Shown piece after piece: positions 1 through 64,000 of a stretch of 64,000 bases of DNA. The position numbers were made by a program, and so were the translations under genes. The stretch lies in the NCBI RefSeq assembly GCF_016903815.1, contig NZ_CP069974.1. One strand, given 5' to 3'. The notes below the pieces were generated by a model. The model had not been told where the DNA came from, did not search any database, and saw only the letters and a program-made list of their open reading frames with translations. The DNA is from Escherichia coli (GTDB lineage: Bacteria; Pseudomonadota; Gammaproteobacteria; Enterobacterales; Enterobacteriaceae). Positions within the stretch are counted from its first letter, which is position 1. Each line of letters begins with the position of its first letter.

Positions 1-7
1 CGCCGGT

Positions 8-934
8 GTGGCCTTCGGCAAGCAATTTCCCGAGCAGGGCCCGCTCACTGCTGACAGCTTCTCCGGTGGCGAGGCGACCGTCGTTCCGGCGCTGACGCGG
101 CTCGGGTTTCGCATCATTCGCATCGGCGAAGACTGGTCCGAAGAAGAGGTCCTGGCCACGGTCGAAGACTATTTCGACATGCTGCGTGCCGAGGCGGCTG
201 GGGAGCCGTACAACAAGTCCGAGCACAACCAGGCACTGCGCCAACTGCTGAACGGTCGCAGCAAGTCTTCAGTCGAGCTCAAGCACCAGAACATTAGCGC
301 CGTACTCGATGCCCTGGGCCTGCCCTATATCAACGGCTACAAGCCACGCGGCAACAGCCAACTGCTGCTGCGTAAATCCGTACACGCCTACGTTCTGGAA
401 CATCAGCAGACGGTCGGCGCTCTTGTCGATGCCCTGGAGGAGGTAAAACTTCCGGGTGACAAAACCTACCGAGCGGCTTTGGTAGAACCACCCGCCCGTG
501 AAGTGCTTGTGCGTACCCCGGCATCTCTACGGCAACGCCTACCGCGAAAGTTCGATTATGCCGCTCGCGATGAAGCCAACCGCAAGCTGGGCCGGGCAGG
601 GGAGCAGTGGGTGATTGGCTACGAACAGCAACGCCTGACCGAGCTCGGCCACCCAGAGCTTTTTCAGCGGCTGGATTGGGTGTCCGACACCCAGGGAGAC
701 GGTGCGGGGTTCGACATCCTGTCGTTCGAAGAGGACGCCCATGAGCGCTTCATCGAGGTGAAAACCACCAATGGCGGGGTAGGCTCGTCTTTCTTGGTCA
801 GCCACAACGAACTCGAATTCTCCAAGGAGGCGGGCGATCAATTCCATCTGTATCGCGTGTTCCAGTTTCGGGACGGTCCGCGCCTGTTCACGCTACCCGG
901 CGACCTCAGCCAACATGTGCATCTCAAGCCGACG
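8..934 (+). pseudogene. DUF3883-like domain protein, 3' end interrupted by IS26; 5' end probably outside window
   Basis: ORF 8-961 runs directly into the IS26 left inverted repeat at 935; C-terminal part has the FIEVKTT...SHNELEFS...YRVF pattern I associate with DUF3883; ORF opens on a non-ATG codon at the window edge. Confidence 0.45.
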
Positions 935-1754
935 GGCACTGTTGCAAATAGTCGGTGGTGATAAACTTATCATCCCCTTTTGCTGATGGAGCTGCACATG
1001 AACCCATTCAAAGGCCGGCATTTTCAGCGTGACATCATTCTGTGGGCCGTACGCTGGTACTGCAAATACGGCATCAGTTACCGTGAGCTGCAGGAGATGC
1101 TGGCTGAACGCGGAGTGAATGTCGATCACTCCACGATTTACCGCTGGGTTCAGCGTTATGCGCCTGAAATGGAAAAACGGCTGCGCTGGTACTGGCGTAA
1201 CCCTTCCGATCTTTGCCCGTGGCACATGGATGAAACCTACGTGAAGGTCAATGGCCGCTGGGCGTATCTGTACCGGGCCGTCGACAGCCGGGGCCGCACT
1301 GTCGATTTTTATCTCTCCTCCCGTCGTAACAGCAAAGCTGCATACCGGTTTCTGGGTAAAATCCTCAACAACGTGAAGAAGTGGCAGATCCCACGATTCA
1401 TCAACACGGATAAAGCGCCCGCCTATGGTCGCGCGCTTGCTCTGCTCAAACGCGAAGGCCGGTGCCCGTCTGACGTTGAACACCGACAGATTAAGTACCG
1501 GAACAACGTGATTGAATGCGATCATGGCAAACTGAAACGGATAATCAACGCCACGCTGGGATTTAAATCCATGAAGACGGCTTACGCCACCATCAAAGGT
1601 ATTGAGGTGATGCGTGCACTACGCAAAGGCCAGGCCTCAGCATTTTATTATGGTGATCCCCTGGGCGAAATGCGCCTGGTAAGCAGAGTTTTTGAAATGT
1701 AAGGCCTTTGAATAAGACAAAAGGCTGCCTCATCGCTAACTTTGCAACAGTGCC
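935..1754 (+). mobile_element. IS26 (IS6 family), complete 820 bp
   Basis: Terminal inverted repeats GGCACTGTTGCAAA at 935-948 and TTTGCAACAGTGCC at 1741-1754; internal 234-aa Tnp26 ORF. Confidence 0.95.
998..1702 (+). CDS. tnpA: IS26 transposase Tnp26
   Basis: Protein MNPFKGRHFQRDIILWAVRWYCKYGISYRELQEM... matches Tnp26 from memory; 234 aa from ATG at 998. Confidence 0.95.
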   Translation: MNPFKGRHFQRDIILWAVRWYCKYGISYRELQEMLAERGVNVDHSTIYRWVQRYAPEMEKRLRWYWRNPSDLCPWHMDETYVKVNGRWAYLYRAVDSRGRTVDFYLSSRRNSKAAYRFLGKILNNVKKWQIPRFINTDKAPAYGRALALLKREGRCPSDVEHRQIKYRNNVIECDHGKLKRIINATLGFKSMKTAYATIKGIEVMRALRKGQASAFYYGDPLGEMRLVSRVFEM

Positions 1755-4468
1755 CTTTTTTCTGCCTCATACGACGCACGGGAAACCAGCAGACCTGTGC
1801 CATAGCCTTTTGCCACATCCACATACAGTAAGTCACCGCGTTTTATCTGCGCATTGATTTCCCCTCCCAGTTCAGTAAAACCGGTTCCTTCTGCAGCAAA
1901 CGACTTCGCCTCTGTCAGCAGGTCCACCATGCTGAAGGCCAGGTTTTTACTTTCCAGCACAGGAAGGGCCAGATGAATGGCCTGCTGTGCCGGCGTGTGA
2001 AGCCCGGCTTTCTGCAGACTGATAGCGGTTTCCAGCAATGTCTCACCGGCACGCGCCTTTATCTGATCAGAAACCACCGTAAAGGAGGGATGGCGGGCAA
2101 GTTTTTCCGCAGTACGGGGTTCATCCAGCGAGGAATACAGCCGGACATCACGACCACTGCGGGCCAGACCGTTCAGGGTCGCGTTGTCCATCGCCATCTG
2201 TGTGACGGAGGCAAAAACCGTCGCACTGTCGCTGACGGAATGCCCGGGCGTTTCCACCCAGCCGTTCTCCAGCTTCAGTGCCGTGAATGGTGAATCAGCC
2301 ACAGGCAGGGTGGCCGGTTCAGCCCGCCCCGGCACAACAACCGTCATCGCATCTTCACTGACGGATGCCACCTGCAGGCGGTCACCGCCGGAGACGCGGA
2401 GTCCGGGAATTTTCCCTGTCACCCTCAGTCGCTCGCCGTCTGCCACCGGCATTTTTTCCGGCCGGAACAGCGACCAGCTGCTGTCCAGGGAGGAAATACG
2501 CACCACCTGCGTTTCGCCCTGCGCATCCCGCAGGTTCAGGCTGTGACTCTGCGCTGTCACCCGGTCTATCACATAGCGGTCATGACTGCGTGTCTCCGGG
2601 TTCCACTGCTCCATCACCATCCCCGGTCGGTACATATCCCGCAGATAACGGCTCCGGCTGTCCAGCCAGACCGGTGACAGTGCAGTCATGGTCACCTCAG
2701 GGTGTCCGAGCACGCCCTGCGTTTTCAGCTCACTGCGAATGGCCTCTGTCAGTATGGCCTGTTCCCGTACCCCGCTGACCTGTGCCACGCTCTCTTCTCC
2801 GGCTTTCACGCTGGCCGCAAAATCTCCGGCCAGCCGGGCATAGCGGACATTACGGTCCGGTTCACTGATGATGGTGGCCGGTCGCTGTTCTCCCCCCTGC
2901 CAGCGATATGTGTTCACCCCGGCATCCTTCATGGCCATCAGTGCACTGCCTGTACCGGTTCGCTGCCCGCTGTCGGTTATCAGGACCTGTACGTTATGAC
3001 GTGCGGCACCATCCAGCAGGGTTAACGTCTCTTTCAGGGAGAGTTTTTCGCCCTGGTCGACGATAACGGTACTGCCCGGCGGGAAGGCCATGCCTTCCAG
3101 CAACTGACGACGTCCGGTTATCAGTTCACCGGACAGCCGTTCATCCTGCTTCAGGTTCATCTGCGAGCGACGGTCAGCAGCGATAATCTGCACCTCCCGC
3201 CCCTGCTCCCGGGCCATCATGACCAGTTCAGCCACCCGCTCACGCTGCCCGGCTGCACCGCCCTGCCCGGACACAATGGCCAGCGACGGGCGATCCTGTG
3301 CCAGAACACTGACGGCATCGCTGTAACCGGCCGTCCGGGGGACACTTTTCTCCGGATGTACGGTCACCCGGTTCTGTTTCATGATGTCACGACTGAGTGC
3401 CCGGACTGACAGCTCATCGAGCACATGAATCCCGGACGTGAACAGCCCCTTCTCACGATCGAGGGGGATAAGCTGCTCACGGCTGATGGCCTCATCGATA
3501 CCGGCGCGTGCCCGTTCAATCACACCATTTTCCGGCGGCAGTATGCCGACCGTCCTGGCCAGCACGTCCGTATACGTGAACTGCACTTTTCGTTCACTTA
3601 ATCCGGCAATGGCCTGTGTCACCGCCTGCTGCACATCCGGCCCGTCCTGTGAAGCAGGCCCGGGCGCCTGCGTGCGGATCTCCGCACGCTGATCCGCCGC
3701 GTCACGATATGCCCGGATGTCGAACCCGGTTTCCTTCAGCGTCTGCATCCATTCAGCCATTCTGACTTCAGGATCGACGTGCTGTTTGGATTTACGCGTA
3801 TCCAGTGCCGCCACATCCCGGGATTTCAGCGAGGCGTCTTCACCGACGGCCTCCCGGATAGCCTGTGAGCGTCCGGAGAAGGCTTCCACCGGTACGCCCG
3901 GCATCTCCCACATACCGTGCTTACCGACCACTTCGGTTTCATAACCCAGCGCCTCAACGCGCTGACGTAACTCACTCTGATATATTTTCCCGAACGCAAT
4001 CCGGTTCGCGAGCACGTTCTCGGAAAATCCGGTTTTCCCCACTTTGTCACTGCTCAGTGTCTTCCATTCGCCGTTATGCTGCGTGACATTAGCCACCACC
4101 ACATGCGTGTGTAACTGTGGGTCCTGATCGCGACTGGTGTCATGGTTAAACAGTGCCATCACCAGATTACCGGTCAGCACCGTTTCTGACTGTCCGTCCG
4201 TCATCACCCGTGTGGAAGCCAGCGCCTCCACCTGACGGACAGCAAAATCCACAGCCTGGTTATGTGCATCAATAAGACGTTTATCCCCCCCGAGCATGGC
4301 CATCATGGAGACACTTTTGGGGGCGGAGAAGGTCAGGTCGTAGCCGGGACGATGCTTATTACTGCCATCCTGCATGCGGCTTAAATCCGCCCCGTCCGGC
4401 AGCCTGCCCTCCAGAAGACGGGTAAAAACATCCTTATCGACGCTGCCCTGCAGCCCAAGCTGTTCAGC
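1755..4468 (-). pseudogene. traI: traI relaxase/helicase fragment (about residues 36-947), truncated at both ends
   Basis: ORF 1736-4489 matches F TraI from ...[55 protein letters not shown] onward; 3' end cut by IS26, 5' end fused to a traD fragment. Confidence 0.85.
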
Positions 4469-4643
4469 CCCCTGAACGGAAAAAAGCACGGGTGTTCATG
4501 ACGTCAAACAGCGTGGCCGCCGCTTTCTCACCGTAGATATCTTCCAGCTGGGCATAGGACTGGATACCAAACACATAACAGCCACCGAACTTACGGGCTT
4601 CCGGCAGGATCTCCACCAGGTCCGGCAGTTTGTGTAACGTGGG
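4469..4643 (-). pseudogene. traD: traD internal fragment (coupling protein), deletion remnant
   Basis: Minus-strand translation [52 protein letters not shown] matches an internal TraD segment; flanked by traU and traI fragments. Confidence 0.7.
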
Positions 4644-4809
4644 TACCCTGGCTGACTTTGATACTGCCCAGCGAGAGCGGGAAAATACAGCTCCAGCAGA
4701 TATCCGTGATCGGGTTTACAAAACGCCCCTCACAGGCAGAATCCGCAGACGCCGCAGGGACATGACCGGCGAGAAGGAATAACATCAGCAGCCACAGTCT
4801 TCGCTTCAT
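4644..4809 (-). pseudogene. traU: traU 5' fragment (signal peptide plus first ~55 codons)
   Basis: [55 protein letters not shown] matches the TraU N-terminus, then the frame runs into traD-derived sequence. Confidence 0.75.
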
Positions 4810-5150
4810 TTTCTGCCCTCCTCTGCCGGAATAAATTCCACCTTCAGGAAGCGATCGCCGGGAACGGCGCTCACCCGTGCCGGGACCTGATCAATGCCGA
4901 GGCGCTGGCAGAGCACACCGTTCTGGTCAAAGTAAATACGGCTGTCCAGCGCTTTCTGCATCTCCGGGATACTGCCCTGCACGAGGATAATTTTGCTCTC
5001 CAGTGTGGGCGGCGTCTGGCGTTTCATCCAGGCCACCTGCGCCGGATCATCGCCATTGATGAAATACAGCGTCTGGTTAAAAGGAACATACTGCAGCGGA
5101 TTCATCACTTCACCCTGACGGGCAAACACCCGCCCTTCGTTATCCCGGAT
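4806..5150 (-). pseudogene. traW: traW 3' fragment (C-terminal ~100 codons), N-terminal part deleted
   Basis: IRDNEGRVFARQGEVMNPLQYVPFNQTLYFINGDDPAQVAWMKRQTPPTLESKIILVQGSIPEMQKALDSRIYFDQNGV... matches the TraW C-terminus; the upstream part of ORF 4806-5384 is out-of-frame traC sequence. Confidence 0.7.
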
Positions 5151-7467
5151 ACAGCTGGTTGTATTTTGCGAACTCCTTCGCACTCTGTTTGAGGATAATT
5201 TTGTAGGAGGAGTTACCCCATGCCGCACGGGCCGCACTGGAGGCCTTGTCAGAGTCAAAGTCGACGATGTTCTGTGTGATGGTGATATAAGCACCGGTAT
5301 GACGACGGGCGGTACGGTAACCTTTCTCAATAAACTCACCGACCTTGTAATTTTTGAAGTCCAGCAGACGCCAGCCTTCATCAATGACGTTCAGTTTCTT
5401 GAGGTTACGCGGCGTGCGGTACATCCTGTTCTCGATGTAGATAATCAGGGAGAACATCACCGCAACCAGCAGTGACGGACGGTCTTCCAGTCCGCCCAGC
5501 TCCAGCACCACCATTTTTGCGTCATCCCGCAGGGACGGCTCATCAGAGTTAAAATACTGACCGTAAGTGCCGTTGGCAGTGTACTGGTCAAGCAGCACAA
5601 TCATTTCGTCCAGACGGCTGCGGATAGTCGGTGACCCGGCATACTGCTCGCTGTCACTGGCGTTTTTCAGGAAATCCACCACGTCATCAATACGTGCCCT
5701 GTTCTCTTTGGCCAGCCAGGAGGCCCTGACCGCCTGCAGCAGCAGACCTTCATGCACTTCATCCAGGTTACCGTTGGGGCTGGCCATCACTGACAACTGG
5801 TCACGGACACGCTCCGCTGACTGGTCGATATCGGTGATATTCGCAAACGGGTTAAAACGCAGGGTTTCACCGTCCAGATATACGCCACCCATGTTCTCAC
5901 ACAGGGACTTGTAGCCATCCCCCATGTCGAACACCACGGCAAAGCCCCCGGAGTCCAGCACGCTGCGGATAAGGGGCTGTATCAGTCCGGTTTTACCGGC
6001 CCCGGAGGTGCCACAGACCGCCATGTTGTAGTTGGTGTTATTCATCCCCCGGAAGAAAATATCGATAAACGCCAGCTGGTTACGGTAGGTGGGTGCCAGC
6101 AGACCTGCCGGTGTCAGGGGGTTATCCGCCACTAACGGCATCAGGTTGGCAACATTAAAGCTCTCTGCGCGCTGAACCACACCGGCCTCTTTCAGCTGTT
6201 TAAACAGCCCTTTCCCGGCCATAAAGGGCAGGCAGGTCAGGAAATTGCGCATGTGGTTAAAGCGCGGTGAAATCAGCTCAAAACCGTTTTTACGGAAGCT
6301 GTTCAGGATGTCCTGCTCCACTTCCAGTGCCGTTTCATTATTGTCCTTGCAGAAGGCTGTGATGTTGAGGAAGTAGGACACGACAGAAGACTGACCGGAG
6401 CCCAGCCGCTGACGCAGTTCCCCCCACTCCTTCGCCTCTTTCTCCACGGACGGAAACCATTTGGCATAGGAGGTCTTCGACTTTTTCTCCAGGTCCATGT
6501 ACTTCAGGTTGGCTTCGCTGTGGGTTTTCACCTGGTCTTCCACCACCAGAGTCAGCGTCAGGATGAACGGACAGGAGATGGACAGTTCCGGGTTCAGCAG
6601 GTTGCTGTAGTTGTCGGCCATATTCCACAGGAAGGCGATTTCCGGGTTACGGGCCAGATGGAAATTCAGGATGCGGGCCGTGCTGTTCCTGCCGTTCTCA
6701 CGCAGGCCCAGCGTCAGGTAATCAGCCCGGACTTTCAGGTCAAAACTGTCCTCCACACACTGATAATTCAGATCAGAATACGGGTCCAGCTGACGTCTTT
6801 TCGGGTACAGGGAGTCCGGGTTATGATTAATCATCTCCCCGACAATATCGATAAAGGCCTGTGCATCCACCGTCTGTGTGGCGATACTGGCCCCCTGTAA
6901 CGACGCCCGGATGATTTTCACCAGGTTTTCCATTTCCAGAATGTCAGCCCGGCTTTTTTTCTTCGAGGGAGAACAGTACGAGAAGAATACCCGGTAATGG
7001 CGCAGGGTCAGGGGCAGATTCATCCCCTCCGGCAGCGGAAACTGTGTCGCTGCCGCGTTCATATAATAGGCACGGGTAATGGCGTTAAACCGTTCAGCCT
7101 GTTCACCGGACCAGGAGAACTCACGCAGCCCGTATTCAATTCTGTCACCAACAAGCTGGCTGGACTTCAGATGGATGCAGAACGGCACTCCGCGTGGCAG
7201 TTTGGTGCGCAGCATGTGGTCGAGCGCCTCCACAATGGACTCATTCGCCCCATTGATGGGAATGGCTTCCAGCATAAAGCCCATCGTGGTGTCATTCATG
7301 AACAGACCGGACTCCTGGTTGTAATCACGGTACGGCAGCAGACGGCTGAACTGCGGGAAGCTCATTTCGCCCAGAACTTCATTGGCCTTTGCGGATTCGT
7401 CAGGCAGTTTCAGTGCTGTGACGAGGGAGTTAACCGCCTGAGTGACGGCCTCAAGTGGGTTATTCAC
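5140..7467 (-). CDS. traC: TraC (VirB4-like pilus assembly ATPase), C-terminally truncated at 775 aa by deletion
   Basis: MNNPLEAVTQAVNSLVTALKLPDESAKANEVLGEMSF... matches F TraC; ORF stops at ...KYNQLYPG where the traW fragment begins; no room for trbI. Confidence 0.8.
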   Translation of the reverse strand: MNNPLEAVTQAVNSLVTALKLPDESAKANEVLGEMSFPQFSRLLPYRDYNQESGLFMNDTTMGFMLEAIPINGANESIVEALDHMLRTKLPRGVPFCIHLKSSQLVGDRIEYGLREFSWSGEQAERFNAITRAYYMNAAATQFPLPEGMNLPLTLRHYRVFFSYCSPSKKKSRADILEMENLVKIIRASLQGASIATQTVDAQAFIDIVGEMINHNPDSLYPKRRQLDPYSDLNYQCVEDSFDLKVRADYLTLGLRENGRNSTARILNFHLARNPEIAFLWNMADNYSNLLNPELSISCPFILTLTLVVEDQVKTHSEANLKYMDLEKKSKTSYAKWFPSVEKEAKEWGELRQRLGSGQSSVVSYFLNITAFCKDNNETALEVEQDILNSFRKNGFELISPRFNHMRNFLTCLPFMAGKGLFKQLKEAGVVQRAESFNVANLMPLVADNPLTPAGLLAPTYRNQLAFIDIFFRGMNNTNYNMAVCGTSGAGKTGLIQPLIRSVLDSGGFAVVFDMGDGYKSLCENMGGVYLDGETLRFNPFANITDIDQSAERVRDQLSVMASPNGNLDEVHEGLLLQAVRASWLAKENRARIDDVVDFLKNASDSEQYAGSPTIRSRLDEMIVLLDQYTANGTYGQYFNSDEPSLRDDAKMVVLELGGLEDRPSLLVAVMFSLIIYIENRMYRTPRNLKKLNVIDEGWRLLDFKNYKVGEFIEKGYRTARRHTGAYITITQNIVDFDSDKASSAARAAWGNSSYKIILKQSAKEFAKYNQLYPG

Positions 7468-7626
7468 ATGAATTCCTTAGTTGAAAAATAAAGCGAGAAA
7501 TGCGGTAGCCATGAAGGGAATACCTGTAATTAACGCGCCATTTCCCGGCGCATATACAAAGATTTCGGTTTTCTGAATATCAACTCATGTTCATCCGGAA
7601 TTAAATCAATATGTTCTGCGACTGAC

Positions 7627-7848
7627 TTATGCATAATGTTTTCTCTGCTTTTCCTGATACGCCTGACATTCAACGCACAACGTCACACCGGGAAATATTT
7701 TCCGCCGGGCTTCCGGAATAGGATTTCCGCATGCTTCACAGAGATAAACAGGAATACCATGAACATTTATTTTCTGGCGTATCCGGTTTATTCCTGTCAT
7801 GGTCAGTTGTTCTGTCACTGAATATGCTTCATCGGCTTCATCACTCAC
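7627..7848 (-). CDS. traR: TraR
   Basis: 73 aa MSDEADEAYSVTEQLTMTGINRIRQKINVHGIPVYLCEACGNPIPEARRKIF... matches F TraR. Confidence 0.85.
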   Translation of the reverse strand: MSDEADEAYSVTEQLTMTGINRIRQKINVHGIPVYLCEACGNPIPEARRKIFPGVTLCVECQAYQEKQRKHYA

Positions 7849-7982
7849 GGAATATTCCTCCCGACATGTTCTGACACGCTACCGCCCATCCCTTTTCACG
7901 CACAGGGCACTCGTTTTACAGGCAGATTTTGAATACAGAAAGCCCGCCGGCATTGCCGGCTGATATACAACTTCAGGGCCAG

Positions 7983-8498
7983 TTAATTAATACGTGGTTT
8001 TCCCCACGCAGACGGTTTAATAACAAAAAACACACTGGATGGCTGATGATAAACATCCTGATTATCAATATAAGGCGCTATCCATAATGCAGCCGTCTGC
8101 TCACCCGTTCTTAGCGGGCGGGGAGGTGTTACCGGCGCAACTGAACTGACCGGAACAATCGTTTTCACTTCCCGGGCAGCCGTAAACAACGGACGTGGTG
8201 CCAGCAGTTTCTGCTCCGGAAGTGCCGTCACCGCAGGTCTGCTGCCGGACGGAGGGGTCGCGGTGACGGTCTGCACCGGCATTGTCCGGAAGTTCCCTTC
8301 AGCCAGGCGCGGCAGTGATGCCGCAACCGGCTTTGCTTCTGAGGACTGCTCCAGTTCTTTGGCCTTCTCATTGGCCTGCTCCATCGTCATACAGGTATCG
8401 GATGTGGTGGCGTTACACTCAAATTCCGTACTGGTTCCGGCACAGCCGGAAAGTAATAACGTTCCCAGCAGAGGAATAAATAAAGAAATCTGTTTCAT
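7983..8498 (-). CDS. traV: TraV lipoprotein
   Basis: 171 aa, lipobox LLSGC, matches F TraV; position between traR and traP region. Confidence 0.8.
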   Translation of the reverse strand: MKQISLFIPLLGTLLLSGCAGTSTEFECNATTSDTCMTMEQANEKAKELEQSSEAKPVAASLPRLAEGNFRTMPVQTVTATPPSGSRPAVTALPEQKLLAPRPLFTAAREVKTIVPVSSVAPVTPPRPLRTGEQTAALWIAPYIDNQDVYHQPSSVFFVIKPSAWGKPRIN

Positions 8499-8857
8499 TA
8501 CCCTTCTCCTTTTTTATTACTCTCCACAACAGCAGAAATTAACTCTACTGTCAGATTTGTTTTTCCTGCACAGGGTTGTCCGGAGACTACTGTATTTCCC
8601 GGAGAAGAAAATAAGCTCATCGACATACCCTTCTTCATCACACCGACAGCTGCCATATTAAAATTGTGCGGCAATGATTCAGAACCGAATTCCTTCAGTG
8701 CAGGAAGTACGATTCTTGTGGTGCAGTTACTGAGAACAGCATTCATAAAATCATCTGATACGCTTTTATCCGGTACAGAGCGTGCAGTAATAATATTACG
8801 CATGTTCATTTTTATCTCCGTTGTTTCTGTTTGCCCTGTCATCAGGGAAATAAACAT
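8498..8857 (-). CDS. small ORF in the trbD/trbG position of the F tra operon
   Basis: Position between traP and traV as in F; identity of the product not verified. Confidence 0.35.
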   Translation of the reverse strand: MFISLMTGQTETTEIKMNMRNIITARSVPDKSVSDDFMNAVLSNCTTRIVLPALKEFGSESLPHNFNMAAVGVMKKGMSMSLFSSPGNTVVSGQPCAGKTNLTVELISAVVESNKKGEG

Positions 8858-9383
8858 GGCATTTCCTGATTTTTTCCGACAGAGAAGTATCTTCCGTATA
8901 AACTTCCTTCAGATGTTCATCTGCGGTTCCCACCCGGACACATTTCATTTTTCCGGGTCGCACCGGATATTTCCCGGTGATCGCTGCCAGCGAGACATAC
9001 ATCAGTGCCAGTGTTGCCCAGAATGCGGTGACCAGTTGCATCAGTGACCGGTCAGTCTCCCTGACATAATCTGCAGCATCAGCCGCGCGGTAATGGCAGA
9101 TATCCTGTATTTCTGATCTGCCTGAAGAATCAGAGGAAGAAAACCAGCATTCACTGACCGGGAACTGTCCGGCAGGTGCTGTTTGTCTTACGAAGTTAAT
9201 CTCCTTAACCAGTAATTTCCCCGGCGTGGTGTTGTCCTTCCATAAAACAAACAGAGCCATCAGGGCCATTGTGGCCAGCGGCCAGATAACCACAAACCTG
9301 ACGACCCACAGCAGCCAGCGAACGACAAACGCCACACGGAATGTCAGTGCATCACCCGCCATTTCCGCCCTCCTTGCCGGCAT
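8796..9383 (-). CDS. traP: TraP
   Basis: 195-aa hydrophobic protein in the traP position downstream of traB; length matches F TraP. Confidence 0.55.
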   Translation of the reverse strand: MPARRAEMAGDALTFRVAFVVRWLLWVVRFVVIWPLATMALMALFVLWKDNTTPGKLLVKEINFVRQTAPAGQFPVSECWFSSSDSSGRSEIQDICHYRAADAADYVRETDRSLMQLVTAFWATLALMYVSLAAITGKYPVRPGKMKCVRVGTADEHLKEVYTEDTSLSEKIRKCHVYFPDDRANRNNGDKNEHA

Positions 9384-10803
9384 CCCCGCCCTGCGGGTTC
9401 TTGTCTCCGGACATAAACTGCTGCGGATTCAGATTGCCCAGCTGCTTCAGCATCTGGTCGGTGTTAAAACCGTTCAGGTGGCTTTCTGCCGAGGGAGGAT
9501 TCGGCACAGGGCTTTCCGGGTTACCCTCTTCCGCTGTACTCTGTGACTGCTCCAGCGCCATTTCCTCCACGGTTTTCAGCTGGAAGCCGTCCTGGAACAC
9601 CACTGTCACTTCGTTGCCCGCACCAATCGGTATCACCGGGTGATACTGTTCGGCACGTTTGATGTAGTAGTCACTGAGCGTCTGTGCGGCTTTCGATGCG
9701 CCGCCACCGATACCCATTTTAAGGACATCGCCGGCCCCGTAAGCGGCTGTGGCACCCAGCCCGACAGCCGGCTGGGAGGCGCGCTCCATTCCCTGACCGA
9801 TACCGTCAACAAATCCCGCGCCCCATGCCCAGCCGAGGATTTTGCCGTTACGCATCACCACTTCGCCCTTGATACCGTTTTTACCCCGGAAGCTGACATG
9901 CCCCTTAATCGGCATATCAATGGTTTTGCCATTCTTCAGGCAGCTGATATTACGGGTGCGAACAATAGCACGTTCACTGGAGACATCCCCCCAGGCTTCC
10001 AGCCCCACAAAACATCCCGTTGCGTCATACGTCTTGCTGTTCGGCATTTCCACCAGACCGGTGATACGCAGCTGCATCGGCACCGTGGATTCATTACCGG
10101 TGACTGAGGCATTGGCATCCGCCCCTTCAATCAGCATGGCTTTCGCAAAACTTCCTGACGGAATGTACGGCAGCGATGGTCCCTGTTTTCCCTCATTACG
10201 GGTAAACACCTTACGCTGTATCCGGTTAGGCACCGGCACAGACTGGTACATCACCTGTGGTGGTGGCGTGACACCATTCCCGGGATAAAACGCCGTCGGC
10301 GGTGGAACAGCAACGCTGCCCTGCGGCGGGAAGGATACGGGGGTGTTTCCCGGCTGTGGTTCGCCTTCCGGCCCGGGCGGTGAGGCTGGCGTCTGCGGTA
10401 CAGGCTCACCGGTCGCCGTGACGGGATTAGCACCCAGGGCTTTTACCTGCTCTGCCAGGGCGGCATTGTCCTGTCCCAGTTTTTCAATACGACGCTGGTC
10501 ATCACCGCGCTGTTTGTTCAGGACATCCAGTTCACGACGGATTTCCTCATACTGCTTCTGCATCTGCGCTGCCGTCACCTGCATCTCTGTGGTGGCATGC
10601 TGACGCACCTTGTCATCAAAGGTCGTATCCACCACACCGGTCATATCCGGCACAGGCTCCTGTTCAGCCACGGTTTCCCCGTTACCGGACATGTCCACAT
10701 CAGACAGATACAGTGCCCCACCAATCGCGGAGGCTGTACCGACAACCACAATCCCCAGCCACAGGTACTGCTTGCGTTTCACAATGGTGTTGATACTGGC
10801 CAT
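9352..10803 (-). CDS. traB: TraB (VirB10-like)
   Basis: Pro-rich middle region and conserved C-terminal domain; matches F TraB. Confidence 0.85.
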   Translation of the reverse strand: MASINTIVKRKQYLWLGIVVVGTASAIGGALYLSDVDMSGNGETVAEQEPVPDMTGVVDTTFDDKVRQHATTEMQVTAAQMQKQYEEIRRELDVLNKQRGDDQRRIEKLGQDNAALAEQVKALGANPVTATGEPVPQTPASPPGPEGEPQPGNTPVSFPPQGSVAVPPPTAFYPGNGVTPPPQVMYQSVPVPNRIQRKVFTRNEGKQGPSLPYIPSGSFAKAMLIEGADANASVTGNESTVPMQLRITGLVEMPNSKTYDATGCFVGLEAWGDVSSERAIVRTRNISCLKNGKTIDMPIKGHVSFRGKNGIKGEVVMRNGKILGWAWGAGFVDGIGQGMERASQPAVGLGATAAYGAGDVLKMGIGGGASKAAQTLSDYYIKRAEQYHPVIPIGAGNEVTVVFQDGFQLKTVEEMALEQSQSTAEEGNPESPVPNPPSAESHLNGFNTDQMLKQLGNLNPQQFMSGDKNPQGGDAGKEGGNGG

Positions 10804-11531
10804 CAGTTGCCCTCCCCGTCACGGATGACATACACATCCATGCACGCACCTGCCAGTAACTGGCTGGCAGGCTGGCTGAACATCACGGCACGGGTTCCCG
10901 GCTGCCAGAAGTCACTTTCCCGGATATTCAGGGCAGACAGCGTTTTATTTTCCACGGCAAAGCGGACCATCTTCAGGTGATTCCCCGTCCATACGGCATC
11001 TGCCACTGAAGACAGCCCCGCCGGGGCCTGCAGGGTTTCCTTTGTCACAGGAACCTGATACCAGCCTGCAGGTAATTTTCCGCCACGGACAGCCTGGCTG
11101 ATGGTCACAAGCAGGGATTCGTAAGGCGTGGACGTTTCCCACGCACCGGCTTCTTCTCCGGTTCCGCGCAGGTCACTGACCAGCTGAATGGTACGCCCCG
11201 CGCCTTCACGGGGAACGGCCTGAATGGAAAGATTCAGACCACGTTCTGTTTCCAGAATGAACGTAAAGGGCTTTTTGTTGACGGTGGCAACCACCACACC
11301 GCCGGAGGCGGTCTGCTCATTATTGGTCAGGGCACCATCCAGACTGTTCACGGCGATAATCCGGTCACCGGGAACGGTAAACAGATTCGGGCTGGTATTG
11401 CTGATGGCAATACTGGCCTGACCACCGTTCACCATTGGCACCACGGTGGGGGACAGCGTACCGTTTGCGGCCATCACGCTGCAGGAAAAAAACAGGCTGC
11501 CGAATATTATTGCCGTATTATTTTTTCTCAT
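10803..11531 (-). CDS. traK: TraK (secretin-like)
   Basis: 242 aa with signal peptide; matches F TraK; operon position. Confidence 0.85.
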
Positions 11532-12084
11532 CGTCTGTTTCCCCGAAATTATCCAGCCAGGTCACCCCGTTTTCCCGCTTCAGAATAAGGATGTAATGTT
11601 TGATATCAGTGAAAGGTTTTGAATCACCAATCCAGGTTTTAAGCACACCACGAATTTCCACACGGCCATACTGAGGCCAGACACGAACACTGGTCTGGAA
11701 AAAGGCTGAGTTCACGTTATCGTTTTTAATACGCTTCGCTTCTTCAGCCAGAATAACTTTCATCTGGTTCTGTGCGCCCGGGCGGATATATTTCAGAAGC
11801 GCCTGATGTGAGGCATCGACGGTTTCTGATGAAACATTCAGACGGAGGGCAATAAATGACAGCGCCATCTGCTGTAAATAAGAGGCGTCGGCACTGTTCT
11901 GTGACACGGCAAAGGGGGCATTAAATGCCATTGGCGTCACGGCAGTGCGTTGCTCATTCTGAAGACGGTAGTTATTCACCCCCTGAATGACGTTAACAGA
12001 GAGGCTGAGAACAATAAGCACTGACATAAATATAAAGGCGATGGCCATTACACGACTGGTACTTAAACGGGCACCGTGTTCCAT
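11518..12084 (-). CDS. traE: TraE
   Basis: 188 aa with N-terminal TM segment; matches F TraE. Confidence 0.85.
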
Positions 12085-12105
12085 ATAACAATCCTGGTAT
12101 CAGTT

Positions 12106-12417
12106 CTATTTAACCCACTGCCGGAAACACGAATCGGGAACATTATGAAAAATACCGCGCAGCAGGGCTGTTGGCATATACCAGTAAATCAGGTCTCGTA
12201 ACCAGGAACTGCCCCGCCCTTTTTTCAGTTTTTTAATCCCGAAATAAACCAGAACCGCTGCACCAATACCGAACAGATATTTTGATGTTGTGATACCCCA
12301 GCCAATACAGATTGCGGCGGGGATCAGTTCATCCAGTGGCAGGCCAAACCAGCGGCTCTGGTTGGTCAGTGTTTCCGGGAAACGATATTTCTTAAGTTTA
12401 TTCTCGTCTCCCGACAT
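12106..12417 (-). CDS. traL: TraL
   Basis: Small membrane protein downstream of traA; matches F TraL. Confidence 0.8.
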
Positions 12418-12421
12418 CGTT

Positions 12422-12784
12422 TTATTTCAGGCCAACGACGGCCATACCCACAGCAATAAATACAGAGATGATGGCAAAACCGGCCAGGAACTTGACGTTT
12501 TTGGTCATCATGTACATGACCGCACCGACCAGAACTTCAGCCAGAACAACCCATTTAACAACACTGGAGTCCTTACCGAAGGTCGCCTTAACCGTGGTGT
12601 TACCGCTTGCCATCAGGTCCTGGCCCTGTGCTGCCATTGCCAGTTGCGGGAAGAACATCATCAGAACAGCAGCAGGGATCACAGCGCGAGCCAGGCGAAG
12701 CATATTCAGACGAGTGAATTTAGAAAAAAACGATTTCTTTTTGACGGGCGCAGAAGCACCCTGAACACTTAAAAAGGCGTCCAT
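12422..12784 (-). CDS. traA: TraA propilin (F-pilin)
   Basis: ...[48 protein letters not shown]...[55 protein letters not shown] matches F propilin. Confidence 0.9.
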
Positions 12785-12817
12785 ATGATTCCTCTGTTTA
12801 ATATTGATAGATAAAAA

Positions 12818-13045
12818 CTAAAGTTCTTTAAATGTTGACTCGTTCTCTTCGATCACCTCCCTGAATATTTCTTCATTATAGAAATCAGGAAACCGTTTCA
12901 GATGATCTCTGAGACGGATCTGAACCTCTATAGTTTTACTTCTACCGCTACGATCTTTGGCCCGAATAAGTCGGTTATTTGTATCTTCATCGAGATACAC
13001 TGAGACTGTTCTGCTTATCCCGCCTCTCGCGTTACGCCTCCTCAC
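12818..13045 (-). CDS. traY: TraY (ribbon-helix-helix oriT/PY binding protein)
   Basis: 75 aa basic protein between traJ and traA; resembles R100-type TraY. Confidence 0.75.
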   Translation of the reverse strand: MRRRNARGGISRTVSVYLDEDTNNRLIRAKDRSGRSKTIEVQIRLRDHLKRFPDFYNEEIFREVIEENESTFKEL

Positions 13046-13132
13046 TCAATTCACCTCTGTTTCCTGACCAATAAAATCATGATTGCACAGAAATGGCCTG
13101 TCGAAAATGGGCCCAAAACGAGCCCTGCTTTA

Positions 13133-13810
13133 TTACATTTTTTTAACACCCATATATTCACTCAAAACATTTAATATTTCGTACATTACACCTGTCTTAA
13201 TACATTTATTCCTGAACAAATCGAAGGAACCCAATCTTTTATTGATATCCGCATTAATCTTTTTAATCCTTTTTTTAGAAGCCACTTCTGTGATTTTTAA
13301 TTCTTTAGCTATATTTATATGTTTATACCCTAATGCATAGAAACAAAAAACAACCAATGATTTTGCTGTCATATTCGATATAACAGACTGTACATAGCTA
13401 TCACGATGATAATAATTTTCTTTTTCCACACGAAAGAATGGATAGTCAGGAAATATATTAATTTGCCATAGAACAACAGATTCTTCATTATAAAATGAAA
13501 CATTTTCCATCCTTATTTGATAGATTTCTCCATGAAAATTAAAACGACGACAAAATGCGGAACCATGCCCAAGAGACTGGCATTCAAGCTCAAGTGATGA
13601 AAGAAAAATTTCAACCTGCAGACGTACATAACTTTCACCAGAGAAGGGTTTATCTTCTTTGGAAAAGAGTTCAATAAAGGCCCCATTGGCATAAAGGATT
13701 TTCCTTTTTTTGTTACGGACACAAACAGGAACAGGAGAATTCCTGTAGATATTTTGAACGTTAAGAATGTATTTATTTACAGATTGACTGTTAAGTGGCC
13801 TTTCTCTCAT
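13133..13810 (-). CDS. traJ: TraJ transfer activator (variable allele)
   Basis: 225-aa AT-rich ORF between traM and traY; C-terminal HTH-like region; TraJ alleles are highly divergent so the call rests mainly on position. Confidence 0.65.
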
Positions 13811-13885
13811 CGGCGATTTTTAATATCAAGTTTTAACGTGGCATTAACCACATAATTAATATAACCTTTATGCGGTTAATTGTCA
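13800..13885 (+). ncRNA. finP: putative FinP antisense RNA region (antisense to traJ leader)
   Basis: Placed by F-plasmid organisation, opposite the traJ RBS and first codons; no structural verification. Confidence 0.25.
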
Positions 13886-13943
13886 TCAAATTGAACCAGA
13901 TCAAAATCCTGTTATTTGAAGCAAATCAACTTTTAATTCTTTT

Positions 13944-14327
13944 TTAACCCTCATCATTTTCTGGAAAGAACCTCTCCATCTCAGATGACACCTTCTCCCT
14001 GATATCTTCGACCATATTCGCATATTCAAACTTTGGATTTCCGGAGACATGAGGACTGAGAGACTCAATACCCAAAATTTTCGCTACTGATGATTGTGTT
14101 TTTACAACGCATTCAAGAAGCAATTTATTAAACTCAGTCTGATTAAATGCAGACTCTTTACGCTCCATCTGAGTCTCATATACACGAAGCCCTAATTCGA
14201 GAAGCATAGTGGATATGCTTGAGAAACTTACATCTGTACTTTTAGCTCCTTCTGCACGTCTTCTTTCCACAATTTTATTTATTTTATAGACAATTTCGTC
14301 ACTGACATAAGCCTGCACTTTCGCCAT
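13944..14327 (-). CDS. traM: TraM (oriT-binding relaxosome protein)
   Basis: 127 aa MAKVQAYVSDEIVYKINKIVERRRAEGAKSTDVSFSSISTMLLELGLRVYE... matches F-family TraM. Confidence 0.9.
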   Translation of the reverse strand: MAKVQAYVSDEIVYKINKIVERRRAEGAKSTDVSFSSISTMLLELGLRVYETQMERKESAFNQTEFNKLLLECVVKTQSSVAKILGIESLSPHVSGNPKFEYANMVEDIREKVSSEMERFFPENDEG

Positions 14328-14329
14328 AT

Positions 14330-14700
14330 GTATACCTCTTTATTTTCTTATCGCATCAAATTTATTTCACATATAAAAAAAAGACAATTCATCGATGAAT
14401 CGAATCGTGACGCAAGTTACGAAAATTACGATTCATGCAGCAAATCACATCACGAATTGAATCTAGAGTCAATTCGCTTTAACTCGTTGTTTTATTATTA
14501 CTGATTCATCTATGAGTTGTGTTAAATTCATTGGTGAATCATATGCGATTCACCAATGAATCCTTTTTATAATGTAAAATAAATTAAAATACATTATTTA
14601 AAACATAAGTTAATGATTCAAGTAGCAAATCAGCAAAAACTTGTTTTTGCGTAGTGTGTGGTGCTTTTGGTGGTGAGAACCACCAACCTGTTGAGCCTTT
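14330..14700. other. oriT region with predicted nic site near 14660/14661 and TraM-binding inverted repeats
   Basis: GCGTAGTGTGT/GGTGCTTTTGGTGGTGAGAACCACC resembles the F nic region; AT-rich IHF-like tracts; inverted repeats TTCATTGGTGAATC...GATTCACCAATGAATC around 14530-14570. Confidence 0.6.
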
Positions 14701-14750
14701 TTGTGGAGTGGGTTAAATTATTTACGGATAAAGTCACCAGAGGTGGAAAA

Positions 14751-15260
14751 ATGAAAAAATGGATGTTAGCCATCTGCCTGATGTTTATAAATGAGATCTG
14801 CCAAGCCACTGATTGCTTTGATCTTGCAGGCCGGGATTACAAAATAGATCCTGATTTACTGAGAGCAATATCATGGCAAGAATCCCGTTACCGGGTTAAT
14901 GCCATCGGTATTAATCCGGTAACGGGATATGGCAGCGGACTGATGCAGGTAGATTCCCAGCATTTTAACGAACTGGCCCGCTACGGAATTAAGCCAGAAC
15001 ATCTGACAACAGATCCCTGCATGAACATTTATACCGGTGCTTATTATCTGGCAATAGCATTTAAAAAATGGGGCGTCACCTGGGAGGCCGTTGGTGCATA
15101 CAATGCCGGATTCAGGAAAACCGAACGCCAGAACCAGAGACGTCTTGCCTACGCATCAGATGTTTACCGGATTTATACCGGGATAAAAAGCAGTAAAGGT
15201 ATCCGGCTTCCGGCCACGAAGAAATCACTTCCGGAAATTAACAGCGTGCAGAACAATTAA
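14751..15260 (+). CDS. gene X / orf169 lytic transglycosylase (P19 family)
   Basis: 169 aa from [11 protein letters not shown] with signal peptide and SLT-like ...[14 protein letters not shown]...GLMQV... motif; adjacent to oriT as in F/R1. Confidence 0.8.
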
Positions 15261-15528
15261 TCTTACAGACATTGTCAGATACCGGTTATGCCGCAAAAGC
15301 GGCATGGAAGGCCACACACAAAAATATCATATGAGTGACAATACTGACTGGCCGAAGCCCCGCGAAGCGGGAACCCATCTTATATATACCCGGTAACTGC
15401 GCAGCCTCCTGCCAGACCATTTTTCGCAGGCACAATATTTACAGACAACCGGAAAGCCGGTTGATGAAATTGAGGTATATCAGACGACACAGCAATGCCG
15501 AAAAATGATAATATAAGTAAAGCCCCGA

Positions 15529-15558
15529 AAATTTTTTCGGGGCTTTACTTATATTATC
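15529..15558. terminator. bidirectional rho-independent terminator hairpin
   Basis: Near-perfect palindrome AAAGCCCCGAAAA/TTTTCGGGGCTTT with flanking A/T runs between convergent gene X and orf273. Confidence 0.5.
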
Positions 15559-16378
15559 ATGACTTCCACTTTCTGAACTGTTCGGCAATCACCCATAACG
15601 CCTTGTTGATTCTTATATCACCATCAATACCTGTAATGGCTCTTGTCCTGGTATTTTTCCCGGAGGCACTTCGCCCCGATAATCCACCTTTTATCATATT
15701 CTCCTGAACCCGCTGCCAGGTTGTCCAGAGATCGTTCTGTTTGTCTTCCCGACGACGGGGAGTAATTATCTGTTCAGGTGTCACTGGCGTTTTATTTTCA
15801 TCTTCATACCTGACCATCAGTGCAGCTCTGCCAAATAAATGTTGCTCGTCACTGTTAAGATGAATTTCTTTCATCGCCTCCATATTATCAGTGACCTTAT
15901 CAAAGACACCGAGCACTTCATACGCTCCCTCGATAACCTGCCCGACAATATCACCTTTATGTGGAACGCGGATTTCGCCAAAATTATTTCCGCACACCAG
16001 GCCATTTGTGCAGACAAAACGAAAAATTCCGGGGATCATCTGATAACTGGATGAACCATCATGTGAATTAAGCAGGATAATTTCAGGAACTTCCTGTCCG
16101 TTAATATGCCCTTCCCTGCGAAGACGTAACATATGTTTACTGTATTCGCGACGTCCCAAATCACGAACCCGACTCTGACAGGCAAAGAATGGCTGGAAAC
16201 CTTCATCACGTAACTTATTGATGATATTGATTGTTGGAATATACGTATAACGTTCACTCCGGGACTCATGTTTATCACCGGAAAATACCGAAGGCACGAA
16301 CTGCATTAATTCATCATCCGTTAAAGGACGTTCACGGCGGATGGAATTATACCGACCAAAACGGGAAGCTAATCGCAT
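15557..16378 (-). CDS. leading-region orf273-like protein (DUF932-like)
   Basis: 273 aa from MRLASRFGRYNS...; position next to oriT as in the F leading region. Confidence 0.6.
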   Translation of the reverse strand: MRLASRFGRYNSIRRERPLTDDELMQFVPSVFSGDKHESRSERYTYIPTINIINKLRDEGFQPFFACQSRVRDLGRREYSKHMLRLRREGHINGQEVPEIILLNSHDGSSSYQMIPGIFRFVCTNGLVCGNNFGEIRVPHKGDIVGQVIEGAYEVLGVFDKVTDNMEAMKEIHLNSDEQHLFGRAALMVRYEDENKTPVTPEQIITPRRREDKQNDLWTTWQRVQENMIKGGLSGRSASGKNTRTRAITGIDGDIRINKALWVIAEQFRKWKS

Positions 16379-16496
16379 AACAGCTACTCCTTTATGAAAG
16401 AATAAATTTAATAAAAAATTTTTCCGCTTAATATCATCCCCCCCGATCTCCATTAACAAGATTGCAACAATCAGGAGGGGTATTCATCACATCCGG

Positions 16497-16784
16497 TCAG
16501 CAGATCGCCCGGATATCGAGGCCGGCACGCTTAATCTGACGCAGGAACTGTTTGAAGTGATCGGCTTCCGCAATGTTGATATGGCGGAACTGCTTATCCA
16601 CACCCTGACTGAGCGCGTAGCTATAACTGAAGGCCATCTTTTCCGGGTGGCTTTTGCGATATTTTTTCAGCTCAGTCAGGCTGCTGAATTCCAGGACGTC
16701 CCACTCTTCCCCGGTGTTTTTTTTCTTCCCGGCAACAAGAAGCGTGTACGACGCGGTGTTAACGTGGATATTTCGGGTACTCAT
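16497..16784 (-). CDS. leading-region orf95-like small protein
   Basis: 95-aa ORF with RBS GGAGAAAGCAGG immediately downstream (minus strand) of the GC-rich repeat. Confidence 0.55.
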   Translation of the reverse strand: MSTRNIHVNTASYTLLVAGKKKNTGEEWDVLEFSSLTELKKYRKSHPEKMAFSYSYALSQGVDKQFRHINIAEADHFKQFLRQIKRAGLDIRAIC

Positions 16785-16810
16785 CCTGCTTTCTCCTCTC
16801 TCTGGTTTTC

Positions 16811-17392
16811 AGCCCCCATCATCTGTTGAGTTTCGGGAGCCGCGGTTTTGACGTTTTGCGGGGACCTGCCTTTTGTTCCCTCCGGTATTCACCATCACCT
16901 TTTTGAGAACCTTCGCCGCAAGGGGCATCACTGCCACGGACGGAAACGACTGTCCGGGGGCAGACCGCAAAAGTTTTTGCCTGCTTCTGGGCAAAAAGTT
17001 TTGCGGGATGTGCATTTCACCCCTGGACTGGCGGAGACGGTTGTGGCTGTCTTTGCCCCCGGCGACAGGGGCTTAAACAGGTGAATGGCACCGGACAGAA
17101 CAACGGGCAGGGACCCGCCGCAACGACGTGAAGCGCGGTTTGCGAAACGGCGTTGCCCCTTACATCCCGGCGGTCTTTTGCCGGGATGCCAGGAGCGCAG
17201 GCCACGGCGCGACAGAGGCGGCGCGACCGGAACGGTCGCTGCAAGCCAGGGGTTTTCACGCATCGGACCGTAGCGACAGCCCGAAACCGCGCCAGCGGGT
17301 TCGGCGGAGACTGGCAGGTGCGCCAGCAGCTGCCTGTCGGAGTCGGGCCTGACGACCGGATGCCGCCAGGCAGCCGGGAGCCGAAGGTGCGC
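16811..17392. repeat. GC-rich structured repeat copy 1 (candidate Frpo/ssi-type ssDNA promoter), abutting intron copy 1
   Basis: ~0.57-kb sequence repeated at 28596-29177 (near-identical) and 34285-34848 (diverged in the first ~250 nt); sits ~27 nt upstream of the orf95 start on the minus strand; multiple hairpins, e.g. GCGACCG-GAA-CGGTCGC. Confidence 0.45.
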
Positions 17393-19776
17393 GTGCGACA
17401 GGAAGTCGCTTAACGTATTGTTTTACATTGATAAAACCAGCTATCCCATTAGCTGTAGCCTACCGGGACAGGCGTTGCCGGCAACGGCGGGGTCTGAAGC
17501 TCCCGGGACAACGAGAGCCGGGCGTCAGCCCGGGTAATGCCCCGTGAGGGGCTTTACCTTGCTGCAAGCATCATGCGGCAGGAGAGCAAGGCTGGTCAGA
17601 AGGGTTAACACATGTGAACTGTTGATAAACACCGTTATCGGCAACAGGCCAAAGATGCTGACAGGCCTGAACCAAAAGGTACGGGGTCCGGTTGCTACCT
17701 CGCGCACAGGGAGCACATGGGCGCAGAGACCCCCGGTGAAGAGACAGAACCCGCCCTGACCCTCTGTATGTTAAGCGGAACCTGGTAAACCCGTATCGCT
17801 GCCTCACAGGCAGGTGAACCGCAAGGAACACTGTTAGCGGTGCGGGCATAGGAGGACGGAAAAAGCGAATGCCCGGCTGTAATAACCGGGATACGGGGCA
17901 GGTTCCCCGACGCGAAAGCGGGCAGACTTCCGTCTGGTCTTTAATTGCATGAAAAGCTGTAAAGCAGTCAAAAGGATATCAGCGAGATGAATACACACAT
18001 CAGTGTGTCCACGATACCCCACCCGACAGGCTGGCACACCATAAACTGGAAAGCATGCCATGCCCGGGTGCGAAAGCTACAGTTACGGATTGCAAAGGCA
18101 ACCCGACAGCAACAATGGCGGCAGGTCAGAGAACTACAGCGCATCCTCACCCGCTCATTCTCCGGCAAAGCCGTGGCTGTCAGGCGTGTAACTGAAAATA
18201 CCGGTAAAAGGACACCCGGTATTGACGGAAAAATATGGCACACACCGAAGGAGAAATGGGAAGGAATATGCAGCCTGAATCTGTGTGGTTACAGGCCACA
18301 GCCACTACGGCGAATACATATCCCAAAATCAAACGGCAAAACGCGACCGCTGGGCATACCCACAATGAGGGACCGGGCCATGCAGGCACTGTGGCTGCTG
18401 GCTCTGGAACCCGTATCCGAGACCACTGCTGACCATAACAGCTATGGTTTCAGACCAATGCGCAGCACGCATGACGCCATTGAGTCCATTTTTCTGCGGA
18501 TGAGCCAGAAAGTATCGCCCAAATGGATACTGGAGGGCGATATTAAAGGGTGCTTCGATAACATCAGCCATGACTGGCTGCTTTCCCATATTCCGATGGA
18601 CAGGAGACTGCTTAAAAAATGGTTGAAAGCAGGTTACATGGAAAGAGGCGTGTTTAACCATACGAACAGCGGGACACCGCAGGGAGGCATCATATCCCCT
18701 GTTCTCGCCAACATGGCTCTGGACGGACTGGAGAAGGAACTGATGCAAACGTTCAGGAAAAGTGGTTATCACAGTGCAAAGCACCAGGTGAATTATGTGA
18801 GATATGCTGATGATTTCATCTGTTCAGGCAGCTCCCGTGAATTGCTGGAAAATGAGGTCAGACCACTGATTGCAGCTTTCATGCGCGAACGAGGGCTGGA
18901 ACTGTCGGAAGAAAAAACAGCGATCACACATATAGATAAAGGCTTCGACTTTTTAGGGCAGAACGTCAGGAAGTACAACGGTAAAATGCTGATTAAACCG
19001 TCGAAGAAAAACCTGAAGAACTTCCTCTGTAAAGTCAGAGAAATAATTAAACGCAATCCGACGCTCCCGGCATGGAAACTGATAGGCCAGCTAAACCCGG
19101 TGATCCGGGGATGGGCTACCTATCACCGACACGTCGTGGCGAAAGAAACATTTAATTATGTCGACACCCAAATCTGGCGAGCTATATGGCGATGGTGTGT
19201 AAGACGGCATCCCCGGAAAGGATTGCGGTGGATCGCCGGACGATACTTCTCCTTTGAAGGCAGGCGCTGGATCTTTAAAGCCATAACCCCGGAAGGGAAA
19301 ATTCTGACACTCTTCCGGGCAATGGAAACACCGATAAAGCGCCATATAAAAATCAAAGGCGAAGCAACACCATACACCCCCGGAATGGAAATCTACTTTG
19401 AACGTCGTCTGGATCTAATCTGGAAAGGCAAATCAAAGAAGATGAAGACAGTAGTTCAACTCTGGAAGAGGCAGGGGAAACACTGTCCGCAGTGCGGACA
19501 ACTCATAACCAACCAGACCGGATGGAATATACATCACCGGATCAGGAAAGTTATGGGCGGCAGTGACGAACTGACCAATCTCGAGTTGTTACATCCGAAC
19601 TGCCACCGACAGTTACACAGCAGGGAAGCCGGTGCTCACCGAAAGCACTTATAAAGGCTTGAGCGGAGTGCGGGGAAACTCGCACGCTCCGTTCTTAGGG
19701 GGCGGCGGCGCAGCAATGTGCCGCTGCTACCCGACCCGGCAGACAGGACAACACTGCAGTAGTCAGAATCAGAGCA
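17393..19776 (+). mobile_element. group II intron copy 1 (RT-maturase-HNH IEP); 3' boundary approximate
   Basis: Starts GTGCGACAGGAAGTCGC; 555-aa IEP in domain IV; domain V-like hairpin GAGCGGAGTGCGGGGAAACTCGCACGCTCCGTTC at 19661-19694; identity with copies 2 and 3 extends to ~19776, true 3' splice site probably within 19735-19776. Confidence 0.75.
17987..19654 (+). CDS. group II intron-encoded reverse transcriptase/maturase with HNH endonuclease domain
   Basis: RT motifs (GTPQGGIISP, YVRYADDF), maturase region, C-terminal CPQCG...HH...HPNCHRQLH. Confidence 0.9.
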   Translation: MNTHISVSTIPHPTGWHTINWKACHARVRKLQLRIAKATRQQQWRQVRELQRILTRSFSGKAVAVRRVTENTGKRTPGIDGKIWHTPKEKWEGICSLNLCGYRPQPLRRIHIPKSNGKTRPLGIPTMRDRAMQALWLLALEPVSETTADHNSYGFRPMRSTHDAIESIFLRMSQKVSPKWILEGDIKGCFDNISHDWLLSHIPMDRRLLKKWLKAGYMERGVFNHTNSGTPQGGIISPVLANMALDGLEKELMQTFRKSGYHSAKHQVNYVRYADDFICSGSSRELLENEVRPLIAAFMRERGLELSEEKTAITHIDKGFDFLGQNVRKYNGKMLIKPSKKNLKNFLCKVREIIKRNPTLPAWKLIGQLNPVIRGWATYHRHVVAKETFNYVDTQIWRAIWRWCVRRHPRKGLRWIAGRYFSFEGRRWIFKAITPEGKILTLFRAMETPIKRHIKIKGEATPYTPGMEIYFERRLDLIWKGKSKKMKTVVQLWKRQGKHCPQCGQLITNQTGWNIHHRIRKVMGGSDELTNLELLHPNCHRQLHSREAGAHRKHL

Positions 19777-20048
19777 GGAAGAAAAAGAGAATAATCACAG
19801 GGAAGGTGATGTGATTTCTGACAGGCCATAACCAGAGAAGGCGGGGGAAAAGAACGGGCGCCGCAGGCGCGCGTTCATCCCCGTTCCTGAAGGGAAACGA
19901 CCTTCCTGAAGTCAGGTTGTTCATGCCCGTACAACATCAGCAAGGAGAAAGGGGCTACCGGCGAACCAGCAGCCCCTTTATAAAGGCGCTTCAGTAGTCA
20001 GACCAGCATCAGTCCTGAAAAGGCGGGCCTGCGCCCGCCTCCAGGTTG

Positions 20049-20207
20049 CTACTTACCGGATTCGTAAGCCATGAAAGCCGCCACCTCTCTGTGTCCGTCT
20101 CTGTAACGAATCTCGCACAGCGATTTTCGTGTCAGATAAGTGAATATCAACAGTGTGAGACACACGATCAACACACACCAGACAAGGGAACTTCGTGGTA
20201 GTTTCAT
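20049..20207 (-). CDS. hok: Hok-family type I toxin (hok/flmA)
   Basis: 52 aa [52 protein letters not shown] matches Hok. Confidence 0.9.
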
Positions 20208-20313
20208 GGCCTTCTTCTCCTTGCGCAAAGCGCGGTAAGAGGCTATCCTGATGTGGACTAGACATAGGGATGCCTCGTGGTGGTTAATGTACTGACCCCA
20301 AAAAGTTGGACAG

Positions 20314-21165
20314 TTAAACACGAGGCATATAGGTCTGATTCCGATATTCAATTGGAGTCAGACCTTTTAATTTCAGGCTAATTCTTCTGCTGTTGTAGTA
20401 TTCAATATATTCCGTAACAGCATCCTTCAGTTCGCTTATATTACTGAACTCATCAAGATAAAAACACTCCGACTTTAAGGTTCCAAAGAAACACTCCACC
20501 ACAGCATTATCCAGACAATTGCCTTTTCTGGACATGCTTTGTTTAATACCATGTTCTTTAAGGATATTTTGATATCTTCTCATACGATACTGCCATCCCT
20601 GGTCAGAGTGCAGAACAGGATGCTCGTGAGGATTAAGCTTTTTGAATGCCTGATCGAGCATATTCTCAACCATGTTCATCACTGGTCTTTCCGAAAGGCT
20701 GTAAGAAATAACTTCGTTGTTGAAGAGATCTATTACTGGAGACAAATACAGCTTGCGCCCATTGACTGCAAATTCAGTAACATCGGTAACCCACTTCTCG
20801 TTTGGCCGCGTAGCCTTGAAATCTCTTTGGAGAACATTAGGGGCGGTTTGCCCTACCTCTCCTCTGTAAGAGCGGTATCGCTTGACCTTAATCGCTGCTT
20901 TAAGTGAGAGGGTTCCCATCAGGCGCTGAACAGCTTTATGGTTAATCTGTTTCCCTTCTCGATGAAGAGACAGCGTTACCCTACGGTATCCGTATCGGCC
21001 TCTATTCTCGTGATAAATCTCACTAATACGCTTTTTAACGTCCGCATACTTGTCAGGCTTGCTGAGAGCCTTTAGATGATAATAAAACGTACTGCGCGGT
21101 ATCTCCGCAGCCCTGAGAAGCTCATCAAGAGGATAAAACTGCCTTAGCTCGTTGAGTACTTTCAC
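20314..21165 (-). CDS. insK: IS150 OrfB (InsK) transposase catalytic part
   Basis: 283 aa with DDE integrase-like region; overlaps orfA as in IS3-family frameshift arrangement. Confidence 0.85.
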
Positions 21166-21683
21166 TTTTTCGTGGGATGAGCTAAGGCTTTCAGCTTTTT
21201 TAGATACATAAGCCGCGTTTCAAGAAATCGAACTTGCCTTTCAAGATCCTCAATGCGTCGGTCTTTTGACAGCTCCAATGCTGATGCCGCTTTTTCTGGA
21301 TCAACTGATATTGCAATGTTTCTTTTGGTGCCAATCTTGAGCGCGCGTAAACCAGCTTCTCCGCGCTCTTCATAGACCTTCAGCCACCTGGCTACAGAAC
21401 CACTACCAGCAAGCATAAAGTGAGCAGCAGCCTGATTAAGGGACATGTGCTGCTCGATCACAGCTTTCACGACCTTAATACGCAACTCTGGATCAGCACT
21501 AACGCCTTTAGGTTTGGGAATTAAACCTTTTTCTCCATGTTTTTCATAGAGGGCAACCCATGTCCTGACCTGGGTTCGGGGGACACCAAAACGTGCCGAG
21601 ATGATCCTGTAACCATCATCAGTTGTGAAGTAGTGATTCACGACTTCAAGGCGCTTTTCAAAAGGGTATTTTGGCTTTGACAT
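21162..21683 (-). CDS. insJ: IS150 OrfA (InsJ)
   Basis: 173 aa MSKPKYPFEKRLEVVNHYFTTDDGYRIISARFGVPRTQVRTWV... HTH, leucine-zipper-like C-terminus. Confidence 0.85.
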   Translation of the reverse strand: MSKPKYPFEKRLEVVNHYFTTDDGYRIISARFGVPRTQVRTWVALYEKHGEKGLIPKPKGVSADPELRIKVVKAVIEQHMSLNQAAAHFMLAGSGSVARWLKVYEERGEAGLRALKIGTKRNIAISVDPEKAASALELSKDRRIEDLERQVRFLETRLMYLKKLKALAHPTKK

Positions 21684-21842
21684 ATTAGGGGCTATTCCAT
21701 TTCATCGTCCAACAAAATGGGTGCAGTACAAGCGCCGGGCACATCATAGCCCATATACCTGCACGCTGACCACACTCACTTTCCCTGAAAATAATCCGCT
21801 CATTCAGACCGTTCACGGGAAATCCGTGTGATTGTTGCCGCA

Positions 21843-22562
21843 TCACGCTGCCTCCCGGAGTTTGTTCGGCACCATCCACCGCTCCATCTCACGAACAGCA
21901 TGACCGACCACCCTTGCCGCCATACCAGCCTCTGCGATGACCTGCCAGAATGGCATATCCTGCCACTGCCAGCGTTCCATTCCGGCCAGTGACGGAAAAC
22001 GCTCGCCCCACTGCCAGAACAGGGTTTCCAGGTCATGCTCTGCCACCCGGTCACTCCAGCGTGCATGCCAGCTTCCGACTGTTTCCGGCGAATGGAATGC
22101 CAGTTCGATTTCAGCCTGAGCGACCAGCGCCTGGTACGCACGGGCTTTCTGCTCTGCCTCCCTCGCCTGCTGGCGGCTGTACTTCTGCATGACCAGCGCG
22201 GATTTATGGCGACTGCGTTCCCTGACACGAAACCGCACCGACGGGAACAAGCGCTCTGCTGCATCACCGGGAAGGGGAAGGAGGCAGACCTCGCCCTGTG
22301 TTTCAATCAGCACATCGATGGCATACAGCCACTGAAGACGGTTGCCGTGCAGTTCTTCTGCGGTCAGGGACGGCATGAAAAATCGCAGGTCAGACAGCGA
22401 TATCCTGCGGCTTCCGTTCAGACAGCGGAAAAACGCCCCCGCATACGGATATTCAGCCAGCGTGTTACCCTGATGGCGGCGTTTTTCGGTCTCCGCCACC
22501 GCCCGCCATGCGGCCTGTTGCTCTGTGCTGAGAGGAACCAGTGCCTGTGAACGTGCGCTCAT
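21843..22562 (-). CDS. psiA: PsiA
   Basis: 239 aa, matches F PsiA by recall; adjacent to psiB. Confidence 0.8.
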
Positions 22563-22993
22563 GCCTGACCTCCTTCCGCCATCAGGATATGGATGATGTC
22601 ACTGACGCTGTACCCCTGCGCGTCCAGTGACGCCGCCAGTGCCAGTGAATGGCTGACGGCTTCCGGTGCAAACCGCCGCTGTACCTGAACCACCGCAAAC
22701 GGCTCACCACCGGCATTCACCAGAACCAGCACCCAGACCTGAGAGACATCGCCCGGTGAACATAACGCCAGGTGGAAACGTTCGTGGGCTGGCGTGAAAC
22801 GAACCTGGACGGGGAAAAAGCCCCCGAACTCACTGCCATACTCGCCATTCATCATCCAGTTGTCCGGCGCATCCAGTTCCCGCATCACGGCGTGTGTCAG
22901 CTCACGACGTTCATCACTTCCGGCTGCCCGGATATCTTCATATTCCTGTGCGCTCATGGTCTGTAATACATTCAGGGTCAGTTCAGTTTTCAT
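22559..22993 (-). CDS. psiB: PsiB (SOS inhibition, RecA-binding)
   Basis: [66 protein letters not shown]... matches F PsiB. Confidence 0.9.
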
Positions 22994-23047
22994 CACGGTA
23001 TCTCCCTTGCTGCCGCCCCGTCTCCGGCGGGGCGGTGTGGTTGTTTA

Positions 23048-25006
23048 TCAGGCGGCATCAGCCAGGTTATCGGTGCGTTCAGTGGTATCCGTCTGTGGAT
23101 GTGGTGCACACATCCAGCCAGGCACCCAGCAGTTGTCTTTCATATGGTGCTCTGCATGTTCAGCCGCATCACCTTTCTTCATCTTCTCTGCATCCCGTGC
23201 AGCACCGGACAGTCCTGCCTCATTCAGGGCTGCGATAATCTGCGGCTTTTTCAGGTGTCCGAAGAAGTTTGCTTTTGTCGGCTGCCACCAGTCGCGCATG
23301 TGGAATCCGATAGCGGTTTCCAGCGAGTCAAGCGGACTGCGTGACGTGTGACCACACTCACGGGTCTGGACACCGTTAAGGCTGCATGCGGTGCAGAAAC
23401 TGAGCAGGGACAACAGCACCTCCTGACTGAGTGACAGGAATGTCGTCATGTCTCGTGACCATCCCTCCGGTAACAGGGCAGCAAGACGGGCTTTTTCTGC
23501 CATCAGCGCCATGAATGCGACACCTTCCTTCCCTGACGGCGCATCGCTGGTCAGCGAATAATGTTTACATTCCAGGCTGATTTGTGCCGGTTTACTGTAC
23601 GCTCCGCTGCCAAACACATTCAGGCAGAGCGTCCATGCCAGCAGTGCCAGAGATTTGTCCGGTTGCTGCATAAGCGCCGCCTGGACTGCCAGCGTGCGTT
23701 CGGAAGACATTTTCGTCAGCAGTGGCAGACTGATTCCCCCCACTGACGCTTTCTCCTGCACCTGTTCCGTGCGGTCAGCGTCGTCAGCCACGTCATCCTC
23801 ACTGCGCAACTGCACACCTCGCTGGACACACACGTTGCCATAACGCCAGGACACCACCACTCCACCTCCGGCACGCATCTCCGGCGTCCACGCTCTGACC
23901 TTCGCCATGCAGCGCATCAGCTTCATTTCTGCTTCCAGCAGGTCAGATTCCTCACACTGGTTTTCCAGCGCGTCGTAACGCGTCATCAGTTCGTTCAGAC
24001 GTTCTTCTTCCGCCTCCGTCAGCACCGCTTCCGGCTCCGGCAGACAGCGGTATGTTCCGGCATCCTCACGGCACTCACCTACAGGCTCCATGCGTCCGGC
24101 ACACCATCCCCAGCCTTCGGCTTCCCGAAGGAACTCTGCGACAGCCTGGAGTTTTTCCAGCAGGGCGGCATCGAGCGCCACGCAGTCCACATAGCCACCC
24201 TCGTCGTCGCTGAACAAATCGGTGCGCAGTTCGTCTGGCGAGAAGGCATCAGCCCCCACGAAGCGGAATTTACTGTTCCCAGCCACCGCCACTTCACTTT
24301 CGGTAATCAGGTTGCGGATAACCCGCACATCCGGTTTACCGCCCCATCCTGACTGGCAGGCGGCTTCAAACACCTGCACCTGACGCGCGGTGTCGTTCTC
24401 CAGCGCCAGCGCCTGACAGTGTTCGGTGGTGATGCGGTCTTCTGCCAGCGCATCAAGGATGACGGGTGCAAGGTCTGCCAGTTTCAGCATTCGCTGGACG
24501 TGGCGGGGTGAATAGCCCAGCAGGTCGCCAGTCTGCGCAGGTGTTTTGCCTTCCTGCGCCATTGCGCGGAATCCGGCAATCTGTTCGGCAGGGTGCATAT
24601 CCCGACGATGACCGTTTTCAGTCATTGATGCGGCAGTCGCCAGTTCCTGCAGAATAACCTTCACGCGTACAGGCCAGTCAGCCGGAAGGATGTTGCGCTC
24701 TGCCAGCATGTTGAGTGCAGCCAGTCGGCGACCACCTGCGGCGACACCGTAACGGTCACCAGGCAGGGTATGCACGACCAGATTCTGCAACAGGCCAACG
24801 CCCTTAATGGACTCAGCCAGTTCGCTGACGGACTCCACAGAATACGGCACCGTGCGCACATTCAGCGGTGATTTAATCAGTGAGGCCAGCGGCACGCTCA
24901 CTTCCTCCGTCTGCGCCAGCAGGGCAGACAGGACTGTTTCCTGCGTTTTTGCAGGTTTACGGCTGGATTTACGCTCCGTTTTTGCCTTAGACTCTGTAAC
25001 TGACAT
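23048..25006 (-). CDS. ParB-like nuclease domain protein of the leading region (652 aa)
   Basis: Large acidic ORF between psiB and ssb; N-terminal ParB/Srx-like region (GGRRL-type motif); position as in F-like leading regions. Confidence 0.55.
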   Translation of the reverse strand: MSVTESKAKTERKSSRKPAKTQETVLSALLAQTEEVSVPLASLIKSPLNVRTVPYSVESVSELAESIKGVGLLQNLVVHTLPGDRYGVAAGGRRLAALNMLAERNILPADWPVRVKVILQELATAASMTENGHRRDMHPAEQIAGFRAMAQEGKTPAQTGDLLGYSPRHVQRMLKLADLAPVILDALAEDRITTEHCQALALENDTARQVQVFEAACQSGWGGKPDVRVIRNLITESEVAVAGNSKFRFVGADAFSPDELRTDLFSDDEGGYVDCVALDAALLEKLQAVAEFLREAEGWGWCAGRMEPVGECREDAGTYRCLPEPEAVLTEAEEERLNELMTRYDALENQCEESDLLEAEMKLMRCMAKVRAWTPEMRAGGGVVVSWRYGNVCVQRGVQLRSEDDVADDADRTEQVQEKASVGGISLPLLTKMSSERTLAVQAALMQQPDKSLALLAWTLCLNVFGSGAYSKPAQISLECKHYSLTSDAPSGKEGVAFMALMAEKARLAALLPEGWSRDMTTFLSLSQEVLLSLLSFCTACSLNGVQTRECGHTSRSPLDSLETAIGFHMRDWWQPTKANFFGHLKKPQIIAALNEAGLSGAARDAEKMKKGDAAEHAEHHMKDNCWVPGWMCAPHPQTDTTERTDNLADAA

Positions 25007-25071
25007 AGTTAGTACCTCCCAAAACGGTAATAATGATTGTCTGCCGGACGTGTCCCCGTCCGGCACCTCTC

Positions 25072-25868
<797 letters not shown>

Positions 25869-28529
25869 GTAGGGTAGGGTACGTGTGGTCTTTCAAGATA
25901 AATGGCGAATATGTCCTGCTTATCTTGAGTTAGATCACCGTTACCCCCCCTCCGAACCGTACGTGCACCTTTCAATGCATACGGCTCTCCATTGCTAGCT
26001 TATTGGGGATAAACTCATTTAGCAGAATCCCCACTTGAGACAGGTGGTTGCAGGAGTATTCTTCCCTTTTCCTGTCTCAGATCGGGTAGTTTTCCGCTAT
26101 GTAACTTGTCGTGGCAACTTGCGCACAAAATCATCGTTTTCCGGCGGCGTGCGATCATCATTAGTTGCCACAGGCTGGGTTTATATCCGGCCTTACGACC
26201 TTTCTTCAGGTCTTTTAGCTTTCTGACATGATGTACTTCGCAGCGCCCAGTCTTCGCACAATACTCGCAGATCCTTGCCCCTAATCGACGCATGATCTCT
26301 GTTGTGCGGGTTGTGATATGTGCGGTTCTCGGTTCCGTATCGACAATCGTTGTTCGGTTGCGATTGACATGTTTGAGTTTGAAAACCTCAATCTTTCGGG
26401 ATCCATTTTTGGCCTGAACGGTAATAGCCAGATCTCCATTATTTTGCCGTAGCGATTTGGCGACTTTATTCACTGAACTACGTCGTTTATTCGCTAGGGT
26501 CTTAAAAAGGCTTATTTGCCATATGAAATATAATTTTGATAATTTATATTTCATGTCCAGCGCCAGACTGTAGTAGTTCGCCAATCCGCGCATTTCCGCG
26601 TTGAAAGTCAGAACAATTTCAGCTTCACTGAGATTTTGTAGACTTGAACGATGTACAGCCTTCACATTCTCATAACAGCCATATTTCTTTTGGTGACAAA
26701 ATTTAGCGGCTATATTGTCAGGAACGAAGAGCTGCACAATTCCTGTGGTGGATCTCCGGAGAGCGTGCCGCCCTTGCATTTTCTGCTTCAGCAATTTCTT
26801 TGCATCTGCCTGTCTGATTTCATAGCCTAAAAAATTAACTCCTTCTGAGATATGGCGGATCCTGGTCTTTGCTTCATTAACTTCCAATCCCAGTGAAGTA
26901 GTAATAAAGTTTCTGACCTGTCTTGATATATGTTCAGCATCTTTCTTCGAGCCGATGACACCAATTACGAAGTCATCAGCATATCGAACATAGTACATAC
27001 GCCTGAAGTTTGGATCGTTCATGACCTGAGATGGTATAGAACGTTTTTCTTCAAGCAGTCGTTCAATTTCTTTCTTTATGGCTTCTTTTTCTGATTCAGA
27101 ATCAGTTGCCATACCGTCTACTTTCTTTCGTAGTTTATGAATCTTATGGGCCAGCCTGTTCATATCTGGATTCGCTCTTCGTTTTGTACCGCTTGTATAT
27201 GCAGGAATTAAGTTCTGTTCTACAAAACGGTCCAGTTTGTCGAGGTATATATTTGCCAGTAAGGGAGAAATTATCCCACCTTGTGGCGTGCCAGAATATG
27301 AGCGATGGTATTTCCAATTGTCCACATATCCTGCCTTCAGCCACTGTTCGATTAATTTCAGGAAATTCTTATCCTTAATTTTCTCTGCCAGTGTATTCAG
27401 CAATAGTTTGTGGGGGATATTGTCAAAGAAACCTTTGATATCAACATCCACGATCCATTTAACTCCGTTCCAGACTGGACGAATAGATCTGAGCGCAGTT
27501 TCACACGAACGTTTTGGTCTGAATCCATGAGAGTGTTCAGAGAATACTGGTTCATAAACCCTTTCCAGAATAATTCTTGCTACTTCTTGCGCCAGTTTAT
27601 CGTCTCCACCTGGAATCCCCAGCGGTCTGGTTTTTCCGTCCTTTTTTGGGATCTGAACTCTGCGTACAGGTTTCGCTACGTATTCTCTACTCCGCAATGT
27701 TTTTGCCAGCTTCTCTGCTCTTTCGATAGAGAAGCCATCAATGGTATCTGTTGATACACCTTGAGTCAGTGCACCTGCATTGGCCCGTATATTCACGTAG
27801 GCTTGCAGCCACAGTCCGGGCTCACACGCAATTTTGTATAGATTACGTACTGGATACCCTTTTTTTGAAGCATCCTCAATTCCATCTAATCTTTTCTCAA
27901 GTTCATCAGGCAGCATTGGCTAACCCTCCTCTTAGAGATTGATGTATCTAACAACTGTCTCCCTTCCCCGCAGCACTGTGAGGCTTTCATCTCCCTTCCG
28001 GTTGATTTATACCTTTGCTGCTTCCGTATAATGCGGACTGCCGTAGCCCATTACAGGCCGACCTTGAGTACTATGGAGACTCCGCTACCATGCTGGGTAT
28101 AAATCCAGTTTAGGTAGTCCCGTAGTTTCACGGTGTGGAGATGCGATGTACTTAGGATGTCTTTCGATCGTTTAACTATTTCATCAATAGCTGGCCCGTT
28201 AGAGTGGTCACAATCAACGTAGGGCGGATTTCTTGTGCTATTACGGGAATAACGCTTCAATCGTTCTGCGTTATTGGTTTCCTGTTTCCCACATAGATCT
28301 CGACTTCAACAAACCCAGTTTATCCATATACATCTTGCATTGAGTGGTGATACTTATAACGATTTCCGTATTCACCACCCTTTTCTGTGGATGCTATGTT
28401 CACCTCTCCTTTTCAGGATCTCCGAGCCTGTTACCAAGCGAGGCTAACCACAGTATGCAATGGCTATACCACTAAGCCATGTTGCTTTTCATGCAACACT
28501 CCATAAAACACCGCGCTTCAACGGCGCAC
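25869..28529 (-). mobile_element. group II intron (LtrA-like IEP, IIA-like) inserted in ssb in sense orientation
   Basis: Minus-strand 5' end GTGCGCCGTTGAAGCGCGG directly after ssb codon 13; IEP 26015-27916; canonical domain V GAGCCGTATGCATTGAAAGGTGCACGTACGGTTC at 25954-25987 (minus); 3' end ...CCTAC followed by ssb exon 2. Confidence 0.85.
26015..27916 (-). CDS. group II intron reverse transcriptase/maturase (LtrA-like) with C-terminal HNH-like domain
   Basis: YSGTPQGGIISPLLANIYL, YVRYADDFVIGV, maturase region, C-terminal CEYC...HH...CASCHDKLH; closely resembles Ll.LtrB LtrA by recall. Confidence 0.9.
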   Translation of the reverse strand: MLPDELEKRLDGIEDASKKGYPVRNLYKIACEPGLWLQAYVNIRANAGALTQGVSTDTIDGFSIERAEKLAKTLRSREYVAKPVRRVQIPKKDGKTRPLGIPGGDDKLAQEVARIILERVYEPVFSEHSHGFRPKRSCETALRSIRPVWNGVKWIVDVDIKGFFDNIPHKLLLNTLAEKIKDKNFLKLIEQWLKAGYVDNWKYHRSYSGTPQGGIISPLLANIYLDKLDRFVEQNLIPAYTSGTKRRANPDMNRLAHKIHKLRKKVDGMATDSESEKEAIKKEIERLLEEKRSIPSQVMNDPNFRRMYYVRYADDFVIGVIGSKKDAEHISRQVRNFITTSLGLEVNEAKTRIRHISEGVNFLGYEIRQADAKKLLKQKMQGRHALRRSTTGIVQLFVPDNIAAKFCHQKKYGCYENVKAVHRSSLQNLSEAEIVLTFNAEMRGLANYYSLALDMKYKLSKLYFIWQISLFKTLANKRRSSVNKVAKSLRQNNGDLAITVQAKNGSRKIEVFKLKHVNRNRTTIVDTEPRTAHITTRTTEIMRRLGARICEYCAKTGRCEVHHVRKLKDLKKGRKAGYKPSLWQLMMIARRRKTMILCASCHDKLHSGKLPDLRQEKGRILLQPPVSSGDSAK

Positions 28530-28568
28530 TCCTACGAGAATGACCTTGTTAATGCCACGAACTGCCAT
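28530..28568 (-). CDS. ssb: plasmid SSB, exon 1 (codons 1-13, MAVRGINKVILVG)
   Basis: RBS AGGAGG then ATG at 28568; 13 codons matching the SSB N-terminus, followed immediately by intron 5' GTGCG. Confidence 0.8.
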
Positions 28569-28595
28569 GATGTGCCTCCTTCTGTTGATGTTTTC

Positions 28596-29177
28596 AGCCC
28601 CCATCATCTTTTGAGTTTCGGGAGCCGCGGTTTTGACGTTTTGCGGGGACCTGCCTTTTGTTCCCTCCGGTATTCACCATCACCTTTTTGAGAACCTTCG
28701 CCGCATGGGGCATCACTGCCACGGACGGAAACGACTGTCCGGGGGCAGACCGCAAAAGTTTTTGCCTGCTTCTGGGCAAAAAGTTTTGCGGGATGTGCAT
28801 TTCACCCCTGGACTGGCGGAGACGGTTGTGGCTGTCTTTGCCCCCGGCGACAGGGGCTTAAACAGGTGAATGGCACCGGACAGAACAACGGGCAGGGACC
28901 CGCCGCAACGACGTGAAGCGCGGTTTGCGAAACGGCGTTGCCCCTTACATCCCGGCGGTCTTTTGCCGGGATGCCAGGAGCGCAGGCCACGGCGCGACAG
29001 AGGCGGCGCGACCGGAACGGTCGCTGCAAGCCAGGGGTTTTCACGCATCGGACCGTAGCGACAGCCCGAAACCGCGCCAGCGGGTTCGGCGGAGACTGGC
29101 AGGTGCGCCAGCAGCTGCCTGTCGGAGTCGGGCCTGACGACCGGATGCCGCCAGGCAGCCGGGAGCCGAAGGTGCGC
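28596..29177. repeat. GC-rich structured repeat copy 2 (candidate Frpo/ssi-type ssDNA promoter) immediately upstream of ssb
   Basis: Near-identical to 16811-17392; begins ~28 nt upstream of the ssb start codon on the minus strand. Confidence 0.45.
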
Positions 29178-31561
29178 GTGCGACAGGAAGTCGCTTAACG
29201 TATTGTTTTACATTGATAAAACCAGCTATCCCATTAGCTGTAGCCTACCGGGACAGGCGTTGCCGGCAACGGCGGGGTCTGAAGCTCCCGGGACAACGAG
29301 AGCCGGGCGTCAGCCCGGGTAATGCCCCGTGAGGGGCTTTACCTTGCTGCAAGCATCATGCGGCAGGAGAGCAAGGCTGGTCAGAAGGGTTAACACATGT
29401 GAACTGTTGATAAACACCGTTATCGGCAACAGGCCAAAGATGCTGACAGGCCTGAACCAAAAGGTACGGGGTCCGGTTGCTACCTCGCGCACAGGGAGCA
29501 CATGGGCGCAGAGACCCCCGGTGAAGAGACAGAACCCGCCCTGACCCTCTGTATGTTAAGCGGAACCTGGTAAACCCGTATCGCTGCCTCACAGGCAGGT
29601 GAACCGCAAGGAACACTGTTAGCGGTGCGGGCATAGGAGGACGGAAAAAGCGAATGCCCGGCTGTAATAACCGGGATACGGGGCAGGTTCCCCGACGCGA
29701 AAGCGGGCAGACTTCCGTCTGGTCTTTAATTGCATGAAAAGCTGTAAAGCAGTCAAAAGGATATCAGCGAGATGAATACACACATCAGTGTGTCCACGAT
29801 ACCCCACCCGACAGGCTGGCACACCATAAACTGGAAAGCATGCCATGCCCGGGTGCGAAAGCTACAGTTACGGATTGCAAAGGCAACCCGACAGCAACAA
29901 TGGCGGCAGGTCAGAGAACTACAGCGCATCCTCACCCGCTCATTCTCCGGCAAAGCCGTGGCTGTCAGGCGTGTAACTGAAAATACCGGTAAAAGGACAC
30001 CCGGTATTGACGGAAAAATATGGCACACACCGAAGGAGAAATGGGAAGGAATATGCAGCCTGAATCTGTGTGGTTACAGGCCACAGCCACTACGGCGAAT
30101 ACATATCCCAAAATCAAACGGCAAAACGCGACCGCTGGGCATACCCACAATGAGGGACCGGGCCATGCAGGCACTGTGGCTGCTGGCTCTGGAACCCGTA
30201 TCCGAGACCACTGCTGACCATAACAGCTATGGTTTCAGACCAATGCGCAGCACGCATGACGCCATTGAGTCCATTTTTCTGCGGATGAGCCAGAAAGTAT
30301 CGCCCAAATGGATACTGGAGGGCGATATTAAAGGGTGCTTCGATAACATCAGCCATGACTGGCTGCTTTCCCATATTCCGATGGACAGGAGACTGCTTAA
30401 AAAATGGTTGAAAGCAGGTTACATGGAAAGAGGCGTGTTTAACCATACGAACAGCGGGACACCGCAGGGAGGCATCATATCCCCTGTTCTCGCCAACATG
30501 GCTCTGGACGGACTGGAGAAGGAACTGATGCAAACGTTCAGGAAAAGTGGTTATCACAGTGCAAAGCACCAGGTGAATTATGTGAGATATGCTGATGATT
30601 TCATCTGTTCAGGCAGCTCCCGTGAATTGCTGGAAAATGAGGTCAGACCACTGATTGCAGCTTTCATGCGCGAACGAGGGCTGGAACTGTCGGAAGAAAA
30701 AACAGCGATCACACATATAGATAAAGGCTTCGACTTTTTAGGGCAGAACGTCAGGAAGTACAACGGTAAAATGCTGATTAAACCGTCGAAGAAAAACCTG
30801 AAGAACTTCCTCTGTAAAGTCAGAGAAATAATTAAACGCAATCCGACGCTCCCGGCATGGAAACTGATAGGCCAGCTAAACCCGGTGATCCGGGGATGGG
30901 CTACCTATCACCGACACGTCGTGGCGAAAGAAACATTTAATTATGTCGACACCCAAATCTGGCGAGCTATATGGCGATGGTGTGTAAGACGGCATCCCCG
31001 GAAAGGATTGCGGTGGATCGCCGGACGATACTTCTCCTTTGAAGGCAGGCGCTGGATCTTTAAAGCCATAACCCCGGAAGGGAAAATTCTGACACTCTTC
31101 CGGGCAATGGAAACACCGATAAAGCGCCATATAAAAATCAAAGGCGAAGCAACACCATACACCCCCGGAATGGAAATCTACTTTGAACGTCGTCTGGATC
31201 TAATCTGGAAAGGCAAATCAAAGAAGATGAAGACAGTAGTTCAACTCTGGAAGAGGCAGGGGAAACACTGTCCGCAGTGCGGACAACTCATAACCAACCA
31301 GACCGGATGGAATATACATCACCGGATCAGGAAAGTTATGGGCGGCAGTGACGAACTGACCAATCTCGAGTTGTTACATCCGAACTGCCACCGACAGTTA
31401 CACAGCAGGGAAGCCGGTGCTCACCGAAAGCACTTATAAAGGCTTGAGCGGAGTGCGGGGAAACTCGCACGCTCCGTTCTTAGGGGGCGGCGGCGCAGCA
31501 ATGTGCCGCTGCTACCCGACCCGGCAGACAGGACAACACTGCAGTAGTCAGAATCAGAGCA
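29178..31561 (+). mobile_element. group II intron copy 2
   Basis: Identical to copy 1 across the IEP and flanking RNA domains; same junction with the upstream repeat. Confidence 0.75.
29772..31439 (+). CDS. group II intron-encoded RT/maturase/HNH (copy 2)
   Basis: 555-aa protein identical to the copy 1 IEP. Confidence 0.9.
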   Translation: MNTHISVSTIPHPTGWHTINWKACHARVRKLQLRIAKATRQQQWRQVRELQRILTRSFSGKAVAVRRVTENTGKRTPGIDGKIWHTPKEKWEGICSLNLCGYRPQPLRRIHIPKSNGKTRPLGIPTMRDRAMQALWLLALEPVSETTADHNSYGFRPMRSTHDAIESIFLRMSQKVSPKWILEGDIKGCFDNISHDWLLSHIPMDRRLLKKWLKAGYMERGVFNHTNSGTPQGGIISPVLANMALDGLEKELMQTFRKSGYHSAKHQVNYVRYADDFICSGSSRELLENEVRPLIAAFMRERGLELSEEKTAITHIDKGFDFLGQNVRKYNGKMLIKPSKKNLKNFLCKVREIIKRNPTLPAWKLIGQLNPVIRGWATYHRHVVAKETFNYVDTQIWRAIWRWCVRRHPRKGLRWIAGRYFSFEGRRWIFKAITPEGKILTLFRAMETPIKRHIKIKGEATPYTPGMEIYFERRLDLIWKGKSKKMKTVVQLWKRQGKHCPQCGQLITNQTGWNIHHRIRKVMGGSDELTNLELLHPNCHRQLHSREAGAHRKHL

Positions 31562-31577
31562 GCAGGAAAAAGAAGAA

Positions 31578-31616
31578 CAGTAGCAGTAGCAGTAGCAGTA
31601 GCAGTAGCAGTAGCAG
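31578..31616. repeat. hexanucleotide simple sequence repeat (CAGTAG)x6
   Basis: cagtagcagtagcagtagcagtagcagtagcagtagcag directly 3' of intron copy 2; not expanded at the equivalent position after copy 3. Confidence 0.9.
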
Positions 31617-31791
31617 GAACAACAACATCAGTAACAGACAAATGACAGGCATGAAGAAACAGAAGCCCCCATCAGAACGTCCGCGTAATGAAAGGGGCGG
31701 CGCGTGAGCGCGGCCCCTTTCAGCGCCACCGGCGCGCGTTTTTTCCCGGCGCGGGCAGACAGGCATTTATCCTCCCGCCGGCCCTGTGTCA

Positions 31792-32355
31792 TCAGGCACG
31801 CAGACGAATAATCATCGTCGGGACATCGGTATAAGCAAACGTGCCGCGCGGCAGCTCCTCGCGGACGTCAGAAAACGGTAACAGCTTCTCCTGCTGGCGT
31901 GGTCCGTTGAGACAGACGGCGACCAGCACGCCACCCGGACGCAACAGGGAAAAGGCCCGCAGGATATGCCGGATATCCTGCCCGTGGCTGAACGGCGGAT
32001 TCATGATAACCCGGCTGTAATACTGCACCGGCAGCCATTCCATGAAGTCGCCACACTGAACCCTGACACCGTTAAAATTTTCCCGCAGATACCGGACCAG
32101 CCCGCTGTTGATTTCCACCGCATCACACATGGCCCCCGGCGCGGTATCCCGAATCGCCCGCAGTATGGCCCCGGTGCCGGCAGAGGGTTCCAGAATGTGA
32201 TCACGGTTGCTGATCTCCGCCAGCATCACCAGGCGATCACAGACCGGGGCAGGAGTCACAAAAAGCTGAGATTCAGCCCGGATTTCAGCAACCGGCGCGG
32301 CGTTATCCAGCCTTGCGCGCATCAGCCGGATACGTTCTCTTAACTGACTGTGCAT
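31792..32355 (-). CDS. small orphan methyltransferase (putative DNA N6-adenine MTase)
   Basis: 187 aa with AdoMet motif EPSAGTGA followed by NPPF motif; no adjacent restriction gene. Confidence 0.6.
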   Translation of the reverse strand: MHSQLRERIRLMRARLDNAAPVAEIRAESQLFVTPAPVCDRLVMLAEISNRDHILEPSAGTGAILRAIRDTAPGAMCDAVEINSGLVRYLRENFNGVRVQCGDFMEWLPVQYYSRVIMNPPFSHGQDIRHILRAFSLLRPGGVLVAVCLNGPRQQEKLLPFSDVREELPRGTFAYTDVPTMIIRLRA

Positions 32356-32402
32356 ATCATTATCTCCGTCATCCCCCGGGGATTTTCCCGGGGGGATATA
32401 CC

Positions 32403-33764
32403 TTATTTCTGTGGGATTTCCGTGATTTTCATGTCGGAGATATACACATTCACCAGGCGGAAATTATTGTCCATTGTGCGGCGGTACCGGTATGCCCCGT
32501 GGTCTTCTGCTTCTGCCACACTGCGCACGGCCTTACAGTCCCGGGGCAGGGCGGCCCACTGTGCCTTTGTCATTTCCCGGAAACCTTCCCCCGGATAGTT
32601 GACTACCGGCGGACGCTTCGCGGCCTGACTGGCGACGGCAGCCTCTTCTGCCGATGGTGCTTTGTAGTCCGTGATGCGATCGGGCGTCACTTTCATCGTG
32701 CCGCTGTACCCGAGAAAACTGTAATTTGGCGTTGTGACTGAACTCACCGCCCCGTTGCTTTTGTTCACACGGATGATGGTCAGCCACTCGCCCCGGCTGA
32801 AAACCTGTCCGCCCGGCTCAAAATCCTGTGTCCGGGTAACCACGCCGCCGCTTTCGTCCAGCATGGCACGCTCATAGATCAGGCGGTTCTGATAGTGGTT
32901 AACCCAGCGTTGTTGATGCTGAATCTGCCGTTCATGACAGCGGATCGCAATTTCGCGGGCCTGCTCCGTGGTGATGATGTCATCATCCAGGGCCGACCAT
33001 AACGATCGACTTCCTTCATACTGGCTTTTTTCTGCCGGGCGCGGATACGTATCCAGCGGGAAACAGGCGCTGATATGGTCATGACTGCTGATGAGTTTTG
33101 CCATATTCAGATCCAGCGATTCAGCCCGCCACATCGTCAGATATTTCTGCGACTGCGCGATGGTCTTTTCAGCCTTGCGCAAATCAGCTTCGATTTTTTT
33201 GATACGACGCCAGCGAACGTCCGGACGTTCTTTATACTTCGCGTGAAGCAGTGCCGACCGCGCCCGCTCTTCCCAGTATTCCGCACGTTCAAAGAGCATC
33301 ACGGCTCGTTTCATGCCGTTTTCAATACGCTGCGCATCACGACGGGCGCGGCGTTCGCTGTGATGCCCCACAAGAATGGGCTGACCGGGCGGGATCATCG
33401 CGGCCAGTCTTTCCACTTCATCAAGTGCCTGTGCGGATTCACTGGCCCGCTTTCCGCTGTATCCGGTAAACCGCTCCGCCCGTGCTTCCTGACGTTCAGC
33501 GAGCGTGCTGTCTTCATCCTCAATCTCTCCGGCAAGTGAGAGGAGCACGTCTTCCCGGCCCGGTGTCCAGGCTGGCGCGACAAACAGCGCCTGTTTTGGT
33601 GCCCAGCGGAAACCGGCATCATGCACTTTTTTATACGTCTCCGGGTCAAGACGTGACACGGCATACAGGCGCAGTTTGTTGTCATCCGGTGAGTAGGTCG
33701 CGCGGTACATCTGCACAGGGCTGGCGGCTTCCGGGGCGGTCATGGTGATTGCTGCTAATGTCAT
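32403..33764 (-). CDS. hypothetical leading-region protein (453 aa)
   Basis: Long basic/acidic ORF with coiled-coil-like central region; same strand as the neighbouring methyltransferase. Confidence 0.5.
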   Translation of the reverse strand: MTLAAITMTAPEAASPVQMYRATYSPDDNKLRLYAVSRLDPETYKKVHDAGFRWAPKQALFVAPAWTPGREDVLLSLAGEIEDEDSTLAERQEARAERFTGYSGKRASESAQALDEVERLAAMIPPGQPILVGHHSERRARRDAQRIENGMKRAVMLFERAEYWEERARSALLHAKYKERPDVRWRRIKKIEADLRKAEKTIAQSQKYLTMWRAESLDLNMAKLISSHDHISACFPLDTYPRPAEKSQYEGSRSLWSALDDDIITTEQAREIAIRCHERQIQHQQRWVNHYQNRLIYERAMLDESGGVVTRTQDFEPGGQVFSRGEWLTIIRVNKSNGAVSSVTTPNYSFLGYSGTMKVTPDRITDYKAPSAEEAAVASQAAKRPPVVNYPGEGFREMTKAQWAALPRDCKAVRSVAEAEDHGAYRYRRTMDNNFRLVNVYISDMKITEIPQK

Positions 33765-33815
33765 AAAATGTTCTCCTTCCGTCTGTTGCCGCCCCTCGCG
33801 GGGCGGCTCACCTCA

Positions 33816-34046
33816 TCAGTTAAAAGCGCGTTTCAGTTCGAGTGTGCGGAGCACCTGCCCGAAGGCCGTGTTTTTCATGGCGGGGATGTGTACACCACGC
33901 CCCCGGTGAAAACTCCGGGCAATGTGTCGCCCGAAGGCTTTCAGCACGGGGTCAATTTCCGGCGCGGGGATGTCTTCGCGTCTGAAACGGGGATGACGGC
34001 GGGGCTTTACAGCCGCTGCGGAAGGTGAAACAATACTTACTGTCAT
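33816..34046 (-). CDS. small hypothetical leading-region protein (76 aa)
   Basis: ORF downstream (minus strand) of repeat copy 3; no motif recognised. Confidence 0.35.
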   Translation of the reverse strand: MTVSIVSPSAAAVKPRRHPRFRREDIPAPEIDPVLKAFGRHIARSFHRGRGVHIPAMKNTAFGQVLRTLELKRAFN

Positions 34047-34284
34047 AATTTAGCCTCTTATGACGTTAATTAATGAAACCGTAAAGACTGTTCGTGCAGT
34101 CTCTGCGGTGTGGATTAAGCAGGTCCCTGACCTGCTTTTTTCATATCTGCGTCTGACGTTCTCCGGTGTTTTCCTCCTTCTGTTCCTGCGTTCTCATTAC
34201 CTGCCAGCCGGATGACTGACAGAACACATAAATGCGTATTGCCGGAGCCTGAAATAAATCCTGATTTTTAAAGAACATCACCCG

Positions 34285-34848
34285 TTGAGTTTCGGGAGCC
34301 GCGGTTTTGACGTTTCGCGGGAACCTGCTGCTGTATACCCTGTGGTATGAACTTCACCCGTTTGAGAACCTTCGCCGCAAGGGGCATCACTGCCACGGCC
34401 TGACGCACCTGTCCTGGGCAGAACGCAAAATTTTTTACCGGGTTTTGGGTAAAAAATTTTGTGGGCTGTTCATTTACCCTGGACAGTCAGTGCGGCAGGT
34501 TGTGGCTGTATCAGCCCCAGGCGACAGGGACTCATACGGGTGTGTGGCACCGGCAGGCAATGAGCAGGGACCCGCCGCAACGACGGAGAGCGCGTGCGCG
34601 AAACGGCGTTGCCCCTTACATCCCGGCGGCCTTTTGCCGGGATGCCGGGAGCGCAGGCCACGGCGCGACAAGGGTGGCGCGACCGGAACGGTCGCTGCAA
34701 GCCCGGGGTTTTCACGCATCGGACCGTAGCGACAGCCCGAAACCGCGCCAGCGGGTTCGGCGGAGACTGGCGGGTGCGCCAGCAGCTGCCTGTCGGAGTC
34801 GGGCCTGACGACCGGATGCCGCCAGGCAGCCGGGAGCCGAAGGTGCGC
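34285..34848. repeat. GC-rich structured repeat copy 3 (diverged 5' part)
   Basis: Homologous to 16825-17392; first ~250 nt heavily substituted, remainder near-identical; abuts intron copy 3. Confidence 0.45.
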
Positions 34849-37233
34849 GTGCGACAGGAAGTCGCTTAACGTATTGTTTTACATTGATAAAACCAGCTAT
34901 CCCATTAGCTGTAGCCTACCGGGACAGGCGTTGCCGGCAACGGCGGGGTCTGAAGCTCCCGGGACAACGAGAGCCGGGCGTCAGCCCGGGTAATGCCCCG
35001 TGAGGGGCTTTACCTTGCTGCAAGCATCATGCGGCAGGAGAGCAAGGCTGGTCAGAAGGGTTAACACATGTGAACTGTTGATAAACACCGTTATCGGCAA
35101 CAGGCCAAAGATGCTGACAGGCCTGAACCAAAAGGTACGGGGTCCGGTTGCTACCTCGCGCACAGGGAGCACATGGGCGCAGAGACCCCCGGTGAAGAGA
35201 CAGAACCCGCCCTGACCCTCTGTATGTTAAGCGGAACCTGGTAAACCCGTATCGCTGCCTCACAGGCAGGTGAACCGCAAGGAACACTGTTAGCGGTGCG
35301 GGCATAGGAGGACGGAAAAAGCGAATGCCCGGCTGTAATAACCGGGATACGGGGCAGGTTCCCCGACGCGAAAGCGGGCAGACTTCCGTCTGGTCTTTAA
35401 TTGCATGAAAAGCTGTAAAGCAGTCAAAAGGATATCAGCGAGATGAATACACACATCAGTGTGTCCACGATACCCCACCCGACAGGCTGGCACACCATAA
35501 ACTGGAAAGCATGCCATGCCCGGGTGCGAAAGCTACAGTTACGGATTGCAAAGGCAACCCGACAGCAACAATGGCGGCAGGTCAGAGAACTACAGCGCAT
35601 CCTCACCCGCTCATTCTCCGGCAAAGCCGTGGCTGTCAGGCGTGTAACTGAAAATACCGGTAAAAGGACACCCGGTATTGACGGAAAAATATGGCACACA
35701 CCGAAGGAGAAATGGGAAGGAATATGCAGCCTGAATCTGTGTGGTTACAGGCCACAGCCACTACGGCGAATACATATCCCAAAATCAAACGGCAAAACGC
35801 GACCGCTGGGCATACCCACAATGAGGGACCGGGCCATGCAGGCACTGTGGCTGCTGGCTCTGGAACCCGTATCCGAGACCACTGCTGACCATAACAGCTA
35901 TGGTTTCAGACCAATGCGCAGCACGCATGACGCCATTGAGTCCATTTTTCTGCGGATGAGCCAGAAAGTATCGCCCAAATGGATACTGGAGGGCGATATT
36001 AAAGGGTGCTTCGATAACATCAGCCATGACTGGCTGCTTTCCCATATTCCGATGGACAGGAGACTGCTTAAAAAATGGTTGAAAGCAGGTTACATGGAAA
36101 GAGGCGTGTTTAACCATACGAACAGCGGGACACCGCAGGAAGGCATCATATCCCCTGTTCTCGCCAACATGGCTCTGGACGGACTGGAGAAGGAACTGAT
36201 GCAAACGTTCAGGAAAAGTGGTTATCACAGTGCAAAGCACCAGGTGAATTATGTGAGATATGCTGATGATTTCATCTGTTCAGGCAGCTCCCGTGAATTG
36301 CTGGAAAATGAGGTCAGACCACTGATTGCAGCTTTCATGCGCGAACGAGGGCTGGAACTGTCGGAAGAAAAAACAGCGATCACACATATAGATAAAGGCT
36401 TCGACTTTTTAGGGCAGAACGTCAGGAAGTACAACGGTAAAATGCTGATTAAACCGTCGAAGAAAAACCTGAAGAACTTCCTCTGTAAAGTCAGAGAAAT
36501 AATTAAACGCAATCCGACGCTCCCGGCATGGAAACTGATAGGCCAGCTAAACCCGGTGATCCGGGGATGGGCTACCTATCACCGACACGTCGTGGCGAAA
36601 GAAACATTTAATTATGTCGACACCCAAATCTGGCGAGCTATATGGCGATGGTGTGTAAGACGGCATCCCCGGAAAGGATTGCGGTGGATCGCCGGACGAT
36701 ACTTCTCCTTTGAAGGCAGGCGCTGGATCTTTAAAGCCATAACCCCGGAAGGGAAAATTCTGACACTCTTCCGGGCAATGGAAACACCGATAAAGCGCCA
36801 TATAAAAATCAAAGGCGAAGCAACACCATACACCCCCGGAATGGAAATCTACTTTGAACGTCGTCTGGATCTAATCTGGAAAGGCAAATCAAAGAAGATG
36901 AAGACAGTAGTTCAACTCTGGAAGAGGCAGGGGAAACACTGTCCGCAGTGCGGACAACTCATAACCAACCAGACCGGATGGAATATACATCACCGGATCA
37001 GGAAAGTTATGGGCGGCAGTGACGAACTGACCAATCTCGAGTTGTTACATCCGAACTGCCACCGACAGTTACACAGCAGGGAAGCCGGTGCTCACCGAAA
37101 GCACTTATAAAGGCTTGAGCGGAGTGCGGGGAAACTCGCACGCTCCGTTCTTAGGGGGCGGCGGCGCAGCAATGTGCCGCTGCTACCCGACCCGGCAGAC
37201 AGAACAACACTGCAGTAGTCAGAATCAGAGCAG
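34849..37233 (+). mobile_element. group II intron copy 3
   Basis: Identical to copies 1 and 2 except a single substitution in the IEP. Confidence 0.75.
35443..37110 (+). CDS. group II intron-encoded RT/maturase/HNH (copy 3, Gly to Glu substitution in RT motif)
   Basis: GTPQEGIISP instead of GTPQGGIISP (gga to gaa); otherwise identical to copies 1 and 2. Confidence 0.9.
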   Translation: MNTHISVSTIPHPTGWHTINWKACHARVRKLQLRIAKATRQQQWRQVRELQRILTRSFSGKAVAVRRVTENTGKRTPGIDGKIWHTPKEKWEGICSLNLCGYRPQPLRRIHIPKSNGKTRPLGIPTMRDRAMQALWLLALEPVSETTADHNSYGFRPMRSTHDAIESIFLRMSQKVSPKWILEGDIKGCFDNISHDWLLSHIPMDRRLLKKWLKAGYMERGVFNHTNSGTPQEGIISPVLANMALDGLEKELMQTFRKSGYHSAKHQVNYVRYADDFICSGSSRELLENEVRPLIAAFMRERGLELSEEKTAITHIDKGFDFLGQNVRKYNGKMLIKPSKKNLKNFLCKVREIIKRNPTLPAWKLIGQLNPVIRGWATYHRHVVAKETFNYVDTQIWRAIWRWCVRRHPRKGLRWIAGRYFSFEGRRWIFKAITPEGKILTLFRAMETPIKRHIKIKGEATPYTPGMEIYFERRLDLIWKGKSKKMKTVVQLWKRQGKHCPQCGQLITNQTGWNIHHRIRKVMGGSDELTNLELLHPNCHRQLHSREAGAHRKHL

Positions 37234-37423
37234 CAGATAAAGGAACAACAACATCAGGAACAGTTCCATAACATAAGAAAGAAACACTCCTGAGTCAGAC
37301 ACATCACAGACGGGAAGGGTAACGGGCGACGCGCCAGCGTGGCCCGCTTCCCTTCCGGCAGGCGTCAGCCTGCCAGGGGTTTTCGCGCGGACTGACAGGC
37401 GGCCTCCACCGCCTGCCCCTGTA

Positions 37424-37615
37424 TCACCTGTTTCTGCTACCCTGTAAGATGTAGTGACCGCCCAGGAAAACCGCCTGCTGATTCGCCACAAAATCGCAGA
37501 TTTCATCAACAATCTGCGCGGTGGTGAGCGGTTTCTGCCCCATTTCACGACGCCGCGCATTAATCACGGCCCTGTAATTACGCAGAATTTCGCGGGTTTC
37601 TGTGCTGATATTCAT
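37424..37615 (-). CDS. small hypothetical protein (63 aa)
   Basis: ORF with stop/start overlap to the upstream 140-aa gene. Confidence 0.35.
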   Translation of the reverse strand: MNISTETREILRNYRAVINARRREMGQKPLTTAQIVDEICDFVANQQAVFLGGHYILQGSRNR

Positions 37616-38034
37616 GACATCGTCTCCCCGTCCAGCGCCTGTAACACAACGTCCATTGCTTCGCGTTCCTCCCTGACGAATGCGTCACCGTCGCCCCCGT
37701 TCTCACTCCCGACGGCATACAGGCGCTTCATTTCACTGCCTGCCAGCGCCATCACTTTTTCCAGCATCACCGCCGGGACTGTCACCTGACGGCTGGCGCG
37801 CTTTTCTTCCATCAGTTCACGAACAACGCCGTGAACAACGCTGACATCCGCACCATATTCAAAGGCATCGTCCAGCCGCTGCATGACGGTTTCCAGCTCA
37901 TCGTCTGTCAGACTCCAGTCCTGGGCTATGTGACGCACATCCCCACGGGTCAGCACTACGGCAAAAACGCATTCACTGTCCGGCACGTCTGTATCCAGCA
38001 CTTCGCGGATAATTTCTTTAACAGTACAGTACAT
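37612..38034 (-). CDS. hypothetical acidic leading-region protein, paralog of 39750-40184
   Basis: 140 aa; shares an RQVTVPA..L motif and overall architecture with the 144-aa ORF at 39750-40184. Confidence 0.5.
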   Translation of the reverse strand: MYCTVKEIIREVLDTDVPDSECVFAVVLTRGDVRHIAQDWSLTDDELETVMQRLDDAFEYGADVSVVHGVVRELMEEKRASRQVTVPAVMLEKVMALAGSEMKRLYAVGSENGGDGDAFVREEREAMDVVLQALDGETMS

Positions 38035-38080
38035 GTTCTCGTCTCCTTTACAGGGGCGGCATTGCCGCCCCGTCCGTTAA

Positions 38081-38506
38081 TCAGTCCAGAGCCGCGTAAA
38101 TCGCGTTGCATTCGGGGTGAAATTCGATGTGACGCCACAACTGCGCATCGCGCATCCGGTAAAGCTGGGTCAGTCCTGCATCCCCGCTGTCGTGGTACAG
38201 CCACAACTGGCGGTTAATCACAAGGGAGGTCAGGATGATGCCTGCGGCATCAGCACTCACGGTACGGTCAAACCAGTTTGCACCGTTCACCATGTGGAAA
38301 CGGTCGCCATCCGGCATCATGTAACCGCCACCGTCCGGCAGGCGGATGAAGTGCCAGAAGCCTCCCTGATATTCCGGCATCATTTTTTGCGCCAGCGCGT
38401 ACACATACGCCTCGGCATACAGAAAATCGTTGCCAAACAGATACGGCAGAAAGGAGAGACGGTCGCACTCTTCAACATTCAGAGTGACAGGTTTCGCATA
38501 TTGCAT
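38081..38506 (-). CDS. putative antirestriction protein (ArdB/KlcA-like)
   Basis: 141 aa, size and leading-region position typical of KlcA/ArdB; family assignment by recall only. Confidence 0.4.
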
Positions 38507-38922
38507 GATGTTTTCCTCCGTTGTTCACATATTCCGCGACACCGGGCGGTGCCGTGCCTCCATAAAAGCCGGGCGAACAGGCGGGGATGCAGGGGCGCAA
38601 GGGAAGCCGCAGCCTGACGCACACGGCTGACGGGAGTTGCAGGGTGAGACCGCGAAATCTGAGCGGGTGAACGACCGGAAAATCACGGCAGACGGGAAGG
38701 AGGGACCGGGTGACCGCAGCGGCGAAGCGTACCCTTGCATCAACGCCAGCCCGGCTAAGATGGAGGCACGGCACAGCCCGCACACGACGCTGAGGCCACA
38801 TAACTGAAAAACCACAAGGCCATGCCCTGCATGGCCGGGTAAAGCGGAGCCGGCGGCGACTTCCTTTGTGCTCTGTCCGGGGACCGGCAGGAAAAAGGCG
38901 GGGATTTACCCCGCCAGTGTCA
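38507..38922. promoter_or_regulatory. GC-rich region with long imperfect inverted repeat (candidate ssDNA promoter-type hairpin) upstream of the ArdB-like gene
   Basis: Arms CCGGGCGGTGCCGTGCCTCCATAAAAGCCGGGCG (about 38540-38575) and GCCCGGCTAAGATGGAGGCACGGCACAGCCCG (about 38748-38785) are reverse-complementary. Confidence 0.35.
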
Positions 38923-39699
38923 TCATTTCCGGATTTTTGCCAGGGCATCCGCCATGCTGCGGATTTCGGTCCGGGCTTCCCGGACCACCTCCCGCAGAAC
39001 ACCACGGTCAAACCAGCGGCGGGGCGGTTCATCCGGTATACGCAGCACATCGCAGGCCAGCCCACTGGACAGGATATGCTCAATACACTCACTGACCAGA
39101 TACATTTCCACCGACGAAAAACGTGCTCCCCGGTTCACGATGGCATCGAGCACCACGGGCAGGTTTTCGTCATCTTCATCGAGCCAGCAGGGGTGATCGC
39201 TTTCCTTCACGACCAGGCGAAAGCGGCGCGTCTGGCGGGTCAGCAACGTCTGACCGGTGGTGGTCAGCGCCGCACGGATACGCCGCGCATCTTCTGCCAC
39301 CTGGTAACAGATGCTTCGTACCGCATCGTGCACCGCATCAAGAACAGCCCTGATTTCGTCTTCGGTCAGCCATTCTCCGGCATACGGGAAAGACACCTGC
39401 GTTCCGTCTGCCGGAAGTACCGGCAGCGACTGCCACTGACTGCCGGACAGTACCAGTTCCGCCCCGGTTCCGGTCAGTCTCTGAATGGCGGAGGCCAGGA
39501 GCGGCGGCAGTACGCCGCCGTGACGGTTGATAAGTAACGTCGCCAGCCGGGGCGCATCCAGCCGCACGTAAATGCTGATCCAGCCCGGATAGTTCGGATT
39601 TCGCTGGTCAACATCCGTCTCTTCCGGCCAGCCCTGCGCCAGCAGCAGGTTACGGGCGTGACGACAAATCAGTGCGTTCAGCGTGCTGTTTTCGTTCAT
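38923..39699 (-). CDS. hypothetical leading-region protein
   Basis: ORF from [14 protein letters not shown]...; no recognised motif. Confidence 0.45.
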
Positions 39700-39749
39700 G
39701 ATTAAGCGTTCTCCCTGTATCGCCGCCCGCAGGGCAGGCGGCGATAACA

Positions 39750-40184
39750 TCAGTTGTTTTCGTGTGTGTTGTTTTTCAGCAGGGTGCGGGCCTGATTAAC
39801 CACCGCCTGACGGCGGGTAACGCATTCCGGGACGGCGAGGCCGTTATCACGGGCGGCCCACTCACGTTTCCACAGTGCCTGTTCAGCGGTCTGAATCAGG
39901 GACGCCAGCAGTTCAGCAGGGACGGTCACCTGGCGGTTTTCGCTCACGTTGCTGATAATCTCCATCACCGCGGCGGAAGAAATACCGGATTCAGTCCGCT
40001 GGTCTTCCGGGATGTCCTCCATGCGCGCCAGGACGGTCCTGATTTCATGATCGGTCAGAGAAATTTCCATACCGTCAGCCAGTGCCTGAATCTCTTCCGG
40101 GGACCAGATAACCAGCATCAGCGGCGCGTCTCCCGGATACTTTGCTGCCAGCTCCCGGCATAGCGTTTCGCATGTTCCGTACAT
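39750..40184 (-). CDS. hypothetical acidic leading-region protein, paralog of 37612-38034
   Basis: 144 aa, shares the [10 protein letters not shown] motif with the 140-aa ORF. Confidence 0.5.
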
Positions 40185-40197
40185 TCTCGTCTCCTTC

Positions 40198-40419
40198 TCA
40201 ATCTTTGAAGCAGGAATCCAGTTCCAGAATTTCGGTATACGCCTCCATAAACAGGCGATTGGCGCGATACAGCGTCTGGCGTGTCAGGCGTTCAACAAGC
40301 ACATCGGAATCAAAGCGACAGCGATGCTCCATATCGTTCAGCCTGGCCCGAAGGTCACACATGGTGTTGGCCACCTCCGCCACGTCGGCGCGAAGTTTTT
40401 CGTGTCCGGCATAGTTCAT
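40198..40419 (-). CDS. small hypothetical protein (73 aa)
   Basis: ORF immediately downstream (minus strand) of the orphan methyltransferase. Confidence 0.4.
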   Translation of the reverse strand: MNYAGHEKLRADVAEVANTMCDLRARLNDMEHRCRFDSDVLVERLTRQTLYRANRLFMEAYTEILELDSCFKD

Positions 40420-41103
40420 TTACGCAGCCTCCGGCATAAACCAGTCATCATTCGCGGCCCCCTGCTGCATGGCCCGTTGCACGGCGGCAAGGCGTTGCTG
40501 CCCGGCACGGTGATACTGCTCAAGCAGCTCGATACCGATATACCGGCGTCCGGACTGGAGGGCGGCGACGCAGGTTGAGCCGCTGCCTGCAAACGGGTCC
40601 AGCACAATTGCGTTCGGGTGTGTGAAGCTCTCAATCAGCGGTTGCAGGCTGGTAACGGGCTTTTCCGTCGGGTGATGACGATTGCCAGAATATTTCCAGC
40701 CCAGCACGTCCGGCAGCGGGTTTTGTGGCAGACGTGGACGGCCTTTTGCCAGGATGTAGGCGCATTCGTGGCGATAGCCCACATATGCGGCCTTCGATGT
40801 GTAGTTTTTGGTGAAGACCAGGTGACCAACAACGCTGAATCCCGCATTTTTCCAGGCGGCCATAAAGCGATCGACGCGGTTCCAGCCGTAGAAGCTCACC
40901 ATCAGCGCGTCTTTTTTGAGTACGCGGTACATTTCATTACAGGCCGGTTGCAGCCATTCATCGGTTTTATCGCCGGCGATGGTGCGCCCGGAACGGTCAC
41001 GAAAACCGACGAGATATGGCGGGTCAGTTAATATGAAATCAATGGCGTTATCAGGGATACGCGTCATAACATCGATGCAGTTACCAAGGACAAAACGGGA
41101 CAT
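40420..41103 (-). CDS. orphan DNA methyltransferase (DPPY motif, N6A/N4C type)
   Basis: 227 aa with DPPY catalytic motif near the N-terminus and FAGSGST AdoMet-binding motif later; no cognate restriction gene. Confidence 0.75.
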   Translation of the reverse strand: MSRFVLGNCIDVMTRIPDNAIDFILTDPPYLVGFRDRSGRTIAGDKTDEWLQPACNEMYRVLKKDALMVSFYGWNRVDRFMAAWKNAGFSVVGHLVFTKNYTSKAAYVGYRHECAYILAKGRPRLPQNPLPDVLGWKYSGNRHHPTEKPVTSLQPLIESFTHPNAIVLDPFAGSGSTCVAALQSGRRYIGIELLEQYHRAGQQRLAAVQRAMQQGAANDDWFMPEAA

Positions 41104-41487
41104 AACAACGCTCCTTCTCTTACAGAGGGCACCGGGAGGGCCCCCCTGTGGTGCCCGTTCCCCGCTGCCTGTGGGCTGTTCACCGCGTCCGGTAACGGGT
41201 CAGGCCGACCGTGGAATATCGCAGCCGTCGTCTTTTTGACGGCGAGAATATGCCGCGAAAGCGGCTTGAAGGGCGTTCATCAGAAAAGGGCGACAGGCTG
41301 GCGTACACTGTCACCGGTGCCAGCCGGGAGCAGTAAAAGCGCCCGTCCCGTGCCCGCCGGACGCGGGACACTGACCACAGGCAGCGTTCCTGCCGCGCCG
41401 CGTCAGCCGGCGCAGTAAAAAGAGGAGCACGGCGACATCCTTTGTCGGAAAAGAAACGGGCGGTTGCCCGCCCGTCTCCGTCATACT

Positions 41488-42414
41488 TCATCCCCCGTAA
41501 TGCGCCACCTTGTCGACTATCCACTCCGGCGCGGTGACTTCCGGCAGCTCATCATCATCTGTCGGGGAAGACCATTCCAGTTCCCCCCACAGCACATCAA
41601 CAAGCTCTCCACGCTCATATCGCTGCCAGCCACAGAAATTGCAGCCCTGTTCGGCGTACCAGTGCTCCAGCGTGCAGCCGAAACGGCGGCTTAATTCTGC
41701 AACAACGTTGCTTTCCGGCTGACACCACGGCGTGTCGAAATCCACTTGAATGAAGTTTTCTCCCTGACGGCTGATATTCACCTCATACCCCACAGGCCAC
41801 TTCACGCCATACTGTTCCGTATACCAGTGATACGCAGAAGGAACACCGTTCAGAACACCACCGTTAAAGCCATTCACTTCAACATCCAGGCGGGTGGGCA
41901 GAACCGTCAGCAGGTCAAACGGCATGGTTTTTTCCGGCAGTACATTGTCACACAGACGGTTCCACCACACCGATACATCCTCGTTACTCCAGAAGCCACA
42001 CCAGTCACCTCTTTTTGCGGTGAAATGCACGGTGATGGTTTCCCTGACCTCATCCGGTAATCCTTCCCAGCGACGCTGGCCAGTACCACTCTGCAGCCAG
42101 AGTTCATGCAGCATCAGGCAGTTTTGCTCATCCAGCAGTACACCGTTCTGCAGGTGTGTCAGCCAGCGGGTGAACGCGATATTCTCCGGCGATACAACAC
42201 CACGTCCGGCATCCGTCAGTCCGGGGCACGGTTCAAACTGCACATCTTCAGTGGTCTGCAGAAGTCCGGCACTTCCGGCCAGAAACAGCTGAATACCTTC
42301 ATTTGTGGCGCGGCGATAAAGCGGTGTGACGGCACCGCTGGCCAGTCGTTTAATCTCAGCAATCTGTGCCGGTTCACCAGAAAAATGCATACGATTCGAG
42401 CACCAGTTTGGCAT
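41488..42414 (-). CDS. hypothetical leading-region protein (from MPNWCSNRMHF...)
   Basis: ORF with Trp/Cys-rich sequence; no motif recognised. Confidence 0.45.
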   Translation of the reverse strand: MPNWCSNRMHFSGEPAQIAEIKRLASGAVTPLYRRATNEGIQLFLAGSAGLLQTTEDVQFEPCPGLTDAGRGVVSPENIAFTRWLTHLQNGVLLDEQNCLMLHELWLQSGTGQRRWEGLPDEVRETITVHFTAKRGDWCGFWSNEDVSVWWNRLCDNVLPEKTMPFDLLTVLPTRLDVEVNGFNGGVLNGVPSAYHWYTEQYGVKWPVGYEVNISRQGENFIQVDFDTPWCQPESNVVAELSRRFGCTLEHWYAEQGCNFCGWQRYERGELVDVLWGELEWSSPTDDDELPEVTAPEWIVDKVAHYGG

Positions 42415-42785
42415 GGGAATTCTCCTCTCACATGCGGCCTCCATCAGGCCGTGCCGCACCTGTAACCGGGCGACCGCATACGAATGCAGGTGCGGCCCCG
42501 AAGCCGCAGCGCGTGGAGGAGGAACGACGAAACGTGACCGGGTGAGGAGGCCGGCGACAGCGACACACTTGCATCGGATGCAGCCCGGTTAACGTGCCGG
42601 CACGGCCTGGGTAACCAGGTATTTTGTCCACATAACCGTGCGCAAAATGTTGTGGATAAGCAGGACACAGCAGCAATCCACAGCAGGCATACAACCGCAC
42701 ACCGAGGTTACTCCGTTCTACAGGTTACGACGACATGTCAATACTTGCCCTTGACAGGCATTGATGGAATCGTAGTCTCACGCTG

Positions 42786-43180
42786 ATAGTCTGATCGACA
42801 ATACAAGTGGGACCGTGGTCCCAGACCGATAATCAGACCGACAACACGAGTGGGATCGTGGTCCCAGACTAATAATCAGACCGACGATACGAGTGGGACC
42901 GTGGTCCCAGACTAATAATCAGACCGACGATACGAGTGGGACCGTGGTCCCAGACTAATAATCAGACCGACGATACGAGTGGGACCATGGTCCCAGACTA
43001 ATAATCAGACCGACGATACGAGTGGGACCATGGTCCCAGACTAATAATCAGACCGACGATACGAGTGGGACCGTGGTCCCAGACTAATAATCAGACCGAC
43101 GATACGAGTGGGACCGTGGTCCCAGTCTGATTATCAGACCGACGATACAAGTGGAACAGTGGGCCCAGAGAGAATATTCA
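42786..43180. repeat. sopC: sopC partition centromere (tandem 43-bp repeats with internal GGGACCGTGGTCCC palindrome)
   Basis: About 8-9 tandem 43-bp units directly downstream of sopB. Confidence 0.9.
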
Positions 43181-43256
43181 GGCCAGTTATGCTTTCTGGC
43201 CTGTAACAAAGGACATTAAGTAAAGACAGATAAACGTAGACTAAAACGTGGTCGCA

Positions 43257-44228
43257 TCAGGGTGCTGGCTTTTCAAGTTCCTTAAGAATGGCCTCAATTT
43301 TCTCTATACACTCAGTTGGAACACGAGACCTGTCCAGGTTAAGCACCATTTTATCGCCCTTATACAATACTGTCGCTCCAGGAGCAAACTGATGTCGTGA
43401 GCTTAAACTAGTTCTTGATGCAGATGACGTTTTAAGCACAGAAGTTAAAAGAGTGATAACTTCTTCAGCTTCAAATATCACCCCAGCTTTTTTCTGCTCA
43501 TGAAGGTTAGATGCCTGCTGCTTAAGTAATTCCTCTTTATCTGTAAAGGCTTTTTGAAGTGCATCACCTGACCGGGCAGATAGTTCACCGGGGTGAGAAA
43601 AAAGAGCAACAACTGATTTAGGCAATTTGGCTGTGTTGATACAGCGGGTAATAATCTTACGTGAAATATTTTCCGCATCAGCCAGCGCAGAAATATTTCC
43701 AGCAAATTCATTCTGCAATCGGCTTGCATAACGCTGACCACGTTCATAAGCACTTGTTGGGCGATAATCGTTACCCAATCTGGATAATGCAGCCATCTGC
43801 TCATCATCCAGCTCGCCAACCAGAACACGATAATCACTTTCGGTAAGTGCAGCAGCTTTACGACGGCGACTCCCATCGGCAATTTCTATGACACCAGATA
43901 CTCTTCGACCGAACGCCGGTGTCTGTTGACCAGTCAGTAGAAAAGAAGGGATGAGATCATCCAGTGAGTCCTCAGTAAGCAGCTCCTGGTCACGTTCATT
44001 ACCTGACCATACCCGAGAGGTCTTCTCAACACTATCACCCCGGAGCACTTCAAGAGTAAACTTCACATCCCGACCACATACAGGCAAAGTAATGGCATTA
44101 CCGCGAGCCATTACTCCTACGCGCGCAATTAACGAATCCACCATCGGGGCAGCTGGTGTCGATAACGAAGTATCTCCAACCGGTTGAGTATTGAGCGTAT
44201 GTTTTGGAATAACAGGCGCACGCTTCAT
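43257..44228 (-). CDS. sopB: SopB (ParB-type partition protein)
   Basis: 323 aa matching F SopB by recall; adjacent to sopA and sopC. Confidence 0.9.
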
Positions 44229-45403
44229 TATCTAATCTCCCAGCGTGGTTTAATCAGACGATCGAAAATTTCATTGCAGACAGGTTCCCAAATAGAAAGA
44301 GCATTTCTCCAGGCACCAGTTGAAGAGCGTTGATCAATGGCCTGTTCAAAAACAGTTCTCATCCGGATCTGACCTTTACCAACTTCATCCGTTTCACGTA
44401 CAACATTTTTTAGAACCATGCTTCCCCAGGCATCCCGAATTTGCTCCTCCATCCACGGGGACTGAGAGCCATTACTATTGCTGTATTTGGTAAGCAAAAT
44501 ACGTACATCAGGCTCGAACCCTTTAAGATCAACGTTCTTGAGCAGATCACGAAGCATATCGAAAAACTGCAGTGCGGAGGTGTAGTCAAACAACTCAGCA
44601 GGCGTGGGAACAATCAGCACATCAGCAGCACATACGACATTAATCGTGCCGATACCCAGGTTAGGCGCGCTGTCAATAACTATGACATCATAGTCATGAG
44701 CAACAGTTTCAATGGCCAGTCGGAGCATCAGGTGTGGATCGGTGGGCAGTTTACCTTCATCAAATTTGCCCATTAACTCAGTTTCAATACGGTGCAGAGC
44801 CAGACAGGAAGGAATAATGTCAAGCCCAGGCCAGCAAGTGGGCTTTATTGCATAAGTGACATCGTCCTTTTCCCCAAGATAGAAAGGCAGGAGAGTGTCT
44901 TCTGCATGAATATGAAGATCTGGTACCCATCCGTGATACATTGAGGCTGTTCCCTGGGGGTCGTTACCTTCCACGAGCAAAACACGTAGCCCCTTCAGAG
45001 CCAGATCCTGAGCAAGATGAACAGAAACTGAGGTTTTGTAAACGCCACCTTTATGGGCAGCAACCCCGATCACCGGTGGAAATACGTCTTCAGCACGTCG
45101 CAATCGCGTACCAAACACATCACGCATATGATTAATTTGTTCAATTGTATAACCAACACGTTGCTCAACCCGTCCTCGAATTTCCATATCCGGGTGCGGT
45201 AGTCGCCCTGCTTTCTCGGCATCTCTGATAGCCTGAGAAGAAACCCCAACTAAATCCGCTGCTTCACCTATTCTCCAGCGCCGGGTTATTTTCCTCGCTT
45301 CCGGGCTGTCATCATTAAACTGTGCAATGGCGATAGCCTTCGTCATTTCATGACCAGCGTTTATGCACTGGTTAAGTGTTTCCATGAGTTTCATTCTGAA
45401 CAT
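44228..45403 (-). CDS. sopA: SopA (ParA-type partition ATPase); likely start at MKLMETL (45394)
   Basis: Walker [17 protein letters not shown]; matches F SopA. Confidence 0.9.
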
Positions 45404-45724
45404 CCTTTAATCATTGCTTTGCGTTTTTTTATTAAATCTTGCAATTTACTGCAAAGCAACAACAAAATCGCAAAGTCATCAAAAAACCGCAAAGTTGTTT
45501 AAAATAAGAGCAACACTACAAAAGGAGATAAGAAGAGCACATACCTCAGTCACTTATTATCACTAGCGCTCGCCGCAGCCGTGTAACCGAGCATAGCGAG
45601 CGAACTGGCGAGGAAGCAAAGAAGAACTGTTCTGTCAGATAGCTCTTACGCTCAGCGCAAGAAGAAATATCCACCGTGGGAAAAACTCCAGGTAGAGGTA
45701 CACACGCGGATAGCCAATTCAGAG

Positions 45725-46779
<1,055 letters not shown>

Positions 46780-46839
46780 CTAAATAAAAAAGAGTCAATA
46801 AGCAGGGATAACTTTGTGAAAAAACAGCTTCTTCTGAGG

Positions 46840-47045
46840 GCAATCTGTCACAGGGTTAAGGGCAATTTGTCACAGACAGGACTGTCATTTGAGGGTAATT
46901 TGTCACACTGAAAGGGCAATTTGTCACAACACCTTCTCTAGAACCAGCATGGATAAAGGCCTACAAGGCGCTCTAAAAAAGAAGATCTAAAAACTATAAA
47001 AAAAATAATTATAAAAATATCCCCGTGGATAAGTGGATAACCCCA
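46840..47045. other. ori2 (oriS) of RepFIA: four iterons, AT-rich stretch and two DnaA boxes
   Basis: Four direct repeats (GAGGGCAATCTGTCACAGG etc.) at 46840-46930, AT-rich region, GTGGATAAGTGGATAAC DnaA-box pair near 47023-47040. Confidence 0.8.
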
Positions 47046-47510
47046 AGGGAAGTTTTTTCAGGCATCGTGTGTAAGCAGAATATATAAGTGCTGTTCCCTG
47101 GTGCTTCCTCGCTCACTCGAGGGCTTCGCCCTGTCGCTCGACTGCGGCGAGCACTACTGGCTGTAAAAGGACAGACCACATCATGGTGCTGTGTTCATTA
47201 GGTTGTTCTGTCCATTGCTGACATAATCCGCTCCACTTCAACGTAACACCGCACGAAGATTTCTATTGTTCCTGAAGGCATATTCAAATCGTTTTCGTTA
47301 CCGCTTGCAGGCATCATGACAGAACACTACTTCCTATAAACGCTACACAGGCTCCTGAGATTAATAATGCGGATCTCTACGATAATGGGAGATTTTCCCG
47401 ACTGTTTCGTTCGCTTCTCAGTGGATAACAGCCAGCTTCTCTGTTTAACAGACAAAAACAGCATATCCACTCAGTTCCACATTTCCATATAAAGGCCAAG
47501 GCATTTATTC

Positions 47511-48317
47511 TCAGGATAATTGTTTCAGCATCGCAACCGCATCAGACTCCGGCATCGCAAACTGCACCCGGTGCCGGGCAGCCACATCCAGCGCAAAAAC
47601 CTTCGTGTAGACTTCCGTTGAACTGATGGACTTATGTCCCATCAGGCTTTGCAGAACTTTCAGCGGTATACCGGCATACAGCATGTGCATCGCATAGGAA
47701 TGGCGGAACGTATGTGGTGTGACCGGAACAGAGAACGTCACACCGTCAGCAGCAGCGGCGGCAACCGCCTCCCCAATCCAGGTCCTGACCGTTCTGTCCG
47801 TCACTTCCCAGATCCGCGCTTTCTCTGTCCTTCCTGTGCGACGGTTACGCCGCTCCATGGGTATTTTCAGTGTTGCCACCATCGTCTGCAGCTGGCTGAC
47901 GTACCAGGAGTCAGAGAGCGGAACCAGCCGGTGAGTCTGCTGACCGGCGGGCATTCTCCCCGCCGTCCTGGCAGCTTTTTCGGTCCGTTGTTTCAGGGTC
48001 GCAAGCTGCACAAACGGATACGGAGGCGCAAGCGAAAAATCCCCCCGCGTCAGCGCCAGTGCTTCATTAATGCGTGCTCCGGTGTTCCACAGTGTGGCCA
48101 GCAGCATCTTGCGGTGCAGATCCGGGACGTAATGGAGCAGGGCACTCACTTCCGGAGCCAGCAGATATTTTGGCAGTTCATCATGGACCATCGACATCTG
48201 GCGAAGTGCCAGAGCTGCCGGATAATCAATGGCAACAGGCAGCGATGCAGGCTGCCCGGCAGAATACACTGCCGGTACCATGACTGCAGACTGGCTGTGT
48301 ATAACGGAGCCTGACAT
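47511..48317 (-). CDS. resD: ResD (D protein) tyrosine site-specific recombinase/resolvase
   Basis: 268 aa with conserved R...HxxR...Y integrase motifs (HTFRHSYAMHM, Y near C-terminus); adjacent to ccdB. Confidence 0.85.
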   Translation of the reverse strand: MSGSVIHSQSAVMVPAVYSAGQPASLPVAIDYPAALALRQMSMVHDELPKYLLAPEVSALLHYVPDLHRKMLLATLWNTGARINEALALTRGDFSLAPPYPFVQLATLKQRTEKAARTAGRMPAGQQTHRLVPLSDSWYVSQLQTMVATLKIPMERRNRRTGRTEKARIWEVTDRTVRTWIGEAVAAAAADGVTFSVPVTPHTFRHSYAMHMLYAGIPLKVLQSLMGHKSISSTEVYTKVFALDVAARHRVQFAMPESDAVAMLKQLS

Positions 48318-48843
<526 letters not shown>

Positions 48844-49234
48844 AGCACACCTCTTTTTGACATACTTCGGGTATACATATCAGTATATATTCTTATGCCG
48901 CAAAAATCAGCGCGCAAATACGCATACTGCTATCTGGCTTTTAGTAAGCCTTATGTATTTTACCTTTCGTTATGTTAACCAATAAAAATTAAAATCTGAC
49001 TTATAAAAACAAAGCGTAATTACCGCATTCCCGTTTCGTATGGATCCGACTTTATTTGAATAAACGACTTTCCGGAAGTGTACAACGCTGAGAAAATCAT
49101 CATATCGCTGTTTTCCGCCCCTGCACGGCGCATCACAGGTCAGGGAAATAACACAACATATAGTGTCATCAGCAGCTGAATCCGGCACCACATGTTGTGC
49201 TTACAGGAAGTGGCGTTGTGTGGGGGGGAGAGGA

Positions 49235-49355
49235 AGATCCGTAACTGCCGGAAACCGGATCTCAGAAGAGAAAAAGAAGAGTTGTTGCAAGATAAGCACA
49301 AAAAATGGTGGTTTGTTGAGATATGGTAATTATTGCTCAGTGGGCAAAATTCAGA
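49235..49355 (+). repeat. island repeat R copy 1 (GATCCG-N13-CGGATC hairpin, purine-rich tract, mini-ORF)
   Basis: AGATCCGtaactgccggaaacCGGATCT then CAGAAGAGAAAAAGAAGAG...ATGGTGGTTTGTTGA...ATTATTGCT...GCAAAATT; homologous to the copies at 51190 and 57888. Confidence 0.6.
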
Positions 49356-49476
49356 ACAGAGTTAGCCTGAAATTGCAAAAAACAGGCCAGAAAAACTTTT
49401 TTCAGCTCATTTTCATCAACCGGCCTTAAAGGCTGCTTCGGATTTCCTAAATACAGTTTTACATAAGGAACATCGT

Positions 49477-49674
49477 ATGACTGTATTTCTCATGGCCGTT
49501 TTCTATGGCCTCTTAAAAACTGGCTCTCTCATTGCCCTACTTGTTGATGCCTATAAAGGCTGGACCTTGTTCTGGAAGAACTATGATCGACTCCCCCATA
49601 TCTACCGTTCGCAATGGCGATATCAGCGACGCTTCATTCTCAAAAGAATCTGGAAACGCATCAGAACCGGCTAA
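49477..49674 (+). CDS. small hydrophobic peptide (65 aa) with basic C-terminus
   Basis: MTVFLMAVFYGLLKTGSLIALLVDAYKGW... then RSQWRYQRRFILKRIWKRIRTG; downstream of repeat R1; coding status unverified. Confidence 0.3.
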   Translation: MTVFLMAVFYGLLKTGSLIALLVDAYKGWTLFWKNYDRLPHIYRSQWRYQRRFILKRIWKRIRTG

Positions 49675-49955
49675 GCCGGTTCTTCCAGCAGCATCCCCAA
49701 CCCGGCCAGCCAGCACAGACAGCACCAGGTGGTGAACACCATTCTGGTCTCGCCGGATTTCCACTTACGGATGGTGCGCTCGTCCACATCTAGCCGGTTG
49801 GCCAGCTGGATATCTGTGAGCGGGATCAGCGCCCGGACCACGCTGACTTCACTGGCTGAAGGTGCCATCCAGCTCTCGCCCGAGCACAGTGTTTCAGGGT
49901 TAAATTTCTCTAGTTCTATCAGCCCCTGAACCTGACGGGCATTTTCTGCCTTCAT
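49671..49955 (-). CDS. small HTH-containing protein with hydrophobic C-terminal tail
   Basis: LTDIQLANRLDVDERTIRKWKSGE HTH-like segment; C-terminal VFTTWCCLCWLAGLGMLL; 20 bp downstream of the DUF3800-like gene. Confidence 0.45.
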   Translation of the reverse strand: MKAENARQVQGLIELEKFNPETLCSGESWMAPSASEVSVVRALIPLTDIQLANRLDVDERTIRKWKSGETRMVFTTWCCLCWLAGLGMLLEEPA

Positions 49956-49974
49956 ATGCGGTTAACCTTTCTGA

Positions 49975-51108
49975 TCAGGATTGCGACACACTTTGTACAC
50001 GATGGGCAAGACGGCGCGTTTCTTCCACGGCCCTGAGTTCATTTGCTTTTTCTATCATTTCTGCGGTTGGTTCAGAAAGTTTTTCAAAAAACTCCTTAAA
50101 CCTCTTTGCAACTGACTGCAGAGAAACACTGTCAGTTCTCGCTGTTTTAAGATTGGTGTAGACGAGGCGGGAAAGGGGTTTGGTCAGTTCCTTCCGTTCC
50201 ATGTATCGTTTGAAGATCCAGAGATAAATATCAACCAGTTCCAGCCCGGCACTCATCGTTCCCGACTGGAAGACAAGCGGTTTTGCTGGCATGTTCTTCA
50301 TATCCATGACAGGCAAACCCGGCCCCAGTGCCCACGGCTGTTCGCGGATCTGGTAGTAAAACTCGTTCAACTCCCGCTGGGTGGTGTTGAACTGTGACTG
50401 CTGGTCAACAATGATATCTGCTTTCCGGTTCGGTGCCCCCAGACGAGAGCAGATCCCGTGCAAAACGGACTGAAAACCAATCATATTGGGCATGATCTGC
50501 AACTTTTCCTTATTGGTTTTGCAGTTGTACCCCAGCTCATCAAAGTTGACCATCGCCCAAGATAGGGCATCGGTAATGAGTTCAACTGAACGGGCATCAC
50601 CCAGAGAGTGAACGCGCTGAAGCAGCACTCCACAAACCTCACTGAATAATGAGCAAGAACGTTCATCATGAGCCTCAAGACGGGCACGCCACGCTTTTTC
50701 AGCCAGCTCATCATCAAACAGATTAGACAGATTCAGCAGCAGGGGATAGCGCAGAGGGGTCCAGTAGGCACTCCAGGGCACAACCGGATTCAGTCCCTGA
50801 TCAAACACCTGGTCGAAGAACGAAATAATGGCGTGATCGCGCTTAACCACCTGCCAGATATCAAACCGTATCCGGTGATTTTTCTGCAGGACCAGCAGCG
50901 TATCCACAACTTCTGAAAGGCGGTGCACGCCCAGTTCCGCAGCGTGCAGGCGCTCCACGCCCAGAGTTTTGCGTAATGCGGCAAGATCCGCTTCAGCAAC
51001 CTTATCTAGGTCAGCCTCTGAGGACAGTACTCCGTAGGAGAGGATTGGCTGGGTTTTGTCAAAAAGGTTTCGGCCAGTCTGGCCTGTTTCATCCACATAA
51101 AAGTGCAT
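49975..51108 (-). CDS. DUF3800-like protein (377 aa)
   Basis: N-terminus MHFYVDETGQTG resembles the y-DESG signature I associate with DUF3800; family assignment by recall. Confidence 0.45.
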   Translation of the reverse strand: MHFYVDETGQTGRNLFDKTQPILSYGVLSSEADLDKVAEADLAALRKTLGVERLHAAELGVHRLSEVVDTLLVLQKNHRIRFDIWQVVKRDHAIISFFDQVFDQGLNPVVPWSAYWTPLRYPLLLNLSNLFDDELAEKAWRARLEAHDERSCSLFSEVCGVLLQRVHSLGDARSVELITDALSWAMVNFDELGYNCKTNKEKLQIMPNMIGFQSVLHGICSRLGAPNRKADIIVDQQSQFNTTQRELNEFYYQIREQPWALGPGLPVMDMKNMPAKPLVFQSGTMSAGLELVDIYLWIFKRYMERKELTKPLSRLVYTNLKTARTDSVSLQSVAKRFKEFFEKLSEPTAEMIEKANELRAVEETRRLAHRVQSVSQS

Positions 51109-51189
51109 TCAGATATCCTTTTCAAGGCAGGAGGAAAAGAAACGGCATAATTCAAATCAATGTAAAACCTTCCTGTTGCCGGCTGCAAG

Positions 51190-51310
51190 TGATCCTCTTA
51201 AATGAGTTTTCGGATCTAAGGAAGAGAGAAGAGGGATTATTGTATGAATGGCACAAAAAGCGACGGATTGTTGCGGTGAATAGATTATTGCTTAGGAAGC
51301 AAAATTTATA
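51190..51310 (+). repeat. island repeat R copy 2
   Basis: GATCCtcttaaatgagttttcGGATC hairpin, AAGGAAGAGAGAAGAGGG tract, mini-ORF ATGAATGGCACAAAAAGCGACGGATTGTTGCGGTGA, ATTATTGCTTAGGAAGCAAAATTT. Confidence 0.6.
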
Positions 51311-51329
51311 GTAATTGATAACTCTAATG

Positions 51330-51360
51330 CAATTAAACAGCGACCCCATCAGGGGTCACC
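51330..51360 (-). terminator. putative terminator hairpin downstream of the 1039-aa gene
   Basis: GACCCC-ATCA-GGGGTC stem-loop at 51342-51357, followed on the minus strand by a T-rich stretch. Confidence 0.4.
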
Positions 51361-51370
51361 GTAATTTTGA

Positions 51371-54300
51371 TCAGCGATGTTCAAACCGCGCCACTGGAGT
51401 ATCAGTGATTTCCATCTCTATTTCCCAGAGCGTTTTCATCACACCTTCAAGTGGATCGTCGCTGCTGCGGTAGAAGGTATTGAAAAGGGTTCCATCCGGA
51501 TACCTGAACAGCCTGAGTTCACCAAAGGATTCAGCACTGACCATAAGCGAAAACTCCTGTTCGGAATTGAGGACAAGGTAAATAAGACAGTTATTGATCC
51601 TGAAGGGCAGAGAGCGGCTACCCCTGGCCGATACATCAACATGTATGCTAAACGCGTCATGCCTTTCCGGCTGATAGACCAGTTCCCTCAGTTCCTCGCT
51701 GAAGCGGGAACCATAGATCACCAGAATGTAGTTATTCTGATCAGCGGACCGTTGCGCGACTTCCATTAACAGCGTTTCGAGGTTATTGACCTCAATCGTT
51801 AATTTAGCCTGTGACTGCCACAGTACATAATGCAGTCTGCGGAGAATATTTCTGTTCACTTCTGATACCGAAGGGAAATCTCCGTAGTCAGTCTGATTAA
51901 GCTCTCTGGCAACATACTCTTTGGAAACACCAACAGGAATATATATCGCCAGCCAGTTGCGATCACATTCTGAATTTTGAGTAAACGTGAAGTATTTAAG
52001 CAGAACATCTTCAGACAATGCCCCAGGAAGTTCATTTGTAAGACGAGCATCAGTGTTTCTCAGTCGAGCCTGGTCTACTTCAGCAGCAACGATATCTGCC
52101 GTTTTACTACGACTGAATACATCTATGTATTTATCCAGAACATCATTAAAGAACACCACATTCGTTGCATAATCCGCTTCTGAAATGATATAACCTTCAT
52201 AGGGAACTGAAGGGTCTCGTTTCAGTCGTTTAAGAATAGAAATTATTCTGTCTTTACTGGAATAGGAAAACACCCCTCCAGCCAGGGCTTCATTAACACG
52301 CTGTGTAACCTGCTCCGCAGGCCTTGCGAGCTTTATAGCCAGCAAGGCAAACGCCCCGTAGAGACTCCCTAAATCTTCATATTCCCCTGTATACATACGC
52401 CCGGGAATGTAAGGCCTTTCATTATATGAGTTCATAACCTCAATGGTTTCTGATAACCCGCTGTACCAGCTTGTATTCGTATGCAGATTGCAGTGCTCAA
52501 TTCTCAGTATCATGTCAATGATATCGACAGAACGTCTGAATGCAGGCGTCAGCGTGTCATGTGTATCTCTATCTTCATATAATTCAGACATAATGAGATG
52601 ATTCACAAGATCGGCTAAGTCTATATTTTTTTGCGATTCAAAATGAGCAATAAGATACCCTGCCATTAACAACCGCAAATCGGATAAGGCATTTGCAAAC
52701 ATAATGGACAAAGCGGCATCTTTTTTATACTTGCTGCCCCTGAGTAACATATTCCACTGCGGTTCTGTCTCCTTCAGGGACAGATAATCCGGAGTCAGGA
52801 AGAAACTGTGCCAGCGGTACTCTTCCTCCCAGTAACGTGTAAACCGGCTCTGATTAAACCAGAGGCAGAGAACGTCGTGAGCATATCGCACGGAAGAGGC
52901 ATTATCGGCAACCACTGACGGAATAAGAAGCCTGGCGGTATTATGCAGATGATACATCAGGCGGCCAGTAGAATCTTCACTCCCGGGTTTGCCAGTGATC
53001 GTGGTCATACTCCAGCCTTCCCACAGTCCGATATACCCGCGGATAAGGGCCTGGTGAGTCAGCTCCTGGCTGGCCGAGAGGGGGCCCCCCAGTCCCGCTT
53101 TCCACTCGTTTAACACATGCCACACCCTGAAAAGCGAGAGTAAAAACTGTCTGAAATCGGTAAAACACGTGCTCTGTGTTTTTCTGTACACACGCAATGG
53201 AATGAGCATCGATTCACGGAAATATTCGCCTGAATATTCCGTTGATTTTACGGATTCACGAAAAAACTTTCTCAATTCATAATGGAATGAATCGCTGAAA
53301 GTATGGCTAAAACCTGATTCTTTTACTTCATCCAGATAATTTTTATCGACCTCGTAATTGTAACTTCTTTTGATAGAGGTATAGGTATCTGTTAATCGTT
53401 CAATCCCTGTTCTGAAGACGCTAATATTTTTATCGTTAAGCGCATCGTAAGCCTCACCAAAGAAATCAAAAGTAATATCATCCAGATCCCTTTTGTTCTC
53501 AGGGCGCCCTGTTACAATACAACGACGCAATAACCACCGCCACAATCCTGAAACAGGCTTGACATTTCTCGATGACAATAAAGTCAGTTCACCAGAACGA
53601 ACACCAAAGGAGGGCAGAATGATAATTTCCGCATCCTGCCCATCTACCGCCTCTAGCCTTCTCAGTAGGAATAAAAAAGGCCTTATATAAATATCAGTAA
53701 CAACATCACCTTTACTGATATTAGATTTAACATGAAGCATATCGTCTTTCTCAGAAATTGAGTAAGGCAGTATTTTAATATTACCGAGGTAATTTTGACC
53801 TACATGACCCCCCGGGTAACGCAGCCACGCCTGAATATATGCTTTTTGAATGTAGTCATCCACTATCTGAGATAAAAAAAACTTATTCATTAGTCGATCG
53901 CGTTTGCTCTCATCCAGGACATTCAGACTGGAGACGAAGAACCAGATAGACAGAATAATATTGAAAAGCATCCACACAAAAGCTGTTACGGCAAAAGAAG
54001 TATTAAGATATCCGTCACCTATAGATAACGTCATACCGCCCAGCACGACAAATGCAGCCAGTGAAAGACCACTCAGGCCCGCAAACATATATCCGGAATG
54101 AAGTTGATACGCGGACTGAATATGGATCCTTGCTGATTTCTTTTGAAATAAAACACTTATAAGCCCCACAACCAGCGGAAATACAATACCGATTATAGTC
54201 AACTGGCTACCCAGTAAATTAGACATCCAATCTGAAAGCTTGGTAATGCCCTTAAAATGCTGCACAGCGAAAGGTAGCAATACAGGGCGAAAATATTCGA

Positions 54301-54490
54301 CCACGCCAACAGCCCCGAAGGCTGCGGACCATAGAACCAGCATAGCCCGGACGTAATGGGTGGAGCAGGAAACAAGTATTCTCTCCACCGGGTTCCAGCG
54401 AAGTTTTTTGTAATCCCGGTTCGACTTCAGGCTCCGTCGGAGTTCAGCTCTCACCTGCCATGAGACACTTTTCAGAAGTTTTCCAAACAT
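51371..54490 (-). CDS. large membrane-anchored protein of unknown function (1039 aa, four N-terminal TM segments)
   Basis: Uninterrupted 3.1-kb ORF in an AT-rich island; four hydrophobic segments within the first ~200 aa, ~840-aa soluble C-terminal region with no recognisable catalytic motif. Confidence 0.7.
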   Translation of the reverse strand: MFGKLLKSVSWQVRAELRRSLKSNRDYKKLRWNPVERILVSCSTHYVRAMLVLWSAAFGAVGVVEYFRPVLLPFAVQHFKGITKLSDWMSNLLGSQLTIIGIVFPLVVGLISVLFQKKSARIHIQSAYQLHSGYMFAGLSGLSLAAFVVLGGMTLSIGDGYLNTSFAVTAFVWMLFNIILSIWFFVSSLNVLDESKRDRLMNKFFLSQIVDDYIQKAYIQAWLRYPGGHVGQNYLGNIKILPYSISEKDDMLHVKSNISKGDVVTDIYIRPFLFLLRRLEAVDGQDAEIIILPSFGVRSGELTLLSSRNVKPVSGLWRWLLRRCIVTGRPENKRDLDDITFDFFGEAYDALNDKNISVFRTGIERLTDTYTSIKRSYNYEVDKNYLDEVKESGFSHTFSDSFHYELRKFFRESVKSTEYSGEYFRESMLIPLRVYRKTQSTCFTDFRQFLLSLFRVWHVLNEWKAGLGGPLSASQELTHQALIRGYIGLWEGWSMTTITGKPGSEDSTGRLMYHLHNTARLLIPSVVADNASSVRYAHDVLCLWFNQSRFTRYWEEEYRWHSFFLTPDYLSLKETEPQWNMLLRGSKYKKDAALSIMFANALSDLRLLMAGYLIAHFESQKNIDLADLVNHLIMSELYEDRDTHDTLTPAFRRSVDIIDMILRIEHCNLHTNTSWYSGLSETIEVMNSYNERPYIPGRMYTGEYEDLGSLYGAFALLAIKLARPAEQVTQRVNEALAGGVFSYSSKDRIISILKRLKRDPSVPYEGYIISEADYATNVVFFNDVLDKYIDVFSRSKTADIVAAEVDQARLRNTDARLTNELPGALSEDVLLKYFTFTQNSECDRNWLAIYIPVGVSKEYVARELNQTDYGDFPSVSEVNRNILRRLHYVLWQSQAKLTIEVNNLETLLMEVAQRSADQNNYILVIYGSRFSEELRELVYQPERHDAFSIHVDVSARGSRSLPFRINNCLIYLVLNSEQEFSLMVSAESFGELRLFRYPDGTLFNTFYRSSDDPLEGVMKTLWEIEMEITDTPVARFEHR

Positions 54491-54796
54491 AGATATCCTG
54501 CGTATTACATAAGAAATTTTATGAATAATAAGCGGTAGGAACCTTTTTTTCTCTGGAAAATGTCACCCGATACCCTTCATACAGGCTTTGTCATCCTAAA
54601 ATCCGGTTTAACCTTTTTTCGGATCTCCGATAAAAAAGAAAGAAATAGAGATATGCATAAACATATGCCTGGCATCTACATATGCTACCGCTATACATAT
54701 GCCACACATCTGCCTATACTAAACATATGCACACACCCGGTGCTTTGAATATTCCGGATATGTTTCACATATCCATATGCTCGGGAGAGAAAGAAC

Positions 54797-55027
54797 ATGA
54801 GAACCGTATCGATATTTAAAAATGGCAACAACCGCGCCATCCGTCTGCCTCGTGATCTGGATTTTGAGGGGGTGAGCGAGCTCGAGATCGTCCGGGAAGG
54901 GGACAGCATCATCCTGCGCCCCGTCCGGCCAACCTGGGGATCATTCCTAGAGTACGAAAAAGCCGATCCAGATTTTATGGCGGAGCGCGAGGATGTTGTC
55001 AGCGACGAAGGGCGATTTAACCTGTGA
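54797..55027 (+). CDS. vapB: VapB/MvpA antitoxin (AbrB/SpoVT fold)
   Basis: 76 aa MRTVSIFKNGNNRAIRLPRDLDFEGVSELEIVREGDSIILRPV... matches VapB/MvpA-type antitoxins. Confidence 0.85.
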   Translation: MRTVSIFKNGNNRAIRLPRDLDFEGVSELEIVREGDSIILRPVRPTWGSFLEYEKADPDFMAEREDVVSDEGRFNL

Positions 55028-55440
55028 ACAAGACTTATATGCTTGATACCTGTATCTGCTCGTTCATCATGCGTGAACAGCCAGAAGCCGTCCTGAAGCG
55101 TCTGGAGCAGGCGGTGCTACGCGGCCACCGTATAGTGGTCTCGGCCATCACCTACTCTGAAATGCGCTTCGGGGCTACCGGCCCAAAGGCCTCACCACGT
55201 CACGTCCAACTGGTCGATGAATTCTGCGCCCGCCTCGATGCCATCCTGCCCTGGGATCGCGCCGCAGTAGACGCCACCACGAAGATTAAAGTGGCACTGC
55301 GGCTGGCCGGGACGCCGATCGGCCCGAACGACACGGCGATTGCCGGGCACGCCATCGCCGCCGGGGCGATACTGGTAACGAATAATACAAGAGAATTTGA
55401 GCGAGTGCCTGACCTGGTGCTGGAAGACTGGGTGAAGTAA
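55024..55440 (+). CDS. vapC: VapC/MvpT PIN-domain toxin (start GTG 55024 or ATG 55039)
   Basis: MLDTCICSFIMRE...VVSAITYSEMRFG...LVTNNTREFERVPDLVLEDW with PIN acidic residues; overlaps vapB stop. Confidence 0.85.
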   Translation: MNKTYMLDTCICSFIMREQPEAVLKRLEQAVLRGHRIVVSAITYSEMRFGATGPKASPRHVQLVDEFCARLDAILPWDRAAVDATTKIKVALRLAGTPIGPNDTAIAGHAIAAGAILVTNNTREFERVPDLVLEDWVK

Positions 55441-55601
55441 GACACTCTTTTCAAAGTCAGGAGATAAGGGCACCAAGAAACAGCCCGTATACGGGCTGTT
55501 TTAACAGATATCTACAGTAAGCGGTCCTAAACTGTAGGGTATCTTCGAAGATCAGACTATCAGGGAGCTAAAGCCTATCTTCCGGCGGCAAAAACAGTGG
55601 C

Positions 55602-57740
55602 TCAAGCGATACGGGCAACCGAGCTCTGGTTTGCTGCCGGTGGCAGGGCGATGAGCTTGTCACATTCCATAATCACGTACTCCGGGATGAGATCGAATCT
55701 GGACGGATCTAGTTGACAGATGAACTCATTTTCAATGTGGTACGTTTCGTTAACGAATTTTCGTATTACCGGATGGTCCTGATCCAGTTCCAGTAAACGG
55801 AATACCTGCAGTTTTTCATAGCCGTTACGACAGCGACGGTACAGGTTTTTTATTTCATCTGGGCTGCTGACGAGAGCCTGAAGTCGCGGGTAATCAAAAC
55901 TGTCCACATACTCCCGGATATCCCGCAAGGCCTGCTGAATTTTCTCAGGAGCCATTTTGGGATAGCCCGAGCCCGCAGCGGCAGGCTCGCGATAATCCAG
56001 CGGGGCGACGCGTCGATGGAATAGATTGGATAGAAGCTGATAAGCATCACCACGTTCGTCAACGATTTCAAAGTAGCGACGAAGATAGATGAGCTTAATG
56101 ATCTCCTCACAGTCTGCTGACGCGGTGATGGATTTGCAGATCTGCATGAATGTCATGATATCGCCGTCGTTAACAGGTAATTCTTCTATGACTCCAGCAG
56201 ACAGGCGCAGGCAGGAGGCGGTCACCTGATTACTGAACAACCTTCTGACTGACTTCAGCGTGTCAATCACAGGCTCCACGTCATGCGTCAGCATAAGTAC
56301 AGTCCGGTTCTTCAGGCATTCACCACTTGCACGTCTGAACAGCATTTCAAGAATGGCAAACTTCTTGTTTTTATCAAAAGAAGATATGGGATCATCAAGG
56401 ATAATCAGTCCCGGGTTTTTTGACAGGCATTCATACATGAATAACACAATCGCAAAGGCGTTCCGTTCTCCATAGCTGAGATGCTGGCTACCGCCGCTGA
56501 CGTACCCGTCAAAATCTATGTGTCGTAGCCTGAGTTTTCTCTGCTCTCCCTCGCCGGCTATATCCACCCTGTATTTATAGCCTGCATAAGTGAGGAAATT
56601 ATTGATGTTTGTTTTGTGCTGTGCGATCAGCCGGATCATGCTGTCCCGGTGCCGGTTAATTTTTCCCTGCAGCGGTCCGGCAAGGTTTATCAGGTCCATA
56701 AGGGCCGCGTTCAGTCTGTCGGTGATCCCCTGCATGAGTTCGGATTGCAGATCAGGGAAGAACTGCAGGTCAATCAACCTGGCAGTGAGCACCTCCCGAA
56801 CGTTCTGCTGTTCCTGCAGGCTGAAAACATTCAGGCCTCTCAGCGCAGTGAGTTTCTCTGTCAGCGTATCGGTCTGGCGTTTCAACGCCACTAGGTACTC
56901 GATATGTTCGGCTTCCGGACCGTTCTGAAGCATAGTAATGGCCAGAAGGCGTTCTCTGGCGCTCTCCGTCAGGTAATTACCGAGGTTTTCCACCAGTCTG
57001 ATGATAGCGGTCAGGTTTTTAATGGTGGATTTATCGTATTCCTCTCTGACTTGGCGAATTTGTGCTTCCTTTCCCGTGATATCACCGGTACAGAACGGAC
57101 AGCAGCCATCCGAAAGGGGCGAAAACTCGAGTCCCTTTGTCTGCCAGTCAATCCATTCCACGCGGCGTTCACTGCGGATGTAGGGTTGATAGTTCTCAAG
57201 ACCAGCCGGAATGTGGTGTATTTTATTTCCGCCTGACAGACCTCTCATGCCGGTTGAAGAACGTGAAATCCCGGAACTGGTTGATTTGAAAGCATTACTG
57301 AGTTCCTGTAGATGGTCTATCAGAGAGTTCAGCTCAGTGTGATCCGTGAAAACAGCCCGGATCTTTTGCGTCATTTCTTCTATTTCACGCTCTCTTTCCG
57401 CATGGGCTTGATTGCGGATAAGAATATTAAAGCTGTCACTGATGAGCTCGTCCGGTTGGAACGTAAACTGACTGACGTACTCCTCGTTGAAGCACATCAC
57501 GTCCCCAATCCCGTCAGCACCGATGACAATGGGCCCGGTGCTATCGGGGTTTTCTCCGCGCAGCCGGAAGGGCATCAGTGCCTGTAGTCCCTGAATGTCG
57601 TCCCGCGCCGCACAGCTTATGGCCCGTGACAGCGTACTTTTTCCAGTACCATTTGGCGCAAACTTAATGTTCAGTTTATCGGCAGTGAGGGTGATATGTG
57701 CTCGTACGATGTTATTGCAGTGGCGTATTTCAATGTCCAT
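55602..57740 (-). CDS. RloC/Rad50-like ABC ATPase with CxxC hook insert (candidate anticodon nuclease)
   Basis: Walker A APNGTGKST at the N-terminus, long coiled-coil-like insert with CCPFCTGD (CxxC), signature-like LSYGER, Walker B LIILDDP, C-terminal LRRYFEI...H region reminiscent of PrrC/RloC. Confidence 0.45.
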   Translation of the reverse strand: MDIEIRHCNNIVRAHITLTADKLNIKFAPNGTGKSTLSRAISCAARDDIQGLQALMPFRLRGENPDSTGPIVIGADGIGDVMCFNEEYVSQFTFQPDELISDSFNILIRNQAHAEREREIEEMTQKIRAVFTDHTELNSLIDHLQELSNAFKSTSSGISRSSTGMRGLSGGNKIHHIPAGLENYQPYIRSERRVEWIDWQTKGLEFSPLSDGCCPFCTGDITGKEAQIRQVREEYDKSTIKNLTAIIRLVENLGNYLTESARERLLAITMLQNGPEAEHIEYLVALKRQTDTLTEKLTALRGLNVFSLQEQQNVREVLTARLIDLQFFPDLQSELMQGITDRLNAALMDLINLAGPLQGKINRHRDSMIRLIAQHKTNINNFLTYAGYKYRVDIAGEGEQRKLRLRHIDFDGYVSGGSQHLSYGERNAFAIVLFMYECLSKNPGLIILDDPISSFDKNKKFAILEMLFRRASGECLKNRTVLMLTHDVEPVIDTLKSVRRLFSNQVTASCLRLSAGVIEELPVNDGDIMTFMQICKSITASADCEEIIKLIYLRRYFEIVDERGDAYQLLSNLFHRRVAPLDYREPAAAGSGYPKMAPEKIQQALRDIREYVDSFDYPRLQALVSSPDEIKNLYRRCRNGYEKLQVFRLLELDQDHPVIRKFVNETYHIENEFICQLDPSRFDLIPEYVIMECDKLIALPPAANQSSVARIA

Positions 57741-57887
57741 TTATCTGTCCTTTGCCAGTTATTCCGGGGGGATTCATATCCTGCCGCAAAATGTGCCCGC
57801 ATGCTGTGATGCAGATACATAATACATTTCGTTTATACCATTGCTTACACCTCTCCGAGATGTTCATATCAGAAACAAAGATTAGGT

Positions 57888-58020
57888 CGATCCGACTTTT
57901 ACTTTTTTCGGATCTCTGGAGAGGGGAAGAAGGATTTGTGCTGATGATGCAATACTAATGATATATTTTGAACTTAATTGCATTATTGCTTATCTGGCAT
58001 TAATAACTGAAATACTTTGC
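57888..58020 (+). repeat. island repeat R copy 3
   Basis: GATCCGActtttacttttttCGGATC hairpin, CTGGAGAGGGGAAGAAGG tract, mini-ORF ATGATGCAATACTAA, ATTATTGCTTATCTGGCA...GCATAATTA. Confidence 0.6.
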
Positions 58021-58204
58021 ATAATTATCAATGAAAGAACGAGGCTCATATTTCCCATGTAAATTATATGCCCTTGCAGAGAGCGAGACGGTAGTGAACT
58101 TGCGGCACTAATAATAAACTGTACCGACTCTTCCCGGGCACTGGAATGTTCAGATGTACGACAGAGCCCCGCGCCTTTTGCAATAAATAATTAAAGGACT
58201 GAAC

Positions 58205-59200
58205 ATGGCGACCACAGTAATAGCTGCCTTTAACGAATTTATGAAAGATACCGTGAATCTCAAAAAGGCAGATACCGATGACGCGCGTGCAAGTCGCGAC
58301 TGGCTTATCGGTAAGATGAATGATTTTGAGAAGGACGATAAATTTCCGGTGAGTTTTCCAGCGATCCATATTGCCTTTGGCTCCTTTGCCAGAAGAACCA
58401 AAATCCGTCCGCTTGATGATATCGATCTGATGTTTGGCTTAACCGGGCAAGGTGCCACCTATACCATCCTGAGTGACCGGATAACTGTAACCTCCTCCGG
58501 AGAGGGGTCACGTCTGCACAGTTACCGCCATTCCGGAGCTGACACCGTCTGCTCCGTCAGAATTCTGAATGCCTTTAAAAACCGCCTGCAGGACATTGCC
58601 CAGTACGCCCAGGCTGATATCAGGCGTAACCAGGAAGCTGTCACGCTGAAACTGGTCAGCAAGGACTGGAATTTTGACATCGTCCCCTGCTTTATTACCA
58701 GCGAAGATGCCTTTGGACGGACTTACTACCTGATCCCCGATGGCAACGGCCACTGGAAGTTTACCGACCCCCGTAAAGACAGGGACAGAGTCACTACTAT
58801 CAATGTGCAGAATAACGGCAATGTGCTCAATGTCATCAGAGCAGTCAAATACTGGCAGCGGCGACCGACGATGCCATCCATGAGTTCCTACCTGCTGGAA
58901 ACGCTGATTCTGGACTATTACGCTGGCAGGACATCCTGCTCATCGTTTGTTGACATGGAGCTGGAAGCGCTTTTCCGCCACCTTGGTCAATCCGTGCGGT
59001 ACTCTGTCAACGATCCCAAAGGCATACAGGGTGATATCAACTCACTTTCAGCCGAGGCACGTAAGGCGATATCGGACAGATGTTATCTCGATGCGCAAAA
59101 GGTATCGGAGGCGAGATGGTTTGAAAATAATAAAGAGTATGAAAAATCCATCAATAAATGGCGCGATGTGTTCGGGCCATTCTTTCCTGTTTACGGGTGA
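58205..59200 (+). CDS. CD-NTase/SMODS-like nucleotidyltransferase (CBASS-type cyclase candidate)
   Basis: GS-x11-DID nucleotidyltransferase motif FGSFARRTKIRPLDDIDLMF and downstream third Asp KDWNFDIVPCF; 331 aa. Confidence 0.6.
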   Translation: MATTVIAAFNEFMKDTVNLKKADTDDARASRDWLIGKMNDFEKDDKFPVSFPAIHIAFGSFARRTKIRPLDDIDLMFGLTGQGATYTILSDRITVTSSGEGSRLHSYRHSGADTVCSVRILNAFKNRLQDIAQYAQADIRRNQEAVTLKLVSKDWNFDIVPCFITSEDAFGRTYYLIPDGNGHWKFTDPRKDRDRVTTINVQNNGNVLNVIRAVKYWQRRPTMPSMSSYLLETLILDYYAGRTSCSSFVDMELEALFRHLGQSVRYSVNDPKGIQGDINSLSAEARKAISDRCYLDAQKVSEARWFENNKEYEKSINKWRDVFGPFFPVYG

Positions 59201-59203
59201 ATC

Positions 59204-60136
59204 ATGAATGCCATTTACACAAACCAGTCGACCAGAGAAAACATGGATTTACTGTATGCGCAGGCCCGTGTCTACGACAGGGTAAAAAACTGGAACAGAC
59301 TGAATTTTCTCTTCAGCATCATCGTACCGCTCCTGCTTTCTTTCGTTACCGTATACAACCGGAGCCGGGAATTTGTCGATTCAGAGTTGTTGTCTTCGCT
59401 GTTGGGGTTATATGGACTCCTGGTGCTTACCTTTAACATTGTTATCAGTGGACACATCTCGGCTCTGCGCAGGAAGGCAGCCTCAATCCAGGAAATGTAC
59501 GACTGCCGGGTACTTGGCATCCGGCGTAATGAACTGAAGGTGGAGGAGATCCCACGGGATGACATCATCCGGGAAGCTGCATATTTTAGAGACAGCCCGG
59601 AAAAAGCACGAAAGCGATTTGGCGAAGAGGGGTGGTACGTCAGTAAGGTGTATGACGCGCCGCAGGCCGTAATGGCGCTCCTTTGCCACGGAAAAAATCT
59701 CGGCTGGGACAAATCGCTCAGGGAGGTTCTGCACGTATTTTATCTTTCCGCTTTTATTGTCTCGCCTGTCGCGATGCTTGTTTACGGCATCGTCATGAAA
59801 TCCGGGCTGAATGAGATCCTCTTCTATGTGGTGTTCACACTGCCGGTCATCCGCTATTTCTTGCTTCAGTTTCTGGATAATCGCAGCAGTATGAAAAGAA
59901 GCGAGAAGCTGAAAAAGTACGTTGAGAAGGAATTATCCGGCATAAGGGTGTCCGGAAGGGCAGAAGAAGAGCAACTGGCTTATACGCTCCGGAATATCCA
60001 AGATGAGATGTTTACCTACCGGGCCTCATGTCCGCCCGTACCCAACGGTATTCAGCTGATAATGAAGCCCAAAAATGAACGAATTTATGTTGATTACTTT
60101 GAAACAAATCTGAAGGAGCTGCACCTTCAGAAGTAA
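59204..60136 (+). CDS. 4-TM effector-like membrane protein (2TM-loop-2TM) coupled to the nucleotidyltransferase
   Basis: Starts 4 bp after the NTase stop; hydrophobic segments around residues 30-50, 60-85, 198-222 and 228-248. Confidence 0.55.
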   Translation: MNAIYTNQSTRENMDLLYAQARVYDRVKNWNRLNFLFSIIVPLLLSFVTVYNRSREFVDSELLSSLLGLYGLLVLTFNIVISGHISALRRKAASIQEMYDCRVLGIRRNELKVEEIPRDDIIREAAYFRDSPEKARKRFGEEGWYVSKVYDAPQAVMALLCHGKNLGWDKSLREVLHVFYLSAFIVSPVAMLVYGIVMKSGLNEILFYVVFTLPVIRYFLLQFLDNRSSMKRSEKLKKYVEKELSGIRVSGRAEEEQLAYTLRNIQDEMFTYRASCPPVPNGIQLIMKPKNERIYVDYFETNLKELHLQK

Positions 60137-60272
60137 TCCCTCCTTAGCTCCGGTGTAGGATTTACGTATGCCGGAGCACATCCGATAAACAATTCTTGGT
60201 TGCCTGAGTGTCAGCGTAAACCCATAGTCACCTTCGCCTCAGACGGTTAGTAACACAGGTAATGACTCCAAC

Positions 60273-60776
60273 TTACTGATAGTGTTTTATGTTCAGATAA
60301 TGCCCGATGACTTTGTCATGCAGCTCCACCGATTTTGAGAACGACAGCGACTTCCGTCCCAGCCGTGCCAGGTGCTGCCTCAGATTCAGGTTATGCCGCT
60401 CAATTCGCTGAGTGTAACGCTTGCTGATTACGTGCAGCTTTCCTTTCAGGCGGGATTCATACAGCGGCCAGCCATCCGTCATCCATATCACCACGTCAAA
60501 GGGTGACAGCAGGCTCATAAGACGCCCCAGCGTCGCCATAGTGCGTTCACCGAATACGTGCGCAACAACCGTCTTCCGGAGCCTGTCATACGCGTAAAAC
60601 AGCCAGCGCTGGCGCGATTTAGCCCCGACGTATCCCCACTGTTCGTCCATTTCCGCGCAGACGATGACGTCACTGCCCGGCTGTATGCGCGAGGTTACCG
60701 ACTGCAGCCTGAGTTTTTTAAGTGACGTAAAATCGTGTTGAGGCCAACGCCCATAATGCGGGCTGTTGCCCGGCAT
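60273..60776 (-). CDS. insB: IS1 InsB
   Basis: 167 aa matching IS1 InsB. Confidence 0.9.
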
Positions 60777-60970
60777 CCAACGCCATTCATGGCCATATCA
60801 ATGATTTTCTGGTGCGTACCGGGTTGAGAAGCGGTGTAAGTGAACTGCAGTTGCCATGTTTTACGGCAGTGAGAGCAGAGATAGCGCTGATGTCCGGCAG
60901 TGCTTTTGCCGTTACGCACCACCCCGTCAGTAGCTGAACAGGAGGGACAGCTGATAGAAACAGAAGCCAC
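60695..60970 (-). CDS. insA: IS1 InsA
   Basis: 91 aa [43 protein letters not shown]... matches IS1 InsA. Confidence 0.9.
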
Positions 60971-61183
60971 AGGAGCACCTCAAAAACACCATCATACACT
61001 AAATCAGTAAGTTGGCAGCATCACCGGCATTCAAAATCATTATGGCCGCGATCTATTTCTGGCTGTTCTCTATCACTTTTGGCGGCATCGTCGCTCATGG
61101 GTAAGGGGAGTATATTAGCCATTTGGAACCCCACGGTCTCTTGCGGGTTTAATTAAGAACCCGCAAGAAAAACACGAATTGGG

Positions 61184-64000
61184 CTATATTTTTCCGCCTA
61201 CGCCTTTAAACTTCTCAATAAACGAGACGATTTTCTGGAAAACTGCCTGTTTTTTCGTTTTATATTGCGGGTTTAACGGACTAAGTTTTGGTAATGTCTC
61301 GTTTAATTCTGTGCCATTTTCGGTGGCGTATTCGCGTTTTAAAGACGTGCGAATATAGCGTTTCGCCGCCTCTTCATTGAGATTTTCTTCTTTAATCAAC
61401 GCTTCTGCTTCACGTAGCTGTTCGTGTTGAGCAAAGGTAAAGAACGCGTCAATGATGCTGGCTTTGTCTGGTAAATCATCCAGGTTCGTTTGCTGAATAA
61501 AATCGACCACCAGGCCCTCTTTCGCCCGGTTCCCCAGGCTTGAACGAATTAAGCGTTTGACCTCTTCGATCATTTCGCCCTTGCCTTTATTTTGTCTGTT
61601 ATGTTCGAAAATCAGTCCAAGGATATAATCCAGGTTTATTTCCTGAGACTTCAGCAAATCGACCTCAAAAACCACGTCATCCCAGTCAGTGGTTGATTTC
61701 TCTTTTTTCTCAGCTTCTTTCTCACGGCGCTGCCAGTCGCGAATATCGTTATAGGCAGAACGATAATCCTGAATCTTGCGATCAGCAGGGAGACGAATTG
61801 TTTGCAATTCAGCGAGCTTTTCATCATCCACATAATGTTCTGCTTTGAATTTTTCTACTGCAACAGGATCGCTAAGATCGATTTGTTGCAGGGCTTTCAG
61901 CGTGGCAAATTCATCATAGTTTTGCAGGATGTTCTCGGTACGCAGGTATTCACCAAACAGTTTTACGAAGTCTTTCTTCTCTTTTTCACTTTCAATACTG
62001 GCAGGGTCAGGGAACCGTTGTTCCAGTTCTGCAACTACTGCCATAAAGCCGCGCTTAGCTTCACCAGTAGCAGCATCAGTAAAGCCTTCCATATACTCTG
62101 CATAACTCTTTTCTAACACTACATTTTTGGTGTTTTTGTCACCAAACAGCGTTATGGCATCAATAGTTGAGCGTTCCAGATCCCGGAAAGTGACGATATT
62201 ACCGAAGGTTTTAGTGGCGTCATAAATGCGGTTGGTGCGGGAAAATGCCTGCATCAGGCCGTGAAAACGTAAGTTTTTATCGACGAATAGCGTGTTCAAT
62301 GTTGGAGCATCGAAGCCGGTTAAGAACATCCCCACGACAATTAGCAGATCGATATCCTGATTTTTAACCCGCTGGGCTAAATCACGATAGTAGTTCTGAA
62401 AACCGTTACTGTCGGTGCTAAAGTTAGTTTTAAAATGGCTGTTATATTCACGAATTGCAGCGTCCAGAAACTCTTTAGCACTGCTGTCCATTGCGCTGGT
62501 ATCAAAAGTTTCATCGGAAATCTCACCAATGGCATTTTGTTCTTCATTGGCGGCAAAGGAGAAGATTGTCGCAATACGCAGCGGTTTATAGGTAGCCGAT
62601 TTATTAGCGGCTTCTTCTTGTAACCGTTTAAACGTCGCATAATAGGCTTTCGCGGCATCCACGCTGCTCACTGCCAACATAGCATTAAAACCTTTTGAGC
62701 CAGGGAAGGTACGGTGAGTTTTCTGGCGGAAATTATTCAGAATATATTGCGTAATTTCCTGTATACGCATGGGATGAAGAAACGCCTGCTGATTTTCAGC
62801 CGCACTCAGTTTTTTCTCGTCGGTTTCTGTCTCTAAAGACTTAAACTGTGGCCGCACATCGTTGTAGTCCACCTTGAATTTAAGCACTTTTTCATCTCGA
62901 ATCGCATCGGTAATAACATATGAATGCAATTCACGACCAAATACGCTGGCGGTTGTTTCTGAGCCTAAGGCGTTTTCCGGGAAAATAGGGGTACCGGTAA
63001 AACCAAACTGATAATAGCGTTTGAATTTCTTCTTCAGGTTTTTCTGTGCTTCTCCAAACTGGCTGCGGTGGCATTCATCAAATATAAACACCACTTGCTG
63101 ATTGTATACAGGCAGGTCGCTTTCTGCTTTCATCAGGTTATTGAGTTTCTGAATAGTGGTGACGATAATTTTGTTATCATCCTTATCCAGATTTCGTTTA
63201 AGACCTGCGGTATTTTCCGATCCATTGACACTGTCTGGCGAAAAACGCTGATATTCCTTCATGGTCTGGTAATCGAGGTCTTTCCTGTCGACCACAAAGA
63301 AGACTTTATCAATAAAGTCCAGTTCTGTTGCCAGACGCGCGGCTTTAAAGCTGGTCAGGGTTTTACCAGAACCGGTAGTGTGCCAGATAAAGCCACCACT
63401 TTCGGGGGTAGACCAGTTTTTCGCTTTATAGGAGCTGTTGATTTTCCATAAGATACGCTCAGTGGCGGCAATCTGGTACGGTCGCATCACCAGTAGCGTC
63501 TGGCTACTGTCAAAAACGCTGTAGTTCACCAGAACATTCAGCAGAGTATGTTTCTGGAAAAAGGTAGCGGTAAAGTCTTTGAGGTCTTTAATCAGCGTGT
63601 TGTCTGATTTTGCCCAATTCATGGTGAAGTCAAAACTGTTTTTATCGCGCTTTGTCGTGTTGGCAAAATAATGGGTATCGGTGCCGTTAGAAATGACAAA
63701 CAGTTGCAGATACTTAAACAGGGAATTTTCGCTGTTAAAACTCTCTTTACTGTAACGATGTATCTGGTTGAAAGCCTCACGAATCGCCACCCCGCGTTTT
63801 TTTAGTTCGATTTGCACCAGCGGTAAACCATTAACCAGGATCGTGACGTCATAACGGTTAGCATGAGAACCCGTCTGTTCAAACTGCTGGATAATCTGCA
63901 CCTTATTGCGCATGAGATTCTTTTTATCTATCAAATAGATGTTCTCAAGACGCTCGTCATCAAAAATAAAGTCGCAAATATAGTCGATATGGATTTTACG
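61184..64000 (-). CDS. hsdR: type I restriction enzyme R subunit HsdR, C-terminal ~916 aa (5' end outside window)
   Basis: Helicase motifs [22 protein letters not shown] (DEAH-like), QAFSRTNR; ORF continues past the window end. Confidence 0.85.

Follow-up and report, generated by a model that had tools for sequence, protein, structure and literature searches.

rfsF-type sites, probable targets of the ResD recombinase, at the borders of gene cassettes on an Escherichia coli plasmid

In the 64-kb stretch of Escherichia coli DNA analysed here (the window), each copy of a recurring repeat is probably a recombination site of the rfsF family and the target of ResD, the tyrosine recombinase that the plasmid itself encodes; recombination at the internal sites is something that we infer from sequence comparison. 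Judged from the homology breakpoints, four such sites are the exact borders of three gene cassettes, which mostly carry anti-phage genes (Table 1). Both rfsF and ResD are already known. In the literature, we found no description of hybrid rfsF arrays as a platform for defence cassettes, nor of a plasmid defence hotspot at resD. A broader reading, which we consider plausible while leaning slightly to the side of doubt, is that ResD/rfsF could do more than resolve dimers and fuse plasmids: it could work in the manner of an integron or pdif system, as a cassette platform by which F-like and related plasmids throughout Enterobacterales acquire and exchange anti-phage genes. If this were true, each cassette would bear one strong and one weak arm together with a conserved accessory flank, exchange would take place at a fixed border with centres that need no homology, and several genes would be new to defence: the 1039-aa protein, the set of DUF3800, korC-like protein and 65-aa peptide, DUF4238, and HEPN with a 257-aa protein. 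The cassette-border finding itself would account for the building and exchange of the variable phage-exclusion region beside ccdAB-resD (pif, ibfA, CBASS, Tmn and others) on F-like, IncI1, IncR and Klebsiella virulence plasmids. It provides a sequence rule for cassette borders (a pyrimidine tract, then the left arm AGATCCG), flags several unannotated one- or two-gene cassettes as candidate anti-phage systems, and answers the open question, in the Klebsiella literature, of the several '28-bp fusion sites' on some plasmids.

Table 1. Features of the resD region, the core sites with their flanks, and the cassettes (window coordinates)
Feature	Coordinates	Strand	Remarks
resD	47511..48317	-	Xer-type tyrosine recombinase, 100% identical to F ResD
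ccdB	48318-48623		upstream of resD
ccdA	48625-48843		upstream of resD
Lone arm	49042..49052	+	GGATCCGACTT; ~190 bp towards ccdA; also in F
Core site 4	49235..49262	-	AGATCCGGTTT CCGGCA GTTACGGATCT; terminal, nearest ccdAB-resD
Type-I flank, site 4	49263..49363	-
Cassette C	49246..51200	-	DUF3800, korC-like HTH, convergent 65-aa peptide
65-aa membrane/basic peptide	49477-49674	+	convergent
korC-like HTH	49671-49955	-	Xre-type
DUF3800 protein	49975-51108	-
Core site 3	51190..51217	-	AGATCCGAAAA CTCATT TAAGAGGATCA; right arm degenerate
Type-I flank, site 3	51218..51316	-	GCAATAAT at -74, GCAACAAT at -57, ACAATAAT at -26
Cassette B	51201..54609	-	single gene for 1039-aa protein
1039-aa protein	51371-54490	-
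Core site 2	54599..54626	-	AGATCCGAAAA AAGGTT AAACCGGATTT; right arm degenerate, single GATC
Second flank type, site 2	54627..54790	-	pyrimidine tract and about 7 (A/C)ATATGC repeats, partly 17-bp spacing
Cassette A	54610..57898	-	PDC-S06 candidate-defence AAA ATPase, vapBC
vapBC	54797-55440	+
PDC-S06 AAA ATPase	55602-57740	-	PADLOC E 3e-286
Core site 1	57888..57915	-	left arm AGATCCGAAAA, centre AAGTAA, right arm AAGTCGGATCG (non-consensus)
Type-I flank, site 1	57916..58016	-	pyrimidine tract; GCAATAAT at -74; TTAATGC-N7-GCAATAAT palindrome
Type I CBASS (cyclase and 4TM effector)	58205..60136	+	far side of site 1; left neighbour of the pEC-81009 empty site

The repeats and their 28-bp core sites

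Alignment places three homologous copies of the repeat, all in the same orientation, at about 49235-49365, 51190-51316 and 57888-58016, as the initial annotation had proposed, with a pairwise identity of only 51-53% across about 140 bp. A search profile made of six copies, taken solely from plasmids of Klebsiella, Enterobacter, Cronobacter, Citrobacter and E. coli, retrieved all three from the window (49235-49368, 51201-51311 and 57889-58008, with E-values of 2e-21, 4e-23 and 2e-8) together with a weak fourth match to the core alone (54601-54631, E 7e-5). It found no further copy anywhere in the 64 kb beyond these four places, and an Rfam search of the whole window at gathering score gave no match at any copy. 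The motif GATCCG-N(10-16)-CGGAT has 7 matches, against 0.3 expected, and the exact AGATCCGAAAA occurs at 51207, 54616 and 57905, each time on the minus strand. The repeat is carried by 1869 PLSDB plasmids, and the loci compared below (designated by L and a number) were drawn from PLSDB and E. coli collections. Being short, intergenic and present on so many plasmids, it might be thought a self-spreading, REP- or MITE-like small mobile repeat, an alternative that had been raised at the outset and that we regard as extremely improbable. Its orientation is constant, a resD-like gene lies downstream of it in most loci examined, neither terminal inverted repeats around the whole unit nor target duplications were seen in the copies examined, and the window holds no copies other than those above.

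The paired-GATC hairpin of the initial annotation is a 28-bp core of the rfsF type, the kind of site on which the tyrosine recombinase ResD acts. The core is dif-like, with 11-bp inverted arms (outer 7 bp AGATCCG and CGGATCT) on either side of a 6-bp centre, and it is because of this layout that it resembles a hairpin with two GATC sites. As single strands, the cores fold weakly (-2.4 to -5.7 kcal/mol, with loops of 12-14 nt) and only one of the four beats shuffled sequences. The GATC pair is present in sites 1, 3 and 4, at a spacing of 22 bp, while the core of site 2 carries one GATC only. The partial hairpin copies reported near 49043 and 54620 are genuine: the second is core site 2, and the first is a lone arm, which shares 10 of its 11 bases with the right arm of site 1 and probably accounts for the second of the two rfsF sites annotated in pEC958. 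None of the four cores fits in full the 28-bp pattern AGATCCGNAANNNNNNNNTTNCGGATCT by which Xu et al. (2021) defined rfsF. Each has one arm off the pattern, and the outer CGGAT of that arm is intact only in sites 2 and 4. The left arm is perfect (AGATCCGAAAA) and the right arm deviant in sites 1-3; at site 4, the right arm is perfect (GTTACGGATCT) and the inner left arm is deviant (GGTTT). The centres of the four cores are all different.

All four sites are co-oriented and lie upstream of ccdAB-resD, at 1-10 kb from resD, and integrases homologous to ResD (86-94% identical) are found downstream of the sites in six other plasmids. Plasmid F carries GAGATCCGAAAACCCCAAGTTACGGATCT between pifC and ccdA, and site 4 sits where F has its rfsF, on the upstream side of oriV-1 and ccdAB. 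The window is identical to F from GTTACGGATCTTCCTCTCCC onward, and the right arm and flank of site 4 are orthologous to those of the F site; positions 48601-49281 align to F with 94% identity, and this alignment stops within the pyrimidine tract, about 20 nt past that site's left arm. In the pEC958 paper, the F-like RepFIA region opens with 'two rfsF sites', given as ResD targets (PMC4398462), and its start is the point at which F carries that sequence. Reversible plasmid fusion at rfsF has been demonstrated (Xu et al. 2021, PMC8299605). The likeness to the rfsF/ResD system of F extends to the arms AGATCCG...CGGATCT, the 28-bp layout, the place upstream of ccdAB-resD and the identical recombinase. 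The known site of F is, however, single and nearly palindromic, and serves dimer resolution and plasmid fusion, whereas the window has four hybrid sites in direct repeat. Each of these pairs a consensus arm with a deviant one and has a centre different from the others; three have a conserved flank of ~100 bp, and the sites jointly bound cassettes.

Breakpoints, cassettes and the empty site

In the alignments between plasmids, homology breakpoints fall inside the cores, where the centre meets the right arm, several of them to the base. At site 1, the right arm opens at 57898, and precisely there a homology of 99.6% to L013 and L014 begins. The window, L013, L014 and L015 have the left half of site 2 in common (97-99.7% identity), and divergence sets in directly past AAGGTT, where the DNA continues into the 1039-aa gene, a pair of 96-aa and TIR-like genes, a DUF4238 gene or the resD backbone. 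Likewise, L004 and L009 are 99% identical through AAGGTA and divergent beyond it. At site 3, several plasmids have breakpoints at query position 3700 (window 51201), and L002 changes from 49235-type to 51190-type sequence at this core. Across spread samples of the plasmids that match, many match ends map inside the four cores according to our own mapping, the cores being 1.2% of the query in one of these samples. The earlier suggestion of a recombination or cassette-boundary site is supported by these inter-plasmid breakpoints and by the published status of the core as the rfsF site of ResD (PMC8299605, PMC4398462). That an intergenic region bearing a promoter was simply duplicated, or exchanged by ordinary homologous recombination, without any site-specific step, is on the other hand very improbable. 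The flanks are alike enough to stand out as repeats, but the identity between the window copies is too low for RecA-type exchange, and the breakpoints lie at the border of centre and right arm, not scattered over the 100-bp flank.

In the sister plasmid pEC-81009, a single, intact site stands between CBASS, on its left, and ccdA. This site, AGATCCGAAAA AAGTAA GTTACGGATCT, takes its left arm and centre from the site-1 sequence, agreement with the window running as far as AAGTAA, and its right arm is of the site-4 type; it satisfies the whole 28-bp rfsF pattern; in the window, 8.65 kb with three cassettes splits what is one site in pEC-81009. The centre stays with the left arm in three comparisons of occupied with empty sites, which is not what simple integration with identical centres predicts.

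The copies do lie at the boundaries of the three modules first proposed, but the second module has to be split at the 54600 core, with the 1039-aa gene on one side and the ATPase with vapBC on the other. A search of other plasmids for the element at island boundaries, suggested at the outset, recovered the same cassettes from core to core with different and unrelated neighbours. L013 and L014 both contain cassette A at 99.6% identity over the span that runs exactly from 57898 to about 54600, with its two ends in cores and unrelated DNA on either side. Cassette B, whose 1039-aa protein has no match in Pfam, PADLOC, NCBIfam, PHROGs or PDB, has core-to-core homology in L007 (90%, window 54613..51207) and L009 (74%), and the module of cassette C also follows other sites in L002, L008 and L011. 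The cargo at the sites includes CBASS, PDC-S06, Tmn, PifA and PDC-S35. The cassettes might be thought the scars of whole-plasmid fusion, not mobile themselves: after fusion at rfsF, later deletions would juxtapose foreign pieces adjacent to rfsF. This is rather unlikely, even though fusion and resolution at rfsF have been shown experimentally (PMC8299605), papers on IncI1 and IncR plasmids deduce that sets of genes were switched and that foreign DNA entered at rfsF, and we found no excised cassette circle. On both of their sides, cassettes A and B end inside cores and have neighbours that vary from plasmid to plasmid; this requires two site-specific crossovers per event and not a random deletion.

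If the repeats are ResD targets, as we favour, ResD dimers would bind the arms and strand exchange would occur at the edges of the centre. The gain or swapping of cassettes may then proceed through circles that have been excised, or through a pair of site-specific crossovers between plasmids that have fused at rfsF. The 5' end of a cassette would supply its own weak right arm, the 3' end would supply the flank and the strong left arm, and the differing centres and degenerate right arms may protect the array from deletion by ResD.

The 4863-bp circular record pE2022-6 (Tmn-vapBC) was considered as an excised cassette and rejected, as it is joined inside vapC and not at a core. The joint is in register within two vapC copies of an L010-type array, which points to homologous recombination or assembly, not to ResD.

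The DNA beside the left arm

The left arm of the core is adjoined by a pyrimidine tract of 18-22 nt, which corresponds to the purine-rich tract first noted on the opposite strand. Beyond this tract, three of the four window sites have a type-I flank of ~100 bp. It contains GCAAYAAT motifs at -74, -57 and -26, besides one in inverted orientation at about -89, and the motif positions are fixed across 11 copies from 9 plasmids. The pyrimidine tract is kept in 11 copies from 9 plasmids, and so is the ATTATTGC-N7-GCAAAAT palindrome, which is the conserved segment of the initial annotation. The mini-ORF that had been listed between them varies in position, length and sequence and is absent in one copy, so it is a product of chance. 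The functional rfsF of F is without most of the type-I flank, which is therefore dispensable for ResD action in F; the flank may be an accessory or architectural region, or an operator for some binding protein. Site 2 has a second type of flank, located between its core and the divergent vapB, which probably doubles as the promoter/operator region of vapBC. TRF reported no array for the 17-bp repeats beside this core.

The whole repeat could also be a shared promoter/operator, bound by the korC-like HTH protein or by ResD as a repressor and possibly Dam-sensitive, in which case the modules would be co-regulated and the recombination signal incidental. We judge this unlikely. It would fit with the location of all four sites 80-150 bp upstream of minus-strand genes, with the resemblance of the TTGC-N7-GCAA palindrome and the repeated GCAAYAAT to protein-binding sites, and with the korC-like gene adjoining a type-I site in 6 loci; the D protein of F is also said to double as a transcriptional repressor. 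Yet a scan for sigma-70 consensus promoters found no site in any repeat copy, type-I flanks occur without a korC-like gene in the stretch compared (L004, L007, L009 and L016), and the base-exact breakpoints would be left unexplained. The second GATC, moreover, is lost at site 2 and at degenerate sites elsewhere, and the Dam-sensitive common operator first put forward finds no support here. Recombination sites of the rfsF family thus remain the preferred reading, and the ~100-bp flank could have a regulatory side-function, for example with TTGC-N7-GCAA as operator of the korC-like HTH protein.

The korC-like protein has no Pfam domain and only weak Xre-type matches in PDB. Its weak match to the Xer-activation family XafT/VC1465 is recurrent but stays below threshold, with 19-21 bits where the cut-off is 70 and E-values of 2e-4 to 1e-3, and serves as no more than a lead.

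Relation to known site-specific systems

In the pdif modules of Acinetobacter plasmids, XerC/XerD sites bound resistance and toxin-antitoxin modules (PMC9455709). The window resembles them in having discrete plasmid modules between 28-bp dif-like sites, found in many contexts and commonly with toxin-antitoxin cargo. It differs in that its recombinase is the plasmid-encoded ResD instead of the host XerCD, its sites are direct instead of alternately inverted, its cargo is mainly anti-phage, and a conserved flank travels with the module.

The likeness to integrons lies in a promoter-poor cassette array beside a tyrosine recombinase gene, with a site at the 3' end of each cassette, an intact 'primary' site at one end and toxin-antitoxin modules within the arrays; chromosomal integrons, too, carry defence genes as cargo (10.1101/2024.07.02.601686). 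In contrast to the folded single-stranded attC hairpins, the cores of the window are double-stranded and dif-like, and the array is upstream of the recombinase operon and co-oriented with it. An identity with integrons was rejected, as ResD reaches 60 bits against a cut-off of 265 with the NCBIfam integron integrase model and the cores are weak single-strand hairpins. The cer and psi sites likewise have a 28-bp core flanked, on a single side, by some 100-180 bp of conserved accessory DNA, but by eye we recognised neither a sequence similarity to their accessory regions nor an ARG box or ArcA box.

In the crs site of Salmonella, imperfect 17-bp direct repeats are followed by an rfsF-like core, beside vagCD/rsd. 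Site 2 may have a comparable arrangement, with imperfect repeats partly at 17-bp spacing, then an rfsF-like core, beside vapBC (vagCD), and its ~7 ATATGC repeats presumably resemble the 17-bp repeats of crs. The difference is that site 2 is internal to the array and followed by a cassette rather than by a recombinase gene. According to the account cited in PMC5065971 (Krause & Guiney 1991), crs and Rsd (RsdB) form the multimer resolution system of Salmonella virulence plasmids. The possible likeness extends to L015, in which the left half of site 2 stands directly before the gene for a 94%-identical ResD homologue.

The repeat and its rfsF-type core

The window is part of an ST131-type IncF plasmid of E. 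coli (pEC958/pEK499 type), and many PLSDB records match the 9.3-kb region under study at 100% identity. As annotated in an identical plasmid, the gene order on the - strand runs from the type I RM gene hsdR through IS1, CBASS (opposite strand), an AAA ATPase gene, vapBC (opposite strand), the gene of a 1039-aa protein and DUF3800 to a small HTH gene (named korC in some records) with a convergent 65-aa ORF, and from there to ccdA, ccdB, a 'site-specific integrase', repE and sopAB. This annotated integrase is resD, and it encodes an Xer-type tyrosine recombinase that is 100% identical to ResD of plasmid F.

The three homologous repeat copies described in the initial annotation are real; their alignment extends over about 140 bp, and their mutual identity within the window is just 51-53%. 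A profile for which only six copies from other plasmids were used (Klebsiella, Enterobacter, Cronobacter, Citrobacter and E. coli IncFIA) recovered four places in the 64-kb window (see the table) and no fifth one. The motif GATCCG...CGGAT gave 7 matches against 0.3 expected, and exact AGATCCGAAAA is matched three times, always on the - strand.

Plasmid F carries GAGATCCGAAAACCCCAAGTTACGGATCTTCCTCTCCC between pifC and ccdA, and the window follows the F sequence from GTTACGGATCT onward. It is exactly at this point that the F-like RepFIA region begins in the description of pEC958 (PMC4398462). In addition, Xu et al. defined a '28-bp fusion site', AGATCCGNAANNNNNNNNTTNCGGATCT, which they equated with rfsF of F and at which a Klebsiella virulence plasmid fuses reversibly with F (PMC8299605). 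Judging from the sequences, the inverted repeat therefore consists of the two arms to which the recombinase binds in a dif-like core, and a known site accounts for the repeat element. The paired GATC motifs, present in most cores but reduced to a single GATC in the one at 54600, simply belong to the arms. As for the proposed hairpin, the inverted repeat holds, but its single-strand fold is weak (-2.4 to -5.7 kcal/mol, with loops of 12-14 nt), and the mini-ORF has to be abandoned as a part of the element, its place, length and sequence all being unconserved across 11 copies.

Features of the window and of related loci, with coordinates
Feature	Location	Strand	Details
Site 1 core	57888-57915	-	profile match 57889-58008 (E 2e-8)
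Site 2 core	54599-54626	-	profile match 54601-54631 (E 7e-5)
Site 3 core	51190-51217	-	profile match 51201-51311 (E 4e-23)
Site 4 core	49235-49262	-	profile match 49235-49368 (E 2e-21); nearest ccdAB-resD
Cassette A	54610..57898		PDC-S06 AAA ATPase, vapBC
Cassette B	51201..54609		1039-aa protein
Cassette C	49246..51200		DUF3800, korC-like HTH, 65-aa peptide
vapBC	54797-55440		divergent, beside left arm
1039-aa protein	51371-54490	-	
korC-like HTH	49671-49955	-	
65-aa peptide	49477-49674	+	
Iterons	45729-45963, 46824-46907		on both sides of repE
Group II intron copies	17437-19735, 29222-31520, 34893-37191	+	
Extra intron domain match	25869-25989	-	
AS-pc01	34041-34140		98.9 bits
Plasmid F (L006), hybrid site	5091-5118		AGATCCGAAAA aaggta AAACCGGAACT
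Plasmid F (L006), rfsF	9923-9950		
L010, region with two vapBC copies	1598-7104		
L010, part equal to L017	1866-6728		Tmn, vapB

Cassette joints at the cores

The repeats do border gene modules, as had been proposed, but the middle module of that proposal is in fact two, split by the core at 54600. The suggestion of a recombination or cassette-boundary site is supported, since homology to other plasmids breaks at the cores and the sister plasmid pEC-81009 has one site where the window has 8.65 kb. This plasmid shares the backbone of the window (hsdR, IS1, CBASS, ccdAB, resD, repE, sopAB), and its only site reads AGATCCGAAAA AAGTAA GTTACGGATCT: it equals the window through the site-1 centre AAGTAA, after which comes the right arm of site 4. 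Therefore, the 8.65 kb of the window (57898..49246) lie exactly between centre and right arm.

The other joints are of the same kind. The vapBC genes, the repeats and AGATCCGAAAA AAGGTT are common to the window and to the plasmid loci L013, L014 and L015 (97-99.7%), and divergence begins at the very next base: the window goes on with the 1039-aa gene, L013 with a pair of 96-aa and TIR-like PDC-S35 genes as in F, L014 with a DUF4238 gene, and L015 with the backbone right arm and a resD homologue. The corresponding place is taken by a HEPN cassette in L010 and L012 and by DUF3800 in L011. Likewise, L004 and L009 are 99% identical through AGATCCGAAAA AAGGTA and different beyond, where L009 has a 1039-aa cassette. 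Cassette A recurs in L013 and L014 at 99.6% identity. The match starts at window position 57898, where the right arm begins, and runs to about 54600, and the DNA around it is unrelated at either end. Cassette B has a core-to-core match to L007 at 90% identity, between 54613 and 51207. In L002, a 49235-type flank gives way at the core to sequence of the 51190 type. In samples spread over PLSDB and over complete E. coli genomes, the match ends cluster at positions mapped into the four cores, which make up 1.2% of the query in the latter sample; as the records are related, this clustering is descriptive rather than a formal test. Many plasmids of the 16 loci read in detail are related as well. 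At the level of sequence comparison, the sites are shown to be cassette borders and the recombinase gene to be linked to them and highly conserved. Parts of the region also match 80 chromosomal places in complete E. coli genomes, among them ccdAB together with the right flank of site 4 (NZ_CP123009.1) and vapBC (NZ_LR134222.1).

Site anatomy and the proposed exchange

Every site, read on the - strand toward resD, is made of a flank, a pyrimidine tract of 18-22 nt, a left arm (consensus AGATCCG(A/G)WWW), a 6-bp centre and a right arm. Among the examined arrays that reach the resD backbone, the site nearest resD has the consensus right arm, and in most of them both of its arms are consensus; the internal sites combine a perfect left arm with a degenerate right one. 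The window centres are all unlike (AAGTAA, AAGGTT, CTCATT, CCGGCA), and a lone arm stands at 49042.

A type I flank, the conserved stretch of about 100 bp beside the left arm, accompanies three window sites and eight copies from other plasmids. Counted from the core, it carries GCAAYAAT at -74, -57 and -26, and near -89 there is ATTTTGC in inverted orientation, which forms a TTGC-N7-GCAA palindrome. From their fixed positions, these motifs look like protein-binding sites; no consensus promoter was found within this flank, and the working rfsF of F lacks most of it. The flank of site 2 differs, with about 7 ATATGC repeats, some of them 17 bp apart, extending to the divergent vapB, and a third type with ATATCAGATAT repeats precedes cassette A in L013 and L014.

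The consensus site is a known substrate of ResD (PMC8299605), which would act on the hybrid sites too. Cassettes could then move as circles, or through two crossovers between fused plasmids; in an excised circle the core would be re-formed, for example as AGATCCGAAAA-AAGGTT-AAGTCGGATCG. Unlike centres and weak right arms would stabilise the array. At the insertion ends, the two centres differ and the centre goes with the left arm, which does not fit textbook integration and suggests that a single pair of strands is exchanged at a fixed border and that replication follows. Xer recombination at cer and CTXphi is a known case of such a reaction.

Cargo and small genes

The rfsF/ResD pair, the fusion of plasmids through the 28-bp site and the crs/Rsd system are already established. 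Earlier studies of IncI1 and IncR plasmids had also inferred that gene sets are switched and foreign DNA enters at rfsF (PMC8004404, PMC9412624), and the question why two or three sites occur in some plasmids was expressly left unanswered by Xu et al. (PMC8299605). Our literature search found no description of hybrid rfsF arrays with a conserved flank bordering defence cassettes, the closest analogues being the pdif modules of Acinetobacter and integron arrays. Reading the array as a cassette platform is testable and useful for the discovery of new defence genes. The cargo of the examined loci includes CBASS, PDC-S06, Tmn, PifA, TIR-like PDC-S35 and several unannotated genes, and in F the hybrid site and rfsF bracket the 96-aa/TIR-like PDC-S35 pair and pifC-pifA. 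The 1039-aa protein, with zero matches in Pfam, PADLOC, NCBIfam, PHROGs and PDB, is a candidate new defence gene product; its gene forms a single-gene cassette between cores in three plasmid backgrounds (the window, L007 at 90% and L009 at 74%).

The korC-like HTH protein is a candidate binder of the type I flank. It has just weak Xre-type matches, and like two of its homologues it weakly matches the NCBIfam model VC1465/XafT, 'Xer recombination activation factor', at E 2e-4 to 1e-3 (19-21 bits, far below the cut-off of 70). This similarity is intriguing given the adjacent Xer-like sites with a weak arm. The 65-aa peptide has a hydrophobic N-terminus and a very basic C-terminus, and the last 4 bp of the HTH gene also belong to its ORF. 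The two may be a toxin/repressor pair; they adjoin a type I site in the window, L002, L003, L005 and L008, and L011 has the HTH gene with an annotated small ORF where the peptide would be.

A divergent vapBC beside the left arm is a frequent cassette end, recalling the stabilising TA cassettes of chromosomal integron arrays. Of the two vapBC copies in L010, one follows Tmn, and the other, at the edge of the locus, adjoins the AAA ATPase gene. L017 (NZ_OR345926.1, pE2022-6, 4863 bp), deposited as a circular plasmid without a replicon, was the only circular cassette-like record met, and no core-joined cassette circle was found. It was considered as a circle excised by ResD and rejected, its joint lying in register inside vapC, away from any core; either homologous recombination between the two vapBC copies produced it, or it is an artefact of assembly.

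Elsewhere in the window, the iterons around repE are direct repeats of about 28 nt with an inverted set, the three group II intron copies score equally in Rfam and agree in their spacing (RF02012 and RF00029), and the Rfam family AS-pc01, an antisense RNA to pHK01_035, is matched once.

Follow-up and report, generated by a model that had tools for sequence, protein, structure and literature searches.

KorC repressors are known from IncP, IncL and IncU plasmids, and those of RA3 and of the IncP group act as multi-operon regulators. In the IncP-1 plasmids RK2 and R772 the genes are arranged as klcA-klcB-korC and then kleA; in R772 the klcB product has 402 aa, and the 17-bp operators are located 56–72 nt upstream of the klcA and kleA starts. 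In the IncL plasmid pOXA-48 the korC gene is the last, promoter-distal member of the two-gene operon orf24-korC, and it was found by experiment to be indispensable for plasmid maintenance, since no transposon insertions are tolerated in it and its silencing destabilises the plasmid. A KorC that holds down host-damaging kil genes and whose loss the plasmid does not tolerate is known for pOXA-48 and RK2 only.

A second set of described systems includes the DUF3800 domain, for which association with eleven distinct RNA motifs, with retrons and with Cas12a2 loci has been reported. The DUF3800 proteins of type VII retrons and of Cas12a2/type VI-F CRISPR loci possess an RNase H-like fold and a DE motif, and the retron type VII versions are reported to carry E instead of Q in the QxxD motif. 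One DUF3800 gene of Legionella, specific to a strain, came out as essential in transposon screening. For another family, DUF4238, one protein encoded in a P2 hotspot is enough to confer protection against T7 (Rousset 2022). The rfsF/ResD system of the F plasmid is characterized by a module-bounding 28-bp site with inverted arms round a central region and by an adjacent tyrosine recombinase. In Acinetobacter the pdif sites, which are also 28 bp long, bound discrete gene modules.

The window analysed here is a stretch of 64,000 nucleotides of an Escherichia coli F-type plasmid (contig NZ_CP069974.1), in which a three-gene cassette is surrounded by an island of toxin-antitoxin (TA) and defence-type genes. 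The cassette includes a DUF3800 gene (377 aa; 49975–51108, minus strand; WP_000545983.1), a gene assigned below to the KorC family of helix-turn-helix (HTH) repressors (94 aa; 49671–49955, minus strand; WP_000642771.1), and a small membrane-protein gene (65 aa; 49477–49674, plus strand; WP_000215657.1). All three ORFs are annotated by RefSeq on identical plasmids and lie where an earlier sequence-only reading had placed them. The closeness of the first two genes described there also stands, save that the gap is 19 nt and not 20 bp; korC has its own Shine-Dalgarno sequence, and the convergent 65-aa ORF does overlap the 3' end of the 94-aa gene, by 4 nt at the korC stop. The statement that ccdAB and other defence or TA modules lie nearby is borne out by the neighbouring genes, which include ccdAB, vapBC, an AAA ATPase and an SMODS-like/S-4TM pair. 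A 1039-aa protein is also encoded near the cassette, and a ResD-like integrase gene is adjacent in the RefSeq annotation. A sigma-70 consensus scan of the region found no promoter. The whole can be read as a candidate defence nuclease that acts alone and shares its transcript with a pair of kil-kor type, an arrangement reminiscent of IncP klcB-korC/kleA, and our confidence in this reading is evenly balanced.

The 94-aa protein, previously left functionally unassigned, belongs by profile comparison to the KorC repressor family and is homologous to the KorC proteins of IncL pOXA-48 (hhalign probability 98.2%, E 5.7e-14) and IncP R772 (97.4%, E 1.1e-11), with alignments spanning the W..P motif, the HTH and the WCxLCxxAGLG tail. 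The HTH-like segment pointed out earlier is thereby real at 97–98% probability, while by itself the Pfam HTH_3 match is weak (E=0.23) and the PDB search gave weak XRE-type matches only. In tblastn comparison the IncL KorC connects both to annotated IncP korC genes and to the 94-aa family. Relatives of the protein carry the NCBI name "korC". Its Cys/Trp-rich hydrophobic tail had been described correctly, as hydropathy agrees (19-residue Kyte-Doolittle maximum of 1.85); being common to the IncL and IncP KorC proteins, the tail is a family hallmark and probably an element of the fold, not a membrane anchor, although with this hydropathy value a membrane association is conceivable. Among phage records KorC-like proteins are nearly absent and were found in three Yersinia phages with 30% identity.

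The similarity to IncP-1 also concerns gene order, since in both cases korC terminates an operon, here a predicted one, after a gene of approximately 400 aa (with a gap of 16 nt in R772 and 19 nt here) and a small gene beside korC has a 6-5-6 palindrome 40–70 nt before its ATG. However, KlcA and KlcB are unrelated to the DUF3800 protein, the small gene here converges on korC and its product is a membrane protein with no relationship to KleA, the candidate operator reads CGGCC-TTAAA-GGCCG here versus TAGGGC-AAAAT-GCCCTA in IncP-1, and no operator is seen here in the operon's own promoter. The pOXA-48 locus differs in having a JAB/RadC-like orf24 as the upstream gene, an operator within the operon's own promoter and no small convergent ORF. 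Because no KorC-type palindrome was found upstream of DUF3800, the autoregulation of IncP/IncL style is not reproduced in the window.

The candidate KorC operator, CGGCC-TTAAA-GGCTG at 49421–49435, is one mismatch from a perfect palindrome and is located 42–56 nt upstream of the small ORF ATG. Each of 31 korC loci contains a single copy of the exact GGCCTTAAAGGCC sequence, invariably on the upstream side of the small ORF, and no locus without korC has it. Its 6-5-6 layout matches the KorC operators of pOXA-48 and R772, with a sequence different from both, and the palindrome is most likely the element which KorC would bind. As for the 64 exact matches of the palindrome in viral contigs, none is near korC or the small ORF, and they were therefore set aside as chance matches.

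The 65-aa ORF is more than a chance reading frame and represents a real gene under purifying selection: in 35 of the 36 korC-bearing loci an intact homologue of 65–68 aa occupies the corresponding position (the exception is interrupted by an IS), dN/dS has a median of 0.24 where dS is about 1, and all other frames carry stops. The hydrophobic and basic nature ascribed to the peptide agrees with its hydropathy, with a TM-like N-terminal helix, an Arg/Trp-rich C-terminal tail and a net charge of +10.6 for the protein. The homologues form 64 protein clusters, in which every named match is from Enterobacterales and there are zero functional names. The AF2 model of a KorC-linker-small-protein fusion (pLDDT 51, pTM 0.23) was uninformative on interaction.

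The DUF3800 assignment of the 377-aa protein likewise holds, being based on the RefSeq name and on a full-model Pfam match (PF12686, E=1.5e-5, model positions 1–148 of 149 across residues 2–301). The residues invariant among 36 homologues include D6, E7, D103, D235, and D293; of these D6-E7 make up the N-terminal DE motif, and the C-terminal QxxD motif is represented by ELVD at residues 290–293, where D is invariant and E stands in place of Q, a likeness to the retron DUF3800 proteins. Structure prediction gave a confident RNase H2-like fold and a PDB search found no sequence homologues of the protein; on the model it is probably a metal-dependent nuclease of RNase H2-like type. In contrast to the retron and CRISPR representatives, the protein is a stand-alone one of 377 aa whose orthologues have no fixed partner, and neither msr/msd, a CRISPR array nor a TPR domain is found nearby; no reverse transcriptase, the mark of a type VII retron, is annotated within approximately 9 kb on either side, and an Rfam E-value scan of 48000–55500 gave no match, DUF3800-associated RNA motifs included. 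When every ORF lying up to 5 kb from any of 49 DUF3800 orthologues was clustered, no conserved neighbour emerged, only overlapping-frame artefacts, and about 45 distant orthologues in other genomes are solitary, with neither korC nor the small ORF. Since no conserved neighbour surrounds these orthologues, DUF3800 is a candidate for an autonomous anti-phage or anti-MGE effector needing no partner, for which we infer both the defence role and the nuclease activity.

According to the mechanism proposed here, one plasmid cassette between two 28-bp rfsF-like sites would hold two functionally separable parts. The first would be the DUF3800 protein, an RNase H2-like nuclease acting alone against phage or MGE. 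The second would begin with KorC made from the transcript of the upstream gene, because the 19-nt gap leaves no room for a promoter, and the tight spacing suggests, short of proof, functional coupling of korC with the gene before it. KorC would then bind the 6-5-6 palindrome at the 65-aa gene's promoter and keep this gene silent. The latter would encode a small membrane protein whose tail is strongly basic and which is presumably toxic, as concealment of its ribosome-binding site in a hairpin suggests that it is harmful when made. Since korC would rely on the upstream promoter, the pair would tie the well-being of the host to uninterrupted transcription of the cargo, whichever gene fills that place.

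The conserved unit is korC together with the convergent 65–68-aa ORF, which is found on many enterobacterial plasmids behind unrelated genes and therefore suggests a portable unit for control or addiction rather than a system fixed at three genes. The genes in the upstream slot encode 340–421 aa and include DUF3800, DUF4238, a 340–345-aa family, and a 421-aa family; they are separated from korC by 0–19 nt or overlap it by 1–4 nt, while korC and the small ORF overlap by 4 or 11 nt depending on the locus. No relatedness was found when the slot proteins were compared with one another and with KlcB. In two loci (L060 and L085) the pair persists despite an IS-disrupted upstream gene. On many plasmids the slot before korC is filled by a 375-aa DUF4238 member, and because the P2 protein protects against T7, one slot family has a proven defence member; this family is nevertheless unrelated to DUF3800, and defence is shown for the P2-encoded DUF4238 protein only.

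These data bear on the idea of an effector gene with a small regulator and a membrane partner, acting as a defence or addiction module, which was a reasonable one and remains right as regards the TA/defence island setting, whereas the trio turned out not to be a fixed or co-conserved three-gene system. In its strict form the idea implies an integrated defence in which a DUF3800 sensor/effector nuclease, an HTH regulator, and a small membrane abortive-infection effector are all required, and we consider it unlikely. It is true that the three genes have stayed together while their sequences diverged, on IncFIA plasmids of E. coli, in Buttiauxella, and on an IncHI1B/IncFIB plasmid of K. pneumoniae (in the diverged trio DUF3800 retains 80% identity to the window, KorC 64%, and the small protein 40%), that the trio lies inside a defence/TA island and that DUF3800 is a defence-associated nuclease family. 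Against this stand the approximately 45 orthologues without both partners, the different gene, of 170 aa, that follows DUF3800 in the KorC-less pEC958 and the other neighbours of DUF3800 in Serratia, the presence of the KorC/small ORF pair behind unrelated upstream genes, the independence of KorC subtype from partner type, and the single-gene function of the P2-encoded DUF4238. In addition, PADLOC-DB v2 gave no meaningful match for the three cassette proteins or the 1039-aa neighbour, and the alternative upstream partners were also without a PADLOC match. The "essential hypothetical EC958_A0140" of the pEC958 TraDIS study was considered as a possible korC; pEC958 is devoid of any KorC-like gene, and thus the essentiality of EC958_A0140 cannot concern korC.

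The cassette is bounded on its 5' side by the rfsF-like site AGATCCGAAAACTCATTTAAGAGGATCA (28 bp; 51190–51217, minus strand), which a polypyrimidine tract precedes, and on its 3' side by the variant AGATCCGGTTTCCGGCAGTTACGGATCT (28 bp; 49235–49262, minus strand). The DUF3800 ATG is 108 nt downstream of the GATCCG start in the first site, the promoter region of the cassette being probably located just after it, and the same site is found 108–109 nt upstream of DUF3800 in loci L002, L003, L005, and L078. In the window four such elements of the form AGATCCG-N14-CGGATCT, all gene-oriented, lie upstream of four successive transcription units, three of them at 108–175 nt and the ccdA copy, which is the AGATCCGGTTTCCGGCAGTTACGGATCT site, at approximately 390–420 nt. 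This placement would suit a KorC that regulates the whole island at the 28-bp elements, as RA3 and IncP KorC control multiple operons, with the small protein serving separately, for example in exclusion or membrane remodelling; such a role appears quite unlikely to us, as the elements resemble recombination sites in their strict geometry and shuffled halves. Their spacing is exactly 28 bp in all 38 unique copies (38/38), left and right halves occur in many combinations, and with a 61-nt query the matches in hundreds of plasmids break off at the middle of the spacer. Moreover, one copy is present on pEC958, where no KorC-like gene exists, and the layout is unlike that of known KorC operators. 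Given the copy on this korC-less plasmid and the recombination-site behaviour, the element is less likely to be a KorC operator, and the 28-bp elements appear to behave as tyrosine-recombinase core sites of rfsF type. They share with rfsF/ResD the length, the inverted arms round a central region, the adjacent tyrosine recombinase and the bounding of modules, but differ in that several sites are arranged here in direct orientation along one island.

Two inverted repeats accompany the small gene. The first forms a hairpin over its Shine-Dalgarno sequence and start codon (49449–49488, plus strand; −13 kcal/mol, z −2.1), and in the second sequence subtype a different hairpin also sequesters the start (−23 and −32 kcal/mol, z −4.0 and −3.6). 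The other is a perfect 10-bp inverted repeat over both overlapping stop codons (49663–49683; z −3.4 on the plus and −4.2 on the minus strand), which may serve as a bidirectional hairpin or terminator. The strong junction hairpin, the ribosome-binding site sequestered in both subtypes, the convergent genes overlapping by 4 or 11 nt, and the small, hydrophobic, basic product would fit a type I-like TA system, in which a small membrane toxin is controlled by the 5' hairpin and by an antisense RNA from the korC 3' end and KorC is secondary. Such a system is very unlikely in our estimate: the overlap is very short, a length of 65–68 aa with a long conserved basic tail is atypical of type I toxins, and a protein repressor and a suitable operator are present next door. 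The Rfam scan of 48000–55500 gave no match.

A type II TA system with the toxin first, as in higBA and mqsRA, and the DUF3800 toxin neutralised through direct binding by the HTH antitoxin is highly improbable, because, although the gene order, the tight spacing, the weak resemblance of the 94-aa HTH to COG2944/MqsA-type antitoxin HTHs, the indispensable KorC of pOXA-48, and the essential Legionella DUF3800 gene (if it reflects polarity on a downstream antitoxin) fit it, a near-identical KorC subtype (82% identity) pairs with DUF4238 in Serratia while a divergent one (64% identity) pairs with DUF3800 in Klebsiella, so that KorC subtype does not track upstream gene type and the co-occurrence and partner-specific co-variation expected of type II TA are missing, and DUF3800 is mostly solitary, and without KorC in pEC958, which is hard to square with an unneutralised toxin. 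A partner-specific KorC N-terminus, as expected of an antitoxin, was also rejected, the N-terminal 35 residues being homologous across all partner types and the subtypes mixing freely.

Returning to the reading of a stand-alone nuclease with a kil-kor-like pair, should KorC keep a harmful small membrane protein silent, the pair would represent an unrecognised maintenance or addiction function; plasmid curing might then be aimed at it, and it could be the reason for the indispensability scored for korC-type genes in screens of plasmids. The cassette or its close variants are present on hundreds of sequenced clinical plasmids, including multiresistance E. coli IncFIA/FII and K. pneumoniae IncHI1B/IncFIB plasmids. 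Because the slot holds DUF4238, DUF3800, and two families of unknown function, it provides a short testable list of single-gene defence candidates, and the cassette itself is a natural setting for learning the role of stand-alone DUF3800 nucleases.

As a broader and more doubtful proposal, enterobacterial plasmids (among them ST131 IncF plasmids and a Klebsiella IncHI1B/IncFIB plasmid) may contain defence and TA cassettes in an integron-like array, shuffled by ResD-type recombinases at the 28-bp sites, with the KorC/small ORF pair as a portable toxin-repressor lock that, korC being transcribed solely by way of the cargo gene, poisons the cells which silence or delete the cargo; if true, this would be a new way to enforce retention and expression of costly immune genes. 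The 28-bp sites also provide a concrete candidate mechanism by which the mosaicism known from this region of the plasmids could arise, and switches of gene sets at rfsF are described in published work. The homology with pEC958 starts at the polypyrimidine flank of the AGATCCGGTTTCCGGCAGTTACGGATCT site and extends towards ccdA; in the pEC958 paper the rfsF sites are placed at RepFIA (PMC4398462), and the AGATCCGGTTTCCGGCAGTTACGGATCT site coincides with the start of the pEC958 RepFIA.

The window belongs to an F-type plasmid (repE, resD, ccdB and ccdA at 45982-48843). The placement of the three genes in the sequence-only reading is correct, and all three are annotated in RefSeq: a 377-aa ORF (49975-51108, minus strand; DUF3800), a 94-aa korC-like ORF 19 nt downstream of it (49671-49955, minus strand; hypothetical), and a convergent 65-aa ORF (49477-49674, plus strand; hypothetical) which overlaps the stop of the 94-aa gene by 4 nt. 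Of the plasmid records, 201 match the 2.1-kb block at 99% or more, and 311 cover at least 80% of it. The best-supported reading, to which an even chance is given, has two parts: the DUF3800 protein would be a stand-alone RNase H-like nuclease, while korC and the small ORF would form a kil-kor-like pair in the style of IncP plasmids.

The DUF3800 assignment proposed from the sequence was upheld by profile search, where the 377-aa protein matched the full Pfam model (E=1.5e-5). Its homologue family is large and well conserved (958 matches), with orthologues of 45-55% identity spread over Gamma-, Beta- and Alphaproteobacteria. Among 36 homologues D6, E7, H55, D103, D235, Q237 and D293 are invariant and D83, D91 and H92 nearly so; the D-E pair that closes strand 1 mirrors D7-E8 of archaeal RNase HII. 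These conserved residues are consistent with published predictions of an RNase H-fold nuclease, and in the literature DUF3800 figures as the retron type VII effector and as an accessory at Cas12a2 and type VI-F loci. Of the eleven RNA motifs associated with DUF3800 an Rfam search of the locus revealed none, nor did it reveal any other Rfam family; the annotation nearby lists neither a reverse transcriptase nor a CRISPR array, and no PADLOC model matched the cassette proteins. In Legionella pneumophila a strain-specific DUF3800 gene was scored essential in a transposon screen (bioRxiv 10.1101/2020.10.01.323287), which may point to antitoxin-like roles of DUF3800 genes or of the genes that follow them.

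The 94-aa protein matches Pfam HTH_3 weakly, and its relatives are widely labelled korC by NCBI. In profile comparison its family aligned with KorC of the IncL plasmid pOXA-48 (98.2% probability, E 5.7e-14) and with the annotated KorC repressor of IncP-1 R772 (97.4%, E 1.1e-11; 71 of the 94 residues). The aligned region covers a W..P motif, the helix-turn-helix, which bears out the HTH-like segment noticed earlier, and the WCxLCxxAGLG tail, so that the Cys/Trp-rich hydrophobic end is a hallmark of the family. Probably this tail forms the final helix of the domain and does not anchor the protein in the membrane; its hydropathy (1.85) is high enough to allow membrane contact.

The small ORF is a genuine gene. 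A homologue of 65-68 aa, convergent to korC with an overlap of 4 or 11 nt, is present in 35 of 36 korC loci, the remaining one being interrupted by an IS; the median dN/dS across 12 diverse pairs is 0.24 versus 0.27 for korC, with dS near saturation, and the remaining frames are packed with stops. The protein combines an N-terminal TM segment with the conserved tail WxxF..N(Y/F)D.LP.I....WR(Y/F).RR(F/Y)...RI..R, which contains 11 Lys/Arg and 9 aromatic residues; the pI is 11. Its database relatives form 64 clusters, in which all named matches are from Enterobacterales and none carries a functional name.

The proposal that the trio is one co-conserved module did not survive neighbourhood analysis. 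Around 49 DUF3800 orthologues of species-representative genomes korC and the small ORF were found only in an identical copy and in Buttiauxella, with no other conserved neighbour; DUF3800 is thus independent of them. The pEC958 slot beside ccdA (L075 43789-45465; pEC958 133788-135464) holds a DUF3800 gene of 79% identity, which has an ISEc23 insertion immediately upstream and is followed by a gene for an unrelated convergent 170-aa protein with an N-terminal TM segment in place of korC and the small ORF, and no KorC-like gene was found on the whole plasmid. A hypothetical gene of pEC958, EC958_A0140, was scored 'essential' by TraDIS. Conversely, korC and the small ORF are always paired, and the genes that directly precede them are alike in size but unrelated: DUF3800 in the window, Buttiauxella and a K. 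pneumoniae IncHI1B/IncFIB plasmid; DUF4238 (375 aa) in many E. coli, Klebsiella, Morganella and Serratia plasmids; a 340-345-aa gene with no Pfam match in Pectobacterium, Hafnia and Citrobacter; and a 421-aa gene in Pantoea. The spacing to korC varies between an overlap of 4 nt and a gap of 19 nt, and no relatedness of the slot proteins to each other or to KlcB was found. An integrated system of all three genes is accordingly considered improbable, though first among the alternatives.

Strong protection against T7 has been shown for a DUF4238 protein of a P2 hotspot acting by itself, so that one family in this slot has a proven single-gene defence member; it is because of this company and the family associations that the DUF3800 protein may be taken as a candidate defence effector. 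In a conserved block spread over many plasmids (L051, L055-L074; e.g. L051 5522-9774) DUF4238, korC and the small ORF follow genes for the pEK499_p136 HEPN nuclease and for 259-aa and 530-aa proteins; PADLOC had no model for the tested 259-aa, 530-aa and DUF4238 proteins. In Pectobacterium, Hafnia and Citrobacter (L063 5873-7282, L081 4890-6269) the unit with the 340-345-aa gene precedes a gene for a RES-domain protein of 459-469 aa, and this gene has a 28-bp site to itself.

Such 28-bp elements, AGATCCG-N14-CGGATCT, lie at 57888-57915, 54599-54626, 51190-51217 and 49235-49262, all on the minus strand, which is the gene strand. They stand in front of successive transcription units, and each follows a polypyrimidine tract and contains two GATC (Dam) sites. 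The DUF3800 ATG is 108 nt from the start of GATCCG in its upstream element, further copies precede the 1039-aa gene and the AAA-ATPase gene, and ccdA has a variant copy about 390-420 nt before it. In the 38 unique copies that the collected loci supplied, the spacer is invariably 14 nt and left halves are combined with right halves in many ways, and hundreds of plasmid-collection records match a 61-nt query only to mid-spacer. Homology between the window and pEC958 begins at the ccdA-proximal copy, where the pEC958 RepFIA starts and rfsF sites were placed by the authors (PMC4398462); a ResD-type integrase gene adjoins the elements, and gene-set switches at rfsF were reported in published plasmid comparisons. 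Some homology breakpoints fall outside the sites. Taken together, the elements look like rfsF-like tyrosine-recombinase sites bounding gene cassettes in an array, of which DUF3800-korC-small ORF (51217 to 49235) would be one.

Of the 36 korC loci, 31 have exactly one copy of a perfect palindrome of 13-17 bp, (G)CGGCC-TTAAA-GGCCG(C), always some 45 nt before the ATG of the small ORF, and the korC-less loci have none; the window copy (49421-49435) has one mismatch. Its 6-5-6 layout and position resemble KorC operators (verified in R772, read in pOXA-48), while the sequence differs. Regulation by KorC of the 28-bp elements is doubtful, and slightly more so than the integrated system.

A hairpin at 49449-49488 encloses the Shine-Dalgarno and AUG of the small ORF (-13 kcal/mol, z -2.1), a second sequence subtype forms another hairpin, a stronger one, that likewise sequesters this start (z -3.6 to -4.0), and a perfect 10-bp inverted repeat spans both stop codons of korC and the small ORF (z -3.4 and -4.2). 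An RNA-level, type I-like toxin-antitoxin system could be built from these structures but is unlikely beside a conserved repressor gene and operator-like palindrome. Least probable of all is a DUF3800/KorC type II toxin-antitoxin pair, adjacent as the genes are, since KorC subtype is independent of partner type (KorC behind Serratia DUF4238 is 82% identical to that of the window, KorC behind Klebsiella DUF3800 just 64%), which argues against cognate contact.

In the two-part reading KorC would be translated from the transcript of the cargo gene, the DUF3800-korC gap being too small for a promoter, and would bind the palindrome to repress the adjoining, putatively toxic small membrane-protein gene, with the hairpin as a second safeguard; korC expression, hence small-gene silence, would depend on continued cargo transcription. 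What the analysis shows are the identities of the genes, the predicted fold, the homologies, the selection, the exchange of upstream genes and the sequence elements; operator binding, toxicity, nuclease activity, a defence role and co-transcription are inferred. In R772 (L153 2067-4646) klcA-klcB-korC followed by kleA mirrors the cassette (a gene of about 400 aa, korC, a small neighbour gene), with korC 16 nt past the 402-aa klcB and 17-bp operators TAGGGC-AAAAT-G(C/T)CCTA placed 56-72 nt before the start codons of klcA and kleA. In pOXA-48 korC is the second gene of the orf24-korC operon, with a predicted operator inside that operon's promoter; transposon insertions in korC are absent, and its silencing by CRISPRi destabilises the plasmid. 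Literature search found no account of KorC paired with a small membrane protein, of such a pair accompanying candidate defence genes that can be exchanged for one another, or of one lying in a cassette bounded by sites. Known relatives exist for each piece (DUF3800, KorC, rfsF/ResD), and the cassette, carried by clinically important plasmids, would be a new variation on the kil-kor theme.

The neighbouring 1039-aa gene (51371-54490, minus strand), with its own upstream 28-bp site, encodes several N-terminal TM helices and had no match in Pfam, NCBIfam, PHROG or PADLOC; near a korC locus of Pantoea (L086, from 7520) lies a gene for a protein of equal length. Beyond it the island carries vapBC (54797-55440, plus strand), a 712-aa AAA ATPase (55602-57740, minus strand) and a CBASS-like pair of a SMODS-like 331-aa gene and an S-4TM effector (58205-60136, plus strand), followed by IS1.

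What the first reader, a model, noticed from the sequence alone, without database searches (positions are those of the whole stretch)
51371..54490. 1039-aa four-TM protein with no recognisable domain inside an AT-rich accessory island
A 3.1-kb uninterrupted ORF encodes a protein with four N-terminal hydrophobic segments and an ~840-aa soluble region. I cannot find a P-loop, nuclease, protease or nucleotidyltransferase motif in it. It has its own terminator hairpin, is noticeably AT-richer than the plasmid backbone, and is bracketed by repeat R copies and by known defence/addiction modules (DUF3800-like, vapBC, RloC-like ATPase, CBASS-like pair). That context makes it a candidate novel membrane-anchored immunity or abortive-infection effector rather than a housekeeping gene.
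Basis: partly seen in the sequence, partly recalled or inferred. Interest (0 to 1): 0.8.

Follow-up and report, generated by a model that had tools for sequence, protein, structure and literature searches.

The report
Membrane protein with a capsid-fold domain
A 1039-residue "hypothetical" gene on a common E. coli IncF plasmid encodes a four-helix membrane protein whose tail is predicted to fold like a phage capsid protein. It and its relatives often sit among anti-phage genes, so it is a strong but untested candidate for a new kind of phage defence.

Summary
The ORF is real: 51371-54490, minus strand, 1039 aa. It has four N-terminal hydrophobic helices, a strong terminator hairpin and 44% GC against 51% for the window. 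No sequence library recognises it (Pfam, NCBIfam, PADLOC, PHROGs, PDB sequences).

About 280 clusters of relatives exist, nearly all 1040-1100 aa and all unnamed. The TM2-loop-TM3 segment is the most conserved part. A hairpin in the capsid-fold domain and a small beta domain vary most.

The gene always stands alone. It recurs beside defence genes and in mobile elements:
- this island, which replaces pifCA of plasmid F;
- between hsdS and hsdR of type I R-M operons (twice);
- next to McrBC (twice), Lamassu, a PifA homologue and a SIR2 candidate;
- in lambdoid prophages, once directly after the cI-like repressor and once after repressor plus integrase.

Best reading: a single-protein, membrane-acting anti-phage system. 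The capsid-like domain would engage phage head assembly and the 4-TM module would act as effector. A defence role is about 0.65 likely; the specific mechanism about 0.3. Nothing has been tested experimentally.

The parts
51371..54490 (-). Coding sequence, 1039 aa plus stop (WP_023909028.1, annotated 'hypothetical protein')
   Evidence: 100% identical in more than 200 plasmids; present in 227 of 5426 complete E. coli genomes
54496..54499 (-). Shine-Dalgarno AGGA, 5 nt upstream of the ATG
   Evidence: read from the sequence
54356..54490 (-). aa 1-45: basic amphipathic N-terminal helices, predicted cytoplasmic
   Evidence: 12 K/R in the first 48 aa; helices in the model; W32, E36 and S43 nearly invariant
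53915..54355 (-). aa 46-192: four-helix transmembrane module, the most conserved part and the proposed effector
   Evidence: hydropathy; model helices; invariant Q96 T98 P105 G109 Q116 K118 Q129 S132 G133 S140 W173 N177; only 2-4% of positions vary in aa 91-140 among 31 homologues; 40% identity in distant relatives against 14-16% for the variable domains
53801..53914 (-). aa 193-230: long helix continuing from TM4 into the cytoplasm
   Evidence: DSSP H194-224
53486..53800 (-). aa 231-335: small beta-rich domain, highly variable, fold not identified
   Evidence: DSSP; most variable together with aa 821-910
52208..53485 (-). aa 336-761: large all-alpha domain with invariant W457 W463 E491 D539 W544 D604 R606 R663 G697 R698; no catalytic motif recognised
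51374..52207 (-). aa 762-1039: HK97 major-capsid-protein/encapsulin fold (structure-level similarity only)
51337..51362 (-). Terminator-like hairpin 9 nt after the stop codon
   Evidence: 11-bp stem, dG -22.1 kcal/mol, z -5.2, 0 of 200 shuffles as stable
54601..54627 (.). Repeat R copy about 110-135 nt upstream of the ATG (GATCCG-N14-CGGATC beside a pyrimidine-rich tract on the coding strand); possible shared regulatory site
   Evidence: weak hairpin only; no Rfam match
51192..51238 (.). Repeat R copy downstream of the gene, about 85-130 nt upstream of the DUF3800 ATG. A third copy at 57890-57936 lies upstream of the PDC-S06 ATPase
49282..64000 (.). Accessory defence island holding the gene: DUF3800, this gene, vapBC, PDC-S06 ATPase, type I CBASS pair, IS1, type I R-M. 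Its left edge is the point where homology to plasmid F ends
   Evidence: F 45904-52418 matches window 49281-42765 at 99% identity; F carries pifC-pifA beyond that point. Neighbour identities

Best explanation
The gene encodes a stand-alone, inner-membrane anti-phage protein of the superinfection-exclusion or abortive-infection type. It belongs to a family that has not been described.

Anatomy. A basic N-terminus is followed by four transmembrane helices. Everything after TM4 is predicted to be cytoplasmic: a long helix continuing from TM4, a small variable beta domain, a roughly 430-residue all-alpha domain, and a C-terminal 278-residue domain with the HK97 capsid-protein fold.

Proposed mechanism (inferred, not shown). 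The capsid-fold domain acts as a mimic of a phage head subunit. Alternatively it acts as bait for proteins that normally bind head subunits, such as scaffold, portal, protease or decoration proteins. When an infecting tailed phage starts head assembly, the domain is engaged or co-assembles and its oligomeric state changes. The change is passed through the alpha domain and the TM4-continuing helix to the conserved TM2-loop-TM3 core. That core opens or disrupts the membrane, which stops phage production.

Shown here: the architecture, the fold assignment, the conservation pattern, the lack of a partner gene, and residence in defence islands and mobile elements. Inferred: the topology, the defence function, the trigger and the membrane effect.
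For: (1) Fold. The HK97 fold of aa 762-1039 was found twice from independent predictions (and 75/89). AlphaFold-DB models of relatives at 14-25% identity superpose over the full length with TM 0.7-0.9.

(2) Conservation split. TM2-loop-TM3 is nearly invariant and carries invariant polar residues. This is more than an anchor needs. The hairpin and loop region aa 821-910 of the capsid-fold domain and the beta domain aa 231-280 are the most variable windows. This is the pattern expected of a conserved effector joined to a diversifying sensor.

(3) Context of homologues. They were chosen for sequence diversity and contig length before their context was seen. The gene sits between hsdS and hsdR of type I R-M operons twice (L017; L029). 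It lies next to McrBC twice (L007; L014). It is followed by HEC-05 and a complete Lamassu (L016). It lies near a PifA homologue (L015), an OLD/Gabija-like ATPase beside a P4-like element (L005) and a SIR2 PDC-S25 candidate (L002). In two lambdoid prophages it lies near a CI-like repressor: directly after it in L021, a copy with a disrupted N-terminus, and after the repressor plus an integrase in L020, an intact copy.

(4) This plasmid. The island with CBASS, PDC-S06 and type I R-M replaces pifC-pifA of F at the same junction beside ccdA. PifA excludes T7, and the permeability lesions depend on T7 genes 1.2 and 10 (PMC12632615, text and its reference 45); that gene 10 encodes the capsid protein is own knowledge.

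(5) Other points. The gene is AT-richer than the backbone and patchily distributed. No partner gene is conserved in any context. Of 234 places in E. coli, 229 are on plasmids.
Against: No experiment or publication bears on this protein. PADLOC 2.0, including its island-derived PDC candidates, does not contain it.

Five of 14 non-prophage contexts show no recognised defence gene: Kosakonia L009, Photobacterium L010, the IncFII plasmid L012, Pseudoalteromonas L008 and the Pantoea plasmid L018. No background rate was computed.

The capsid similarity is fold-level only, at 3-15% identity. No residue-level alignment was available, so the presence of E-loop, spine-helix and capsomer-contact elements was not verified. 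The HK97 fold could serve only for self-oligomerisation. The strong conservation of the TM module would also fit a transport or housekeeping role. The trigger and the membrane effect are pure inference.
Confidence: 0.45

Rival explanations
1. It is a defence protein, but the capsid-fold domain is only an oligomerisation scaffold. It would form pentamers or hexamers that gather 20-24 TM helices into a pore. Sensing would be done by the variable beta domain or the alpha domain, or by loss of a host function. In the operon-embedded versions, sensing could be guarding of the type I R-M complex, as with PrrC.
For: HK97-fold proteins naturally form pentamers and hexamers (established knowledge). The beta domain aa 231-280 is as variable as the capsid-fold hairpin. 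The gene is embedded between hsdS and hsdR in two loci, which recalls PrrC guarded by EcoprrI (own knowledge).
Against: The most variable stretch lies inside the capsid-fold domain (aa 821-910), which is unexpected for a purely structural scaffold. Most family members are not linked to an R-M operon.
Confidence: 0.2
2. It is a non-lethal poison of capsid assembly. The membrane-tethered capsid mimic co-assembles with the phage major capsid protein and derails procapsid formation. Satellite capsid-redirecting proteins work in a similar way. The TM segment would be mainly an anchor.
Against: The TM2-loop-TM3 segment is the best conserved part and carries invariant polar residues. This argues for an active membrane function rather than an anchor. 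The roughly 570 cytoplasmic residues between TM4 and the capsid-fold domain would have no role.
Confidence: 0.12
3. It is not an immunity protein. It would be an accessory membrane protein of mobile elements with another role. Examples are a transporter or channel, a stress or envelope sensor, or a membrane-anchored encapsulin-like scaffold. It would hitch-hike in variable regions that also collect defence genes.
For: Five of 14 contexts lack defence genes. The TM module is strongly conserved. Encapsulins with a TM extension exist (Family 3, Mesorhizobium; PMC8346489). Two distant structural relatives are labelled DUF2254, an uncharacterised membrane-protein family.
Against: No transporter family matches at any threshold. 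No cargo or biosynthetic partner gene is conserved. Embedding inside R-M operons and residence in lambdoid prophages near the cI-like repressor are hard to explain without an exclusion role. Two plasmid copies (three records) are interrupted by IS elements, and other copies are split or truncated, so the gene is dispensable.
Confidence: 0.18
4. It targets incoming plasmids or conjugation rather than phages, acting as an inter-plasmid competition or exclusion factor.
For: Two lineages (100% and 40% identity) sit beside the replication regions of F-type plasmids. One homologue lies inside an ICE.
Against: A capsid fold has no obvious target in conjugation. Homologues also occur in prophages and in chromosomal islands beside classical anti-phage systems.
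Confidence: 0.05

Closest known systems
PifA of plasmid F (T7 exclusion)
   Same: It occupies the same slot. In F, pifC-pifA lie directly beside ccdA-ccdB-resD-repE-sopAB. Here the island with this gene begins exactly where homology to F stops, 144 nt upstream of pifC. PifA is also a single plasmid protein. The membrane permeability lesions it causes depend on T7 genes 1.2 and 10 (PMC12632615, reference 45); gene 10 encodes the major capsid protein (own knowledge). A PifA homologue lies two genes from a family member in Pectobacterium.
   Different: PifA is a KAP P-loop NTPase (PMC12632615; annotated 'P-loop NTPase fold protein'). This protein has no Walker A motif and no PADLOC PifA match. 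It has four N-terminal TM helices and a capsid-fold domain.
RexA/RexB of phage lambda
   Same: The logic is a cytoplasmic sensor coupled to a four-TM inner-membrane effector (RexB; own knowledge). One homologue (L021, N-terminally disrupted copy) lies directly downstream of a CI-like repressor, the position rexAB holds in lambda. Another (L020, intact) follows a CI-like repressor and an integrase.
   Different: RexAB is two small proteins and this is one 1039-aa chain. There is no sequence similarity, and RexA has no known capsid fold.
HK97-fold major capsid proteins and encapsulins
   Different: There is no sequence similarity and no homologue in 50,697 phage genomes. No portal, terminase, protease or cargo gene is adjacent in any context. 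The domain is fused behind about 760 residues that include four TM helices. The only TM-bearing encapsulins reported have a C-terminal extension and sit in biosynthetic clusters (PMC8346489).
PrrC/RloC-type abortive-infection genes embedded in type I R-M loci
   Same: Two distant family members lie between hsdS and hsdR with abutting reading frames (L017; L029). PrrC occupies the same position in the EcoprrI locus (own knowledge).
   Different: PrrC and RloC are ATPase-anticodon nucleases. This protein has no ATPase or nuclease motif, and most family members are not linked to R-M.
Capsid-sensing immune proteins (CapRel SJ46, Lit/Gol; mouse Fv1 as a eukaryotic analogue)
   Same: The concept is immunity triggered by, or directed at, the viral capsid protein. 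Fv1 is itself a domesticated gag (capsid) gene that restricts retroviruses (own knowledge).
   Different: The bacterial sensors do not themselves have a capsid fold. None has a TM effector in the same chain. Any relation here is functional analogy and is untested.
TM effectors of CBASS (S-4TM), Kiwa KwaA and retron/DRT 2TM proteins
   Same: N-terminal multi-helix membrane module in a defence-island protein. A genuine S-4TM CBASS effector lies 4.7 kb away.
   Different: There is no PADLOC or Pfam match to any of them. No nucleotide-signal-binding domain and no partner cyclase are present.

Membership tests
PifA / KAP P-loop NTPase exclusion proteins | KAP-type P-loop NTPase domain (Walker A/B) | tested here: not met
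   No [AG]xxxxGK[ST] or GxxGxGK motif. No Pfam KAP_NTPase match at E<=10. No PADLOC PifA match at E<=1, although that model detects a true PifA homologue at 5e-65.
Phage major capsid protein (HK97 lineage) | HK97 fold | tested here: met
Phage major capsid protein (HK97 lineage) | Encoded in a head-morphogenesis module (portal, terminase, protease/scaffold) of a phage or prophage | tested here: not met
   No such neighbours in the window or the loci examined. No tblastn hit in 50,697 phage genomes. In prophages it sits near the repressor and integrase or beside tail genes.
Phage major capsid protein (HK97 lineage) | Sequence membership in a capsid family (Pfam Phage_capsid and similar, or a PHROG head family) | tested here: not met
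   No match for the query. One of 36 homologues gives SU10_MCP at E 0.03, which is not significant.
Encapsulin | HK97-fold shell protein that self-assembles into a closed icosahedral compartment | not testable with these tools
   The fold is met. Assembly cannot be predicted here. About 760 N-terminal residues with 4 TM helices make a closed shell unlikely (inference).
Encapsulin | Conserved cargo protein or operon partner | tested here: not met
   No gene is conserved next to family members in any context examined.
CBASS S-4TM / SLATT-type membrane effectors | Match to the effector profile and pairing with a nucleotide cyclase | tested here: not met
   No PADLOC or Pfam hit. The neighbouring true S-4TM effector scores 1e-165. 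No cyclase is adjacent to homologues.
DUF2254 (PF10011) membrane proteins | Match to the Pfam profile | tested here: not met
   No hit at E<=10 for the query. None among 48 + 20 homologues scanned individually. Only two distant Foldseek targets carry the label, so a remote relation is not excluded.
Transporters (chromate / MFS, as some records label relatives) | Match to the transporter family profile; 10-12 TM helices | tested here: not met
   No Pfam or NCBIfam match. Only four TM helices. The labels are sporadic.
Anti-phage defence system (generic) | Recurrent location in defence islands and mobile-element hotspots | tested here: met
   9 of 14 non-prophage contexts have recognised defence genes within 10 kb, mostly adjacent. 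There are also three prophage contexts, and the gene's island replaces pifCA. The sample is small and has no computed background.
Anti-phage defence system (generic) | Protection against phage when expressed | not testable with these tools

The most novel reading that the evidence does not exclude
A bacterial immune receptor built from a domesticated viral capsid protein. The HK97-fold domain of a host or plasmid membrane protein would co-assemble with, or be recognised by, the head-assembly machinery of incoming tailed phages. That event would be coupled directly to a conserved four-helix membrane pore. This would be a prokaryotic counterpart of gag-derived restriction factors such as Fv1. 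It would also be the first HK97-fold protein outside capsids and encapsulins with a cellular function.
Probability: 0.3. Interest if true: 0.9.

Novelty: new variant of a known kind. Interest (0 to 1): 0.8.

Why it matters
- Prevalence. The gene sits on IncF (FIA/FIB/FII) plasmids. It occurs in about 4% of complete E. coli genomes at 99% identity or more, and on over 1000 contigs in public data. If it blocks phages it affects phage therapy and plasmid ecology.
- Fold. A capsid fold inside a cellular membrane protein has not been reported as far as my searches reach. It bears on two questions: how hosts exapt viral structural genes, and whether the HK97 fold exists outside capsids and encapsulins.
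- Testability. The architecture suggests a simple sensing principle, mimicry of a capsid subunit, that could act broadly against tailed phages.
- Hotspot. The slot beside ccdA in RepFIA replicons appears to be an exchangeable defence slot, holding pifCA in F and this island here.

Tried and rejected
- Sequence homology to any known family was sought in Pfam (query, 48 homologues, 20 distant homologues, 36 C-terminal domains), NCBIfam, PADLOC, PHROGs and PDB sequences, by single sequence and by profile. Nothing significant was found.
- The DUF2254 lead from two Foldseek labels has no Pfam support, and the family is uncharacterised anyway.
- A search with the N-terminal 340 aa, meant to find the TM module fused to other domains, returned only fragments of the same family.
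- SNIPE, the membrane-bound nuclease of bioRxiv 2025.11.03.685801, was considered because it is a membrane defence protein. It was rejected on two grounds: its abstract describes a membrane-bound nuclease that cleaves phage DNA during injection, and this protein has no nuclease motif.
- HEPN, HD and HNH-like patterns found by regex fall on non-conserved residues.
- DUF3800 or vapBC as functional partners was rejected, because neither is found next to any homologue.
- Repeat R as a structured RNA was rejected. The hairpins are weak (z -1.3 to +0.1), there is no Rfam match, and it is absent from the 11 loci held when that search was run.
- The P2-like prophage location was not claimed as the published P2 hotspot. 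That hotspot lies between gpA and gpQ (PMC9122126), whereas this copy lies beside tail genes.
- The literature was searched by accession, by plasmid and CBASS terms, and by HK97 plus defence terms. No description of this protein was found.
Full report
OBSERVATION

The open reading frame 51371-54490 on the minus strand encodes 1039 residues. An AGGA ribosome-binding site lies 5 nt before the ATG. An 11-bp GC-rich hairpin lies 9 nt after the stop codon, with dG -22.1 kcal/mol and z -5.2.

Kyte-Doolittle analysis finds four hydrophobic segments between residues 46 and 192. The N-terminal 48 residues carry 12 K/R, and the TM2-TM3 loop and the post-TM4 stretch are also basic. This predicts an N-in/C-in topology with the remaining ~840 residues in the cytoplasm (inference from the positive-inside rule).

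The gene has 44.3% GC against 51.1% for the window. The flanking 'repeat R' is real. The core TTTTCGGATCT occurs exactly three times, at 51207, 54616 and 57905. Each copy lies roughly 100-175 nt upstream of a minus-strand gene: DUF3800, this gene, and the PDC-S06 ATPase.

WHERE IT IS

The window is an E. coli IncF (FIA/FIB/FII) plasmid. The 4-kb region is 100% identical in many plasmids. The gene occurs in 227 of 5426 complete E. coli genomes, and 229 of 234 places are on plasmids. It is annotated everywhere as 'hypothetical protein', WP_023909028.1.

PADLOC confirms the neighbours. These are a PDC-S06 ATPase (3e-286), a CBASS cyclase (4e-152) and its 4TM effector (1e-165). vapBC, IS1 and a type I R-M are annotated.

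I compared the window with plasmid F. F 45904-52418 (ccdAB-resD-repE-sopAB) matches window 49281-42765 at 99% identity. Homology stops 144 nt upstream of pifC. The island that holds this gene therefore replaces the pifC-pifA phage-exclusion operon at the same junction.

SEQUENCE SEARCHES

No sequence library recognises the protein. Pfam-A, NCBIfam, PADLOC and PDB sequences gave nothing, and PHROGs gave only an insignificant hit. This holds for the single sequence and for profiles. No P-loop, nuclease, protease, PLD or cyclase motif is present.

THE FAMILY

A word-indexed search found 107 clusters. An exhaustive HMMER search found 280 clusters at 50% identity. Apart from fragments, nearly all are 1040-1100 aa and align over most or all of their length. 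They span Enterobacterales, Vibrio, Photobacterium and Pseudoalteromonas.

By structure the family extends further, to Acinetobacter, Marinobacter, Arcobacter and Burkholderiales. These relatives share 14-25% identity and superpose with full-length TM-scores of 0.7-0.9. All are unnamed apart from sporadic transporter-type mislabels.

STRUCTURE

AlphaFold2 with a 48-sequence alignment gave a confident model, with pLDDT 85.6 and pTM 0.71. Its parts are:
- N-terminal helices, then four TM helices;
- a long helix continuing from TM4 (aa 194-224);
- a beta-rich domain (about aa 231-335);
- a large all-alpha domain (aa 336-761);
- a C-terminal alpha/beta domain.

The similarity is structural only. 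Profile and HMM searches of this domain find no capsid family, and no phage genome encodes a homologue.

Residue-level superpositions were not available. I therefore cannot say which HK97 sub-elements (E-loop, spine helix) are present.

CONSERVATION

The TM module is the best conserved part. In distant relatives it keeps 40% identity, against 14% for the beta domain and 16% for the capsid-fold domain. Among 31 homologues at 51-90% identity, only 2-4% of positions differ in aa 91-140.

The module carries invariant polar residues in or next to the membrane: Q96, T98, Q116, K118, Q129, S132, S140 and N177. The most variable 30-residue windows are aa 821-910, a hairpin and loop of the capsid-fold domain, and aa 231-280 in the beta domain.

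CONTEXT OF RELATIVES

Homologues were picked for sequence diversity and contig length before their context was known. In none is there a conserved neighbour.

Recognised defence genes lie within 10 kb, mostly adjacent, in 9 of 14 non-prophage contexts:
- this island;
- Vibrio, an integrase-bounded island with a resolvase and the SIR2 candidate PDC-S25;
- Pantoea, an OLD/Gabija-like ATPase beside a P4-like primase module;
- Salmonella, an ICE with McrBC immediately upstream and a type I R-M;
- a soil contig with McrBC adjacent;
- Pectobacterium, with a PifA homologue (5e-65) and SIR2;
- a contig with HEC-05 plus a complete Lamassu LmuA/C/B directly downstream;
- two separate loci where the gene lies between hsdS and hsdR of a type I R-M operon. 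One of them also has BrxR and GmrSD genes.

Five contexts show nothing recognisable.

Eleven IMG/VR viral contigs carry homologues:
- In two lambdoid prophages the gene lies near a CI-like repressor. It follows the repressor directly in L021 and follows the repressor plus an integrase in L020. The L020 copy is intact; the L021 copy is disrupted at the N-terminus.
- Seven contigs carry a copy at 24-25% identity. The one examined (L024) lies beside the tail-sheath, tube and tape-measure genes of a P2-like prophage.

INTERPRETATION

Shown here:
- a stand-alone accessory gene of mobile elements;
- a 4-TM core under strong constraint;
- a rapidly diverging C-terminal domain with a viral capsid fold;
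- repeated residence among defence systems and in classical exclusion-gene positions, namely the pif slot of F, the region near cI in prophages, and inside type I R-M operons.

Inferred: the protein is an anti-phage system. The capsid-like domain would engage phage head-assembly components. The TM module would be the effector that compromises the membrane.

Precedents for the logic exist. PifA causes T7 permeability lesions that depend on gene 10, which encodes the capsid protein (PMC12632615 and its reference 45, plus own knowledge). Others are RexAB, capsid-triggered CapRel and Lit (own knowledge), and TM effectors thought to cause suicide (PMC9122126).

I put the defence role at about 0.65 and the capsid-engagement mechanism at about 0.3. 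The confidence of 0.45 for the composite statement is a compromise between the two.

The rival explanations are:
- the capsid fold as an oligomerisation scaffold, with another domain doing the sensing;
- non-lethal poisoning of capsid assembly;
- a non-immune membrane function;
- anti-plasmid activity.

COMPARISON AND MEMBERSHIP

The protein is not a member of any of these families:
- PifA/KAP NTPases: there is no P-loop, and the PADLOC PifA model is silent here although it detects a true homologue.
- Capsid proteins or encapsulins: the fold is met, but the genomic module, sequence family and cargo partner are not.
- CBASS/SLATT effectors, DUF2254 or transporters.

It may work like RexAB or PifA, as a sensor plus membrane lesion, and it shares a fold with capsid proteins. 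Encapsulins with TM helices have been described, but with a C-terminal extension in biosynthetic clusters (PMC8346489).

NOVELTY

Literature searches by accession, by plasmid and defence terms, and by HK97 plus defence terms found no description of this protein. RefSeq still calls it hypothetical.

As a functional type, a single-protein membrane-acting exclusion system in a defence island, it would be a new variant of a known kind. As a protein family and architecture it has no described relative. A capsid-fold sensor would be conceptually new.

LIMITS

- All structural statements rest on predicted models.
- The context sample is small and has no computed background rate.
- No promoter was identified. 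The scan of 51000-55000 found no minus-strand site in the 54491-54796 intergenic region.
- The function is untested.

Noticed in passing
window 51192-51238, 54601-54627, 57890-57936: Repeat R is an imperfect inverted repeat, GATCCG-N14-CGGATC, next to a pyrimidine-rich tract on the minus strand. It occurs exactly three times. Each copy lies roughly 100-175 nt upstream of a minus-strand gene of the island (DUF3800, the 1039-aa gene, the PDC-S06 ATPase). It may be a shared operator or promoter element, or a cassette boundary. It is not found near distant homologues, and there is no Rfam match.
   Followed up: partly
window 49281/49282; L019 (plasmid F) 45904: The RepFIA backbone (ccdAB-resD-repE-sopAB) is 99% identical to F up to a sharp breakpoint 144 nt upstream of pifC. 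F carries pifC-pifA there, and this plasmid carries the defence island. This looks like an exchangeable defence slot beside ccdA.
   Followed up: yes
window 54650-54795: The intergenic region shared with the divergent vapBC operon holds at least six copies of a GCATATG-type motif. These are presumably VapB operator sites.
   Followed up: no
window 55602-57740 (-), 58205-60136 (+), 60273-60970, 61184-63934 (-): The rest of the island holds four features. There is a 712-aa ATPase matching the PADLOC candidate PDC-S06 (3e-286, with weak LmuB and PrrC similarity). There is a two-gene type I CBASS (cyclase plus S-4TM effector). There is an IS1, and the hsdR of a type I R-M system.
   Followed up: partly
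window 49975-51108 (-): The DUF3800 protein (377 aa) directly downstream has its own repeat R and no PADLOC match. It is another uncharacterised cargo gene of the island, and it does not accompany homologues of the 1039-aa gene elsewhere.
   Followed up: partly
other plasmids: NZ_AP019191.1, NZ_CP095637.1, NZ_CP189528.1; AFDB entries of 905, 789, 648 and 545 aa: Some otherwise identical copies are interrupted by IS66/ISEc8 or IS2, or split into two or three ORFs. Truncated forms are common in databases. The gene is therefore dispensable and is sometimes inactivated.
   Followed up: partly
L015 6715-8835 (Pectobacterium): A PifA homologue (PADLOC 5e-65) sits two genes upstream of a family member, separated by a 200-aa integrase fragment. 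The same integrase fragment precedes the homologue in Pantoea (L005), where the upstream cargo is an OLD/Gabija-like ATPase instead. This looks like a small integrase-associated hotspot.
   Followed up: partly
L002 3386-8423 (Vibrio): Three genes of 775, 730 and 167 aa follow a tyrosine integrase that splits an AhpC-like gene. They have no Pfam or PADLOC match and may be another unknown cargo system in the same island.
   Followed up: no
L002 17891-20385; L004 5808-8302; L018 6840-7919: A PIN_12-domain protein of about 360 aa recurs near family members in Vibrio, where it is paired with a 455-aa protein, and on a Pantoea plasmid. It has no PADLOC match and is a possible uncharacterised defence or toxin module.
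   Followed up: no
L021 7941-8100: The prophage copy directly downstream of a CI-like repressor has stop codons within its first ~20 codons. This copy may be N-terminally truncated or a pseudogene. The related prophage copy in L020 is intact.
   Followed up: yes
window 13000-15000; 17000-20000; 29000-32000; 35000-37000: The composition profile shows a very AT-rich block (GC 0.34-0.37 at 13-15 kb). It also shows three stretches with strongly positive AT skew (0.18-0.30). These were not examined.
   Followed up: no

What the first reader, a model, noticed from the sequence alone, without database searches (positions are those of the whole stretch)
54640..54796. Array of CATATGC repeats in the vapBC upstream region
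Upstream of vapB the motif (A)CATATGC recurs at least six times with irregular spacing of roughly 13-25 bp (each contains an NdeI-like palindrome CATATG). The region also carries a partial copy of the island repeat hairpin. This could be an unusually extended VapB/VapBC operator or a binding array for another regulator.
Basis: seen in the sequence. Interest (0 to 1): 0.3.

Follow-up and report, generated by a model that had tools for sequence, protein, structure and literature searches.

The report
VagC antitoxin operator repeat array
The CATATG repeats upstream of vapB are real and strictly phased, and they are most likely the operator-promoter where the plasmid's VagC/VapB antitoxin represses its own toxin-antitoxin operon: an uncharacterised example of a well-known kind of control.

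Summary
The cluster is real. Five exact CATATGC lie in 119 bp, against four other + strand copies in the remaining 64 kb, and composition-matched resampling never reproduces this. The spacing is not irregular. The hexamers sit on a strict 17-bp lattice, alternately 6 and 11 bp apart, forming five head-to-tail units (54656-54740) plus a proximal set (54756-54780).

A conserved promoter-like pair, TATACA-17 bp-TATACT, lies inside the array. In 73 non-redundant vagC-family loci from gamma- and betaproteobacteria, on plasmids and chromosomes with unrelated neighbours, the same (G)CATATG(C) palindrome recurs directly upstream of vapB. It is 57-fold enriched there and keeps the same lattice. Site number ranges from 2 to 19.

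The minimal form is two palindromes 11 bp apart, the first overlapping the -10 box. This matches the solved Caulobacter VapBC1-operator complex. Relatives with a diverged DNA-binding domain carry different motifs.

Best explanation (confidence about 0.8): this is a tandemly amplified autoregulatory operator bound by AbrB-type VagC dimers or VagCD complexes. Binding and the transcription start are inferred, not shown. It is ordinary in kind. I found no description of it in the searchable literature. Interest is modest.

The parts
54601..54624 (.). Conserved inverted-repeat element ATCCGG-N12-TCGGAT (family form ATCCG-N14-CGGATCT), followed by a purine-rich tract (54630-54648). It marks the left edge of the mobile vagCD module.
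   Evidence: Three copies occur in the window. The element is present 190-240 bp upstream of vapB in 20 of 74 family loci. Homology with other plasmids starts at 54597-54610. Its function is unknown.
54650..54655 (+). Extra degenerate hexamer GATATG, abutting unit 1.
   Evidence: One mismatch to CATATG. It lies 6 bp before the first-half hexamer of unit 1.
54656..54672 (+). Unit 1 of the 17-bp lattice: CATAAA CATATG CCTGG.
54673..54689 (+). Unit 2: CATCTA CATATG CTACC.
54690..54706 (+). Unit 3: GCTATA CATATG CCACA. It contains the -35-like hexamer TATACA (54692-54697).
54692..54697 (+). Putative -35 hexamer TATACA.
   Evidence: The promoter scan gives TATACA-17 bp-TATACT. The same hexamer sits at a 17-bp spacer in 38 of 57 family loci that have the core, and canonical TTGACA is there in 4.
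54707..54723 (+). Unit 4: CATCTG CCTATA CTAAA. Its second hexamer is modified into the -10 box.
   Evidence: The segment ACATCTGCCTATACT..ACATATGCACACACC is almost invariant in alignment A2.
54715..54720 (+). Putative -10 hexamer TATACT, embedded in palindrome 1 of the core operator.
   Evidence: TAT[AG]CT inside a hexamer, followed 11-12 bp later by a CATATG-like hexamer, occurs in 57 of 73 loci.
54724..54740 (+). Unit 5: CATATG CACACA CCCGG. CATATGC (54724-54730) is palindrome 2 of the core operator. The predicted transcription start is near 54727; this is inferred, not mapped.
   Evidence: The start position is inferred from the -10 position.
54756..54780 (+). Proximal site set in the predicted leader: perfect inverted repeat GGATATGT-TTC-ACATATCC (54756-54774), overlapping a full unit CATATC CATATG C (54768-54780). 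The hexamers are 11 and 6 bp apart.
   Evidence: It is conserved in type-A relatives L005 and L007-L009.
54783..54789 (+). Shine-Dalgarno-like GGGAGAG, 7 nt before the vapB ATG.
   Evidence: Read from the sequence. It is invariant in alignment A2.
54797..55027 (+). vapB (vagC): a 76-aa antitoxin with an AbrB/MazE-type N-terminal domain.
   Evidence: Pfam PF04014, E = 3.2e-9. PDB relatives include 6ifm, 5k8j and 3zvk.
55024..55440 (+). vapC (vagD): a 138-aa PIN-domain toxin. Its start overlaps the vapB stop by 4 nt.
   Evidence: Pfam PF01850, E = 2.8e-15.

Best explanation
The repeats are the operator-promoter of the vagCD (vapBC-family) toxin-antitoxin operon. The elementary site is the short palindrome (G)CATATG(C).

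Proposed mechanism, inferred by homology:
- One VagC homodimer, with an AbrB/MazE swapped-hairpin fold, reads each palindrome in the major groove.
- Two palindromes 11 bp apart lie on the same face of the helix. They are bridged by one VagC4-VagD4 hetero-octamer, as in C. crescentus VapBC1.
- The ancestral core pair (54713-54729) covers the -10 box TATACT and the predicted start site, so occupancy blocks RNA polymerase.

In the plasmid lineage this 17-bp operator has been amplified head to tail. The window has five units (54656-54740), and the array extends over the -35 hexamer and beyond. A further site set (54756-80) lies in the leader. These extra sites presumably give cooperative, tighter autorepression that depends on the toxin:antitoxin ratio.

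Shown here: the motif, the lattice, its overlap with conserved promoter-like hexamers, its co-inheritance with vapB, and its copy-number variation.

Inferred: binding by VagC or VagCD, the stoichiometry, the start site, and the functional consequence of amplification.
For: 1. The cluster is non-random.
2. The lattice is strict. In 73 non-redundant family loci, distances between sites are almost only 6, 11, 17, 23, 28, 34, 40, 45, 51 and 57 bp.
3. CATATG occurs 162 times in 14.2 kb of upstream DNA, against 5 times in 27.6 kb of control DNA from the same loci. It is present in 67 of 73 loci.
4. Within units the hexamer positions are 88-100% conserved, while the 4-5 spacer positions are near random.
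5. The array stays upstream of vapB whatever the neighbour: IS26, ccdAB, a UvrD-like helicase, or hypothetical genes. It is also there in chromosomal loci of Shewanella, Spongiibacter, Azoarcus and Hahellaceae.
6. The core is a palindrome carrying TAT[AG]CT, followed by a second palindrome 11-12 bp later. It occurs in 57 of 73 loci. A -35-like hexamer lies 17 bp upstream in 53 of the 57, including canonical TTGACA in betaproteobacterial loci.
7. In the C. crescentus VapBC1-DNA structure, a palindromic half-site lies on the -10 box and a second lies about 10 nt downstream at the start site. AbrB dimers of one octamer bind them in adjacent major grooves (PMC5389673). Its VapB aligns to VagC over FKNGNNRAIRLPRDL, including the base-contacting Asn and the phosphate-contacting Arg.
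8. The motif co-varies with the DNA-binding domain. L081 (51% identity) has GTACAC/GTACAT 11 bp apart. Shigella and pSLT VapB (28% identity over 64 residues) use ATATCC/GGATAT sites and have no CATATG.
9. LT2 VapBC footprints two inverted repeats over its -10 and -35 boxes (PMC3378870).
10. A helper plasmid that used this native upstream region as the vapB promoter was reported for plasmid curing (bioRxiv 10.1101/2024.02.01.578384).
Against: - There is no binding, footprint or transcription-start data for this system in the searchable literature.
- The -35 hexamer TATACA is only a 4/6 match, and the promoter scan finds about as many hits in shuffled sequence.
- In the window the first-half hexamers of units 1-3 are degenerate (CATAAA, CATCTA, GCTATA), so distal units could be weak sites or relics.
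- Hexamers only 6 bp apart may not be occupied at the same time, so the stoichiometry is unknown.
- The co-variation evidence rests on few divergent relatives.
Confidence: 0.8

Rival explanations
1. Only the core pair, and perhaps the proximal set, is a functional operator. The additional upstream 17-bp units are neutral products of replication slippage or unequal recombination and have no regulatory role.
For: Unit number changes in exact 17-bp multiples between close relatives. The window and L005 lack 34 bp, and L009 lacks 68 bp, relative to L007/L008, although L008 and L009 share an identical VapB protein. Site number ranges from 2 to 19. The first-half hexamers of the window's distal units are degenerate.
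Against: Across units and loci the hexamer positions stay 88-100% conserved while the spacers drift. Neutral copies should decay uniformly. Long arrays are maintained in many independent lineages.
Confidence: 0.1
2. The array is bound by a different trans-acting regulator, either a host global factor or another plasmid protein, which controls vagCD or the divergent 1039-aa gene.
For: No direct binding data exist. The intergenic region is shared with a divergent gene that starts at 54490. AT-rich hexamer repeats superficially recall Fur-type hexamer arrays (my own knowledge).
Against: The motif follows vapB into chromosomes of distant gamma- and betaproteobacteria and into loci that lack the divergent gene. 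No second cluster exists in the 64-kb window. In a metagenome scan every bacterial-type lattice array was a vagC locus. The motif changes when the VapB N-terminal domain diverges.
Confidence: 0.06
3. The direct repeats are iterons or a centromere-like site that serves plasmid replication, partition or incompatibility.
For: They are tandem direct repeats of about 17 bp on an IncF plasmid that carries several replicons.
Against: No rep or par gene is adjacent here or in the relatives. repE is about 8 kb away and has its own repeats. The repeats occur in chromosomal loci with only two sites. They always lie 20-200 bp upstream of vapB and include its -10 box.
Confidence: 0.02
4. The cluster is a chance feature of AT-rich intergenic DNA.
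For: The region has 38-40% G+C, against 51% for the whole window.
Against: Resampling with local composition never approaches the observed count. AT-rich windows elsewhere hold at most 1 exact copy. The cluster is conserved in 67 of 73 independent loci.
Confidence: 0.01

Closest known systems
Caulobacter crescentus VapBC1 operator (DNA-bound hetero-octamer structure; PMC5389673)
   Same: The VapB is AbrB-type and has a similar N-terminal sequence. A palindromic half-site overlaps the -10 box, and a second half-site lies about one helical turn downstream at the start site. One VapB4C4 octamer reads both in adjacent major grooves. The vagC-family core has the same geometry: two palindromes 11 bp apart, the first carrying the -10 box.
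   Different: The recognised sequence differs. Caulobacter has a single two-half-site operator. The window has about 13 hexamer positions in five tandem 17-bp units plus a leader-proximal set. Nothing is experimentally established for VagC.
Salmonella LT2 / Shigella pMYSH6000 vapBC (mvpAT) operators vapO1 and vapO2 (PMC3378870)
   Same: It is an enterobacterial VapBC with an AbrB-type antitoxin. Its operators overlap the -10 and -35 boxes. It shows autorepression enhanced by VapC and relieved by excess VapC. The short AT-rich half-sites share an ATAT core.
   Different: There are only two inverted repeats, built from ATATCC/GGATAT half-sites about 13-15 bp apart, with no CATATG and no 17-bp lattice. 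VapB is only about 28% identical to VagC. The window's proximal GGATATGT-TTC-ACATATCC resembles vapO1, but the spacing differs.
Rickettsia felis VapBC2 promoter complex (PMC3326315)
   Same: Each AbrB-type VapB2 dimer recognises an internally palindromic AT-rich site with half-sequence A(A/G)TAT, and two sites are bridged by the toxin. This supports the model of one dimer per short palindrome.
   Different: The sites are about 14 bp apart and are approached from different faces of the helix. There is a single operator. The sequence differs.
F-plasmid ccd operator-promoter (multiple CcdA sites over about 110-120 bp; my own knowledge, not checked here)
   Same: It is an extended multi-site toxin-antitoxin operator on the same kind of plasmid. 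Alternating antitoxin-toxin chains are thought to coat a long stretch of promoter DNA.
   Different: The antitoxin is ribbon-helix-helix, the motif differs (GTATAC-type), and I know of no strict tandem 17-bp unit structure or copy-number polymorphism.
Plasmid iterons (RepE, TrfA, pi-type)
   Same: They are tandem direct repeats of 17-22 bp on plasmids.
   Different: Iterons lie in origins beside rep genes and are not palindromic hexamer pairs. This array is tied to vapB and its promoter and also occurs on chromosomes.

Membership tests
Type II VapBC toxin-antitoxin module (AbrB-type VapB + PIN VapC) | The antitoxin has an N-terminal AbrB/MazE swapped-hairpin DNA-binding domain. | tested here: met
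   PF04014, E = 3.2e-9, above the gathering score. PDB VapB relatives 6ifm, 5k8j and 3zvk match with E down to 6e-9.
Type II VapBC toxin-antitoxin module (AbrB-type VapB + PIN VapC) | A PIN-domain toxin gene lies immediately downstream in the same operon. | tested here: met
   PF01850, E = 2.8e-15. vapC starts at 55024, overlapping the vapB stop at 55027. RefSeq annotates the pair as VapB/VapC.
Type II VapBC toxin-antitoxin module (AbrB-type VapB + PIN VapC) | The toxin arrests growth and the antitoxin neutralises it. | not testable with these tools
   A paper states that plasmid vagCD pairs were shown to be functional, citing Duprilot 2017 (PMC7326226). The primary paper is not held.
VapB/VapBC autoregulatory operator | Short palindromic or pseudo-palindromic sites lie in the operon's own promoter, overlapping the -10/-35 boxes or the start site. 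| tested here: met
   The site consensus is (G/A)CAT(A/c)TG(C). TATACA-17 bp-TATACT lies inside the array. The core is conserved in 57 of 73 loci. The promoter itself is predicted, not mapped.
VapB/VapBC autoregulatory operator | Paired sites lie about one helical turn apart, so that one octamer can bridge them. | tested here: met
   The 11-bp spacing dominates (168 pairs), with 6- and 17-bp lattice partners. Minimal loci have two sites 11-12 bp apart.
VapB/VapBC autoregulatory operator | The sites are inherited together with the antitoxin gene, independent of flanking genes. | tested here: met
   Ten plasmid loci have different neighbours. There are 76 genome loci. In the metagenome scan, 23 matches have vagC 64-139 bp downstream.
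VapB/VapBC autoregulatory operator | The operator sequence changes when the DNA-binding domain diverges. | tested here: met
   L081 uses GTACAY sites. Shigella and pSLT VapB use ATATCC sites. Few data points are available.
VapB/VapBC autoregulatory operator | VapB or VapBC physically binds the sites and represses transcription. | not testable with these tools
   This needs EMSA, footprinting and reporter assays. None was found in the literature searches.
Plasmid iterons | The repeats lie within or next to an origin and beside the cognate rep gene. | tested here: not met
   The nearest rep genes are about 7-8 kb away. Relatives have no adjacent rep gene, and some loci are chromosomal.
Binding array of a separate trans-acting regulator | The same site cluster recurs at other promoters of the regulon. 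| tested here: not met
   No other cluster exists in the 64-kb window. The metagenome scan found no bacterial lattice array away from vagC. Host chromosomes were not scanned by pattern.

The most novel reading that the evidence does not exclude
The tandem operator array may be an evolvable copy-number 'rheostat' or antitoxin sink. By gaining or losing 17-bp units (2 to 19 sites across the family), plasmids would tune how much VagC or VagCD is sequestered on DNA. That would set the threshold for toxin release. It might also titrate VagC made by a co-resident vagCD plasmid, making the array a determinant of plasmid-plasmid competition rather than a simple repressor site.
Probability: 0.12. Interest if true: 0.55.

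Novelty: new member of a known kind. Interest (0 to 1): 0.3.

Why it matters
vagCD is one of the commonest addiction modules on IncF, IncR and IncH resistance plasmids of E. coli, Klebsiella and Salmonella. The protein search hit the 5000-record limit, and 837 plasmid records carry most of this 1021-nt query stretch (vapBC plus the intergenic region). Its control region appears uncharacterised.

This work gives a precise, testable model. It defines the recognition palindrome, the 11-bp pairing, the 17-bp unit, and the promoter hexamers embedded in the array. That tells experimenters which bases to mutate and which fragments to use. It also explains the length polymorphisms seen upstream of vagC in plasmid comparisons. 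The natural series from 2 to 19 sites could serve as a ready-made system for studying how operator multiplicity shapes toxin-antitoxin autoregulation.

The element does not overturn current understanding. It fits the standard model of antitoxin autorepression.

Tried and rejected
- RNA element: Rfam at a permissive E-value found nothing in 54300-58300. The predicted leader fold is no better than shuffles, z = -0.3.
- Intrinsic terminator reading of the T-rich hairpin: no terminator-like site was found.
- 'Partial copy of an island repeat' inside 54640-54796: BLAST of the intergenic region against the window gave only one meaningful match, 54613-54627 to 57902-57916. The three 14-nt matches at 18.8, 30.6 and 36.2 kb lie in coding sequence and are at chance level.
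- Exclusivity test by metagenome scan for CATATGC-N4-CATNTGCATATGC. Of 99 hits, 23 had vagC downstream and 2 (L121, L175) were vagC-type arrays, one cut off by the contig end and one an orphan. The other 74 were simple-sequence or microsatellite DNA, a 17-bp minisatellite in ORF-poor eukaryote-like contigs (L095 type), or isolated triple hexamers. The pattern was therefore less specific than I estimated, and the test is only partly informative.
- Cross-talk with an mvpAT-type VapB: no such gene exists in the window.
- Literature searches for a described vagCD operator found none. Duprilot 2017 is not held. Pullinger and Lax 1992 was recalled from memory and was not looked up.

Full report
CONTEXT. 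The window is part of a multireplicon IncF plasmid of E. coli. The 1021 bases around the finding are 100% identical to many E. coli and Klebsiella plasmids; 723 records match at 99% or more. In NZ_CP023378 the genes are annotated as vapB and a VapC-family toxin. They lie between a 1039-aa hypothetical gene and an AAA-family ATPase, a few kb from ccdAB and repE. vapB (54797-55027) encodes a 76-aa protein with an AbrB/MazE-type domain. vapC (55024-55440) encodes a PIN-domain protein. This is the widespread plasmid vagCD pair.

THE OBSERVATION. Exact CATATGC occurs on the + strand at 54662, 54679, 54696, 54724 and 54774, with a degenerate GATATGC at 54650. Only four other + strand copies exist in 64 kb. 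The cluster is the largest non-overlapping 7-mer cluster in the whole window. Two hundred resamplings that preserve local first-order composition never exceed 4 copies. Twenty thousand resamplings of the intergenic region never exceed 2. Of 437 AT-rich 160-nt windows elsewhere, none has more than one exact CATATG. The cluster is therefore real.

The repeat finder gives start-to-start spacings of 17, 17 and 11. When hexamers with one or two mismatches are included, the region resolves into five head-to-tail 17-bp units:
- CATAAA-CATATG-CCTGG
- CATCTA-CATATG-CTACC
- GCTATA-CATATG-CCACA
- CATCTG-CCTATA-CTAAA
- CATATG-CACACA-CCCGG

These span 54656-54740. Each unit holds two hexamers 6 bp apart, followed by a 5-nt spacer, so consecutive hexamers are alternately 6 and 11 bp apart. 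A second small set lies nearer the gene: GATATG (54757), CATATC (54768) and CATATG (54774), again 11 and 6 bp apart. It is embedded in the perfect inverted repeat GGATATGT-TTC-ACATATCC.

PROMOTER. The only sigma-70-like match upstream of vapB is TATACA (54692-54697), a 17-bp spacer, and TATACT (54715-54720). It lies inside the array. On its own this is weak, because the scan finds similar numbers of matches in shuffled sequence. The comparative data below make it credible.

COMPARATIVE EVIDENCE. Ten plasmid loci with vapB homologs were retrieved. Their upstream neighbours are entirely different: small hypothetical genes, IS26, ccdAB, a UvrD-like helicase, and a different large ORF. All carry the same kind of array directly upstream of vapB. 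A scan of one genome per species recovered 76 further loci encoding VagC relatives at 51-97% identity. They come from Enterobacterales and also from Shewanella, Spongiibacter, Hahellaceae, Oceanospirillaceae, Azoarcus and betaproteobacterial MAGs, and many lie on large chromosomal contigs.

In 73 non-redundant upstream regions, CATATG occurs 162 times in 14.2 kb. In control DNA 500-900 bp upstream in the same loci it occurs 5 times in 27.6 kb. It is present in 67 of 73 loci. Distances between sites are almost exclusively 6, 11, 17, 23, 28, 34, 40, 45, 51 and 57 bp, which is a strict lattice. The site consensus is (G/A)CAT(A/c)TG(C), an 8-bp palindrome. In 126 double-hexamer units the hexamer positions are 88-100% conserved, while the spacer positions are close to random. 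That is the signature of selection on the hexamers themselves.

The number of sites per locus runs from 2 to 19. The window has 9 at one mismatch or fewer, spanning 130 bp. Unit number changes in exact multiples of 17 bp between close relatives. The window and L005 lack 34 bp, and L009 lacks 68 bp, relative to L007/L008. L008 and L009 nevertheless encode the identical VapB.

THE MINIMAL FORM. The most divergent loci keep only two palindromes 11-12 bp apart, just upstream of the ribosome-binding site. An example is AGCATATGCTGAAACATATGCC in L066. In the betaproteobacterial loci a canonical TTGACA lies exactly 17 bp upstream of TATGCT, which is part of the first palindrome. Across the family, 57 of 73 loci have TAT[AG]CT inside a hexamer, followed 11-12 bp later by a CATATG-like hexamer. 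In 53 of these the best -35-like hexamer is at a 17-bp spacer; it is TATACA in 38 and TTGACA in 4. The window's unit 4/unit 5 junction (CCTATACTAAACATATGC, 54713-54730) is this core. The 'degenerate' hexamer CCTATA is degenerate because it doubles as the -10 box.

MECHANISM, INFERRED BY HOMOLOGY. VagC's closest solved relatives are VapB antitoxins crystallised with their toxins and, in three cases, with operator DNA.

In C. crescentus VapBC1, a perfectly palindromic half-site overlaps the -10 element and a second half-site lies about 10 nt downstream over the start site. The two AbrB dimers of one VapB4C4 octamer insert into adjacent major grooves from the same side. Base-specific contacts come from Asn13 and Ser11, and phosphate contacts from Arg21 (PMC5389673). 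These residues align with N11, N9 and R19 of VagC, in the segment FKNGNNRAIRLPRDL. That segment is nearly invariant in the CATATG-bearing homologs apart from R13Q, I15V and a few other substitutions.

In R. felis VapBC2, each dimer recognises an internally palindromic AT-rich site (PMC3326315). In Salmonella LT2, VapBC footprints two inverted repeats over the -10 and -35 boxes. VapC enhances binding, and excess VapC releases it (PMC3378870).

The vagC-family core has exactly the Caulobacter geometry. I therefore infer the following:
- One VagC dimer binds per palindrome.
- One octamer binds per 11-bp pair.
- RNA polymerase is occluded at the -10 box and the start site.
- The amplified array provides extra, probably cooperative, binding upstream over the -35 hexamer and in the leader.

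The motif also tracks the protein. L081 has a diverged N-terminus (MHTTRVFKNGNSQAVRIP) and carries GTACAC/GTACAT 11 bp apart instead. Shigella and pSLT VapB, about 28% identical to VagC, have four ATATCC/GGATAT sites and no CATATG.

RIVALS.
- A separate regulator is unlikely. The motif follows vapB across phyla-level host changes and unrelated neighbours, and no other cluster exists in the window.
- Iterons are excluded by context.
- The most serious rival is that only the core is functional and the extra units are neutral slippage products. The unit-number polymorphism fits this. The selective conservation of hexamers over spacers argues against it.
- A metagenome scan for a three-hexamer lattice pattern gave 99 hits. 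Of these, 23 had vagC 64-139 bp downstream and 2 were vagC-type arrays, one cut off by the contig end and one an orphan. The remainder were simple-sequence or eukaryote-like repeats and isolated matches. No bacterial lattice array was seen beside another gene family, but the pattern was less specific than hoped.

COMPARISON AND NOVELTY. In kind, this is a standard type II toxin-antitoxin operator. It differs from the characterised VapBC operators in its recognition sequence and in its head-to-tail amplification into a strictly phased 17-bp array with natural copy-number variation. Multi-site toxin-antitoxin operators are known; the F ccd operator is one example, from my own knowledge. I found no description of the vagCD operator in the searchable literature. 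One preprint used this native region as a vapB promoter without analysing it.

VERDICT.
- The 'extended VapB operator' interpretation is supported by comparative evidence.
- It is a new member of a known kind.
- Interest is about 0.3.

Noticed in passing
window 49237-49260, 54601-54624, 57890-57913: A 24-bp inverted-repeat element, ATCCG-N14-CGGATCT, followed by a purine-rich tract, occurs three times on the + strand. Each copy lies 170-320 bp upstream of a + strand ORF (49477, vapB 54797, 58206). The same element sits about 190-240 bp upstream of vapB in 20 of 74 family loci, and homology breakpoints between plasmids cluster at it. It folds only weakly. It may be a module boundary, a recombination site or a protein-binding site.
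   Followed up: partly
window 55602-57740 (- strand): The 712-aa AAA_13 ATPase immediately downstream of vapC matches the PADLOC candidate phage-defence family PDC-S06 almost end to end (E = 3e-286), so vagCD sits beside a candidate defence gene.
   Followed up: partly
window 51371-54490 (- strand): The 1039-aa ORF divergent from vapB has no Pfam or PADLOC match, and RefSeq annotates it only as hypothetical.
   Followed up: partly
window 54756-54774: The perfect inverted repeat GGATATGT-TTC-ACATATCC in the predicted vapB leader resembles the GGATAT-N9-ATATCC operator of the unrelated Shigella/pSLT vapBC (mvpAT) promoter. No mvpAT-type gene is present in the window.
   Followed up: partly
L058, L076, L077, L079 (genome loci) and L175 (metagenome locus): Loci where vapB is disrupted (an internal stop in L058; truncated or frameshifted in L076, L077 and L079) have few or no CATATG sites. 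L175 keeps a full array and the hairpin, but no vapB follows. Operator and gene appear to decay, or to be separated, together only sometimes.
   Followed up: no
L091, L095, L109, L114, L118, L170 (metagenome contigs JAABU*): A 17-bp minisatellite, TTGCATATGCACTGCAC, has the same 6/11 hexamer spacing but lies in ORF-poor, eukaryote-like DNA with no vapB. It is a coincidental look-alike.
   Followed up: partly
window about 31541-31700, 42815-42900, 46846-46960: Other dense 7-mer clusters were seen in the window: GTAGCAG/GCAGTAG six times near 31.5 kb, CAGACCG/TGGTCCC near 42.8 kb, and TGTCACA/TTGTCAC near 46.85 kb. The last lies close to repE and is probably its repeats. None was examined.
   Followed up: no
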